NCBI GenBank assembly: GCA_964057225.1
Contig: OZ059898.1
Coordinates: 14,136,001 to 14,200,000, forward strand
Direction: 5' to 3'
DNA length: 64,000 bases
Source: Auanema rhodensis
Taxonomy: Eukaryota > Animalia > Nematoda
How positions within the stretch are numbered: position 1 is the first letter of the stretch; every line of letters begins with the position of its first letter. Position numbers and translations under genes: made by a program. Below, piece after piece: positions 1-64,000 of the stretch. Under the pieces are notes generated by a model that was not told the DNA's origin, did no database searches, and worked only from the letters and a program-made list of their open reading frames with translations.

Positions 1-211
1 TTACACCACGAACGCTACAATAGGTTGTGAACTATTAGATTAGATGAGTTGACACATCTTTGACTTCATTGATAATTACGAATGAAAAGCAGTAACATAG
101 TTCTTTAAACGTTTCACGTGAAAAGTTAGAAAATGGACAAGCTAAAGTACTTTCAAAATCTTTGCAACATATTGCAAAACGTCAAATCATTCAGCAAAAA
201 TGAAAAATGTT

Positions 212-283
212 TGCGTTCGGGGGGAATCGAACCCCCGTCGAATGCTTGGAAGGCATCCATGCTGACCATTACACCACGAACGC
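212..283 (-). tRNA. tRNA-Gly(TCC)
   Basis: Minus strand GCGTTCGTGGTGTAATGGTCAGCATGGATGCCTTCCAAGCATTCGACGGGGGTTCGATTCCCCCCGAACGCA; cloverleaf, anticodon TCC, A box TGGTGTAATGG, B box GGTTCGATTCC, T5 terminator runs just downstream. Confidence 0.97.
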
Positions 284-479
284 TACAATAGGTTGTGAAC
301 TATTAGATTAGATGAGTTGACACATCTTTGACTTCATTGATAATTACGAATGAAAAGCAGTAACATAGTTCTTTAAACGTTTCACGTGAAAAGTTAGAAA
401 ATGGACAAGCTAAAGTACTTTCAAAATCTTTGCAACATATTGCAAAACGTCAAATCATTCAGCAAAAATGAAAAATGTT

Positions 480-551
480 TGCGTTCGGGGGGAATCGAAC
501 CCCCGTCGAATGCTTGGAAGGCATCCATGCTGACCATTACACCACGAACGC
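480..551 (-). tRNA. tRNA-Gly(TCC)
   Basis: Identical array copy. Confidence 0.97.
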
Positions 552-744
552 TACAATAGGTTGTGAACTATTAGATTAGATGAGTTGACACATCTTTGAC
601 TTCATTGATAATTACGAATGAAAAGCAGAAACATATTTTTTTCAAACGTTTCACATCAAAAATTCAAAAATGGACAAGCTCAAGTACTTTCAAAATCTTT
701 GCAACATATTGCAATCAAATCATTCACAAAAAATGAAAAATGTT

Positions 745-816
745 TGCGTTCGGGGGGAATCGAACCCCCGTCGAATGCTTGGAAGGCATCCATGCTGACC
801 ATTACACCACGAACGC
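745..816 (-). tRNA. tRNA-Gly(TCC)
   Basis: Identical array copy. Confidence 0.97.
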
Positions 817-1009
817 TACGATGGCTCTTGAACTATTAGATTAGATGAGTTGACACATCTTTGACTTCATTGATAATTACGAATGAAAAGCAGAAACATA
901 TTTTTTTCAAACGTTTCACATCAAAAATTCAAAAATGGACAAGCTCAAGTATTTTCAAAATCTTTGCAACATATTGCAATCAAATCATTCACAAAAAATG
1001 AAAAATGTA

Positions 1010-1081
1010 TGCGTTCGGGGGGAATCGAACCCCCGTCGAATGCTTGGAAGGCATCCATGCTGACCATTACACCACGAACGC
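1010..1081 (-). tRNA. tRNA-Gly(TCC)
   Basis: Identical array copy. Confidence 0.97.
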
Positions 1082-1278
1082 TACGATGGCTCTTGAACTA
1101 TTAGATTAGATGAGTTGACACATCTTTGACTTCATATATAATTACGAATGAAAAGCAGAAACATATTTTTTTCAAACGTTTCACATCAAAAATTCAAAAA
1201 TGGACAAGCTCAAGTACTTTCAAAATCTTTGCAACATATTGCAAAACGTCAAACCATTCTTAAAAAATGAAAAATGTA

Positions 1279-1350
1279 TGCGTTCGGGGGGAATCGAACC
1301 CCCGTCGAATGCTTGGAAGGCATCCATGCTGACCATTACACCACGAACGC
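1279..1350 (-). tRNA. tRNA-Gly(TCC)
   Basis: Identical array copy. Confidence 0.97.
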
Positions 1351-1547
1351 TACAATAGGTTGTGAACTATTAGATTAGATGAGTTGACACATCTTTGACT
1401 TCATATATAATTACGAATGAAAAGCAGAAACATATTTTTTTCAAACGTTTCACATCAAAAATTCAAAAATGGACAAGCTCAAGTACTTTCAAAATCTTTG
1501 CAACATATTGCAAAACGTCAAACCATTCTTAAAAAATGAAAAATGTA

Positions 1548-1619
1548 TGCGTTCGGGGGGAATCGAACCCCCGTCGAATGCTTGGAAGGCATCCATGCTG
1601 ACCATTACACCACGAACGC
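1548..1619 (-). tRNA. tRNA-Gly(TCC)
   Basis: Identical array copy. Confidence 0.97.
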
Positions 1620-1811
1620 TACAATAGGTTGTGAACTATTAGATTAGATGAGTTGACACATCTTTGACTTCATTGATAATTACGAATGAAAAGCAGTAAC
1701 ATAGTTCTTTAAACGTTTCACGTGAAAAGTTAGAAAATGGACAAGCTAAAGTACTTTCAAAATCTTTGCAACATATTGCAATCAAATCATTCACAAAAAA
1801 TGAAAAATGTT

Positions 1812-1883
1812 TGCGTTCGGGGGGAATCGAACCCCCGTCGAATGCTTGGAAGGCATCCATGCTGACCATTACACCACGAACGC
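1812..1883 (-). tRNA. tRNA-Gly(TCC)
   Basis: Identical array copy. Confidence 0.97.
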
Positions 1884-2075
1884 TACAATACGTTGTGAAC
1901 TATTAGATTAGATGAGTTGACACATCTTTGACTTCATTGATAATTACGAATGAAAAGCAGTAACATAGTTCTTTAAACGTTTCACGTGAAAAGTTAGAAA
2001 ATGGACAAGCTAAAGTACTTTCAAAATCTTTGCAACATATTGCAATCAAATCATTCACAAAAAATGAAAAATGTT

Positions 2076-2147
2076 TGCGTTCGGGGGGAATCGAACCCCC
2101 GTCGAATGCTTGGAAGGCATCCATGCTGACCATTACACCACGAACGC
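2076..2147 (-). tRNA. tRNA-Gly(TCC)
   Basis: Identical array copy. Confidence 0.97.
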
Positions 2148-2339
2148 TACAATACGTTGTGAACTATTAGATTAGATGAGTTGACACATCTTTGACTTCA
2201 TTGATAATTACGAATGAAAAGCAGTAACATAGTTCTTTAAACGTTTCACGTGAAAAGTTAGAAAATGGACAAGCTAAAGTACTTTCAAAATCTTTGCAAC
2301 ATATTGCAATCAAATCATTCACAAAAAATGAAAAATGTT

Positions 2340-2411
2340 TGCGTTCGGGGGGAATCGAACCCCCGTCGAATGCTTGGAAGGCATCCATGCTGACCATTAC
2401 ACCACGAACGC
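2340..2411 (-). tRNA. tRNA-Gly(TCC)
   Basis: Identical array copy. Confidence 0.97.
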
Positions 2412-2603
2412 TACAATACGTTGTGAACTATTAGATTAGATGAGTTGACACATCTTTGACTTCATTGATAATTACGAATGAAAAGCAGTAACATAGTTCT
2501 TTAAACGTTTCACGTGAAAAGTTAGAAAATGGACAAGCTAAAGTACTTTCAAAATCTTTGCAACATATTGCAATCAAATCATTCACAAAAAATGAAAAAT
2601 GTT

Positions 2604-2675
2604 TGCGTTCGGGGGGAATCGAACCCCCGTCGAATGCTTGGAAGGCATCCATGCTGACCATTACACCACGAACGC
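2604..2675 (-). tRNA. tRNA-Gly(TCC)
   Basis: Identical array copy. Confidence 0.97.
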
Positions 2676-2868
2676 TACAATAGGTTGTGAACTATTAGAT
2701 TAGATGAGTTGACACATCTTTGACTTCATTGATAATTACGAATGAAAAGCAGAAACATATTTTTTTCAAACGTTTCACATCAAAAATTCAAAAATGGACA
2801 AGCTCAAGTACTTTCAAAATCTTTGCAACATATTGCAATCAAATCATTCACAAAAAATGAAAAATGTT

Positions 2869-2940
2869 TGCGTTCGGGGGGAATCGAACCCCCGTCGAAT
2901 GCTTGGAAGGCATCCATGCTGACCATTACACCACGAACGC
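2869..2940 (-). tRNA. tRNA-Gly(TCC)
   Basis: Identical array copy. Confidence 0.97.
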
Positions 2941-3133
2941 TACAATAGGTTGTGAACTATTAGATTAGATGAGTTGACACATCTTTGATTTCATTGATAA
3001 TTACGAATGAAAAGCAGTAACATATTTTTTTCAAACGTTTCACATCAAAAAATCAAAAATGGACAAGCTCAAGTATTTTCAAAATCTTTGCAACATATTG
3101 CAATCAAATCATTCACAAAAAATGAAAAATGTA

Positions 3134-3205
3134 TGCGTTCGGGGGGAATCGAACCCCCGTCGAATGCTTGGAAGGCATCCATGCTGACCATTACACCACG
3201 AACGC
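3134..3205 (-). tRNA. tRNA-Gly(TCC)
   Basis: Identical array copy. Confidence 0.97.
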
Positions 3206-3401
3206 TACAATAGGTTGTGAACTATTAGATTAGATGAGTTGACACATCTTTGACTTCATTGATAATTACGAATGAAAAGCAGTAACATAGTTCTTTAAAC
3301 GTTTCACGTGAAAAGTTAGAAAATGGACAAGCTAAAGTACTTTCAAAATCTTTGCAACATATTGCAAAACGTCAAATCATTCAGCAAAAATGAAAAATGT
3401 T

Positions 3402-3473
3402 TGCGTTCGGGGGGAATCGAACCCCCGTCGAATGCTTGGAAGGCATCCATGCTGACCATTACACCACGAACGC
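3402..3473 (-). tRNA. tRNA-Gly(TCC)
   Basis: Identical array copy. Confidence 0.97.
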
Positions 3474-3666
3474 TACAATAGGTTGTGAACTATTAGATTA
3501 GATGAGTTGACACATCTTTGACTTCATTGATAATTACGAATGAAAAGCAGAAACATATTTTTTTCAAACGTTTCACATCAAAAATTCAAAAATGGACAAG
3601 CTCAAGTACTTTCAAAATCTTTGCAACATATTGCAATCAAATCATTCACAAAAAATGAAAAATGTT

Positions 3667-3738
3667 TGCGTTCGGGGGGAATCGAACCCCCGTCGAATGC
3701 TTGGAAGGCATCCATGCTGACCATTACACCACGAACGC
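3667..3738 (-). tRNA. tRNA-Gly(TCC)
   Basis: Identical array copy. Confidence 0.97.
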
Positions 3739-3931
3739 TACGATGGCTCTTGAACTATTAGATTAGATGAGTTGACACATCTTTGACTTCATTGATAATT
3801 ACGAATGAAAAGCAGAAACATATTTTTTTCAAACGTTTCACATCAAAAATTCAAAAATGGACAAGCTCAAGTATTTTCAAAATCTTTGCAACATATTGCA
3901 ATCAAATCATTCACAAAAAATGAAAAATGTA

Positions 3932-4003
3932 TGCGTTCGGGGGGAATCGAACCCCCGTCGAATGCTTGGAAGGCATCCATGCTGACCATTACACCACGAA
4001 CGC
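3932..4003 (-). tRNA. tRNA-Gly(TCC)
   Basis: Identical array copy. Confidence 0.97.
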
Positions 4004-4200
4004 TACGATGGCTCTTGAACTATTAGATTAGATGAGTTGACACATCTTTGACTTCATATATAATTACGAATGAAAAGCAGAAACATATTTTTTTCAAACG
4101 TTTCACATCAAAAATTCAAAAATGGACAAGCTCAAGTACTTTCAAAATCTTTGCAACATATTGCAAAACGTCAAACCATTCTTAAAAAATGAAAAATGTA

Positions 4201-4272
4201 TGCGTTCGGGGGGAATCGAACCCCCGTCGAATGCTTGGAAGGCATCCATGCTGACCATTACACCACGAACGC
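4201..4272 (-). tRNA. tRNA-Gly(TCC)
   Basis: Identical array copy. Confidence 0.97.
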
Positions 4273-4469
4273 TACAATAGGTTGTGAACTATTAGATTAG
4301 ATGAGTTGACACATCTTTGACTTCATATATAATTACGAATGAAAAGCAGAAACATATTTTTTTCAAACGTTTCACATCAAAAATTCAAAAATGGACAAGC
4401 TCAAGTACTTTCAAAATCTTTGCAACATATTGCAAAACGTCAAACCATTCTTAAAAAATGAAAAATGTA

Positions 4470-4541
4470 TGCGTTCGGGGGGAATCGAACCCCCGTCGAA
4501 TGCTTGGAAGGCATCCATGCTGACCATTACACCACGAACGC
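4470..4541 (-). tRNA. tRNA-Gly(TCC)
   Basis: Identical array copy. Confidence 0.97.
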
Positions 4542-4733
4542 TACAATAGGTTGTGAACTATTAGATTAGATGAGTTGACACATCTTTGACTTCATTGATA
4601 ATTACGAATGAAAAGCAGTAACATAGTTCTTTAAACGTTTCACGTGAAAAGTTAGAAAATGGACAAGCTAAAGTACTTTCAAAATCTTTGCAACATATTG
4701 CAATCAAATCATTCACAAAAAATGAAAAATGTT

Positions 4734-4805
4734 TGCGTTCGGGGGGAATCGAACCCCCGTCGAATGCTTGGAAGGCATCCATGCTGACCATTACACCACG
4801 AACGC
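4734..4805 (-). tRNA. tRNA-Gly(TCC)
   Basis: Identical array copy. Confidence 0.97.
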
Positions 4806-4997
4806 TACAATACGTTGTGAACTATTAGATTAGATGAGTTGACACATCTTTGACTTCATTGATAATTACGAATGAAAAGCAGTAACATAGTTCTTTAAAC
4901 GTTTCACGTGAAAAGTTAGAAAATGGACAAGCTAAAGTACTTTCAAAATCTTTGCAACATATTGCAATCAAATCATTCACAAAAAATGAAAAATGTT

Positions 4998-5069
4998 TGC
5001 GTTCGGGGGGAATCGAACCCCCGTCGAATGCTTGGAAGGCATCCATGCTGACCATTACACCACGAACGC
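4998..5069 (-). tRNA. tRNA-Gly(TCC)
   Basis: Identical array copy. Confidence 0.97.
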
Positions 5070-5257
5070 TACAATACGTTGTGAACTATTAGATTAGATG
5101 AGTTGACACATCTTTGACTTCATTGATAATTACGAATGAAAAGCAGTAACATAGTTCTTTAAACGTTTCACGTGAAAAGTTAGAAAATGGACAAGCTAAA
5201 GTACTTTCAAAATCTTTGCAACATATTGCAATCAAATCATTCACAAAAAATGAAAAA

Positions 5258-5417
5258 TGACCTGTCTGGCAGCTAGGCCGTGTGGGATGTTAAGAGGGAG
5301 GAGCTAATCTGCAAAAAGTATATGTAAGATTATTAAATGAGATTATTTAATGCGTTTGAAACAAAACGAGTGGGTTAACTTCTCATAACATTTTAAAATG
5401 TTTTGATATTCCATGTC
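5258..5417. repeat. 160-bp direct repeat, copy 1 (LTR or LTR fragment)
   Basis: tgacctgtctggcagc...gatattccatgtc is identical to 8399-8558; lies 17 nt past the ORF stop codon. Confidence 0.9.
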
Positions 5418-5434
5418 TATTAGTATAGAGCATG

Positions 5435-7201
5435 TTAGGATTGCTGTCCTGACAATAGCAATTTTCGACTGTTTCGGCTGGTCATATGAGATCTTATATG
5501 AGATGGGAGACATTGAGTGATCATACGCCAAACGGAAAAAAGGGTGTATTGTGCAATATGAACAAATTTTTTAGAACAAATTCGGATGACTATGATGCTT
5601 AAAAGAATGCTAAATAGAATGAGCCATATGATGAGTGCGGTCGCCGAGAGTGCTGCGTATGGGAAACAAGATGGGTTGTGGAGTAGTTCAAGACAGAACA
5701 GACATTGAATCATATCGCAAAACGGAGTTGCTGGACAATCCAGTTGATGCAATGCAAATGTGTCATTTTTATCGATAATATGTCGTGAGATGAATGTGTG
5801 GTCATGCAATACAACATGAGCCGGAAATACTATGGTGAAGTTGGGAGTATTTGGGTTGTACTCTACACATGTTTCTCGGGCACAAACTCGGATGGGATGT
5901 CCAGTACCGCAGTTTGATATGCCTACTCCTCCTTTGATGCAAGAGAACTGGCAGATGTTGGTTGCGGACATTGTATTGACGAGAATACCCAGTATCATGG
6001 CTATGAAAAAATGTGTGTAACTGGGGAGACGTTGTCGTTTTCGAGGTTGTGGTTCATTTTCACCTTCATCATCTGCAATGGTGATCACTTCGATGTCATC
6101 ATCATCGTTGATAGTGATAACGTTTGGGTCTATCACGTTTTCAGTTGTATTGGGTCCGGTCGATGTGCTGGTTTCCACAACGGTGGATACTTCGTTATCG
6201 AGTAAAATGACCTCTGGAGTTTCTTTAAACGTGACAGTTTTGTCTGATTTGTGTGGGGACTGCGTATGACTGTTTTCCGTATGATGCTCGTTGTCGGAAG
6301 GAATTTCAAGGGGAATCAGGCGATTGATGGGTCTAATTAGTTTGTGTCCATCAGATGTACGGACTTCTGCAACTCTCACAGATTCCGTGTTCTGTATGCT
6401 TGTTATTAAACCCATTTTCCACTGGTTTCGTTTCGTATTGTCATCTGACATTAGCACTACTGTGCCTACTTTTGGTGTAGCTGTGGAGAAATGTCCTTGC
6501 TTGTGATCCAACATGTGTGTTGCTCGAAGGGCGACGACATATTCATTATGCCATCGTTGCCAAATTTTGTCAAGTGTTTTCTGAATGTTGTTTAAATGTT
6601 TTTGTATTCCAGAAAAGAAACTCATCTCTAAATTTTTTCTGGAGTATTTCATTCTGTTCATGTCATTTTGCAATGTTGTTGAGTCATGTACTGTAGAGTC
6701 AAATGAACTCTGATAGTCATCGAGTTCATCTCGGCGAAGTTGGATAAGTTGAGTATATTCCTCAACTTCGCCTGTGTTCACAATGAGATCTCTCTCATCA
6801 CAATAGTCCAAAATGCCCTTGATCAGTTTTGCAACTGTGGGCGGATGTTCTTCGCCAATGTCTTTGGTGACAAGTTGGTCGATTTCATGAGCTTTCATGG
6901 TCTTATGGGCTTGAGGGTGTTTGGCCAACATCCTTTTATAGCTACCTTGGTATAATTCCAACCAAGTTGCTGGGTAGTCCACATGGGTGCGTTCCTCGAG
7001 CACCACTCGATGTTCGTCTAACTGATCTCGTAGTGATCGGAAGACGTCCCCAACCGGGATGGCTTTATAATATATACGCATCAAGCTAGGCTTGTGCGTA
7101 TGTATGAACTCTCGACATCTGTCAATGTCATCAACCGGGGGGAAGATGAATGCTTGATGGTACGGGAGGATGTCCTCCTTCACCGTGTTGAACAACTTCA
7201 A
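5435..7201 (-). CDS. BEL/Pao polyprotein deletion derivative: Gag-like N-terminus + integrase C-terminal (DUF5641-like) domain + truncated phlebovirus-like envelope glycoprotein
   Basis: 588-aa ORF. IWQRWHNEYVVALR..PKVGTVVL..KRNQWKMGLI..VRVAEVRT..LIRPINRLIPLEI is the typical BEL integrase tail. It is followed by a hydrophobic signal segment, CPATPFCDMIQCLFCLELLHNPSC and a TM helix. No protease, RT, RNase H or DDE core motifs. The frame stays open upstream to 7291; the nearest ATG (7295) is 1 nt out of frame. Confidence 0.85.
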   Translation of the reverse strand: MKLFNTVKEDILPYHQAFIFPPVDDIDRCREFIHTHKPSLMRIYYKAIPVGDVFRSLRDQLDEHRVVLEERTHVDYPATWLELYQGSYKRMLAKHPQAHKTMKAHEIDQLVTKDIGEEHPPTVAKLIKGILDYCDERDLIVNTGEVEEYTQLIQLRRDELDDYQSSFDSTVHDSTTLQNDMNRMKYSRKNLEMSFFSGIQKHLNNIQKTLDKIWQRWHNEYVVALRATHMLDHKQGHFSTATPKVGTVVLMSDDNTKRNQWKMGLITSIQNTESVRVAEVRTSDGHKLIRPINRLIPLEIPSDNEHHTENSHTQSPHKSDKTVTFKETPEVILLDNEVSTVVETSTSTGPNTTENVIDPNVITINDDDDIEVITIADDEGENEPQPRKRQRLPSYTHFFIAMILGILVNTMSATNICQFSCIKGGVGISNCGTGHPIRVCARETCVEYNPNTPNFTIVFPAHVVLHDHTFISRHIIDKNDTFALHQLDCPATPFCDMIQCLFCLELLHNPSCFPYAALSATALIIWLILFSILLSIIVIRICSKKFVHIAQYTLFSVWRMITQCLPSHIRSHMTSRNSRKLLLSGQQS

Positions 7202-8398
7202 CGCGTGAGTTATATTTCTTTTTAAACAACTTAACTGTCTTGCTAAGGCAGTCAGGTTACGAGTTACGAGTTTCCGATGGAGAAGAGGGACTCATAATCA
7301 TTTTGTTTGAAGAGAAATATTATTGTTCAAGTTAATTTTGTGTTTAATCTAGCTAATTTGTGGATTGATTATTAAAATCAATTGAATTAAAGTCCGAATA
7401 TAATAGCTGTCGATAGAAGGAATAACAATATATAATATAAATAGGAATATAAATAAACAAGTAATATAAGCAAATAAGATAAGCAAATAGTTCACTATTA
7501 GAAGGTACAATGAATATTTAGTTGAATATTTGTTAACAGTTTTTTCTTTGGAGAGTTATACTGTTAGTTTTTTCGTGTAGTTGTTACTGTTTCGTTAAAT
7601 TACTTGTGTGGAATCTTTTGTAAAAAAATGTATGTTTTATCTTTTGAATATATTTTTTTTTTTTTTTGTTAGCTAAGTTAGTATATTTTTAATTTTTTTT
7701 TTTTTTTTTTTTAAAATGGAGATTGTTCAGGCAAAGATAATTCAATAAGTATCTTTCTCTGGTTAAAAAAGAAAAATTGGATGATTCACTAGATGAGAGA
7801 ACAATTCAAGTTGAGAGATTACTGTAGGAAATAGAGAGAAAAAATTGAGTTTCCCAAAATCGATCAAAAAATGTGAGCAAACTAGCTTGGATGAATTCAG
7901 TAAAGTTTTCTGAGTAATTTGATACTAAATATGCTGTTGTTTTTTATCAAAAAATATAATATCAATATTAATATTAATTGGTTGAAATATAATAAGGATA
8001 TCCAAAAAATATTCAAAATATTATTGTTTGATTGATCAGAAAGTATGTGTATGAAAAGGATGAGTGATTTGAGACAAAAGATTTATTTCTGGACAGATGA
8101 ACAAAGGAAATTGTATAAGATAACAGATGTGAATGAAATATAAACAATATAAAATGTGAAATAATAAAATTAAAATAAAACAAATTGAAATTATAAAATA
8201 ACTTACCAACTTAATGTAAATGTATAATTGATACCAGAGAGTATCAATTCAAATTCAATAAGCGGTTAAAGTGTTAATGCGAACAAATGAAAACTAACTT
8301 GATTCTCCTTGAGGATCCTTGATGTCGATTGTCCTTGTCTGGTGAATAGGTTAGCAGATGGCGTCGGGTGCTGTGGCTGGTTGTAGCGGCGGAATGAA

Positions 8399-8559
8399 TG
8401 ACCTGTCTGGCAGCTAGGCCGTGTGGGATGTTAAGAGGGAGGAGCTAATCTGCAAAAAGTATATGTAAGATTATTAAATGAGATTATTTAATGCGTTTGA
8501 AACAAAACGAGTGGGTTAACTTCTCATAACATTTTAAAATGTTTTGATATTCCATGTCA
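8399..8559. repeat. 160-bp direct repeat, copy 2 (LTR or LTR fragment; TGAC...GTCA ends)
   Basis: Identical to 5258-5417; contains a minus-strand TTTTTGCAG splice acceptor at 8450-8458. Confidence 0.9.
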
Positions 8560-9922
8560 TTCGATGATGACCTAGATAATGTGTGAGAGATGTTTGCGTG
8601 GTGCTAATGGCGCCGCACCAGGTCAATGAACAGATGGCAACATCTTTTGTCTTTTTTCGCGTATCTTGTCAACATATTTGCTAAAATCGACTTTTTGGTG
8701 CAAAATGTTGGAAATATCTCTTAACCTTTGCTGAGATTTATATTTTATGCTTTAACATGCGTAGGATGATAATTCGTAGCTCTTTCGTGTCTTATCATTA
8801 TCTCATCTATGTAGGATGGGATATTATGATGTTTTGTGATTTTTCACAGAAATTTTCATCTGCGTAGGATTTTAACAATATAGTTAATGTATTTTGTCCT
8901 ATAGAACGTGGGTGATGATCTTATATAAGATAAAATATATAAATTTTATGAATTTCATGATTTGGACTCTGACCTTTCTCATTGACCCGTTGGTCGTTAC
9001 ATATGACTCATATGGTTGGAAACAATAGATTTACAGACAATGGATGAATAAAGAAATTTAAAAACTATAAAACAAGCCGTAAATAGTAAAAACTCGGAAC
9101 TCTTTCGCATTTTTATATAAACAACACCTACCGAGAGTGCAAGGGTACCAAACAAACATCAACAAGTAGGTCAACAGACGTTCCTTGTTGATAGGCTCCT
9201 TCCACACATGTTCACAAATAATCGTTGATCTCTAAGATACTGACTCCTTTACAGATGAGGAAACAGACAGCATTACTCATATAGCAAGGAGACATTGGTC
9301 TAAGATGCCTTTTAGTCACCTATTCAATTGATTCACAATTGTTAAAATAACTTTTGCACTCGAAGTCTATCAAAACTGTTTGCAATGATTATTGAAAGTT
9401 ACGTAAAATATAAAAGATATAAAAAGGTCTCAAAATCAAAGAATAAATGAATAAATAGCGTTTTTAGACGGTAGCTTTGCTAATGCGTAATTCATATCAT
9501 TGTTTCTCACTGTCCTCAGTCAGTAAAAATAAGATCGCCATAAAATGTGTTTGTTGGTACTTTGTCTGCATTTTTCTCGTACTCTCGCATATTCTTCCTA
9601 GGAAAATACTGTGAAACATAATAAGGGGTGATCAATCCCAGCTGAGTCACTGCCGGCAAGTTAAAGGAAGTAGCCATTGGGTAATCCAATAGAGTTTATA
9701 TAGCGAACAACCCACTATGTTACTTTCTGTAATCATGTGGTACAAAAATATGGTATCAACCAAAATTTTAAATAATGTTTAATTATCACTGATATCTAGA
9801 CAATATTTAACAACCAATTATGTCATACTGACATACGATTCCTTTAGAGTATTTAGATCAGTGAACTTATACTGTAAAGGACATCCAACGAGTCACTATT
9901 AACGAGCAGACTGGCTTGAAGA

Positions 9923-10044
9923 AAAAAAAAGAAAAAAGATAAAGTAGCGCAATAGAAAGGTCATAGAGTAGAAAGTGATGCCGATGCACCATTTTCTACT
10001 CTATGACCTTTCTATTGCGCTACTTTATCTTTTTTCTTTTTTTT
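9923..10044. repeat. Perfect 52-bp inverted repeat with an 18-nt loop containing a tRNA-Gly(GCC) primer-binding-site-like 12-mer
   Basis: Arm 9923-9974 is the exact reverse complement of 9993-10044; loop gtgatGCCGATGCACCAt. Confidence 0.95.
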
Positions 10045-10117
10045 CATCGGTGGTTCAGTGGTAGAATGCTCGCCTGCCACGCGGGCGACCCGGGTTCGAT
10101 TCCCGGCCGATGCACCA
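10044..10117 (+). tRNA. tRNA-Gly(GCC) with encoded 3' CCA and a G1>T change
   Basis: tCATCGGTGGTTCAGTGGTAGAATGCTCGCCTGCCACGCGGGCGACCCGGGTTCGATTCCCGGCCGATGCA-CCA-TTTT; anticodon GCC at 10076-10078; intact A and B boxes. Confidence 0.93.
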
Positions 10118-10253
10118 TTTTGAAGATAGAGGGCTCTTCAAATAGCCTCCCAGGTTCACACTTTCTATTCTATGCCCTGTTAACGTAAAATACTATTAGA
10201 GGAAGAAAGATTCATTCATATGCCATTCAGATATACATAATACAGAATATAAG

Positions 10254-10390
10254 GACTAGAAGATATATAATAAGACTAGATAAAATACATAGAAGACTAG
10301 AGTGAATGTAATAAGACTAGATATACATCACTAATGAGACTAGAGATAGTCTTACTAAAGGACAAGGATAAAACGGTGGTTCAGACTAGA
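10254..10390 (+). repeat. Six phased GACTAGA motifs
   Basis: Copies start at 10254, 10274, 10295, 10315, 10338 and 10384. Confidence 0.75.
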
Positions 10391-10532
10391 TGAGTCATAA
10401 GATAAAGACAGCAACGAGGAGAGAGAAAAGCGACCGTCCGCGACGGTGGTATAAAAACAGAGTGCCCGTGAATCTCATCAGCCAACGTGATGAGATTGCA
10501 TCGATTGAATGATGGATAATCGCATTCGCGAT

Positions 10533-10585
10533 ACCCCCGTCGAATGCTTGGAAGGCATCCATGCTGACCATTACACCACGAACGC
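10533..10585 (-). pseudogene. tRNA-Gly(TCC) truncated in the T-loop by the insertion
   Basis: Lacks the 3' 19 nt TCGATTCCCCCCGAACGCA. Confidence 0.9.
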
Positions 10586-10778
10586 TACAATAGGTTGTGA
10601 ACTATTAGATTAGATGAGTTGACACATCTTTGACTTCATTGATAATTACGAATGAAAAGCAGAAACATATTTTTTTCAAACGTTTCACATCAAAAATTCA
10701 AAAATGGACAAGCTCAAGTACTTTCAAAATCTTTGCAACATATTGCAATCAAATCATTCACAAAAAATGAAAAATGTT

Positions 10779-10850
10779 TGCGTTCGGGGGGAATCGAACC
10801 CCCGTCGAATGCTTGGAAGGCATCCATGCTGACCATTACACCACGAACGC
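10779..10850 (-). tRNA. tRNA-Gly(TCC)
   Basis: Identical array copy. Confidence 0.97.
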
Positions 10851-11042
10851 TACGATGGGTTGTGAACTATTAGATTAGATGAGTTGACACATCTTTGACT
10901 TCATTGATAATTACGAATGAAAAGCAGTAACATAGTTCTTTAAACGTTTCACGTGAAAAGTTAGAAAATGGACAAGCTAAAGTACTTTCAAAATCTTTGC
11001 AACATATTGCATTCAAATCGTTCACAAAAAATGAAAAATGTA

Positions 11043-11114
11043 TGCGTTCGGGGGGAATCGAACCCCCGTCGAATGCTTGGAAGGCATCCATGCTGACCAT
11101 TACACCACGAACGC
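11043..11114 (-). tRNA. tRNA-Gly(TCC)
   Basis: Identical array copy. Confidence 0.97.
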
Positions 11115-11310
11115 TACAATAGGTTGTGAACTATTAGATTAGATGAGTTGACACATCTTTGACTTCATTGATAATTACGAATGAAAAGCAGTAACATAGT
11201 TCTTTAAACGTTTCACGTGAAAAGTTAGAAAATGGACAAGCTAAAGTACTTTCAAAATCTTTGCAACATATTGCAAAACGTCAAATCATTCAGCAAAAAT
11301 GAAAAATGTT

Positions 11311-11382
11311 TGCGTTCGGGGGGAATCGAACCCCCGTCGAATGCTTGGAAGGCATCCATGCTGACCATTACACCACGAACGC
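11311..11382 (-). tRNA. tRNA-Gly(TCC)
   Basis: Identical array copy. Confidence 0.97.
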
Positions 11383-11578
11383 TACAATAGGTTTTGAACT
11401 ATTAGATTAGATGAGTTGACACATCTTTGACTGCATTGATAATTACGAATGAAAAGCAGTAACATAGTTCTTTAAACGTTTCACGTGAAAAGTTAGAAAA
11501 TGGACAAGCTAAAGTACTTTCAAAATCTTTGCAACATATTGCAAAACGTCAAATCATTCAGCAAAAATGAAAAATGTG

Positions 11579-11650
11579 TGCGTTCGGGGGGAATCGAACC
11601 CCCGTCGAATGCTTGGAAGGCATCCATGCTGACCATTACACCACGAACGC
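11579..11650 (-). tRNA. tRNA-Gly(TCC)
   Basis: Identical array copy. Confidence 0.97.
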
Positions 11651-11844
11651 TACAATAGGTTGTGAACTATTAGATTAGATGAGTTGACACATCTTTGACT
11701 TCATTGATAATTACAGAATGAAAAGCAGAAACATATTTTTTTCAAACGTTTCACATCAAAAATTCAAAAATGGACAAGCTCAAGTATTTTCAAAATCTTT
11801 GCAACATATTGCAATCAAATCGTTCAGAAAAAATGAAAAATGTG

Positions 11845-11916
11845 TGCGTTCGGGGGGAATCGAACCCCCGTCGAATGCTTGGAAGGCATCCATGCTGACC
11901 ATTACACCACGAACGC
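11845..11916 (-). tRNA. tRNA-Gly(TCC)
   Basis: Identical array copy. Confidence 0.97.
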
Positions 11917-12112
11917 TACAATAGGTTGTGAACTATTAGACTAGACGAGTTGACACATCTTTGACTTCATTGATAATTACGAATGAAAAGCAGTAACATA
12001 GTTCTTTAAACGTTTCACGTGAAAAGTTAGAAAATGGACAAGCTAAAGTACTTTCAAAATCTTTGCAACATATTGCAAAACGTCAAATCATTCACAAAAA
12101 ATGAAAAATGTT

Positions 12113-12184
12113 TGCGTTCGGGGGGAATCGAACCCCCGTCGAATGCTTGGAAGGCATCCATGCTGACCATTACACCACGAACGC
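12113..12184 (-). tRNA. tRNA-Gly(TCC)
   Basis: Identical array copy. Confidence 0.97.
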
Positions 12185-12382
12185 TACAATAGGTTGTGAA
12201 CTATTAGATTAGATGAGTTGACACATCTTTGACTTCATTGATAATTACAGAATGAAAAGCAGAAACATATTTTTTTCAAACGTTTCACATCAAAAATTCA
12301 AAAATGGACAAGCTCAAGTATTTTCAAAATCTTTGCAACATATTGCAAAACGTCAAATCATTCACAAAAAATGAAAAATGTT

Positions 12383-12454
12383 TGCGTTCGGGGGGAATCG
12401 AACCCCCGTCGAATGCTTGGAAGGCATCCATGCTGACCATTACACCACGAACGC
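12383..12454 (-). tRNA. tRNA-Gly(TCC)
   Basis: Identical array copy. Confidence 0.97.
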
Positions 12455-12651
12455 TACGATGGCTCTTGAACTATTAGATTAGATGAGTTGACACATCTTT
12501 GACTTCATTGATAATTAAGAATGAAAAGCAGTAACATATTTTTTTCAAACGTTTCACATCAAAAATTCAAAAATGGACAAGCTCAAGTATTTTCAAAATC
12601 TTTGCAACATATTGCAAAACGTCAAATCATTCACAAAAAATGAAAAATGTT

Positions 12652-12723
12652 TGCGTTCGGGGGGAATCGAACCCCCGTCGAATGCTTGGAAGGCATCCAT
12701 GCTGACCATTACACCACGAACGC
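12652..12723 (-). tRNA. tRNA-Gly(TCC)
   Basis: Identical array copy. Confidence 0.97.
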
Positions 12724-12916
12724 TACAATAGGTTGTGAACTATTAGATTAGATGAGTTGACACATCTTTGACTTCATTGATAATTAAGAATGAAAAGCAG
12801 TAACATATTTTTTTCAAACGTTTCACATCAAAAAATCAAAAATGGACAAGCTCAAGTATTTTCAAAATCTTTGCAACATATTGCAATCAAATCATTCACA
12901 AAAAATGAAAAATGTT

Positions 12917-12988
12917 TGCGTTCGGGGGGAATCGAACCCCCGTCGAATGCTTGGAAGGCATCCATGCTGACCATTACACCACGAACGC
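12917..12988 (-). tRNA. tRNA-Gly(TCC)
   Basis: Identical array copy. Confidence 0.97.
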
Positions 12989-13184
12989 TACGATGGCTCT
13001 TGAACTATTTGATTAGATGAGTTGACACATCTTTGACTTCATATATAATTACGAATGAAAAGCAGAAACATATTTTTTTAAACGTTTCACATCAAAAAAT
13101 CAAAAATGGACAAGCTCAAGTATTTTCAAAATCTTTGCAACATATTGCAAAACGTCAAATCATTCACAAAAAATGAAAAATGTT

Positions 13185-13256
13185 TGCGTTCGGGGGGAAT
13201 CGAACCCCCGTCGAATGCTTGGAAGGCATCCATGCTGACCATTACACCACGAACGC
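13185..13256 (-). tRNA. tRNA-Gly(TCC)
   Basis: Identical array copy. Confidence 0.97.
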
Positions 13257-13452
13257 TACGATGGCTCTTGAACTATTTGATTAGATGAGTTGACACATCT
13301 TTGACTTCATATATAATTACGAATGAAAAGCAGAAACATATTTTTTTAAACGTTTCACATCAAAAAATCAAAAATGGACAAGCTCAAGTATTTTCAAAAT
13401 CTTTGCAACATATTGCAAAACGTCAAATCATTCAGCAAAAATGAAAAATGTA

Positions 13453-13484
13453 TGCGTTCGGGAGAATCGAACCCCCGTCGAATG
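13453..13484 (-). pseudogene. Terminal 5'-truncated tRNA-Gly(TCC) fragment with one substitution and a 1-nt shorter G run
   Basis: tgcgttcgggagaatcgaacccccgtcgaatg followed by unique sequence. Confidence 0.85.
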
Positions 13485-13726
13485 AATCTAAGCAGGAATA
13501 TTTTCCAGTTGAAATGTTATGAATAATATTTTTCCTTCAAACTGAATTGTTTTTAGTTGTAATAATAAACAAATTTATTTTTTTTTTGAAATAATAAAGA
13601 CCGGTAACTTTAGTTGATATCCAAGGAACATTCAGACAATCATGACAAAAATGCTGAGAAAGTGATAAAACTGAGTAATTTCGACGAAAGTTGAGGTAAG
13701 CAAATTTAAAATATGGAAAGGAGTTC

Positions 13727-15288
13727 TCATAGCCTTCGGTTAAGAATCGATTTACAGGAATACAGATATCCAACTGCACAACCATTTTCATCGCGTCCTG
13801 ACACCTAGGACGAAGTATTTAGTTAAGCTTTGAATATTAAACATACTGTATATATACATCGGCACGTTCCATCAAGAGAAAGACCGGGGTAAAGCATTTT
13901 GCAAGTTGAATCATGGTCATGAGAGGGCATGCCATCTTCAAAAGGGTTGAGCACTCTGCAGTTATAGGTTGGTCCTGAAAAAAATGGCTGGATTGTGAAT
14001 GGATTAAAAAAACAACAATGTATCACCTCTGTGTGGTTCGTTTCCTCTTTGAATAATAACAGGTTTTGGATGTGAATTGAACAAATGTCGAGAATGTTGC
14101 GAACTCTTGTACTGTGAACTGGTGATGGTTGTCGTTGTAACTTGAGTTGTGCTTCGCATATTATTATTTCGGTGTTGTGGAAGATGGAAATTACTGAAAC
14201 TCCTTAAGAAGAGAAGGTGAACACAGATAAAAAACTAAAAGAAACCTTGTGCTGTGAACTGGTGATTCTTCGTTACTCAACAGTCTTGCGAATGGTCGGT
14301 TTGTTGTGGTGAATGTTGCGATCGGCTGTTTATTATTTTTATTAAAAACAATTTGACCACCTTTTCTCCAAATTGGACCGTGGTTAGATGGGTCTGGGGC
14401 CTTAAATGCTGGAGCAGGTTGATGAGCACTAAAAGTTAAATTAAAATTTCAGATTTCTGGCTGTGTTCGTTTAGAAAACACAATTTCACTACTTACAGAT
14501 AACTTGGTGGTTTGAAATCCATATTGTTTACGTGATTCCGCACAAAACTTCTTTCGGTAGTTGTAGAACTGATTGGAGCCGCTGTAGTGGATATGAATGA
14601 ATCTCTGGTTGTTGGTGAATTGGTGACGAATTTCGGCTCAACAGGCATGGGAGATGTGGCAAAGTAGTCTTTTGGTCCTCTAGTATCGGCTAGAGTGCTC
14701 CATGTATTAACTTTCCGTGTAACAATTGGAACCTATACAAATGTTAATGTGAACTTAATACCGAATACTATGATTTCACGTTCATTGGGCCAAAATTCAT
14801 TTTTGAGTTTTGATATGCATTGTTTAATCAGACCAGGTATAGTCAAATTGCTAACTAATAACCTATTGTTTTAGCTTTTAAATAAATAAATATATTTTGG
14901 GTCAGGAAAGGAAACGCACTTGCTATTAGGTCATTTATTTTTTCAAAAACTTACTTTGGTATACCCTTCTTCATGTCCTTTTCTAAAAACTTGAAATGCA
15001 GGAAGTTGACGAACGACTTGGTCATAAACATCATCAGTATCAGCAGATTTAATGAGATCTTCATTGAAATCATAATCAAATGAATTTGGGTTTGTAAAGA
15101 TTGTTTCATCCATTACAGGCGCTATAAAAACAGTTTAAGTCTACGAAAAAAAAAATTTTTTCACTGCTATGAATTAATTTTAAAAAAAAAAATTTCTTAC
15201 GTCCTCTCCATTTGAATATTTTGATTCTACTTTCATCAATAATAGCTGTAACAACAGTCGCACACAGAATCAGCAGATACAGTTTCAT
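13727..15288 (-). CDS. Spliced gene: secreted Thr/Ser/Pro-rich (mucin-like) protein with a C-terminal 6-Cys domain
   Basis: Signal peptide MKLYLLILCATVVTA; GT-AG exons with Thr-rich tracts; C-terminus GPTYNCRVLNPFEDGMPSHDHDSTCKMLYPGLSLDGTCRCIYT/VSGRDENGCAVGYLYSCKSILNRRL*. Confidence 0.75.
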
Positions 15289-16253
15289 CTAAACGAACCA
15301 AAATATTAAGAAAATTCACGCATAATTCAATAAAATAACGAATTGAAATGATGAGAATATCAAATATTGTTCATGACGAATACATTTATATAAGTATTTT
15401 GAAACATAATTGGGTACAGGGTCAGAATTTTAGTAAAAACTGACATGATGCAAGCAAATGACCCTAGCCGACCTTGCCATCCCAATGAAATTGAAGAGTT
15501 TGGATTGATAAGAAGCTGCTCGTGTATGTCTGGTCATCAGACACAGAATACGTCAAACTGCGATTTTATGATTGAGTGCTATTTAATTTTTTTGCTTTTT
15601 TTTTAAATAGAGAATAAGAGAGAAAAACTGAATATATTTGATGGACTGCAAGTCAAATTGGAGTAGGTTGCTGGAAACTGAGATAAGTGATGAACTAAAT
15701 GTATATACGAGGATGACTATATTCGAATGAATATATGATATAACTCTGACAAACAAATATAATTTCGAGATAAGTTAAGATACATTTAAAGATATTTCTA
15801 TAAAGAACAAAAATAAAATTGATATCAGACTAAAAAAAGAAACTATAAAAATAGTTGATGATACTGATAAGTATATGGTGAAGAGAGAAAGTTGAAGAAA
15901 GTGAGAGCGGAATAGCTTACTTACGTAAAATACACACAATTGCCATACTTAAGACTTTGCAACTTAATATACTATATATGGTGTTAGGTGTTACTGAAAT
16001 GAAATTTTTTTCAAACAAAGCAAACGATCTGCATATAAAAACGGGAAAAAATGATCGTAAGGGGAAGTTGTTAAAATTCTGCATGCTTTGAACAATGGAC
16101 TAACATTCCCAAATTAGAAAATTACACTTTTTGTCGTTGTTTTCATCGTTTTAAAAAAAATAACGATAGCATTTAGACAATTCAAAAAGTTGTTTTACAG
16201 AACAAAACTCCTACAGTTGGCTAATCGAACAAGCTAGATTATTGCTATGTTCA

Positions 16254-18095
16254 CATTATTCTTCAGAATGAATGAGTACATTGTGTAATTGGAGATAGCA
16301 GGTCTAAACTAATTATTATTCGGATTTTCTTTAAACAGGACTTAGCTGCTAAACATGAGTAACAGAATGTGATTATCCGAAAATAAATACAAATAGCAAC
16401 ATACGATCTTGAAATATTTGGTTTGGATGTGAAAAGGAGGAAAGTGGATGAAAACCAGTATAAAGAAAGTGGAAAAGATCCAATGTCCGACCTTCTAATA
16501 AGAAGGTGAAACCAAGAGCTTCCTAAATTTTTTCTAGGAAATACCAGCAAAGAAACAAAATATTTAAGAATGTATTCACAAGAAATCTATTGCAATTTCA
16601 TATGATGAAAATACAAGAAAATATTCTTCTACGTAATTGAAATAGAAATTTACCTCTGACATATCATGCCAATTGAGAATCTCTATGTTGCTTAATGTTT
16701 ATGAAAAGAAGAAACGTAGAGATTTGATTCAAGAAATCTTGTCAAAGGTTATGATAAAGCTTATGATAATCTTGTTTTTCCCTTAATTAATCGGTTAACG
16801 TCAATTCTATCCTTGATCATTCAATCATTTTTATCTCTTATAACCAGAATGAGTGTGACAACATGTTTAACATAGCATGTTTAAACCTTTAATCATTTTG
16901 CAAATTTGTTCTAAAGATATTGGCTCCTTTTTGTATTTCTCCATTTTCAGGGCTTCGTGTAATAGCTCCAAATTAACTTCTGAACACAATATTTACAACT
17001 TAACAGATTAATGAATAAGGCTTTCCCACTATTTAACAGAAATACTTAAAATAATATAGTTGATTACTGTTGGACTGCGATCACTTCAAATTAAATAAAA
17101 GTTTAAATTAATAAAATAATGTTCTTAAAGATCATATATTTTTCTTCCTGTCCACTTGTTGCATCCTAGGTAGGCTACACATTAAACAATTTAATGATAT
17201 ATAGACAATAAATTGTTTCTGACAATACAACATGCATTCTACAAAACATTATTTAGAACGCATTAAATAGGAGTTAGGATTTATTTTGAATATCATAACA
17301 TAACTTTGTAATAAAACCTTTCTGGCTAGATCATTAAAATGCTTTAAATGATAAGATGTGAGAATTGGAATGATTAATGAACACAACTCAAATGTGTATG
17401 GCATAGTTTCTGCAACTATCGAATGAATCTTATTGTTTATAAAGTTTTATTGAAATATATTCTTTGAAAACTAATACATGTACATGTTTCATTGCTGGTT
17501 AATTAAAAAATCTTCTCTTAATTTTTCCGAAACCTTAAACTGTTTATATAAATTAAAAACACATACATATATGTTTTCTTTCCAATTTACTTTCATTATA
17601 AAATTATATACATAAGAATATATGCATATCTTGATGATACTGATCTCGTGATCAACCGGTCAGTTAAACCACAAAAATAAAAATGGCGTCGGCCAATTAC
17701 GCGCGTGACGTGAAAAACTTTACAACTCGAATTCCACAGATTTATTTGAAATGAACAAAGAAACTAATATTTTTTTCAATAGAAAATATAATATTTTAAG
17801 TATATTTGATAAGGGTTTTATTTTAAAACCGAGGCCGTATATCAAGCTACGAACAGCTCAAGACAGGCAACAGTATAAGCTTTTTATGAATAGTTTTTAA
17901 TCGGAAGCGTCATTTCGAAAATATAAAAAAGTTATTGTAAGTGAAAAACTGGGTTTTTTGAATGTTAATCGTTTTTTCCATCTACTAATATGAACCATTA
18001 AAGTTTTAGAGAAACATGAGTACGTAAACTGGAGAACATAATGTTACATTTTGAATGAACAAGCATTTTTGCGTATTATATTTCAAATTCAAACT
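16254..18095 (+). repeat. Segmental duplication, copy 1
   Basis: Blocks 16254-16679, 16728-17015 and 17326-18095 match 19094-19519, 19748-20035 and 20038-20807. Confidence 0.92.
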
Positions 18096-18267
18096 GGATT
18101 ATAGTTCTCATTTACTTCTTAAATTTGGAAAGCGATATGAGGTTTGTATTTTCCTCTCGATTGTGTACAATAGCTATTATGACTTGAAATTAACGACATT
18201 TTTTTCAATATTTCGTTATATATTTAAGCATAGCCATTATATTATGATTATTTTAGTTGACATATAG

Positions 18268-18997
18268 ATGAGTTCTAATACAAAACCTCTAGTAAAGCCA
18301 AGTATCAACAAAACCTTAAGTAATCGAAGGCGCAATCTGAATATTGCAAAGTCTCATAAAGAATACAAAGTTGATTGGGAGTAAGTTCAACTTTTTAATT
18401 TTGTATATAACCATTGCTTTAACAGAGCTACCGAGGTACCGTTATCAGACTTGAATGATATAGCCAGAAAGCATTGTTTTGCTATACTAGTAGTGGGACC
18501 TTATGTATGTATAACTCAGTCATCTTATGACATTTAGTTGTTTAGACATTTTCCCAAACGGAAAACGTGCCATCAATGGCTACAAATGATATGGACACAA
18601 CTGAATTGAATTTTGCAAAAATAGATCTTGATGATGAGTATAATGGGGAAGCGTTCTTCAAAAAGTATTTCTGGGATCATCCAAAGAAGGTAGTGTATCC
18701 TGAACAAGATGCATTGTTTGATCCAAGTGATCCAAATTTTGAACGTGGATCACATACCAAAGTACCATGGATGGTCAAAGCGTGGGTTCTTTTTCATTTT
18801 GTTGTAATGTTAAATTATTTTTCAGCCATTTTATTGGTGAAAACAACTTGCTTTTGAAAAAAATTCTTTTTACTAGTTATGATTTTCTGTACAAACGCTG
18901 TTCTGAAGCACTCCTTGCTTTTTACAAAAAGCAAGTCACTCAATTTGTTACCGATATCAATAAGAATAACACTTCTGCCGAGCTACCTCCATATTAG
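18268..18997 (+). CDS. Four-exon gene of unknown function (~200 aa; further 5' exons possible)
   Basis: GT-AG introns join MSSNTKPLVKPS...KVDW/EATEVPLS...VVGPY/TFSQTENV...YFWDHPKKVVYPEQDALFDPSDP...WMVKA/HFIGENN...ELPPY* in frame. Confidence 0.6.
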
Positions 18998-19093
18998 TTT
19001 GATATCTAATATATTAACCCAGCTTTTCCAATTGTCAATTACGTGTATGCTTCCTATTTCTCAATAGACCTCTTTTAAAATTGTAAATTATCG

Positions 19094-20807
19094 CATTATT
19101 CTTCAGAATGAATGAGTACATTGTGTAATTGGAGATAGCAGGTCTAAACTAATTATTATTCGGATTTTCTTTAAACAGGACTTAGCTGCTAAACATGAGT
19201 AACAGAATGTGATTATCCGAAAATAAATACAAATAGCAACATACGATCTTGAAATATTTGGTTTGGATGTGAAAAGGAGGAAAGTGGATGAAAACCAGTA
19301 TAAAGAAAGTGGAAAAGATCCAATGTCCGACCTTCTAATAAGAAGGTGAAACCAAGAGCTTCCTAAATTTTTTCTAGGAAATACCAGCAAAGAAACAAAA
19401 TATTTAAGAATGTATTCACAAGAAATCTATTGCAATTTCATATGATGAAAATACAAGAAAATATTCTTCTACGTAATTGAAATAGAAATTTACCTCTGAC
19501 ATATCATGCCAATTGAGAACAAACATACATATTTGATCAGTGATCTCGTAATGGAATTCGATTTGAACCACGCCCATTCATTGATACCTGCTATATTCAG
19601 TGCAACTTAAAAATTTAGCTCCATGATGCGAAATTTGAGTTCGAAAATTTTAATAATTTATAGGTTTAGGTAATATCAGAGTAATATTTAACAATAAGGT
19701 ATATAACCATAAAGTGAGATTTATGGAAAAGAAATGTACAGAGTTGGTTCAAGAAATCTTGTCAAAGGTTATGATAAAGCTTATGATAATCTTGTTTTTC
19801 CCTTAATTAATCGGTTAACGTCAATTCTATCCTTGATCATTCAATCATTTTTATCTCTTATAACCAGAATGAGTGTGACAACATGTTTAACATAGCATGT
19901 TTAAACCTTTAATCATTTTGCAAATTTGTTCTAAAGATATTGGCTCCTTTTTGTATTTCTCCATTTTCAGGGCTTCGTGTAATAGCTCCAAATTAACTTC
20001 TGAACACAATATTTACAACTTAACAGATTAATGAAAACTAGATCATTAAAATGCTTTAAATGATAAGATGTGAGAATTGGAATGATTAATGAACACAACT
20101 CAAATGTGTATGGCATAGTTTCTGCAACTATCGAATGAATCTTATTGTTTATAAAGTTTTATTGAAATATATTCTTTGAAAACTAATACATGTACATGTT
20201 TCATTGCTGGTTAATTAAAAAATCTTCTCTTAATTTTTCCGAAACCTTAAACTGTTTATATAAATTAAAAACACATACATATATGTTTTCTTTCCAATTT
20301 ACTTTCATTATAAAATTATATACATAAGAATATATGCATATCTTGATGATACTGATCTCGTGATCAACCGGTCAGTTAAACCACAAAAATAAAAATGGCG
20401 TCGGCCAATTACGCGCGTGACGTGAAAAACTTTACAACTCGAATTCCACAGATTTATTTGAAATGAACAAAGAAACTAATATTTTTTTCAATAGAAAATA
20501 TAATATTTTAAGTATATTTGATAAGGGTTTTATTTTAAAACCGAGGCCGTATATCAAGCTACGAACAGCTCAAGACAGGCAACAGTATAAGCTTTTTATG
20601 AATAGTTTTTAATCGGAAGCGTCATTTCGAAAATATAAAAAAGTTATTGTAAGTGAAAAACTGGGTTTTTTGAATGTTAATCGTTTTTTCCATCTACTAA
20701 TATGAACCATTAAAGTTTTAGAGAAACATGAGTACGTAAACTGGAGAACATAATGTTACATTTTGAATGAACAAGCATTTTTGCGTATTATATTTCAAAT
20801 TCAAACT
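19094..20807 (+). repeat. Segmental duplication, copy 2
   Basis: See copy 1; offsets are 2840, 3020 and 2712 for the three blocks. Confidence 0.92.
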
Positions 20808-20874
20808 ATATGTTTAAGCATAGCCTTTATATTTTGATTATTTAAATTGACATATTAATATAAAGAGAGAATCT

Positions 20875-21035
20875 ATGTAAGTTACTGTACCCAGAACAAG
20901 TTGCATTGTTTGGTCTGAGTAATTCATATTTTGGGCTGTCAACAACGAACCATTACCTAATTATTACAAGAAGCCTGTCAATTTGTTACCAATATGAGTA
21001 TGAATCATACTATTGATGTGTTACCTATTCGTTAA
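20875..21035 (+). pseudogene. Decayed, deleted paralog of the 18268-18997 gene
   Basis: gtacccagaacaagttgcattgtttg resembles gtatcctgaacaagatgcattgtttg; tcaatttgttaccaatat resembles tcaatttgttaccgatat. Confidence 0.6.
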
Positions 21036-21299
21036 ATCATAGGTTGTTAAGTAGAAATTTTTAAATATAATTCTCGAATCTCCGTAGCAGCATTTCTTTA
21101 ATGTGTATTTAGGTTTAATTGCTTATATTATTAAAAATTATCAACCATTATATAATTTTTTTTTAAATTCATACTTATGATATCGGGATCTTACTCTGTT
21201 TTATTTTCACAATATACCACATCTGACAAAAACTTTATACTATAATTTTGAAAGTGATATCCACCATCTTATTTTATATTTACCTCATTATTATGATAT

Positions 21300-24286
21300 C
21301 TAACTTAGCCAACTTGGTGATAAAACAGCGGTAAACACAGCACCTTCTGACTTAATAACAGGTGATAGAGCATAGGGATTCAGGATGAAGGCTGATACAG
21401 CTGGAGGCGATAAAATAAGTGGACTAAGCACAAAGGGACTAAGAATCATAGGACTCAAAACATTTGGAACAATTATAAACGGAGATAAAACAAAAGGCGA
21501 TAGTATTAATGGGGTTAGAACAACAGGACTCAAAATGAAAGGAGCTAACGCAAAGGGGGAAAGGATGAGTGGAAGTCCGACTCCTGGACTCAAAACAACT
21601 GGAATTAATGCCAATGGAGATAATATAACTGGACTGAACAAGATTGGTGATAGTACAACAGGTCCTAATATACGTGGTGCTATAATTACAGGAACAAATA
21701 CCCAAGGTGATAATATCACACATCCGAAAATTGAAGGAGAAAAAATAACAGGTACTACTAACAACGGTGAAAGGATCAGTGGTTGCGATGCAACTAAATA
21801 GTATTTATTGAACTTAAAATTGAAGTATAGGTTATACCGTCTGGTGCATTAATAACACTGGTGAACGTGAGCGGCATGAGTACGATATCCTTACGTCGAC
21901 TTACCTCAAACTTTGCCTATAATTTGAATTTAGAGTTACAACGAATGCGATAAAGTTCAAAAACTAAATATTACTTGTCCCTCGGCCATGAGGTTAGCTA
22001 CTGATTCAATAGCCGGTTCTATGTGCTCATCCGAAACATTAGACAAACGTTCAAGAGTTTCAAGATTTTCATATGGAGAGTTCTCTCCATAAAAGAATTT
22101 GAGTTGTTTTTCTGTCATTCTGGTGTAGCCGGTGTCGTTCATTACTTTGATCTGAACGTTAATGTGAACTTGATCAAATCGTATTATGTACCTGCTCTTC
22201 TGTTAGCATTTTATGTAATTCTTCAATATGATCAATCTTTCGACGCTCGGTATTGCCTAATATTTTGGTTGCATTGTCTTTGGAAAATACTTTTTGCTCT
22301 TTTTCAAATGGAATCTCATCTAATGTTTCATTGTTTGAAACGTAATCTTTTTGTAAAAGTCTTGTCATAGCAAGAAAGTTTTCCCTCATTTCTTTTCGCT
22401 CTTCTTGATCTTGAACATACTAAATTGGGAAGATCAGTTATGAAATCATAGACAACTTACTCTAATCATATCTACAGCTTCGGTTACACCAGAAGCTTCA
22501 AAAACAAAATTCATCCATTCTTCTTGGCTTTCGTTATCAAATACATTTAATAAGCTTGGTAAGCTGAAAATGCCGGAATCGTTTCGGAATGAAAGGAGAG
22601 TTGGAGAAAGCAGGTTGATCTAAACGGTTTTCATAAGTTTTTATCAAGAAAATTGATATAGTACCGTATCTTCTGCTGTACGTTCCTCGGGCGCTAAGGA
22701 CATCAGTTTTGGTGAAATCATTCGAATAGTCTTATTGTCGAAATTAGAAATATCCTGGCCAGATAACACCATACCAAGTTTAACACCTACAAATATATAA
22801 AAATTAAAAATATTAAAATGAATGAAAGCAATACCTTCACGAATCAGCTGGATTGGTGCTTTCATTAGCTGATCTCTTGGACTCAATTTCTCTTCTGCTT
22901 CCTTTGCTGAATTCAGTAACTCATCCCGATTATTCAACTCAACATCATCAACATCATTATTCATTGATAATTCCATATTCTTAATAAAACAATGAACTAT
23001 TTGTTAAAGAAATGTGTTTATATACCTTTAAGAACAAATCTTTTCTTAGAGTTTCATTAGCTTCTCTGAAATCTCGTTGAAAATCCTTGCTTCGTTTGTT
23101 TAAAAGTCGCTTCATTTTTTCTTTTTTCTTTACTAAAATACCTTCTTGTTCAATATCTTCAATAGTTTGCTGCCATCTAAATAGTTATAACTCTAAGTTA
23201 ATAAAGAAAACAACATGAGCTCTTACGATTTTTGCGGTTGATCAGCATTTTTCTTGAACGATCGTATGGTATTAGTTAGCTTTTTGGCTATTACAGACAA
23301 GGGTTCTTTGTAATTATCTTTGCTAGTATCATGCAAACTGTATGATGTCTAAATTTAATATTTAGAAAGATTTCAATAAGACTTTAATGAAAATAACAAT
23401 ATATGGGATTAAATCCTTACTCTTCGTTGTATTACTGGACGTTGCATAGTTTGGACAAGAGCTCGTTTAGTTCTTTTTGACTTCTTGTCTTTCGAATATT
23501 TTGATTTGGAATGATGAGAATTCTTAGATGTATGAGTTTTCCTTGATTTGTGTAATTTACTCTTCGATTTCACATAGTTTGATTTGACCGTTTCCTTCGT
23601 AGCGGCTTTATGAACAGGTAATGGTGGAGGCAGAAATTCTTCTCTTTTCCTAGTTATTTCCATTAGTTCAGAAATACATTTGGCATGTTCTTGGACGGAT
23701 TTCGATCTTTTTGTACATTCAAAATGTATTTTCTTAACTTCAGGATCTCCTTTTTTCAATCTTAAATACGTGAAAACTAAAATATTTGGAAACTAGTCAA
23801 TCATTACTGTTTAGTTGCAAATGCTGCCATCAGACCAGATACAGCCTGATCTGCCCAATGCTGATAAAGTTCGGTTCCAGCATCTGTTGAAATAGCAATT
23901 TTAGTTGTTTCTCCATCATATATGGGTGTATTGATAGGTACTTCGTGATCATCAATATCAGCCACATCCTCATCAGTAATAATGAAATCATCATCAATAT
24001 TAGACGAATTTGTTCGATGTTTAGTGTGATTTGTATTCAGAATAGTCTGAAATAGAAGATTAGAAAAATCAAAGCTTGTGTGATATGTGTAACTGAATTC
24101 ATCGTCGAATTGCTAAATTCTTGTAAATCTGACATGAGATTTTCAAGCCAAGGAAAATACGTACTGTTCAATTGTCCATCAAGCCTAGCCAATACTAAGG
24201 TTAGCAACACTAGAAAAAAAGCAAAGATGAATATAATAACAAGAAAAAAAGAATCAAATACCTATTGTGAGTGGACGTGGTAACAT
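21300..24286 (-). CDS. Moulting-cycle MLT-10-family protein (spliced)
   Basis: Signal-like MLPRPLTI/VLLTLVLARLDG; family motif ELYQHWADQAVSGLMAAFA; Lys-rich middle; C-terminal exon of ~5-residue xxLSP proline repeats ending AVLSPSWLS*. mlt-10 versus an mltn paralog cannot be resolved. Confidence 0.9.
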
Positions 24287-27200
24287 TTTGATCGAAAAAA
24301 TGCGAAGCAAATACAAACCACACCAGATGGCTCTCTGCTGAACGTGTAAGTTTGGATGAAAAATCTTCTTCAAATGTTAATGGAAGTTGAAGTTAAAATT
24401 GTTGATAACAAACAAGAAATACTGAGTAATGTTCCGTTTTCTGTTAAGAAATAGAGGTTATGAAACGAAAATTCATTTGAGATTTTCGCTTTCTTTGATG
24501 ATTCTTTAACCTCATTCACAACACGTCACTTTACTTTTGCTTGTTCATCTTAATACACATTGCTTTTCAGGTACATACATATTATGGAATGAAGTTTTTT
24601 TTCGATGTGGACTTTTCAAAAATGTTGTGATGATAACGATTGGAATCTTGTTTGACATTAGAAACAACAGGTAAAAGACCAAAGAAAACGGAAGACATTC
24701 TCTTTAACCTTAATATTTATATGATTGAGGTATTCATTAAACATACTATGTAAACAAGAAAAACAAGAAAAAAAAGGGAAAAAAGCAAATTAAATTTATA
24801 ATTTCTAAATCTAATTCGATGTATGAGATTTTCAAATTCATATTTTAAATATTAATATCCAAAAATATCTTCATATCCAAATTCGTTTGTCGGAAGCTTC
24901 TGCTCGAGGCTTTCTTACTAGTTACCATTCTCCATATCATCTATAAACTTTACTAAAGCATGTTTAAAAGCTTCTCTTCTTTCAAAAATATCTGCAAATC
25001 GTATACTCAATTCATGGCAACAGGATAGTGCTTGCTGCTATCTGACCCAATGACAAGTTTTAATGAATGATTGTGAGGTCGTCTGGTGGCCAGTCGTTCG
25101 ACCTCGTCCATCTAAGTACTTCCTTATGATGTCTAACACCAGATATTAAATATATATTTATATAATAGATATAATAATACAGACATTCTATGTCAAAATC
25201 AATCCATAGGAATTTTTGAGCTGTTTAATGCTCAAAGCTCTTCTCTTTCTTTTTTTTGATTTTTTAATTTCGGACATTCGATGAAAAATTACAAAAATTA
25301 GTTAACACAGGTTATTTAAAGTAAACTTTTATAAAAGATTATGTTTTTTGGCAAATATTTACTTGTTATATGATATGTCAAATTTTATCTGAAAACTGAG
25401 CCTGCTTAACAGAAATCTTTGTTTCAGCTCGAGTCACCGTAAGTAACAACACAAGGTAAGTGCTGTTAAATCTGTTTTTCTACATATTTAAGGTCAATAA
25501 GCATATTTTAAAAAATCATTTATCTTTGAATTAGATATTACTGTATCGTTATTATTATTATTTTCTTCTTTTTTGATGAAATGAATTGATATCCGTTACA
25601 TAGAACAATCAAAGAAGGATGATTCTTAATGAAAATAAAATTAGAATGTTACCACTTAAACTAGAAAAAGTGGTTAGATTATGAGAGAGAAATGATCAAG
25701 AAAATGAATTGAAAAATGCTTATGATTCTTCTTCTTCTTCTTATAATTAAGATTGAATAGAATGGTCAAGTGATCTTAACTAGAAATACAGTTTTCATTT
25801 TCTTAAAACTATGTCTACAACATCAACAACTAATGTATGTATATCCAAAGACCGTTCACATCTTCTTTCTCTTCTTTTTATATTTTTACAATAATTCGTA
25901 TTTTTAATTTGTTTTTTAATCAATTCTCAGAATAATAATTGATAGAATGAAACTATTTTAACAATATTCTTTGTAATACGTACTTGATGTTTTTCTATTT
26001 GACAACTTTATGATGCAACTATTTCAATAACTTTTCTTTTGCCACTAAGCATTCAAACATTATATTCTTCAATTCTATAGCATGATACAAGCTTTGACAC
26101 TTCCAAATAAACCAATATGTTTGTACTTAGATCCATAATTCACCTTACAATCCTTCTGTTTCTCACCACATTCCGTCTGCTCCTTCTGCTCTTATTGCTC
26201 TGTTCTGTTGCTCCTTGCATTCTCCCCCTCCTTACTCATCTCACTCTCACTCTCTCTCCCTCTCTCATTCTTCACAGTTGCTTCTCGTACTCTCTTAACC
26301 TCTCTGTTCCTCGTTTTTGCCATCTTTTCTTGGCCCTCCTATTTGACTGCTGACTGGTACTGCTCTTCTGTTCCCTTCTCTCCTTCGTCTTCCATTCGAC
26401 CTCAAAAGATTTCTTCTTTCTTTTCTTTTTTCTCCATCTTTAATCCGACAACTGTTCGTTCAGTCTTTCGTCGCCAACCGAGTCTTTTTCTAAACTAGAA
26501 TTTAGCTTTCTTTAGCCTGCATTTATTCGATTTGTACATAATATTTATATTGTTTATCATGGTTACACATCCACACATCTCAATATCGTTCAATATTCTG
26601 AACTCCATTCAGTTAGCCAAAAGCTTTCGTCATCAACACCTTCCGCAATAAAATCTGTCTGATATCATCACTTTCTCGGATTAATCTGTCAAACGTTGAA
26701 GGAAATTCAATATTTCTTTGTAATTTATTCTTTCTAATTGCAATATCACTCATCTACTTTGGTGTTTGTCCATCATAATACTGACCAATATTCTTGTCAG
26801 TGTAATAAGATGTCATCGTTCCTGTCAATAATTCCGGAAACTTCTTCTCTCATTAGTTTATGACCTTACCGACGCGTACTCAAATCTTTTTTTTTCAATA
26901 TCTGCCCAAATTCACGAGACAACTCAGAGATATCAGATGTACCATAAGTTTCTTAGTTCATCAATATCTGTCAATTTTTTTCGAATCATGTTCAAGTTGG
27001 CAAGTTTCAAACTAAAACCTTCTGTAAATTCTTTTAACTAACTATACGTATCTTCATTCAATTTATGTTAAATTAACGATTCTTAAACTTAAATATCTTT
27101 ACAAATAGATTGAATATAAACATTAATTCTCTTTTTTTGTAAGTCATTTCAGTCTCTCATGTCTCAAAAACTCACATCTAGCCAGATGTATCTAATTAAA

Positions 27201-27382
27201 CTCCTCCCATATTTTAGATCAAGCTATTCATTCATTCGTTGTCTAATTTTTCTTATAATCATTTGATCCATATAATACATTCTGATTTATTTCATTTCAG
27301 TTGCTCACTGTTTTACTCACCCTAACAACTCTTCGAAGACGGACAACAAACTGTTCAGAAGCTTTTGTCAACTTCATTAGAG

Positions 27383-30300
27383 ATGAGAATAGTCTATCTT
27401 GTCTTATTATTAGCTGGAACAGCAGGTATTTCATCCATTTTCAATATATTTTCATCAATATGATAATCTGTATTTATAGTTTATGCTGAGAACATCACAG
27501 CATTATGTATGTCGCAAGATGCTCAATTGAGTTGTGGAACATGTATTCAACAACATCCCCTATGTGCGTGGTGTAGAGATCCCGTAAGTAAAATCATTTG
27601 TTTATAAACTTATCAACAACCTTTTAAACTTTATTCCAACGCTTTTCATTCATCCAACAGAGCTATTTTAATATTTTAAAATATTTTTTAATCCATGTAT
27701 CACTTGCTTGTGAATGAAGAAGGAACACAACGAAGCTTGTTGTAAAATTGCTTTCTCATCCACAGGTGGACTAGAGAGTTCTTCTATCAATTTTCTCAAA
27801 AACATTTTTAAACGATTAAACATTTCTATGCAAACGTAAGGTAAATATTTCTGTTTTTGCAGCATATGGCCGATTTCAATAGTAGATGTCAACCTAAAGC
27901 TAGCTTCTTGGATGACAAAACTTGTAATCCAGACTATGTTTATTCTCCAGAAACTGAGCTAAAGATTGCTCATCATGTTCGTTGAAATTCATTTTCTTCA
28001 TACTTTCATCTGAAAATCATTTTAGAATTTGCGTATTGGATCTAAGAGAGCTGATGGACGCAGCCTTGTCCAACTTGAGCCACAACAAGTTGTATTGCGT
28101 ATGAAGCCAGGTAAATTCAAATACTTCTAAATATATTTTATCTATTATTTCAAAATTTATATAAAAAACATATCATAAAAAGTTTTAAACATCTTGAAAA
28201 CATATAAATATATTTGATGGATAAGTTGAAACAAAAATTTGAGAGAAAAGGGAACACTTGATAGTTCACATGTATGGTGGGATGATGAGATTTGAAGAGA
28301 AGAAGTGGGGGGGGGGGGCTGGGAGTAAGGAAGAAAGCTGAAGAACAAGAAGAAGGTTTTTAGCACACGAACAATCCACATCTGTTCGTTTTATTTAGAT
28401 TACACTTTATATTCAGAACAACAAAATAGTTATGAAGAAGAAGAGAGGCACATGGCTAAATAATAGTCAAGCCAAAAAAAAAAAACTTTAATTTATTCAC
28501 ATATTATACTTTTTCTTTGTGTAATTGTTCATTTGTAATAATGTTTCGTAGGAAACATCTGAATCTTGTAACTTGGAGAAGAAACATTTTTTTTTCAATT
28601 TAAACATCAAAAAAACAAAGTTTCTGCTACTCTATCTATATATACATATATTAACATTAACGAGTTTCATCACTTTTTCTCTTAACTATACGATATAATA
28701 AAAATACTTTAAAATAATAATAAAAGCATATATTATAAAAGGAATTGTTGTCGTTACTTTTGAAAGTAGCAATAAGGCGGTGAGCATCAAAGCTCATTCA
28801 CCAGACGTACACATAGTCACAGGTCATTTTGAAAATAACATATAGTTATGGATTATTACATTATTAAATAACAAAAGTTCTATGTAATAGAATAATCAAA
28901 ACTTCTACTTCTTACTGTTTTACTTTTGATTTTTCTTTCGATTAATTTGCAATCGTTGCAGGAGATGAGCTGACAGTTCCATTCAAATATGTCCATAACC
29001 CTGATAATAATCGGCATGATATCAAGGATGTTATCGTTCAAACAAGCCAATATCACGCTGAGAAGGGAGTTCAACTTCAGTTTTTCATTAATTGCAATGG
29101 GTAATTTGATTATGATTTCGATGAGTGTTTGTTATCAATATGATTATTTGAAGACAGGAAATTGAAGGCAAACAATGTGCTGGAGCTGTAGTTGGACAAC
29201 AATATGATTTCAAGATCAAGGTACTTTAGACGCTTTATACTATAAGCATATGGAGATACTTTGTACTTTTAAGGTTTTGCTTCAAAACTGCTCTAATGAT
29301 GGTGATGTTTCGATATCTGTTGGAGTTTATGGATATAATACCGTATCAGCCATTTACATAACCCCATTATGCGGATGTGAATGTGAAAAGCTACAACAAC
29401 GAGTAACATCAAATATATCTAGTGAATATAGAAATAGTTCCTATTATTTTAGGAAAAGAATTCAGCACTTTGTCATAACTTTGGAGATTTGATTTGCGGC
29501 CAATGTATCTGCGATCCCAAGCATGGTGGTCAACACTGTGAATGTCCTTTAGCTACTTTCGGAGTAAAAACTAGTTTTGAACTTGAACAACAATGCAGAA
29601 AGTGTGTTATTACTTCATGAATAATATCAGAAAACATGATTTTCATCTCGACGACTTTCAAAGATTTCACGTGTTACAGAGATTCGGAATCACAAGTATG
29701 TGAGGGAAAAGGAACATGCAAATGCGGTCGGTGTGAATGTAAAGCTCCAACTGTGAGTTTCCGGTCAATTACGATACATCTTCATGACATTATTTGTAGA
29801 TTCAAGGCAAATTCTGTGAATGTGATAGCTCAAGTTGTCCTAATAACTGCAGTAACAATGGAGAATGTTCATGTGGAAAGTGCAAGTGAGATTTTTGTAT
29901 TATTTTGATTTTTCATCATTATAAGAAAAAGAGAATATGTTGATAAAGAAGCCGAATGTACCTTCCTATTCTGTCGTATTCACTTTCTCTCTGTCTCTCT
30001 CTTTTCCTCTCTTTCTTTCTCTCCTTTTTCCGTTTGGGGCCCTTCATTTTCGTTTTCCTTTCTGCTTTCTCAAGAGCAGTTAATTGCAAAAAATGTCTTG
30101 TAAAGCAACCGCTTGATACATCACAATCTGATAAAAATAAAAAAAAAAAAAGACAGAAGAACATAGTCTCTCATTCACGTGCATCACGTCATACGCTAAT
30201 TTCTTGATATTACAGATGTGAAGAAGGATGGGAACGTGATGATTGCTCATGTACTACTGACAAGAAGACATGTTTGGAAAATGGGGTAAATATCTGATAA

Positions 30301-30792
30301 TGAAATTATAAATAATTTAAATTTTATTATTTAATGATAATCAATATATGAAATTATAGATTGAATGTTCGGGTAATGGACATTGTGAGTGTGGAAAATG
30401 TGTTTGTAACCTTGGCTATACTGGAGCATTCTGTGGCTCTGTGGACGAGGTAAGCATTTCCTTTTTCAACTGTACAATCATCATTGCAATTCAAGTTTTT
30501 TAATAATTTCTTATACACTTAATGTTTCAGATGAATCCAATAATTCATGAAACAGAAGATAATGATACTCAATCGGTATGTATATTTCTTATTTCTTCTA
30601 GTTTTTTTTATTCTTCATGTACTATTTCTAATTGAAATATGTTTAAAATTACTATTTATGTGAATCTTTTTTTAGAAATCTGATGATGAAGATGGCAATG
30701 ATGATGAGAATCAAGGAGGAGCTGAACCACAGACAGCTAGCTCCAGAACTTTATTTGTTGTACTTTCATTCATTGTTCCATTCTTGTTGTAA
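27383..30792 (+). CDS. Integrin beta-like protein lacking the beta-I domain, predicted GPI-anchored (resembles C. elegans C05D9.3, from memory)
   Basis: Signal MRIVYLVLLLAGTA; PSI domain SCGTCIQQHPLCAWCRDP..RC; hybrid domain QLEPQQVVLRMKPG..ITPLCGCECE; four I-EGF repeats (CGQCIC, CKCGRCEC, CSCGKCKC, CECGKCVC); acidic linker; hydrophobic end TASSRTLFVVLSFIVPFLL*. Confidence 0.88.
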
Positions 30793-31766
30793 TCATAAGC
30801 TTTTATTGAGAAAATGAGTAGATCAAACGTTTTTGCTCAATCAACCTCGATCTACCTTCATAGCAAATAACTTCTGAAATTGAACTTTTCCCTCCAAAAT
30901 CTCATAACGCAACTCATAATCGCTCTTCTCTGTTTCAAATCCCTCCTTCTCTCTTTCTCTCTCTTTCTATTTCCCTCGTATTTCTATTTTTTTCTTTGCT
31001 TATCCTTTCATTGCCTACAATTTCGGTGACAAATTTTTCTCTTTTATCGCCAATCATTATTGAATATTTAACTTTTTTTAAACGAAAAATTAATAATTTT
31101 GTGTTGCAATGTCTCATATGTAGAAAGCTAGATGCTTTAATATTTTTTGATATTATACAATGTGCTTTGATGGATTATAACTATAACTATGTTAATTATG
31201 CTATATCTATATGCTTCTTCACACATAAACACACATACACACACATACATACATACACCCTCCCCTCCCCCTTTCCTAAACAGAAAAATGTATATCTTCA
31301 TATTGGTTTAGATAAATATTTTAAAACTTAATATATCTAAATACATGAAATGAACTATGTACTGTCAAAGTACATATAGTATAGTATAGTTAATCACCAT
31401 ATATTATATAGTTTCACATCATATACTATATCATATACATAACTTTTTGTTTTCAAAATTACTTCTTGTATATCTGCCGACAACTGACAATCATCACCAA
31501 ATAACTTCAATCATATTCTTCTTTGTCCTATTCCACACTCAATATCTTTGTGGGCTCAATGAATTGACATTTGATAGGAACAACATTGACAATAGAGACA
31601 AAAGAAATCTGATACTTTCAAACAAATTAAAAAAAGTAATTTACAGTCATTTTTGAAACATTCCCTTCACTGTCTACTACTAATGCTAAGTACTAACTCC
31701 TCAGATCATACAACGATGTTCATATTTTCCCTTATCTTGAGTTCTGTTCTGTTCCTTCTCTCACTA

Positions 31767-31803
<37 letters not shown>

Positions 31804-33535
31804 ATCTCTCTCTCTTAGGCATGTGAATTCTTTTATTTGAACAGCAAGTTTAAAATAAAAATAAATAATAATATTATTATTATTTTAAACTTTCTTAATA
31901 TAACATTGTCCTGTTCGATATTTTATATACTTTCTTACTTCATTTTTATATAATTTTATCCATTATGATTCATTTTTCTTCATTAATTATTAGTTTTTAT
32001 TGATATTGATTGATATTCAGCTCATTCAATGTCATTGCATTTTGTATTGAAACCCTTTCAAGCTTTCATCAATATCAGAATCTTCTTGGGTGGCCAAATG
32101 ACTTGCCCTCTCCTCCATTTGCACTTTGATGATCCAGCTGAAACGACCAGAAAAAAAATCGAAAACAATCACGAGAAATGAGCACATGCACTGGTATTGC
32201 TTAACTTCATAAACTTATTGCTCTGAGCCTATTTAAGAACTTGAAGATAGAACATGCTAGCCATATGACATCAGCTCCCAAATATATGTGCTCTGCAGTA
32301 CGTGGGGGTAGCAAATGATAAATACGTGTCATGCTGAAATGACAGTTGTTTCGACACAGCCTAGAGGCACAAAGTCTACTTCCCATCTTTTTTCTCTAAA
32401 TGTTATATCTCTCATAGCCTTAAATCTCTTAGCTTCACTTGCTCTTTGTCATTCGTGTTTCAAAAATTTTCTTTTTTTCATTTTCATCAAGCAAAGATAT
32501 CGAAATATCATTGCTAGCATCAAACTACAAAGCTGAAAAAAATAAAAAGTTAGATGAAGATAATCCGTCCTGGAAAGCACAAAAAGAATTTGTAACTGCT
32601 GTCTGTTATAATGCATCAAGGCTAATCAGCTACTTAATCACAGGTTCTCTCTTGCTTGCATCCTCCCCATCTTTCTCATCGTTTGGCTCATTTTTCTTTG
32701 CAATCATCCGATCGAAGACATTTAAGTTTGAGTTTTCTAATCACATTGAATACAGCATACGAGTCTTCTGTCTCATTATATTCCTTTAACAGCTTAGTTC
32801 TATTCAGATTTCATAATTTTTTACGACATATACTACTGCTAAGAACTGATATTATACAGTTTGTGATGCACATGATTGTATAATTAAAATGAAATAAATT
32901 AATAATAATAGTTAATTGATTATATTTCAAGTATATAAAGTATATAATTTATATTCAATCATTGTTATTAACTAACGTTTATCTTATTCTTATTATTTGT
33001 TTTGTTTTTTTCGTAAAGCATCATGTTTTCTGATTTCAATGTACTCACACATGCACTTATTCTATATACTCTTTCAATCCATATTGTTTTACATCATGTA
33101 TTTGAGTTTCAGATGTATTAGTTGATAGTTGTTAGTTGTTTCTAATCATTCAATCATCCACTGATTAATAGTTTTATCAAATTCTTTAGTAAACCTTAAT
33201 CATTCATTGCCTTATGTCTGATCCCTAAATTCTTTGAAATGAACTTCTTATGAACTTTGAACTCAACCTCTTTGCATTTCGTTTGAAGTGTATCGCTACA
33301 GCTCAAACTAAGATATATCGATATATTTTTTAAATTTATGAATATTTTCTTTAAAACACTAGAAATCAAAAAGTTTTTGATCTTAGAAAGAGATCAGTTT
33401 CTCTGTAATTGAGATTAAATATGAATGAGTTGATTATTTTCGGAAACAATTCACCAGCTGTGATTTATACTTAAAGAGAGAAGGATATAAAGAGAGAGGT
33501 TAAAAGAAAAAAGAGAGAGAGGGAGAGACAAGTTC

Positions 33536-33539
<4 letters not shown>

Positions 33540-33576
<37 letters not shown>
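33540..33576. repeat. (AG)n microsatellite
   Basis: Direct read; ends approximate. Confidence 0.9.
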
Positions 33577-33578
<2 letters not shown>

Positions 33579-34839
33579 CGGAGAGCACTGGTTGATGAGT
33601 GTAAGTGATATCTGATGCAATATATACATTATAATAAGCTTTTAATTAAGACTACAAGAAAAAAAAACGTTTTTTGAAGTCAATAAGGTGGTCTAAATAC
33701 AAATTAAACATCTAATCTTCTTTTTTTAATTTAAGCTTTTCTAAAATTGGGTAAGATGTTGTTGTTTTTATCAATGTTCGTCTCATCAAAGAGCACAATA
33801 ATCAATCAATTGATATGATAAAGTGGTGTGATAAAATGATATTTCATTGTAAAGAGCTGATGAAGCCTCCCTGACTGTTATGAGCGTTGGTGAGTGGGAC
33901 ACATGCATCCTCAACCCATTCATATCAAAATGTAGCTTCGAAGGACGCATGAACCTTTCTCTGTCCCTTTGTCATCATTAAGAACTATGTATTACGATTG
34001 TATGTCCACTTGTTATTACTATATTATGTTTCTTGATGCTTGTTAGCTTTATACGTTTTCTAGGTTCATTTCATTTTTCCTTTATGATAACGCCCAGTAC
34101 TTAGGACTTGGCCCTTTTGCACATGCTGTCACTTAAGAGTGCACATCATTCACTATATCATATAAGTTATAATGGTTATTATCTCATATCATATGGTTAA
34201 TTGACATTTCATGCACATGCTTAACACTGACTGTTGAAAATGCTTCTGTAATTCAGCTTCAACCCTTTTTCTATCTTAATATCAAATTTCTAAAATAGTA
34301 CTGTAAATCGAATATCTATGTTAATTATTTCTTTTTTTATTTATTACTATAATCATTTTGCTAATTATTAAATTGATTACAATAGTTAATTCTTCGAAGG
34401 CTTTTTTTCTGATTGTCTGCACTCAGTTGGTTATCTGTGTACCTTGCATCTCATTCCCCCTCTCCCCCTCTTTAACTTTGGAAGCTCCCTATCTTTTCTC
34501 GGAGCCCGAAAAAGAAAAACTTAATGCCACTCCGATTCGCAGTTTTATTCCAACACAGCAAACTGCTTCACATTTCTTTGTTTTTTTTCTTCCATTCTTC
34601 TACTTCAGTAATATTCATAAACTGAAGAAAAACGGCGTGAAAAAGGTGAGGAACAGATATGATTAACGATGCTCGTACTCCTCCTGCTAAGCTGATAAGA
34701 CTCATCACCTTATTCTAAACTCATGTAGGAACTAGTCGCATAATCAAGCATTAATACAGCAGGTGCAGATGCAGCCTTGTTAATATGTTATAGAATGATT
34801 TAAAGCTTCTTACGTTATTATTAAACCTTTAACCCTGTA

Positions 34840-34887
<48 letters not shown>

Positions 34888-35586
34888 TCTACCTCTCTTT
34901 TTCTCTCTCTCGTTCTTTCTCTCTTTATTCTGTGTATAAAAGTTTTGTGTTTGATTTATCATTTGAAAAACTACAGTATAATCATATCAGTCAATTGCTT
35001 CTTGCTTTCTTAGCTATTACTTTGAAGAACGATTGAACATTCCTGCATAGCTTGTCAATAAGTTCATCAACATGTGTTAATATTGCTTACAATCAAATTA
35101 TTTTGAACTTCATTCTGATCTTTTAAGCCAATTCAATTTCAATGTAGTTTCAATCTAATGACATATTTCCTTAGTAGGCTCACAAATCAAGCATAATTAT
35201 CTAATTGATTCAGCTTTTTTCCGTATTTCAAATGTTTCATTGCAACTCGTTTACTGAAAATATCTGTGATAGTCCAAGCTAACACACTTCGTTCTCAATC
35301 TACAAAGCCCTACTCCCTCCCCCCCCCACCTCACACCGCCCCCCTTTCCATCATACTCTCAGACAGCATTGCTCAAGATTATTCAGTGCAAACCGATTTT
35401 TTTCTTGTTATCATGAGCCTAATATATCAAAAGAATCATAATGTTCAGTAATAACATTATCATTCCAAGCTTTTCTCCATATTTGCTTTAATATGTTGGT
35501 CTTTTTCTTAAATTTTTCGTTTTTAAGCCTTATAGAATATTGAACTCGATTGATAAAATTTTCTTTTCTCTCACAGGTTTTCAAAC

Positions 35587-38500
35587 ATGGGCTTCCCATT
35601 TTTTCCGGGAGATTATCCGAAAACTTCTATTGTTATCAGTTTTAGTATAACAGCCATATTATTGGGAATAGCAATTGTTTATAGGTAATTTTTAACAAAT
35701 TTCTTTTTTAAACTTCAACAACAACAACAAAAAAAAAGAAAAAAGAAAAAACCATTTAAGACTAATTACTTTGTAGGCCTTTAGTTGTACTAGAATTTGA
35801 TCATGGATATACAACGGATAATGCTCCGTCCATTAAGGGTTATGCATCTCAAATGGATTTTTTTGGAAATCAGGTAGATACATTGAATAAAGCAAAATCA
35901 AAAAAATAAATCAGCCTTGTATAAGAAAAATGAAATGAATGTTCGATTTTCAGGGAACACCATGGTATATGGCATTATTCGCTGAGCCAAAATATGAAAA
36001 TGGCTCAATGGTTGAAACAGACGAATTCGATGAATTTAAAGGATTTTATAAGGTTTTGGGTTCAAAAAAATTGAAAATAATGCTAAAAACTTTCAGAAAA
36101 TAAAGTCTAATATGACGATTCGTACAGAAATCATTGATGATTCTAGTGTAAATTTGACTTATATGAACTATTGTGGACAAATGTGTAACTTCAATGATGT
36201 TATATTTAAAACATTTGTAAGAACATAAACAAATAAACAAACAAACAAACAAACATTCAAAAATGATTTAGAATATGGCATGGTTTGGTTTGGATTGGCC
36301 AGTTACAACTATATTCAGTTTTAACTCGAATATTGGAAAATATTTCTTCAAAAGAGATATGGAAGTACAGTACATGAATCAAAATGTTTTAGTTTAAGCT
36401 CAAGTTTTAGGGAGAAAAAATTAAATCAGCTAAAGTTACCGTATTATATTTCATGGTTTTCATCAACAGTACAGAAATGCAATCAGATATGCGTGAATTT
36501 GAGCGGCTTGTATCGATGTAAGTTGCTTCTTTTTCATTATTTTTATTATTATAATTATTTTTAGTAAATTTTGTTTAATATAATTAATTAATATAACAAA
36601 TGTAAAAATTTATTTGTTTAACATTCTCTCATGTAGAGTTCTATGCGATGAACCTCGGACGGCTCTCTTTTAGAGGCTCCAGAAAACCCCTTCAAACAAG
36701 AACAAAATTTTTTTTTTAATTTCAATCAAAAACTAAAAAGATCTAAGAGTTTGTGGTGGCCGTCCGATGTTCATCACATAGAACTGAATACCATACTAGT
36801 TCTATGTATGCACATTAGAATAATATTGGGCAAAGTTACACGTAACACGTGAGTATCTACAGATTTTTTTTTATTTTCATTTTTAAAAATGTTGAAGTCG
36901 GTTGTATTTTTTAATTTATTTCTATATTATATTATGTAATCATATGCTTTATAGTGAAGTTGAAAAGCATAATTCTAATCCAAACACCATCACTATTCTA
37001 ACTCAACATGGAGCACGTGGTATGGAGTTGGAGATTAAGCGTGGAACTGAACTAACCAGTTCACGTGTATTAACAGGTAATAATACCTTTCAAGGATTTG
37101 CCTCTTTCTCTCTCTTTACTATTTCTTTACTAAAAATGTTCTTTGAAGGTCTGATTATATTCCTCCTTTTAACTCTAGTATCATTGATTATTGTGAATAA
37201 GGTGAATAACAGATGTACCGGAAGGTAAGCTATTACGTGAACATTTTGAAAATTGCATCATGTACGGTCTTCCAGATTCATAGTACTTGGTGTTGTAATC
37301 ATTGCTATACCTATCATGTCTATAGTATGTACTATTGGAATCTTTGGATTAACCACATGGCATGTCAATACACTCATATTCTTGAGTCCAGTTTTATTGT
37401 TTCCTTATGGTATGATTTATATATTTGTTGTTTTTATAATTCATCTTTATCTTTGCTTTTACAGCTCTTGTTAATTGTCTTCAATTTTATAATAGCTGGC
37501 TGATTCAGAGCGGTCGACGTGGAGATTCTGATTCTATTGCTCTGTCTGAGGTATAGTTTATATCTAAATATTATAGAATAATTAATCATAAATATATGAT
37601 AGACAGCTTCTTTGGGTGGTACTTTCATCCTTACAAATGCATCAATATCTGTGGTTCTCATTATTTTTGGAATCTTTTACAACATTCCTGAGCTTGGAAA
37701 TCTTTTGAAATTTATGGGATTTGCTATATTTTTCATTCATATTCATTTGGTAAAGAAGGATTTTGGGCAAAGATCTGAATTTCAAATTTAATTTCAGTTT
37801 TTACTTTTTGCTCCGTGCTCAGTGTATTGCTCACCAATCGTTACTCATAAGAAGTTGATCACAACTCCTGGATGTTCTGAACAATGTAACTCTGAGAAAT
37901 GGAACGATATTATTGGTAAATAACATAAAATTATTAAAATTATTTTTTATTAATAGATTATTATTGCAAATTAATTCGAAAACATAAGAGCTTGTTCTTG
38001 ATTCTTGGAAGTGCTGCTGGTATTGGTATACTGGCTGCATCATGCTACGGTGTAACAAAGGTCAGAATTTGAATTTGAAGAAGCTTTTTTCTTCTTTTTT
38101 TCATATTTCATGATATAATATAGAGATCTGTATATGAATAATAACAAATATTGTTTTTTAGACTCATGGAAATTTGGATTATCGTCATCTTCTTCCTCCT
38201 GATTCACCAAATAACAAGGGAGTTCATCTGATGAGTGACGTCGTGTGGCCTGATTTCCTTCATATTCTTTTCATCATTGAGCAGCCACCAAATTTCAGTA
38301 ATCCACAAGAATTCCAAGAATTCAAGGTATGTATAGCACTTCATACAGAATATAAAATTTGAATCAAGAAATTCATTGGTCAAGTTCAACAATTGCCTGG
38401 AGCAATTGGTCCAAAGTCTGATATGGTTTGGATATTTGACTTTGAACGATATACAGAAGCACCAGCCAATGCTACATGTATGAAAGCTTGTAATATCTTT

Positions 38501-39639
38501 TCATAATTACAGTATTTTAGCATTGGATATGACGAAATTCAAATCTTTCATCACACATGATGTCTATGGAGCATGGAGTTCCGGAGTTCAATATCATATG
38601 GAAGGGTAATTGGAAATATATTGTTTTGAAAATTATATTTACTATTATAGAGATATTCCAATCATTACTCGAATGTTGTACATGGTTGGCATTGAAGGAA
38701 CCACTTCAATGGCAGATAAAGCTGAATTAATGAAAAACTGTCGTAAGGTATGTTAAACGAAACATATATATTACCTTGACTATATGTTTATAACTGATGC
38801 TTCTTCCTTATAGGTCGCTGATGCTTATCCACAATTCCAAGCTATACCATTTGATACTGAAGTTGGAATGGCTGATGTTATTACTGAAATTCCTTATGCT
38901 TTAGCACAGTAAGCATTTTAAAATTTCTATGAAATATCATAAATTGAAATATTTGTTTTCAGAATTCCTATCGTAATGTTTATTGCTCAAGCTGCTACAA
39001 TGATCAGCAGAAAATGGCTTCTTGAATCAATTGTTTTCCAAGGTTTTCCATATGCTGGTAGGTTTATACTGTAATATTATGTGTTTAACTTATTCCATGA
39101 CTTCCATATCATATGATTGATATCATTCAGCTGCCATCCTCATAGCTGCCATCTTCGGAATGACATTGAATCCCTTCTCTGTCGCCTTCGGACTGTTTAT
39201 TGCCGTACTTTCCAGTGTAATTCACAGAAATATCGTCCTTTATTTCGTCGTAAGCTATTATCTTTTTTTTTAATCGAAAAATATAGAAACAAATCATTTT
39301 CTTATATTTCATAATTAGCAATTATTTATTAAAAGAAGGACACAAAAACATTCTGTTTCAGCATTCGGAAGCCAAAGGAAAGAAAAGAAGAGCAAAGGAC
39401 TGTCTGAAACAAACCTGGCTTCCATCTATTTTGGTAATTTTCAATTTATAGCTGATAATAACAATAATTTTCAGAGCATTATCGTTAGTACTTCAATCTT
39501 TTGGCCATTATTCTTCTGTCCAATAGTTATCTTTTACAATTTAGCTATTATAAATATATTATTTATGATTATTTCTTTAATATTTATATTATTTATAATG
39601 CCAATTGCTCTTATTACCTTTACTGGAATTGATTGCTAA
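35587..39639 (+). CDS. Divergent Patched-related (PTR) multi-pass membrane protein, ~20 exons
   Basis: TM1 then GYTTDNAPS; luminal YMNYCGQMCNFN; five-TM SSD-like block; second loop NLDYRHLLPPDSP..FIIEQPPNFSNP..VADAYPQFQAIPF; C-terminal TM cluster ending TFTGIDC*. Confidence 0.85.
36636..36786. mobile_element. MITE with 27-bp TIRs (Tc1/mariner-like ends) in a PTR intron
   Basis: agttctatgcgatgaacctcggacggc (36637-36663) and gccgtccgatgttcatcacatagaact (36759-36785) are reverse complements with 2 mismatches; TA lies immediately left. Confidence 0.75.
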
Positions 39640-40864
39640 TTAGTTGTATCCTTGTATTATGTTACTGTACCTGGAGTGCCTCTCTTTCTCTCTCTCTCTC
39701 CCTCTCTCTTCAAGTTAGGTAAAACTACATATTTTGTCCCTTTACTATTTCCCTTATCTGTCATTCTTAGTTTTAAGTTTTATAAGTGCAATAATATCAG
39801 AGAAAGCATTTAATGACTTCTGTGATAACTTAAGTTCTTTTTCTTTTTATTCGAAAGAAAATTATTTCTCTTTGATTTGTGCTTATCTCTCTTTCTCCTC
39901 TTTCTCTCATTTTTTGCTTTTTCTTTAGTTTCTTCATTTTCATTTCTCCAACTTCAACTTGAATTCCTAACGAGTTGTGTGTTCAAAGATTGTGGAAATC
40001 ATTGTTCTTCGTTTCTCTCACCTTATCTATATTTCTTCTTCTTCCCTTCCTCTCTCTCTCTCCCTCTCTCTCTTTTGCTCTCTCTCTCTCTCTCTCTCTT
40101 TATTCCTAGTCATTATTCTTCTCAATTATTCCCTCAAGATTTATTACAGGGTTTTCTTGCCTTTTAATGGAATCATCATCATCATCACTATACATATGTC
40201 AAGCTTTGAATGTTAATTCCAACAAACTTTCTTTTTGTTTTAAAACATAGTGTACTGATTCTATTGCTCAAGTTTCATACATTCCATAAATGAAATAAAT
40301 ATATAGTTATAAGAATGTTTTTGTAATGAAAACGGTTTTTAGGTTTTTACTGAGTCCACTTATTAAGTTCGAAGTCCGAAAATTTTTTTAAAATAAAATT
40401 TCGAAGATATCAATGTATGTATTTGTCCAATACGTGAGATACATGATAAAGTTTAAATATTAATTGTATTAATTAACTTTATTATTTGAAATAATTACAA
40501 TATATTGTAAAGAAATTGAAGCTCAAATTATATTAATTTTAATTTTTAATTAAAAATTTATACATATATATATATATATGAATTTACATGATTATCTTTT
40601 ATGCAAGATTTTTCAAATTTTAAACTTGTTTATAACGAATGAGATGAGAAAATATTTGAACATTTTGAACAACAATATAGGTGATATGGCATTAAACATG
40701 TATAACACATACTGTTATCATATGAGATCTATTTGGAACAAAAAAATATTTGCAATACCTGTATGAATCATTGGACAACCCGTAGTTTTGAAATTAATTA
40801 AATTCAGTTAGAGGCTAATACCTTTTCATATCATTTTGTTTTCTTCTCCTAAGTTTCTAGGTGT

Positions 40865-43800
40865 TTAGCTCTTATTCAGATAGATTGATGGATTACATGA
40901 GCTTTTACTTTGATAGCCACTATCCATTGAAGTATCTGGTAGTGAAGATGAATAGATGACTGGATCTCGAATTGGAGTTGAGCTTAAGGATGCTGTGTTT
41001 CGTACAGAGCTGCTGTTACGGCATGAATCTACAGTATCCGTACTAATCATTGAATATTGTGGATCATCTGTTTGTTGGTCATAGGTTAAGCTAGGCATAT
41101 ATGTACAGCTTATACGATTAAGTAGAGAAATATCTTGAATTGGTGAATTAACATATATATTCTTGGCTTTTTCCTGTAAAAACAAACATATACGATTTGA
41201 GAAAACAATCAGAAATGCTTGATACTAACCGTAAGTGTTTGCCAATTTTTATCATAATCAATTGATAAATGTGAACAAAGATATTGAATATCTCGTGGAA
41301 CTAGATAAACTGTCTCCTGAACGTTGTTATAGATGTTAGCTTCAGCATGTAACTTAACAAAAATCTGAAAGAAGTATTCGTTTTCAAATTAGATAATTTC
41401 AACAGAAATTATAACTAACCACTCGTTCATCTCGTAATGGTAACAGTTTTTGAATAGTATATACTAGATCTGTTGTTTTATTTGTTGAAGAATATCGTGA
41501 ATGAACCAAAATTATCTGAAATTATAGAGAAATATTAAGTAATTTACACGATTTTAATGTTTTCCCCTCTTTCTCTACTCTCTTAAAAAGTTTTTTAAAA
41601 AAACGTTGCAAATAACATTATACATATTTTTGTAGATGTATGGTTGAGATGCTAATCGTACCCGGTTCGGAACTCTCGACAGCTTGGAGAATTTCCAAAA
41701 CTTCAAACACCTGACATTTCTTTTTTGGGTCATATCTGGTTTGCATATACAGAAACTTGAGATCAAATTTTCAATCCGGCTTAGTTCAGATGATTGAAGT
41801 TCAAAAATAGTTGGCCAACTTATACTTTTGAATTTTTACAGTATAATACTAACATATATCTTAACTAATTATAAGATTTTTTTGTCTGGAAATAGAAAAA
41901 AACTTTATAAATAGCATATCATTTCGATTTTTCTCATTATCAAATTAAATTTATCGGTCAATTTGGAAAAAAAAACAAATTAATACCTTATCACATTCAG
42001 TGATATACTTATTTGTCCAAATATGTATATTCCTCTCAAACATGTGCTGATCAAATCGATCATATATCAGTGAAATAGTTGGACATTGATTCAGAAGTCG
42101 TGCCATATCATCCACAAATTGAATTTCAGAATCAGAACCATGTGCAGATACGAGCAGTACACGATGTTCTGAAAGCATGATAACGTCACGATATGAATCT
42201 ATGATAAAGTTTTTTCGTACGTTTAGGACATTCTAATAGCTTTTGGCTTATCAGGCCATTTCGTAGAAGAACTCTCTGAGACAGTGGCTGATTTCGTTTC
42301 TTCACTACACACGCTAGCGTTATTAAGCTGAATCCAGCCAATAAGACAAGCAAAACGATTAATAATCCGAGAAATGCTATACCATATTCAGTTGATATAA
42401 TTGTTGGCTGTTTAGTACTTGTAACATTAGCCTATAATATTAGAAATTTAAATAATTTTATATTTTTTTGTTGAAAATATTTACATTTTTCTTTAATGAA
42501 GGAATAATGAATGGAGAACTTTTAGTCATAATGCAATTACAGAAAGCACATGGACATCGTTCTCCTGGATAACTATATGGTACAATCTGAAAAATAATTT
42601 TAGTTTACTATATGAATGGATTATTCAAATATATTATATGTTTCGTAATGCTATATATAGCGTCAGTTTAGATGAAATTCTAATTTCACGTAAAAATACG
42701 TGAAAGATTTAATTCATTATTAGCGAATATGTTGATGTAAAACGGTTGCGAATGTCACACTTAATGTATTTTAATAGTTTTAATAATTTTAAAATTAACC
42801 TTGATAGTTACGTATTGTTCTCGTGGCAAACCTTCTAATAGGTGATGTTGTACAGCATCAGATGTCTATAATAATTAAATATATTATATGATATAGTTAA
42901 GTTCACATCACCTTATTTACTATATATTCCATAATAATAGGATTATCTTTAATGTGTAATTGTATGGAATATCGATTGATACATAAACTATCTGGTGCAG
43001 CTATGAAGCTCACATTCACAGCCGCTTGTACTATCATTACGTGAACTGACAAGATTTTTAAGTTCCAATATTTAGCTAAATCAGCTGTTTCTGAAAAACA
43101 TCTTCTTGTTTATCATAGCTATCTTGTCATATTCTCTTAAAATGGCAAAAATAAAGCTTTGAAACTTCACTACACTGATTTATGAACCATTAGCTCACAA
43201 TATGCCAGAACTATCGTCGTAGCGAATGTGAGAAACAAAGAATTTCACAAAGAAAACAAAAACCATTCGATATATGTTTAAATTATATTAATTATATGAT
43301 GATTTACCTTTTGATGCGTGACATGTTGCTGGATCAACTACATTATCAGGTATAGCTCGTATCTGATTAGCTATGCCACCCATAGCTAGCGGTAATAATG
43401 CTACTTCAATCTTATACTTTTTTCCAAAATTAAATAGTTCATATGAATTTAAATAGAATTCAACCTTAAATGGAATAATCAAAGTTTTAAAATTAAAGTT
43501 TTCATTTCTCTACCTGACTGTGTGCTTGTGAAATTTGACTGATTGAATGCTCAAGTTTAGCTTCATATTTCCAAATTGTCATTGTTTTATTATTTAAATG
43601 ATTTTTATTATCATTATTATTATATATATTAGTAATATTATGTAATAATGGCTTTTTCTGATGATTATTTAATTCTATTACAGTAATTAGAAAGCCTTCA
43701 ATAGCAGTTGGCAGAATAGCTGATGTTTCTGGTAGTCTCCATCTGATGGTCGTAGAAACAATCAGATCTTTACTTTTCATGTGAGACTGAAAAGATAAAA

Positions 43801-44914
43801 AAAAAATAAAATATGTCATAATACTGGGAAAAGCGATCAGTTTTTCATCTTTTGAGAGATTTTTTTAGATGAACATGCTTAGGTTTTTGCAATATAATGA
43901 GAAGAGTTTAAGCTATTCTGAAGATTAAAAGCTAAAGTGAGTACATTTCCGTTTGAAAGTAAAATGTTTCCATGAATTATCGATAATCAGGTTCACATGA
44001 CAGTTCTTCTATCAATGCCAAATGTAAAACACAGCTTTGAAACAAACAAAAAAAAACACAACAGCTGAGTGTAAGGATTCTGTGTTCAGAATAATATGAA
44101 CGATTGGGTCAATGTTTTTCAGAAGAATCAATGATGGACCGAATAAGGAACTACATAGAGGACCGTTGGAAGTCGTTATCGTGAGAAAAAATCACATGCA
44201 AAAGGAAGAAAAATTGGTTACAGATGGGTGAAAGCGTATTGAATATACTATGTAAGAGAAGAAAAAGTGCAATCTACATTGTCAAGACCTCTTTGTTTCA
44301 AAGTGTTTCGTCATTAGTTCAATTTTTGATTAACTAAATATTTTATATATAATTTACTAATAAAACACATAAAAATGAAAGCTTGGGCATCATTAAAAAT
44401 CAAAAAGAAGGAAAAGAACAGGAAATAGAGATAGAGAGAAAGAGAGAGATAGAGACAGAGAGAAAGAGAGAAGGTATACGATATGGACTTAATTCTATTA
44501 ATTATTTTAAATAATTTAATTTATAAGATTCTAAAATATCAGAAATTTGGAAAAAGAAAGAATATTTCTTTTAAAATTGAAAAAAAATCGAACAAAGACG
44601 AAAGGAAATCAAAAACTATTAAAGTGAAAAGATAGAAAAGTGAAAATTGGTTAAAAAAAAAAAAGAAAATGACTTACTTCCAAGAAATAAAAAGTTCTTA
44701 AACCATAAGGTGAAGTGGGCCAAAGAAAAGTAGCATTAGCTTCAGGATGATAATTAACGTCAACTGGATGAACTCGACAGTATAGTTCACGTTGATTAGT
44801 AGTAGAACAGGATTCAGAATAGATAGGTTCAATTTGAATAATAAGAATAATAAGAAAGAGAAGATTCAGATACAACGTTGACGTCGTTGTACCTGTGAGG
44901 TTAAGTTTTCTCAT
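40865..44914 (-). CDS. Interleukin-17-receptor-like type I membrane protein with a SEFIR domain (ilcr family)
   Basis: Signal LYLNLLFLIILIIQ; FnIII-like ectodomain ending RCPCAFCNCIMTKS; TM GIAFLGLLIVLLVLLAGFSLITLACVV; SEFIR box RVLLVSAHGSDSEIQFVDDMARLL..LIYDRFD..IWTNKYITECDK/IILVHS; Ser-rich tail. Confidence 0.8.
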
Positions 44915-46236
44915 CTGCAGCTAATGAATCTATCTTGAATCTGAAAGAATATGCAATGAAATTAGTGGAATATAAGATTTTTGCGTCTAAAAAAGAAGAT
45001 TATGAGACAAATACAAATAAATAAAAAAATTTTGGTTAAGTTAAATTAATTTTTGTTATTCTAGGTAAGATTCTACATAGATGAGATGGGCATGAAGGTG
45101 TGTATCTTTCCCTCGACACTGTCGTTGTCGTCTTCTCTTGCAACGTGAAAACGAACAGGTTGGATGAAAATATAAGAAAACGAATCACAATGAGAGAATA
45201 AGGTATAATATGAGAGAGAAATAGACAAGAACAAAGAGAAAGAGATAGGGAGAGAGAGAGAAATAGAGAGAGAAAGAGAGAGATAGACAAAAATCTAATG
45301 ATGGCTACCGACTAGAAAGTATGAGAGATGGTTTATGGTTCTGATGGTGAAGAGAGAGAGGGGGGAGAAGGTTGGGGGGGGGGGGGGCGATGATGTTAGT
45401 AGCACATTGATGAAGGAATAGAGAACTAGAGAAACAAGATATTCACATAATTTGAAAAAAATGAGGATTTATAAGAAGAAAAAGAAGTTAAAACGTTACC
45501 AATCATCTATATATTTTGGAAAAAAATATGATATTTCAATCATCATCATCATCATCATCATACTTTTTAAGGAAAAATATAATTTTACACATAATATTAT
45601 GTATTATATGATATATACAATATTAGAATATAATATTAAAACATAATTTTTGATTTTTTTTAAAAACAGACACTTGATGGATAGGTTGTCGATCTCTAAA
45701 CTATAAGTGCTGCTACTTCTGCTGCATGAAGACGACGAAGACGAAACTTTTAAGATAATACTACCCCCCATCCTAGAATCAATAGATGAAAACGATCAGT
45801 TTTTCCAGAAGAAGAATATGTAACAAGAATACGGAGACGAAGACGAAGACGAAGAAGAACATTCAGAATCAAGAAGCTTTTATAAGAATTTACTTTTTTT
45901 TTTGATCATTTCTATCATTCGAATCACCAAATTATGATATCATTCTCAGCATCGTCATTTTTTCCGTCTGACCATTGCCAACACTTCTCATGTGGTCATT
46001 TACTTCAAAAAATAAGAAAAAACACAAACATTTTTCCTACAATGAAAATCCATATCATTCCAGAAATCATAATGATATGAAATTATTTTATTTTTTCTGA
46101 TAATATCAATCAATTTTTCTTTAATTTTATCGAAAAAAAACTTTTAGCGTTCGAGTGATACCGATGCTAGGTAGACACGATCAGCTGCTGGCCGTATTCG
46201 ATAAATTTTTTTCTGTTTTTGAAATATGTCCCTTGT

Positions 46237-46240
<4 letters not shown>

Positions 46241-46288
<48 letters not shown>
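46241..46288. repeat. (CT)n microsatellite
   Basis: Direct read; ends approximate. Confidence 0.9.
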
Positions 46289-46289
<1 letters not shown>

Positions 46290-46656
46290 ATCTATTTCAC
46301 ATAATCTTTTTCTATTTCATTATACCTTTAACTCTTTTTATATTCTTTTGACCAATAAGTTTGACAACTAAATCTAAGGAGAAAGTTTCAGTTAAAGTTC
46401 ATTTTCAATAATCTGTCAGCATTGTATTAAGTATCTGTTTATGTTCATTGAACTGTATCTTCAAATAAAGGGAGAAAATACAAATTAAATGATTTTAAAT
46501 TTAAGTTTAGAATTAAACAAGAAACCTTTTTTTATATAAGAAAAAAGAATAATTATGTCTTTAATACCGTATTTCTTTACATTAAAATTGAAAAGATTTG
46601 TGAACAACGACCATAGCACTAGCTTTACTTCGCGGTAATTAGAGCAGATATGGTGT

Positions 46657-46657
<1 letters not shown>

Positions 46658-46729
<72 letters not shown>
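46658..46729. repeat. (AG)n microsatellite
   Basis: Direct read. Confidence 0.95.
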
Positions 46730-46732
<3 letters not shown>

Positions 46733-49700
46733 TTAAACCTTTTTTTCTTTCCATATATTTTGATTTTTGTTTTTATTGAAATTGAAAAAAATTTAAAAAA
46801 ACTTGGTGGTTGTTTGAAACCAAAAAATAATAGATAAGATTGGTCTGAAGGCTACGTAAACTGAATGAAGATGTTTGTAGAAAGGTATATGATGTTGCTA
46901 AAAATTATTTTTGAAAATTCATAAAGCTTAATAAGCTTATAGTACTGACACCTGCATGAAAGGGAGTTAGAAAGGTAATAGTTGTGAAATAGAAGTTATA
47001 ATCAAATAATTTTATTGAAATGATAACCATATTGCTGGAGTTAGTATGAGTCAATCTGACATTATGAAATATGAAGTAAGAAAGACAACATAGAAAGAAG
47101 AATATACATATAGTTAAGTTTTCATGAATATAAGAATTTTTTTTTAAATATTTGAAAGAAACAAAAATTCGAGCAATGAATACGAAAATTGATAAGATTC
47201 GGAATGTCTTTGTAATGCAATAAGATCAAAAAATGACAAAACCCAACGAAGAATATCGTCTATTCTCTTCAAAGTTTTTTCTTTTATTTTAAAGAAAAAA
47301 TAGAATTTTAAGAAAGAGAAAGGAAGATTAAGAGAGATGGATAAAGAGAGATAGCTAGATAGATAGATAGAGAGAAAGAATACGTAAATGGCTTTGATTT
47401 TGAACTAATTTGAAATGTTAACGATAGAATCAATAAGCTTTTATATCTATAAAATTATGATTTTTAGTTTTCATAAAAGAAAATCACAAATTTCGTTGGA
47501 TCAGCACATTATGAAAAGTCAAATTGTTGTGAAAGAATTTTTGATAGATAGATAGATAGTTATTATTTTCGTTCATATAGAAGGTTTAATAAACCTTTGT
47601 AATATCTTTTAGAAATACATGGAATGTTGATAAGATCTTCAACTTAGTGAGCTCAAGCACACACAAGCAGTAAGCTTCATCCGGATGATGAAGCTCTGTG
47701 ACAAGTTCGACAGGTATGATAAACATCGTCATTATCATCATCTATAGTCGATATATCGTTAATGAGTTTCAACGAAACCCTGATCTCAATGACTAATTCT
47801 GATTCAATTTTTTCTTTTAAAATATTTCTGAAATTATAAAATGATATCACAATTTTTAATAAAGTTTAAACTTAAATAAAGCATTATGCTTTTTACAATC
47901 TGTCTACGACAGAGTGGATGATTGGTCGGAGGTGAGAATGTTCTTCTCTTATCATTTGATTTTCTTCAGTTTTCATTAAATTTATAAATGATTTATAAAA
48001 GATAAATGTCTCATCTCTTCTATAATTTCTCAATTATCGTTGAAAAATAACTGAAACTTCTTAAGTTTAACATCAGATCCCTTTCAACTCATCATCATCA
48101 TCAACATCATCTCCATTTTCTTTTCGTTTGTTTTTAAATAAATGTTATTGTTGTTAAGAATTAAGAATATTAATTTAGAATTAAATTAATAAATTAAAGA
48201 AAAAGAAAAACTTTAAAGAAACATGTGTATATGTTTATGTATATAAAACATGATAATATCCAGTATTCAAGTTTTGTTTATAATTCATTTCATTTATTTT
48301 AAATTTCTTCAAAAACCTTCTGTTTTTTCTTTTTTTTTCCATCTGAATACCAATATCATAGTGTGATGTACTGCTACAGCCTACTACCACTTCTACTACT
48401 TCTACTACTACTATTGGATTCAAAATATTTTCAAAGAATTACTGAAAATAACAAATTACTTTTAGCATCATTGAACTACTAAATAAAATCAGAAAAAGAC
48501 ATGTCTTTGACTCTTCCTAAATGAACAAGAAAAATATTCTGTTCGATGTTATACAACTGATCTTAATCTCATCAACATCTTCTTTTCTTTTTTTTCTTCT
48601 TCCTTGTTGTTATTCTTCAATTTCTACCTTTTCTATAATTTAAATCTTTCAATTAAAAGTTTATTATGAAAAACTGGAGCAATTGTACAATCAGTTACTG
48701 ATTACTTTTCAATTCGTATTATATTATATGTACATATCTAAGATTGAAAAGAAGTTCATATCGTATCTCAAATATTCTCATTTCAAATCATTTTTACAGT
48801 AATTATTCCACTAAAAATGTTTTTTTAAATTTATTTTATTCTTTTAAGAATATATATATATATAATTTTATTTTCAAATAACTATTATAATCATATAAAT
48901 TATAATAAATGAATGTAAGAATAACATTTCTCACATCAAATTGTATAAATATAATCATAAAAACAGATAATGATCCAACTTTGATGATGATATAGATAAA
49001 GCTTCACTAATCAGTTTCGATTTTATTCAAACAACTGAATAGAAGTATCGTAACATCTGAACTTCTTGAGAGGATGACAGTATGATTTAGAGAAGAGTTC
49101 GTGATCAACGTGTCGATAAGCTGTGTTGCAACTGAAATTTAAAGATCTCGAGTTTGACAAGTCGTCAAATATTAAAAAAAATAAAAATTCTTATGAATTA
49201 ATTCATATAAATTATTAAAATGATGAAAAGCAAAAAGTTAATTACAACACGTTTAAAGTTCTTTTTGAACTTTTTTTTGTTTAAATTTAATTTTTTTAAT
49301 TTTCAAAAAGGGAAAAGCATGAAGATATGAACTAATTAAAGAATTATTTCTTTGTTTTGTTATATTTCTATATAACTATATGTATATAGTTATATATAGA
49401 CATTCATTCTCATTCATATATACTTGTATATGACGTCAATTAAAATTTTTTTAATCAACTTATACCCCTGATGTTGGAATAGAGTGGGTAAAATCGTTTT
49501 CGATAACAATATTTTTGAAATTGTGGTTCTGTAAACTCAGCATAAAATGAAAAAATAGTTTGAAACCTTTTACGGAAATTTAAAATTATTTAGAGCTTTG
49601 TCAAACTTATCATGAAAACAGAAACTATTTCAAACGAAAATAAACAATAGTAGTGTGGCAGTAGAGGAAAAAATACAATTTCGTTGAACTTGTTTTCAGA

Positions 49701-50702
49701 TTTTAAAATGAAATATTTCAGATTTTACAGCATTTTCTTCTTGTTTTAATGAAAAATTATCTCAAAATCTTTGTATGGGTATAGTTAATATTTTATATTT
49801 TTTGTTATAAAACAAATAAATTTGCAAGATAGTCAGGTTTCTCCGTCCACATCTCATGCTTGCTTTTCTTTGATTTTATTTGCTTTATATGTATATAAGC
49901 AGATGTTTTCCGAAAAATTATTAAAATAAATAAAAATATTTGAAAAAGAAGTTATATATCTATATATTGAAATAATTTTTGAAGACAAAAAAAAATAAAA
50001 TAAAATAAAAAACGAAAACCAAAAATGTTCAAACAAGTTTACAAATTAGTCTTACAACGATACTGAGTCAATTTCAAATCAAAATAGCTTTTCTTTATTA
50101 GGAAAAAAAGATATATTATATATGCATAGTATATGTATATAGTTTATATGAAAAATAAAATAAAAGAAAAGAGTGTTTATATGATGTTAGTCATCTCCCC
50201 CACTTTAGTTTCTTCACTTTTTACTCTTAAATTCGAGCTTTTCAAACGAAATTATTATATATATTTGAGGTTAAATTGAATATACATCTATCTTTTAATA
50301 TTTTTATTCAATAACTAACTTTGTTATATATATATAAGCTTGTGAATTACATTAAACATATTAACAAAACTATTTATTTAACGGCTCAAGACATAAAATA
50401 GTTTAAATAGTATATATCAGCGAATGTACGAGCTGAGGGAGTTGATGGAAACATTAAAATCCCCAAAAAAAAGGAGAGAGAGAGAGATATGACTTCTATA
50501 AATGCTTTGATTAATATAATTATATTAAATATTATTTATAATTACTTACTTACAACAGATACGACGAGATGTTTATCCCTGTTTATGAATGTTGCTTAGT
50601 CCTATAACTATATTATTATATTTATAATATTTATAATAATAAATTTTCCAATATTCATATTTTTATTTATTTTCTTTTCTTTTTTTTCTAATTATAAACT
50701 AT

Positions 50703-53479
<2,777 letters not shown>

Positions 53480-54819
53480 TGCGTTGTACCCTTCTATTGA
53501 GTATTCTTAAAAACGATACAATATTAGATAAACTGAAAAAGGATAAGCAAAATGACGACGAGAAACAATCAGCAAAAACAACAAAAAAAAGATTGAACGT
53601 TAAGAAAATATATGAGAATACTTGTACTACTAAATATAGAGATGTCACAAACTATATATAGATCTTATTCAAGTAGATCAGCTTCTACATTTGTTTGTCC
53701 GTTCATCGCCTCTGGCTATATATGATGTTGATTATAAGAAAGTGGGCGAGAACGAGGGGGAGGAGGGGGAGGTGGAGTAGAAGTAGTAGTAGCTGGAGAT
53801 AGATGATGTGATCTGATTGAACAACGACGCCAGCTCAGAAGATGAATCTCAGAGAATACGAAGGAACGAGAGAACAGACACTAAGAGATAGGCAATGAAG
53901 CATGTGAGAGAGAGAATTTAAATCTATCTTTAAGGTTTTCATCACAGCTTTTCGCTTCTCTAAATATTTCCAAAATAGCTCTGAGCTCTCAATTGACGTG
54001 GAGTGAGAAAAATTGGGAAAGAAAACGTCCGGTTTTGCGTGTTAAGAGCAATTCCCAAGAGAGAAGAAATGAAATAGCCACTAGGGTTACTCACGTGTTT
54101 GGTCTAACAGGCGGGTCACAATCTAATCAGACAAGTTACTTTTCAGAAAGCTGTTCTTAGAAATGGTCCTCAAAGAACTCATGAAAAGTAGGTAAAAAGG
54201 AAAAAAGTGCTTGATCAAGATCTTGCTCATCAGACACAAGCAACTGCCTCGTTGAGCAATCTTAGAACGTGCACGATGACGACAACATGATCCAGTGAAA
54301 AGTAATTCTGAAACCTTAATTAAGAGTCTGTTTTGAAGGAGAAGAAGTAAAAGAGGAAGCAGCTGAGATAGAAACAAGGATGAACGTCGACGACAAAGAC
54401 ATTGAAGGATGATGAACGTAACATGTCTGAGACATTCCTCACAAGGAAAACTGAATATGACATGAGGTGTCTAAGTACGGCAGTTAGATGAACTCTGGGT
54501 ACATGCTATTGGTGGCACAACACACGCTACAACAATAATAAAATCAACAAGCAGTAGAAGCTCACACAGCAGAACTGACTTGTGCAGTCAGATTCAGGAA
54601 CTAATATAAAGCTTTGTATATGCGCGAGTGTAGTCAACCACATATACATATAAGGTCATGTCTCCAGGCTGTGTTGTGCCTTCCCACTTACGCAGATGAC
54701 TTTATAATCAGGTTTGCAGTAGATTTGATGGATTCTGGAGTGGGTGAGAGATAAACATATATTGAAATCAAATGAGCAATGCTGTTCATTCAGCAGAGTG
54801 GAGGTGAATCAGGGCGATA

Positions 54820-55280
54820 TTACCATTTAGTGAAAATAGGACAATACTGGAATACGACGAGATGCAAGCGAGGGTGGCCGGCCAAATTAGTAAATAGAAA
54901 ATGAAGCAAGAAATTGGGTAACAGAAGACACACATCACAGTTTACCAACACGGAATTGATGATGAGCAACAGAGACGGAAGACGCGAAACTGCGACGGAT
55001 GTCTTCAAGCAGTTTCGTTTAAGAAAAAAAATTTTGAGACAGCAGAAACCCACTAGGTTTAGACCACCGTCTGCCAAACTTTTTTGTGACGAAATGAACG
55101 GCAAGTTGACAATACGAAAGAGAGAGAGAAATAGGGAGAAAGAGCACGTAAGCACGTGAAGGGTTACGACATCAAGAACCCGCATCTGACGGAATAAGGC
55201 ATAATTAAGAAGTTGAGAAGGGAATTTGAAGATGCGGTGGAAGACCCTCGTCAGACAAACGAAATGAAGCCTTGGAAATG
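54820..55280 (+). mobile_element. Possible decayed Tc1-like transposase fragment
   Basis: GC-richer patch; KRGWPAKLVNRK resembles the GRPxKL motif and KLFCDE..GKLTIRKR resembles the xFSDE..DG..VRR motif; stop codons present; weak. Confidence 0.3.
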
Positions 55281-55882
55281 AGAAAAGTAAACTAGATGTT
55301 GAAGTTAACGCTATCTCTCTTTCAACTAGCTATGGCTATATATATATATAGTATATAGTATATATAGCACTGGAAGTAGTTGAAAGTTAAAGATGATGAG
55401 ATGGGGTGTAGTAGTTGTTGCTTCTGTACTGAGCTTCATCTCTTCTCAAAGGATGGTGAGAACAACGAAGAGAAAAGCAATTGAAACGGAATGGAAGAGA
55501 GGAAGCTAGATAGAGGCATACAGACGAATATCTTTACTTGCATGAGGACAGTTGAACGTATGAGTATCTACTCAGCCATCTGTTTATGTGTGTGTGTGTG
55601 TATCCTATGTATGGGTGTCTGTGTGTATTTTGTTTTTTTTTTTTAGAAAAAAACATTTAAAAATAAAAAAAAAGAAAGAAAAAAAAGAAAAGAAGTTAAA
55701 GAACAATTGTAAGTGGAATAACACTGAGAACAGAAAAAGCTCTGATGTGATTGATTCTGAACAGATGAGAGTATAATTGGCAATAAGGCGATACCCGAAG
55801 GACAATAACTGAACGATTCCTGACCTCAGCTATTTCTTGTTATTCACTCGTACTCATCACTAATTTTCTTTTTCTTTTACTT

Positions 55883-55914
<32 letters not shown>

Positions 55915-56230
55915 TCTCCCTCTCTCTCTCTATCTCGTTCTCACCCTCTTTTCATCTCTATGTCTTTCTAGATGTCATATATGATAACTTAGTCAACTGC
56001 TTCGTTTAACTCAACTCCCCCTGTTGTTCTTTGTAAACTTTTTAGAAATTATTTTCAAAATAGGATATGATGAAAGAGCCTTTTCAGTGCAATTTAAAGA
56101 TAAAAATGTTAACATCTTTACATATATTATAAGAAATGCTATTTATGTGCTATAGTTAGAATCTTAAACGAATTTCAGTAAATCTTTAATATTAGATCTT
56201 CTCAAAGGAGATTAAAATGATGATGAACAA

Positions 56231-56265
<35 letters not shown>

Positions 56266-57364
56266 TACAAGCTTTTCAGGAGATGTATACTTTCCAAATA
56301 TTGAAAAAGAAACCTTTAAGAGATTATGATTATAAATTTTATCAAATTATCATAAGGATTCTATGCACCTGCTTCAATTAAAGTTTTTCTTAAAAGGACT
56401 CTCTCTCTCTCTCTCTCTCTTACTCACTCTCTCTCACTCTCTCTCTCTTTCATTCTCTCTTCTTAAATAGTATTTTGATATATTTTGTTTTCTAAGTTTT
56501 CCATGTTTAGAATTTATAGATTAATAACATATAGTTTCGAGAGGCTATTCGAATAAGTAAAATATGATTGTTTTGAAGGGGACTATAAGTTGGAGAATAA
56601 GAGAGAGAGATAGCGAGAGAGAGAGAAATGAATAAAGAGAGAAAGAGAGAGTGTTGTACCTTTTAACAACTGAAAAGGCAATAAGACTTTTGGCGCTGTT
56701 TAGTTGGTCATCTGAAAATGTCTATAGATGAAGTTACAAGACTATTTAATTAATTTCATTTTCATTTATTCCAGACCACAGTCAGTGCTTCTTCTACTTT
56801 AATTCATTTTCTTTATATATTTCTTTGAATTTCTTTAAATAATTATAAACTTAATTATAAAAACAATGATTTAAGATCTTCTAATAGTATAGTAAAGAAG
56901 AGAAATATTATTTAAATTTCCTTTAAGAGCATGGCAGCTTTAGATAGAGATTCTTTGTTCAAGAAATTAAAATGAAATATAGAGAATATGATTATGAGAG
57001 GATGGAGACCTTTCAAATATTATGAGGTTCAACGTGAAAATGAATTGTTAAGCCTATGTTTGAGCTTGATCCTTGAGACGTTGAAATGCTTCAGTGTCTC
57101 CCTTCTACTTGTTCTCTCCCTCTCTCCCTCTCTCCCTCTCTCTCGTTATATCTTGAAAGTTAATCAGTGAGTTGTTTCGCAAATATTGAAAGCAATACAT
57201 ATAAAACTTATCAGAAATTAGGCTATTCCATGAAAAGCAAAGAAACATAGTGCTGATAGATTTCAAAATTCCTTTTTGACAACAAAGTGACATAAAGGGA
57301 AGTAATGAAGAATTGTGGCTAGAAAGTTAGGAACTTGAATGACTGATGGTTGAAAGAGAAACGG

Positions 57365-57367
<3 letters not shown>

Positions 57368-57432
<65 letters not shown>
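57368..57432. repeat. (GA)n microsatellite
   Basis: Direct read. Confidence 0.95.
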
Positions 57433-57439
<7 letters not shown>

Positions 57440-60039
57440 TAAAAGGATTGAAGTTTTGAAGTTAAATAGTGAAGAAACCCAGGTTATTCAACATCAATGG
57501 ATATTGTTTCTAAAATAATATATTTTCCTTTTTAAAATTTTAATTTTACAATTGTATAGGATGTCATTGTTGTTGGTTATTTGAAAATGGTAGAAAAAGT
57601 ACAGGAAAAGGTAATACTCTAAATGACTAAATGATCAAAAGAGCTGAACGGAACAAAGCGAAGAGAATGATTGAAGAGAGAATATGAGTAAAATGGATTT
57701 TTCTGAGTGAAGATGCCATAACATACATACATACATTGACTTACTTGCTTTCATTTCAAGCTTTTTGTAAGAAAAAAAAGATGTATTTTGCTGGAGAAAG
57801 GTGATGTCATGACTACGAATTAGGTATTTAAGTGCTGGAATGATGTAGCATCTGATAGTATATGATCGTTCTTTTATATTTTTTAAGGTAAAATCAATGA
57901 CAACTCTTGCTCAGTAGCATATAATAGCGATGAAGGGGGCGAAAACGATATGAAAGCTGGGTATGCTTGTTAAAGCAAAACAAAAACCATTCGTAGACGA
58001 CCACAGAAGGAAACAGAAGAATGCAGAAGAAGCTACCTTGACTGTGTTCTTGTTTCTGCTCTTCTTGCTCATGAACTGACGACGATGGTGTAGTTGAAAC
58101 GTTGCCGTTGCAAGTCTGTGTGTGCGTATGCTGTGCACGACTTCAACTGCAACATTGACAAGGAAGAAGTGAACTGTTGATTTGCTCATCGGTCCATTTG
58201 AATAAGAGGCGGAGAAATGGTCGTAACGATACTCAGTGAAGAAACTCATTTTAACGACTAATTTTGCTATTTAAATGTAAATTTGTCGATTAGTAAAACG
58301 TAGAAAAGATAATTTTTGTGTTTGAATTGAAATGAGAAGGCGTCAATTCTTCTCTGAACGATCGTATGACCCGCCTGTGGGTTATCCGAAACTCCAAATT
58401 TCCCTTGGGGCCAATTTTTCGAAATCATAAATATTTTTTTCTGTAAATTCTATGAACTAGAGTTAAGGCCAAATACGGCTGATCTTGTTGTCTTGTTACG
58501 TAAGACAAACGATCTAAAGGTTAAAAGCAAGTTGAAATGGGTGTGATGATACACTTGATCATATGAGTTTGTAAACTTACTCTGGCTTCAACATCTTCGA
58601 TAGTGCTGTGGATCGCAAAGTTGAGAAAAATGATTTAAGACCGAAAATAGAAAGAGAGAATGAGAGAGAGACAACGAGTGAAAGAGAGAGAGAGAGAGAG
58701 AAAGAAAGAAATACATAGAGAGATAATAGGAGGGATATCCATAGTTTTTCATCTTCACTTTAGCAAGTTTGCAAAACAGTTGATAAACTGGAATAGCTTT
58801 ATGCCCCTACCCAACATCTACAAATGCTGTTCCTAAACAAAAGTTCAAAGGCTGAATACTTCTGACAAAGTCCGTTGTGTGTATGTCAAATGTGTGAGTG
58901 TGAGTATGTACATATGTATGTCGACACAAGAGAATTCAACCATACGTGATAAAGATTCCCGATGGATTTGTTTTCAATTCACGATTTGTGCTTATCTGGA
59001 AACATAAATGCTCATATGTATATTCATATATTTGAAGAAGACGAAGAAGATAAAGAAAGAAAGAAAGAAAGAAACAAGAAACAAAGTACAGTTGAAGGAC
59101 GTTTATGATGCTTAGATGAAGCATAGAAACTGTTTGAAATATAAGAAGATGACGAAATAAAGTTTGATAAAGAAGAGCATGAAGAATGATATAAGACATA
59201 TGGAACAATGAAGAATAAAAATGCAAAAGAAAAATGAATTTTGCATCAGACAGATTAGACTGATTCTGATGCAGTTAATCCTTTCTTCTCCATTTTTTCA
59301 TAATTTTCCTCTTTTTTAGATTACAAAGAAGACATTGTGACATTGGTTTTCCATATTATGAGGTTGGTCAGTTTTTTCTGGCAAGTCTACTGAAACTATG
59401 AAAACTTGATAACAGCACTCTGGCTGCGCTTGATATGATGTTCAACGTTTTTTGAGAGCTTGCTGACCACTTGAATTCATCTTCGTCCTCAAAACAGCCC
59501 GTAGGGAATTGAGCTGTTCGAAAGTCAGTGTCACTTGTTCCCTTAGTTACCCTTCTCTATTCATTTTTTCTTCGTTTTCACCCACCTCATCTTTCATATA
59601 CTCTTTCTCTCTCTTTCTAGCTCTCTATTTCTCTTTCTTTCATTCATTCACTATCTAATATCTTCATGCTCTTCTTAACTTAACTTCAGTATCTTGAGTT
59701 CAATTGTAGAAGATGACAACGAGACGAAGAGGATGATGAGAACTGAGAAGAAGATGAAACAGAAGAAGAAGAGAAAGAGAGAAAGATAGTAGAACAATTC
59801 TTAGTAGTTTCAAGTATTTCTGAGAAAACCATGAGAGATCCAAATGAACTACTGGCTGTCCGTCAACTCTTTGCAGATCCCTAAAGGTATTACTCTAAGG
59901 AAGTATAAGAAATGAGATAAACGACAGATTACGTCATCATCAATCCATGTATGACGATTGCTATAAGATCTGAAAACTAATTTTGTGATAGATCGTATAG
60001 TAGTAATAGCACTAAGACTAAATCGACTGACTTCTCTGA

Positions 60040-60215
60040 TACTTATTAGCTGGCAATATAATTGCATGAGAATTGGTAGAGTATTTGTGACAATTAGAAA
60101 GACGATGAGCATTTTCTTTAAACGTCTTACTAGCTTGAGAGAGCTGGGCATTACAGATGTTCAAGAAAAGGTCAAGAGAGAAAAAATGGCTTTCGAAGCA
60201 TACATCTATGAGGTA
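60040..60215 (+). mobile_element. Possible decayed RTE-clade non-LTR retrotransposon C-terminal fragment
   Basis: LRELGITDVQEKVKREKMAFEAYIY resembles the RTE tail pattern LRxxTGVxDIxxxxxxxKxxWAGHV; weak. Confidence 0.3.
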
Positions 60216-60767
60216 AAGTTGTTCTTATAAGCTCTTTTGAATTTCAAAATACTTAAATATTGGGTTGAAAGAAGTAAAATATAAAACATAGCTCATAAAA
60301 AAACTTTTGCAAGCATGAGCTAGGAAACTCCTGATAAATGTCAATGGAATTAGAGTGCAAGCAATGAACCTTGCAGCCAAAAACGAAAAACTTTATTTGA
60401 AGAACATGCTTAAGATGCAGAATGACTGAAAGGAATGTGGAATTGAAATTGTTGTTTTCTTTTCTAGATGAATAACTAGAAATACTATATAAATTGCTTT
60501 AAGTTGTAATAATATGAGTTAGATGATTCATGAGCATTTGACCAGCGTCTTGACGGAGTAATGAAAGATGTCAGAATGCAAGTTGTAGTAGTAGCAGTGT
60601 TAGAAGTGAGTGAGGAAGTATTAGTTCTATCAATTTGTGTTCCGAAAAAAAGAATCTTATGTATATATATAACTATATATATAACTATATATATATATAC
60701 ATTACTATATCTTCTAAATGAGTATGAAACTGAATAAAAATAGAAATAAATTAGTCATCTGACATCA

Positions 60768-60832
60768 TTATCATCATCATCATCATCATCATCATTTTCT
60801 TTGCTTCTTCTTCTTCTTCTTCTTCTTCTTCT
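60768..60832. repeat. Compound (CAT)n/(CTT)n microsatellite
   Basis: Direct read; ends approximate. Confidence 0.85.
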
Positions 60833-62036
60833 CTTCGTTTTCTTCATAGTTATATCTAGTTATAGAACTAATTAGAATATTAACGTCACGTTATTACACG
60901 TGTATACGTGTAAAATAAGTAAAATCTACGTGAAATGTTTATGAAATAAGCACATTTATACATTATGTAGAAGCTTGAAGCGGTTGTTTTTTAATATTTT
61001 AAACTTTTTTATCTTAAAGCTTATAGTTTTTCAGAGCATTTTGACACTGTTATCCACCATCAAGTTGCTCTCCGTCATTATTTTCTGGTTTGGTCAGGAT
61101 CAAGTCAATTGGATTGAAAAGTGAAAAATGGAAAAGAAAAACAATGAGAATTATGGTGCGAAGCATTATAAGTGATACTGAAAAGCTTAGACAGAGAAAA
61201 TCTAAAATCTAAAATAGTAATCAATCTATTCTCTTCAAAGGATAAGAATGATCTCAGAATGTGCTTAAAGGCTATAATTTGGTTTGATATCTGATCATTC
61301 TATCTATTACTAATCTAAACTTTTAAAACATTTCAAGCAAAACAATCAAGATTTCAAAAGAAACAAAATAAGACGAAATTCAATTAAGAGCAACCCTTTA
61401 AGTAAATTTCTTTAAAGTTCAAGAAAGAAGAATCTCTGTTTTAAGTATAGAACAATGGAAAAACATCAAAAATCCTCCAAAATTATTCAAAAATACAATA
61501 ATTTGATTGAAACAAATGCTCATCATTCATGAAATTAAGACGGAATTACTTACATTTAAGAATATTTTTTCTGTATTCTATAGGGCTAGAAGTTTCAAAA
61601 CAGAAATGACATCTATTCTTCAATATCTAGACATATATATATCCGTATTTGATATTACATCTACATATTATGTTTGTAATATTATGCCAATAAATAGACA
61701 AAAAAAAAGAAATGAAAAAAGAATATTTACACTTTTCTTCAAATAAACAAATTAAAATTTTAAAAATTTTTGTGAAATATACATAGATATGTAAGAAATA
61801 ATGTATATTTCGAAAGAGAGAGAGAGGGGGGAAAGAGAGAGAAAGAAAGAGAGAGAGAGATGTATAAAGAGTAGAAGATAGAAAGCAAGAACTATGTATG
61901 TAAAATGTAGAAAAACAATATTTTAAGACAAACATATTACCTTTTTAAAACAATTCTTCTCACTCGTAAGTGCACGGATCCTTAGATACTGAATGTGCAA
62001 AAAATGCACAAGAAATGAAAAAGACAGAGAGAGAAT

Positions 62037-62053
<17 letters not shown>

Positions 62054-62101
<48 letters not shown>
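62054..62101. repeat. (AG)n microsatellite
   Basis: Direct read; ends approximate. Confidence 0.9.
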
Positions 62102-62103
<2 letters not shown>

Positions 62104-64000
62104 TAGAAGGAAATATGAAGACCTAAAAAATGAACATGAGAATGAGAATAAAAAAAAAGAAAAAAAAACGAAATAATACAGGAAATACACGGGGGTGGAT
62201 AACTGAGAAGGTATTTCATGTTATGAATAATAATATATCAACCATAATAAGTATTGTTTTAATACTTTTTACATTATTTTTTATGAATTTTAATGTGAAA
62301 ATATAAATTATAACATAGATATACATATAAATAGAAATATATGTATATATAGACGTATAGCTAACATATACCATATACATATAGTTAAAGGTGAATGCTC
62401 TAAGCTTATGCTATCATGAGAATGTTAAGTATATGATTTTCATTGAAAATCAAAGTACATATAGATGTATAAGTATAATAATATTTATAAATTTGAATTG
62501 TTTTTTTCCCAAAACTTGTATGAAATATTGAAAATCTTTGCATTTTGCATAGATAAATCATTTTTTCTTTTTTATAGACATACATACATACATATACATA
62601 TATCTTATAAGAACTATTAAAGAGATTTCAAAACATGATGACGATGAATAGTAGCAGCAGCAGCAGCAGCAGCAGCAGTGAAGTTTGTGGTACTGGTAGA
62701 TGAGGTTGGAGCTACTAGTGCTACTGCTACTGACTACTACTACTGAAAGCTATATAGAATAGTATCAGGTTCAAATGGCAGAAAGCATCAAATTAATATT
62801 TTTTTTGTTTTTGACCTGTTAATAACGAAAAAAAAAAAGAATTCCGGTATTGTATATATACATATGTATATTTCGTGACCAAATATGTATATATGTATAG
62901 TTTAATTGCTTAGTTGTTGATCGTTAAAGACAGAGACATCAACAAACGATAACAGAGTATTATATTGAAATTAATAGTTAATAAAATTATTCATTTTACT
63001 CACTTTTAGTCTATGAATATACCAAAATAAGAACCAATATCTACCAACCCTCTCTTCTTCTTCTTCTTCGTCTTCTATACGCTTAAGTTTTTTTCTCTCT
63101 CTTACCTTTCTCTTTTTCGATTTTTATCTATCTCTCTCTCTCCCTCCTTTTTTTCCGTTTTTGTACATATTTCATCAAAATAATGAAGAAAAAACATATT
63201 TTTCTACTGGCTGTGTGCATCTGGTACCTCAGTAATTCCACACCATGCTTCAACCACCTCTTCCACACACCCCCCCCCCACCTACTTCTTTCCTTAACTT
63301 TTGACTTTTCAGACAACAGTCCACGTTTCCTGAATAGATTGAGCTTCGATTTTGACGTCGTTCAAAGTCCGGAAACGTTTGGTGCTATTGCTACAAGTCT
63401 ATAGAATCAAGTATTCTATATCATATACAAATAGTTTTTATTCTCGTTAGAAGGAATAATTCTGAATACAACTGTGCTGTGTCATACCCAGGGGGAAGGG
63501 AGGGGGGACAATGTTCAAAGACTTCATAGCTCATCAAAGCAGCCAATTTTTTTTTGTAGGTCATCCCCCATAAAACATTTTCAGTAAAAAACGAAAGAGG
63601 AAGAAGAACGAAAGATAAATGGCCACCACAGTATGAGAATCAGAAATTATGGGTTACAGATCACATCAAATGTTTGAAAAGTAAAAGGTAAATGGATCAA
63701 GTTTGAACTTTTTTTTTGTTTTTCAACATTTTTAGCAAAAAGTCATAGTCGTAGACGAAGAAATTGGAGAAAGAAAAGGGAGCATAAAGAAAAAAAGAAA
63801 TAGGAAAGGAAAAGACATGAATTAGATATGAAAATATAATAAAAGACAAGAAATAATAATAAAGAGTAAAGAGAGTACATACAAGTATCTACAAAATATT
63901 TAAAAAAAAAACTTAAAAAGTAAGTTTTCGAAAAGTATTAATGTCAATCATTAGTTGAACTTAAGAAAAATGAGAAAAAAAAAAGTTTGAAAACAGTTTG

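What the first reader, a model, noticed from the sequence alone, without database searches (positions are those of the whole stretch)
9923..10143. Candidate self-contained priming module: primer-binding site in the loop of a perfect 52-bp hairpin, fused to a CCA-encoding tRNA-Gly(GCC) gene
Seen: arms 9923-9974 and 9993-10044 pair perfectly. The loop holds GCCGATGCACCA, the last 12 nt of mature tRNA-Gly(GCC); with the following TTTT it forms a 16-nt direct repeat (9980-9995 and 10106-10121). The right arm runs straight into a full tRNA-Gly(GCC) ending CCA-TTTT, followed by a small stem (tttgaaga-8 nt-tcttcaaa). On the minus strand, the same sense as the BEL ORF, both sites read TGGTGCATCGGC, a canonical primer-binding site. 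Known: eukaryotic tRNA genes do not normally encode CCA, so this copy looks reverse-transcribed from a mature tRNA; nematode BEL elements use tRNA-Gly primers, and I recall one Cer family reported to carry its own tRNA-Gly (to verify). Inference A: the element encodes its own primer on one strand and presents the matching site in a stem-loop on the other. Inference B: a plus-strand hairpin-tRNA transcript is cut by RNase P/Z to release a Dicer-length dsRNA, as in tRNA-linked viral miRNAs or mascRNA. The T1:C72 mismatch would likely impair aminoacylation, which fits a primer-only or processing-signal role.
Basis: partly seen in the sequence, partly recalled or inferred. Interest (0 to 1): 0.88.

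Follow-up and report, generated by a model that had tools for sequence, protein, structure and literature searches.

The report
Fossil of a botched retroelement reverse transcription
The hairpin, the doubled primer site and the CCA-tailed tRNA-Gly copy are real, but they look like the frozen by-product of one faulty reverse-transcription cycle of a defective nematode BEL-type retroelement, not a built-in priming device.

Summary

The anatomy fits a scar. Read on the + strand, the region is a minus-strand cDNA, in this order:
- leader copy, complement of the primer-binding site (PBS) and at least 1 nt of U5;
- a 52-nt snap-back copy of that leader, joined through a TTT/AAA microhomology;
- the mature primer tRNA, positions 2-76 with CCA;
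- TTTT and the complement of U5.

Normal second-strand transfer merges the two PBS copies. Here both survived, the primer tRNA was copied to its 5' end, and the PBS-bearing end folded back on itself.

The carrier is a defective composite. It has a truncated LTR, no gag, protease or RT, and only an integrase C-terminus fused to a phlebovirus-G1-like env piece. It sits in a tRNA-Gly(TCC) tandem array with a 22-bp deletion, no target-site duplication and microhomology at both joints.

In the element's RNA the PBS is mostly base-paired, not displayed. The tRNA lies on the opposite strand. T-runs rule out a Pol III hairpin-tRNA precursor.

Unchecked scan notes report other whole-tRNA PBS sites in this genome, which keeps a heritable reading alive.

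The parts
9923..9974 (-). Left arm: original leader sequence just downstream of the PBS (element sense is the minus strand). It is contiguous with the rest of the leader at lower coordinates.
   Evidence: 52/52 complementary to 9993-10044. Colinear with GTGAT and the PBS complement. Its part 9958-9977 is complementary 18/20 to the U5 box 10159-10178.
9975..9995 (-). Hairpin centre: GTGAT (leader), PBS copy 2 (9980-9991, TGGTGCATCGGC on the minus strand) and TTTT (9992-9995), the complement of the AAAA that separates LTR end and PBS.
   Evidence: T9992 is not templated by the left arm (G9975), so the cDNA ran at least 1 nt past the PBS. 9993-9995 TTT overlaps the arm, giving a 3-nt microhomology.
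9993..10044 (+). Right arm: inverted (snap-back) copy of the left arm. It ends inside an A9/T8 homopolymer run.
   Evidence: The DNA fold of the nascent 3' end 9940-9995 pairs the terminal TTTT/ACCA with 9972-9977, the geometry needed to prime this copy. The fold is weak, -2.7 kcal/mol.
10045..10117 (+). Retro-copy of mature tRNA-Gly(GCC), positions 2-76 including CCA. Its last 12 nt (10106-10117) are PBS copy 1 on the minus strand.
   Evidence: ARAGORN, Rfam 57.7 bits, PBS count. G1 is inferred missing from acceptor-stem pairing with C72.
10118..10142 (-). TTTT spacer (AAAA in element sense) and the terminal U5 hairpin TTTGAAGA-8 nt-TCTTCAAA.
   Evidence: The 'CA + AAA + TGG' spacing resembles 'CA + AAT + TGG' in the Haemonchus relative.
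10122..10532 (-). LTR-like segment (R-U5 plus a short piece of U3), truncated at its 5' end with no TG start. It holds the U5 box 10159-10178, GACTAGA short repeats at 10240-10400, an 11-nt match to tRNA-Gly(GCC) nt 5-15 at 10373-10383, and a TATA-like TTTTTATACC near 10455.
   Evidence: No second copy in the window, so its LTR identity is inferred.
8559..9922 (-). Non-coding internal or leader region between the hairpin and the upstream 162-bp repeat.
   Evidence: No ORF longer than 59 aa and no Pfam or BEL protein similarity.
8397..8558 (.). 162-bp repeat, copy 2, 100% identical to 5256-5417. Its nature is unexplained.
   Evidence: No PBS or PPT beside it.
5435..7291 (-). Truncated pol-env ORF: integrase C-terminal domain (DUF5641) fused to a phlebovirus-G1-like env N-terminal part.
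   Evidence: DUF5641 E = 4e-15. Phlebovirus_G1 E = 0.016, below the Pfam cut-off. tblastn with the Haemonchus env ORF covers 6475-5600, E = 6e-21. 2369 BEL-type relatives in the library, the listed 150 at most 43% identical.
5256..5417 (.). 162-bp repeat, copy 1. Its first 4 nt (AATG) overlap the array sequence, forming the left junction of the insertion.
10533..10585 (-). Remnant of the interrupted tRNA-Gly(TCC) gene (positions 1-53). Positions 54-73 plus 2 nt, 22 bp in all, are missing and there is no target-site duplication.
   Evidence: Rfam gives a weak tRNA hit at 10521-10585, 33.3 bits.

Best explanation
The module is a scar of one aberrant reverse-transcription cycle of an env-bearing BEL/Pao-type element primed by tRNA-Gly(GCC). 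It was then fixed in the germline as part of a defective, rearranged cDNA inserted without integrase.

Proposed steps. The junction anatomy is shown; the enzymology is inferred.
1. Minus-strand DNA copied the leader, the 12-nt PBS and 1-4 nt of the AAAA at the U5 end (9923-9995, + strand).
2. Its free 3' end folded back through a TTT/AAA microhomology, helped by the small TGC-CGAT-GCA palindrome in the PBS. It was extended on itself for about 50 nt, making the right arm and burying the PBS complement.
3. Plus-strand strong-stop DNA did not stop about 18 nt into the primer. It copied the whole tRNA up to position 2.
4. PBS-to-PBS annealing was then impossible, so the two 3' ends were joined end to end inside a T8/A9 run. 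This leaves arm, tRNA(2-76)-CCA, TTTT and the complement of U5 in one strand.

Both PBS copies therefore persist: one templated by the genomic RNA and one by the tRNA. They form the 16-nt direct repeat. The product has no function as a priming device. Any transcript through it would carry a perfect 52-59-bp hairpin and could incidentally feed RNAi.
For: - Both tRNA boundaries coincide with mature-tRNA ends: position 2 abuts the arm, and CCA76 abuts the TTTT that mirrors the LTR-PBS spacer.
- None of the 29 array tRNA genes encodes CCA.
- The left arm is colinear with leader-GTGAT-PBS complement. The right arm is flanked by non-native partners, so it is the copy.
- T9992 cannot be templated by the left arm, and 3 nt of microhomology follow it.
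- The nascent 3' end folds into exactly the required primer-template geometry.
- The arm ends in a homopolymer run.
- The segment right of the tRNA behaves as U5. It has an 18/20 complement to the leader, reached by 0 of 400 shuffles. It also has a terminal hairpin and a CA+3 nt+TGG spacing like the Haemonchus BEL element, which has a plain 13-nt tRNA-Gly(GCC) PBS with no tRNA body or hairpin.
- The carrier is defective and non-canonically inserted. It has a 22-bp target deletion, no target-site duplication, 4-nt and 1-nt junction microhomologies, a truncated LTR, no matching 3' LTR, and no gag, protease or RT.
- Both aberrations are known reactions. Unmodified or m1A58-deficient primer tRNA is copied to its 5' end (PMC13191261). 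Minus-strand DNA 3' ends self-prime into dead-end hairpins (PMC6088434).
Against: - No read-level or copy-number evidence could be obtained.
- Unchecked scan notes report other elements in this genome whose PBS is a whole or near-whole CCA-tailed tRNA-Gly. The tRNA part could therefore be inherited rather than made in this cycle.
- The snap-back pairing is weak (-2.7 kcal/mol, z = -0.66).
- End-to-end joining could equally be host repair rather than RT.
- The 162-bp repeats and the 1.4-kb non-coding stretch are not explained by the model.
Confidence: 0.6

Rival explanations
1. Same cDNA fragments, different joiner. A linear cDNA ending at the PBS and a strong-stop duplex carrying the fully copied tRNA were joined by host polymerase-theta end joining. 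The 52-nt inverted arm would then be a snap-back templated insertion made during repair of the break in the tRNA array.
For: - Microhomology is 3 nt at the arm and 4 and 1 nt at the array junctions. There is a 22-bp deletion and no target-site duplication.
- Pol theta dominates germline break repair in C. elegans and leaves microhomology plus templated, sometimes snap-back, insertions (titles and abstracts of PMC4490562, PMC5068794 and PMC4912351).
- Retroelement cDNA is captured at breaks (PMC4516963, PMC11372161).
Against: - From memory, Pol theta templated insertions are usually much shorter than 52 nt.
- The fold-back sits exactly at the run-off end of minus-strand DNA, where RT self-priming is the documented reaction.
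- Sequence alone cannot tell the two polymerases apart.
Confidence: 0.2
2. Heritable family feature. A BEL lineage carries a whole-tRNA complement as an extended PBS, and on the other strand a Pol III-transcribable primer copy. The layout would be propagated by retrotransposition.
For: - Unchecked notes report, elsewhere in the same genome, an entire CCA-tailed tRNA-Gly used as PBS, a near-complete tRNA 'ghost' and a 49-nt antisense tRNA copy.
- An extended PBS would make read-through strong-stop DNA competent for transfer. HIV has a small-scale analogue.
- The stretch 9560-10530 is held by contigs of 11 DNA runs from 3 studies under 5 organism labels.
- The tRNA cloverleaf is intact and a T4 terminator follows it.
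Against: - This copy cannot transpose: it has no matching 3' LTR and no gag, protease or RT.
- The tRNA is antisense to the element RNA.
- The host already has many tRNA-Gly(GCC) genes according to an unchecked scan note, so an extra copy gives no obvious benefit.
- The second PBS is sequestered in the hairpin.
- A 16-nt direct repeat flanking 110 nt should be lost quickly by template switching.
- No second copy exists in 64 kb.
- The Haemonchus relative has the plain layout.
Confidence: 0.1
3. Small-RNA precursor. A plus-strand hairpin-tRNA transcript is cut by RNase P or Z to release a Dicer substrate.
For: There is a perfect 52-59-bp hairpin next to a tRNA fold. Possible RNA runs hold 0.10-0.21 of the sampled words of the stretch.
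Against: - The order is hairpin then tRNA, the reverse of the tRNA-first units I recall from the literature (from memory).
- T4, T6 and T8 runs lie inside and at the end of the hairpin, and T4 follows CCA directly. A Pol III transcript therefore cannot contain both parts.
- No promoter evidence exists.
- An incidental siRNA yield from any read-through transcript remains possible, but that is a consequence and not a design.
Confidence: 0.03
4. The tRNA is an ordinary chromosomal tRNA-Gly(GCC) gene next to which an element integrated. The CCA and the shared TTTT would be coincidence.
For: Scan notes say LTR elements of this genome integrate at fixed distances from tRNA-Gly genes. A T-run after a tRNA gene is normal.
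Against: - G1 is missing and there is no native 5' flank, because the inverted arm abuts position 2.
- CCA is encoded, at odds of 1 in 64, and is absent from 29/29 array genes.
- The 3' flank carries an 18/20 complement to the element's leader.
- The whole unit lies inside an insertion that interrupts the array.
Confidence: 0.03
5. Assembly or sequencing fold-back artefact.
For: Palindromes are classic chimera sites, and read support could not be inspected.
Against: - Eleven DNA runs from three studies hold 74-91% of the sampled 31-mers of 9560-10530.
- Long-read fold-back chimeras give kilobase-scale inversions, not a 52-bp arm joined precisely to a mature tRNA end.
- Every junction has a biochemical rationale.
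Confidence: 0.04

Closest known systems
Read-through plus-strand strong-stop DNA (HIV-1 'P1' product, in which the primer tRNA is copied to its 5' end when m1A58 is absent)
   Same: A complete complement of the primer tRNA lies directly after U5 and the PBS, as described for unmodified tRNA in vitro and for TRMT6-mutant cells (PMC13191261).
   Different: Here it is fixed in an animal germline genome, in a BEL/Pao-type element primed by tRNA-Gly(GCC). In HIV only products stopping at m1A58, m5Um54 or psi55 are described as usable for the next step.
Self-priming of minus-strand DNA (HIV-1 cTAR fold-back, suppressed by nucleocapsid)
   Same: The 3' end of a run-off minus-strand DNA folds back and is extended on itself, giving a perfect hairpin (PMC6088434).
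   Different: The fold-back is at the PBS end of the long minus strand, not at R of strong-stop DNA. The seed is 3 nt plus a small palindrome, not a structured hairpin. The product was rescued into chromosomal DNA.
Strong-stop-DNA model for the origin of tRNA-derived SINEs (Ohshima and Okada; cited from memory, not retrieved)
   Same: tRNA, CCA and the complement of U5 sit in one strand, which is the proposed progenitor structure.
   Different: A T4 terminator follows CCA at once, so a Pol III transcript would not include U5. There is no sign of amplification.
Helenus / TRIMp3 non-autonomous LTR elements with tRNA-like LTRs (PMC10886601)
   Same: An LTR retroelement containing a tRNA-derived sequence with A and B boxes.
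   Different: In Helenus the tRNA-like part lies inside both LTRs, serves as the element's promoter and has no CCA. It is not reported from nematodes. Here the tRNA is outside the LTR, antisense, and is a mature-tRNA copy at the PBS.
Polymerase-theta templated (snap-back) insertions in C. elegans
   Same: An inverted copy of adjacent sequence is joined through 1-4 nt of microhomology, and a deletion lies at the break.
   Different: The length is 52 nt, it sits exactly at a reverse-transcription run-off end, and it is associated with a tRNA retro-copy.
Tf1-type self-priming retrotransposons (from memory)
   Same: The idea that an element supplies its own primer.
   Different: From memory, Tf1 primes with the 5' end of its own sense RNA folded onto the PBS. 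Here the sense RNA contains only the complement of the primer.

Membership tests
BEL/Pao LTR retroelement with tRNA-Gly(GCC) PBS | At least 10 nt complementary to the 3' end of the tRNA including CCA, 0-5 nt after the LTR's terminal CA | tested here: met
   TGGTGCATCGGC lies 3 nt after ...TTCA at 10106-10121. The layout matches Haemonchus L004...GCCA+AAT+TGGTGCATCGGCC.
BEL/Pao LTR retroelement with tRNA-Gly(GCC) PBS | Two matching LTRs flanked by a target-site duplication | tested here: not met
   No second copy of 10122-10532 exists in the window. There is no duplication and 22 bp of target are deleted.
BEL/Pao LTR retroelement with tRNA-Gly(GCC) PBS | gag, protease, RT, RNase H and integrase of Pao type | tested here: not met
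   Only DUF5641 plus an env G1-like piece are present. This is a defective derivative, not a full member.
Retro-copy of a mature tRNA | Encoded CCA, with copy ends at the mature 5' and 3' ends and no native flanks | tested here: met
   Positions 2-76, with the arm on one side and the U5 complement on the other. 0 of 29 neighbouring genes encode CCA.
Retro-copy of a mature tRNA | Mismatches at RT-blocking modified bases relative to the genomic gene | not testable with these tools
   No genuine tRNA-Gly(GCC) gene is in the window. Places 10049-10085 may not be sent to search tools.
Self-priming retrotransposon (Tf1 type) | The sense transcript contains the primer sequence complementary to its own PBS | tested here: not met
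   The tRNA sense strand is the + strand while the element sense is the minus strand. The minus strand carries only PBS-type copies.
tRNA-linked small-RNA precursors (MHV68 tRNA-miRNA, mascRNA type) | A tRNA-like fold at the 5' side drives Pol III, with the hairpin downstream and no T4+ run before the hairpin end | tested here: not met
   The hairpin is upstream. T4, T6 and T8 runs lie at 9992-9995, 10030-10035 and 10037-10044, and T4 follows directly after CCA.
Helenus / TRIMp3 | A tRNA-like sequence inside both LTRs in a short non-autonomous element with a target-site duplication | tested here: not met
   The tRNA lies between the LTR-like segment and the leader, in a single copy, with no duplication.
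Propagating repeat family carrying this module | Two or more unlinked copies with the same layout | not testable with these tools

The most novel reading that the evidence does not exclude
In this nematode, BEL elements primed by tRNA-Gly(GCC) routinely copy the whole primer, perhaps because A58 of this tRNA is poorly modified. Such products would be heritable. Whole-tRNA PBSs would then be a lineage trait, and CCA-tailed, Pol III-competent tRNA retro-copies would be seeded around the genome. The locus here would be one snapshot of a process that links retroelement priming to tRNA-gene or SINE birth, and incidentally creates perfect hairpins that could trigger RNAi against the family.
Probability: 0.15. 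Interest if true: 0.75.

Novelty: new variant of a known kind. Interest (0 to 1): 0.42.

Why it matters
The locus preserves, in chromosomal DNA, three things usually seen only in test-tube reverse transcription. The primer tRNA is still joined to strong-stop DNA, which is physical evidence that this BEL lineage is primed by tRNA-Gly(GCC). The primer was read through to its 5' end. The minus-strand end self-primed.

This makes a concrete hypothesis testable: the usual m1A58 stop is weak for this tRNA in this animal. If the unchecked reports of other whole-tRNA PBS sites in the genome hold, the locus points to a recurrent route from retroelement priming to new tRNA-like loci. As a single dead-end scar it is a curiosity, not a new mechanism.

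Tried and rejected
There is therefore no read depth, junction or RNA evidence. After that call no letters of 10049-10085 were sent to any search tool.
- Exact look-up of ten start variants of the ORF found none in the collection. Non-ATG starts could only be sent with their literal first residue.
- The search for homologous proteins gave one remote Haemonchus hit.
- The representative search gave 2369 BEL-type relatives, the listed 150 at most 43% identical (the strongest hits about 31-33%), so no close family member could be fetched.
- L005, a complete env-bearing BEL from a metagenome, has a different sequence directly after its 5' LTR (TGGCGCAACGAG...) and a plain layout. L006 lacks the 5' end.
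- A viral-contig scan with a 28-mer from the arm found nothing.
- The literature string search for the PBS 12-mer returned only an unrelated Vibrio paper. Searches for BEL or Cer elements carrying their own tRNA found nothing relevant.
- The 162-bp repeats were considered as LTRs and rejected. No PBS or PPT lies beside them and they have no similarity to 10122-10532.

Full report
**Observation.**
- Arms 9923-9974 and 9993-10044 are complementary at 52 of 52 positions. With two mismatches the pairing continues inward to 59 nt around a 4-nt loop.
- The element-sense RNA folds at -88.6 kcal/mol, z = -18.3.
- GCCGATGCACCATTTT is repeated exactly at 9980-9995 and 10106-10121.
- On the minus strand the 12-mer TGGTGCATCGGC occurs twice in 64 kb, against 0.07 expected.
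- A tRNA-Gly(GCC) is called at 10044-10117 by ARAGORN and at 57.7 bits by Rfam. It ends in CCA followed by TTTT.
- The 8-bp stem at 10119-10142 is exact.

Two details need correction. The PBS is not exposed, because 8 of its 12 bases are paired in the minimum-energy fold. The supposed T1 of the tRNA is the last base of the right arm.

**Context.**
- The window opens with a tandem array of tRNA-Gly(TCC) genes on the minus strand, period 264-269 bp, running to about 13.4 kb. None of its 29 genes encodes CCA.
- The array is interrupted from 5260 to 10532. Twenty-two array bases are missing (tRNA positions 54-73 plus 2 nt). There is no target-site duplication. The joints share 4 nt (AATG) on the left and 1 nt on the right.
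- The insert holds a 162-bp perfect direct repeat at 5256-5417 and 8397-8558.
- It holds a minus-strand ORF with only DUF5641 and a phlebovirus-G1-like env piece.
- It holds about 2.5 kb without coding potential or similarity to BEL proteins.
- Its right end is the hairpin, the tRNA and a 411-bp LTR-like segment that has no partner in the window.

**Which strand is what.** The ORF sets the element sense as the minus strand. In that sense 10122-10532 ends ...TCTTCA + AAA + TGGTGCATCGGC. A Haemonchus contortus env-bearing BEL element was fetched through the only sequence relative of the ORF. Its 5' LTR ends ...GCCA + AAT + TGGTGCATCGGCC, followed by ordinary leader, with no tRNA body and no hairpin. 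The segment 10159-10178 is complementary at 18 of 20 positions to the leader at 9958-9977, and no shuffle of 400 exceeded 15. Retroviruses have a U5-leader stem of this kind enclosing the PBS (from memory). I therefore read 10122 onward as U5 (inference) and the left arm as genuine leader.

**Reading the module as cDNA.** On the + strand the order is:
- leader complement (left arm, then GTGAT);
- PBS complement;
- T, then TTT;
- inverted copy of the leader (right arm);
- tRNA positions 2-76 with CCA;
- TTTT;
- U5 complement.

The first block is what a completed minus-strand DNA looks like at its 3' end. T9992 cannot have been copied from the left arm, which has G at 9975. It matches the A that precedes the PBS in the element, so synthesis ran at least one base past the PBS. 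The next three T overlap the arm as microhomology. Folded as DNA, this 3' end adopts exactly the primer-template geometry needed to copy the left arm, though the fold is weak.

The last block is a tRNA primer still joined to minus-strand strong-stop DNA. For it to exist as double-stranded DNA, plus-strand strong-stop synthesis must have copied the whole tRNA instead of stopping after about 18 nt. The right arm ends inside a T8/A9 run and meets the tRNA at position 2, which is an end-to-end join.

In normal replication the two PBS copies anneal and merge. Here both survive as the 16-nt direct repeat, separated by the rest of the tRNA and the snap-back arm.

Both aberrations are documented reactions. 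Unmodified or m1A58-deficient primer is copied to its 5' end (PMC13191261). Minus-strand DNA ends self-prime into dead-end hairpins (PMC6088434).

**Who made the joints.** The sequence cannot separate RT template switching from host polymerase-theta end joining. Pol theta is a major driver of heritable genomic alterations in C. elegans, and in vitro it also extends DNA ends by snap-back templated synthesis in cis (titles and abstracts of PMC4490562 and PMC4912351). The non-integrase junctions with the array suggest that the whole composite was captured at a break, as is known for retroelement cDNA. I keep this as a variant rival.

**Why not a priming module.**
- The tRNA is antisense to the element RNA, so that RNA carries only the primer's complement.
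- The downstream PBS is locked in a very stable hairpin.
- The copy lacks gag, protease, RT and a matching LTR.
- A direct repeat flanking 110 nt would be lost easily during reverse transcription.
- According to an unchecked scan note, the host already has many tRNA-Gly(GCC) genes.

**Why not a Pol III hairpin-tRNA precursor.** The order is the reverse of the tRNA-first units I recall from the literature, and T4, T6 and T8 runs lie within the hairpin. A perfect hairpin in any read-through transcript could still feed RNAi incidentally. This is untested.

**What could not be done.**
I worked beside those places afterwards and sent none of their letters to search tools.
- Eleven DNA runs from three studies, under five coded organism labels, hold 74-91% of the sampled words of 9560-10530. 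This argues against an assembly artefact but says nothing firm about copy number.
- No close protein relative is in the collections, so no sister copies could be fetched.
- Unchecked notes of this scan report other loci in the same genome with whole, near-whole or 49-nt tRNA-Gly complements at the PBS, and LTR boxes complementary to the tRNA D-arm. I saw one such 11-nt box at 10373-10383. If the notes are true, read-through is recurrent or heritable here, which is the basis of the novel case.

**An analogue elsewhere.** In them a CCA-tailed tRNA-Gly(GCC), positions 8-76, is preceded by a 21-nt complement of its own 3' end and flanked by imperfect inverted arms of about 40 nt. It looks like an inverted dimer of strong-stop DNAs in another eukaryote, so such fossils may be more common than noticed.

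**Verdict.** The retro-copy and tRNA-Gly priming parts of the interpretation are supported. The functional-module and Dicer-precursor inferences are not. The best reading is a reverse-transcription and repair scar (0.6, plus 0.2 for the host-repair variant). It is a new variant of known aberrant products, of moderate interest.

Noticed in passing
L002:3555-3720 (same sequence in L001:4180-4345): Two metagenome contigs carry a CCA-tailed tRNA-Gly(GCC), positions 8-76. It is preceded by a 21-nt complement of its own 3' end that stops just before position 55, and is flanked by imperfect inverted arms of about 40 nt. It looks like an inverted dimer of strong-stop DNAs in an unidentified eukaryote.
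   Followed up: partly
window 5256-5417 and 8397-8558: A 162-bp direct repeat, 162/162 identical, brackets the pol-env ORF and 1.1 kb of AT-rich sequence. No PBS or PPT lies beside it. In minus sense it contains TTTTTGCAG, which resembles a nematode 3' splice site. Its origin is unexplained.
   Followed up: partly
window 5256-5259 and 10532-10533: The insertion replaces tRNA-Gly(TCC) positions 54-73 plus 2 nt. The joints share 4 nt and 1 nt of microhomology and there is no target-site duplication. The breakpoint sits exactly at the start of the T-loop.
   Followed up: partly
window 10373-10383: Eleven bases identical to tRNA-Gly(GCC) nt 5-15 lie inside the LTR-like segment, downstream of a TATA-like motif near 10455 (minus sense). 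This matches the 'anti-D-arm box' that other readers report in BEL LTRs of this genome.
   Followed up: no
window 10240-10400: GACTAGA-containing short repeats recur about every 20-40 nt in the LTR-like segment (family D1).
   Followed up: no
window 1-13450: A tandem array of at least 29 near-identical tRNA-Gly(TCC) genes, period 264-269 bp. Three variants of the first base after the discriminator occur: A in 19 genes, T in 8 and C in 2.
   Followed up: partly
window 16266-16586 and 19106-19426: Two identical 107-codon stop-free stretches lie 2.8 kb apart on the minus strand, which suggests a local duplication or dispersed repeat.
   Followed up: no
window 21303-21848: A long stop-free stretch on the minus strand encodes a proline- and leucine-rich 'LSP' repeat, overlapped by an ORF on the opposite strand.
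   Followed up: no
window 29208-29905: Cys-rich stop-free stretches (e.g. CEGKGTCKCGRCECK) look like EGF-type exons of an integrin beta-like gene.
   Followed up: no
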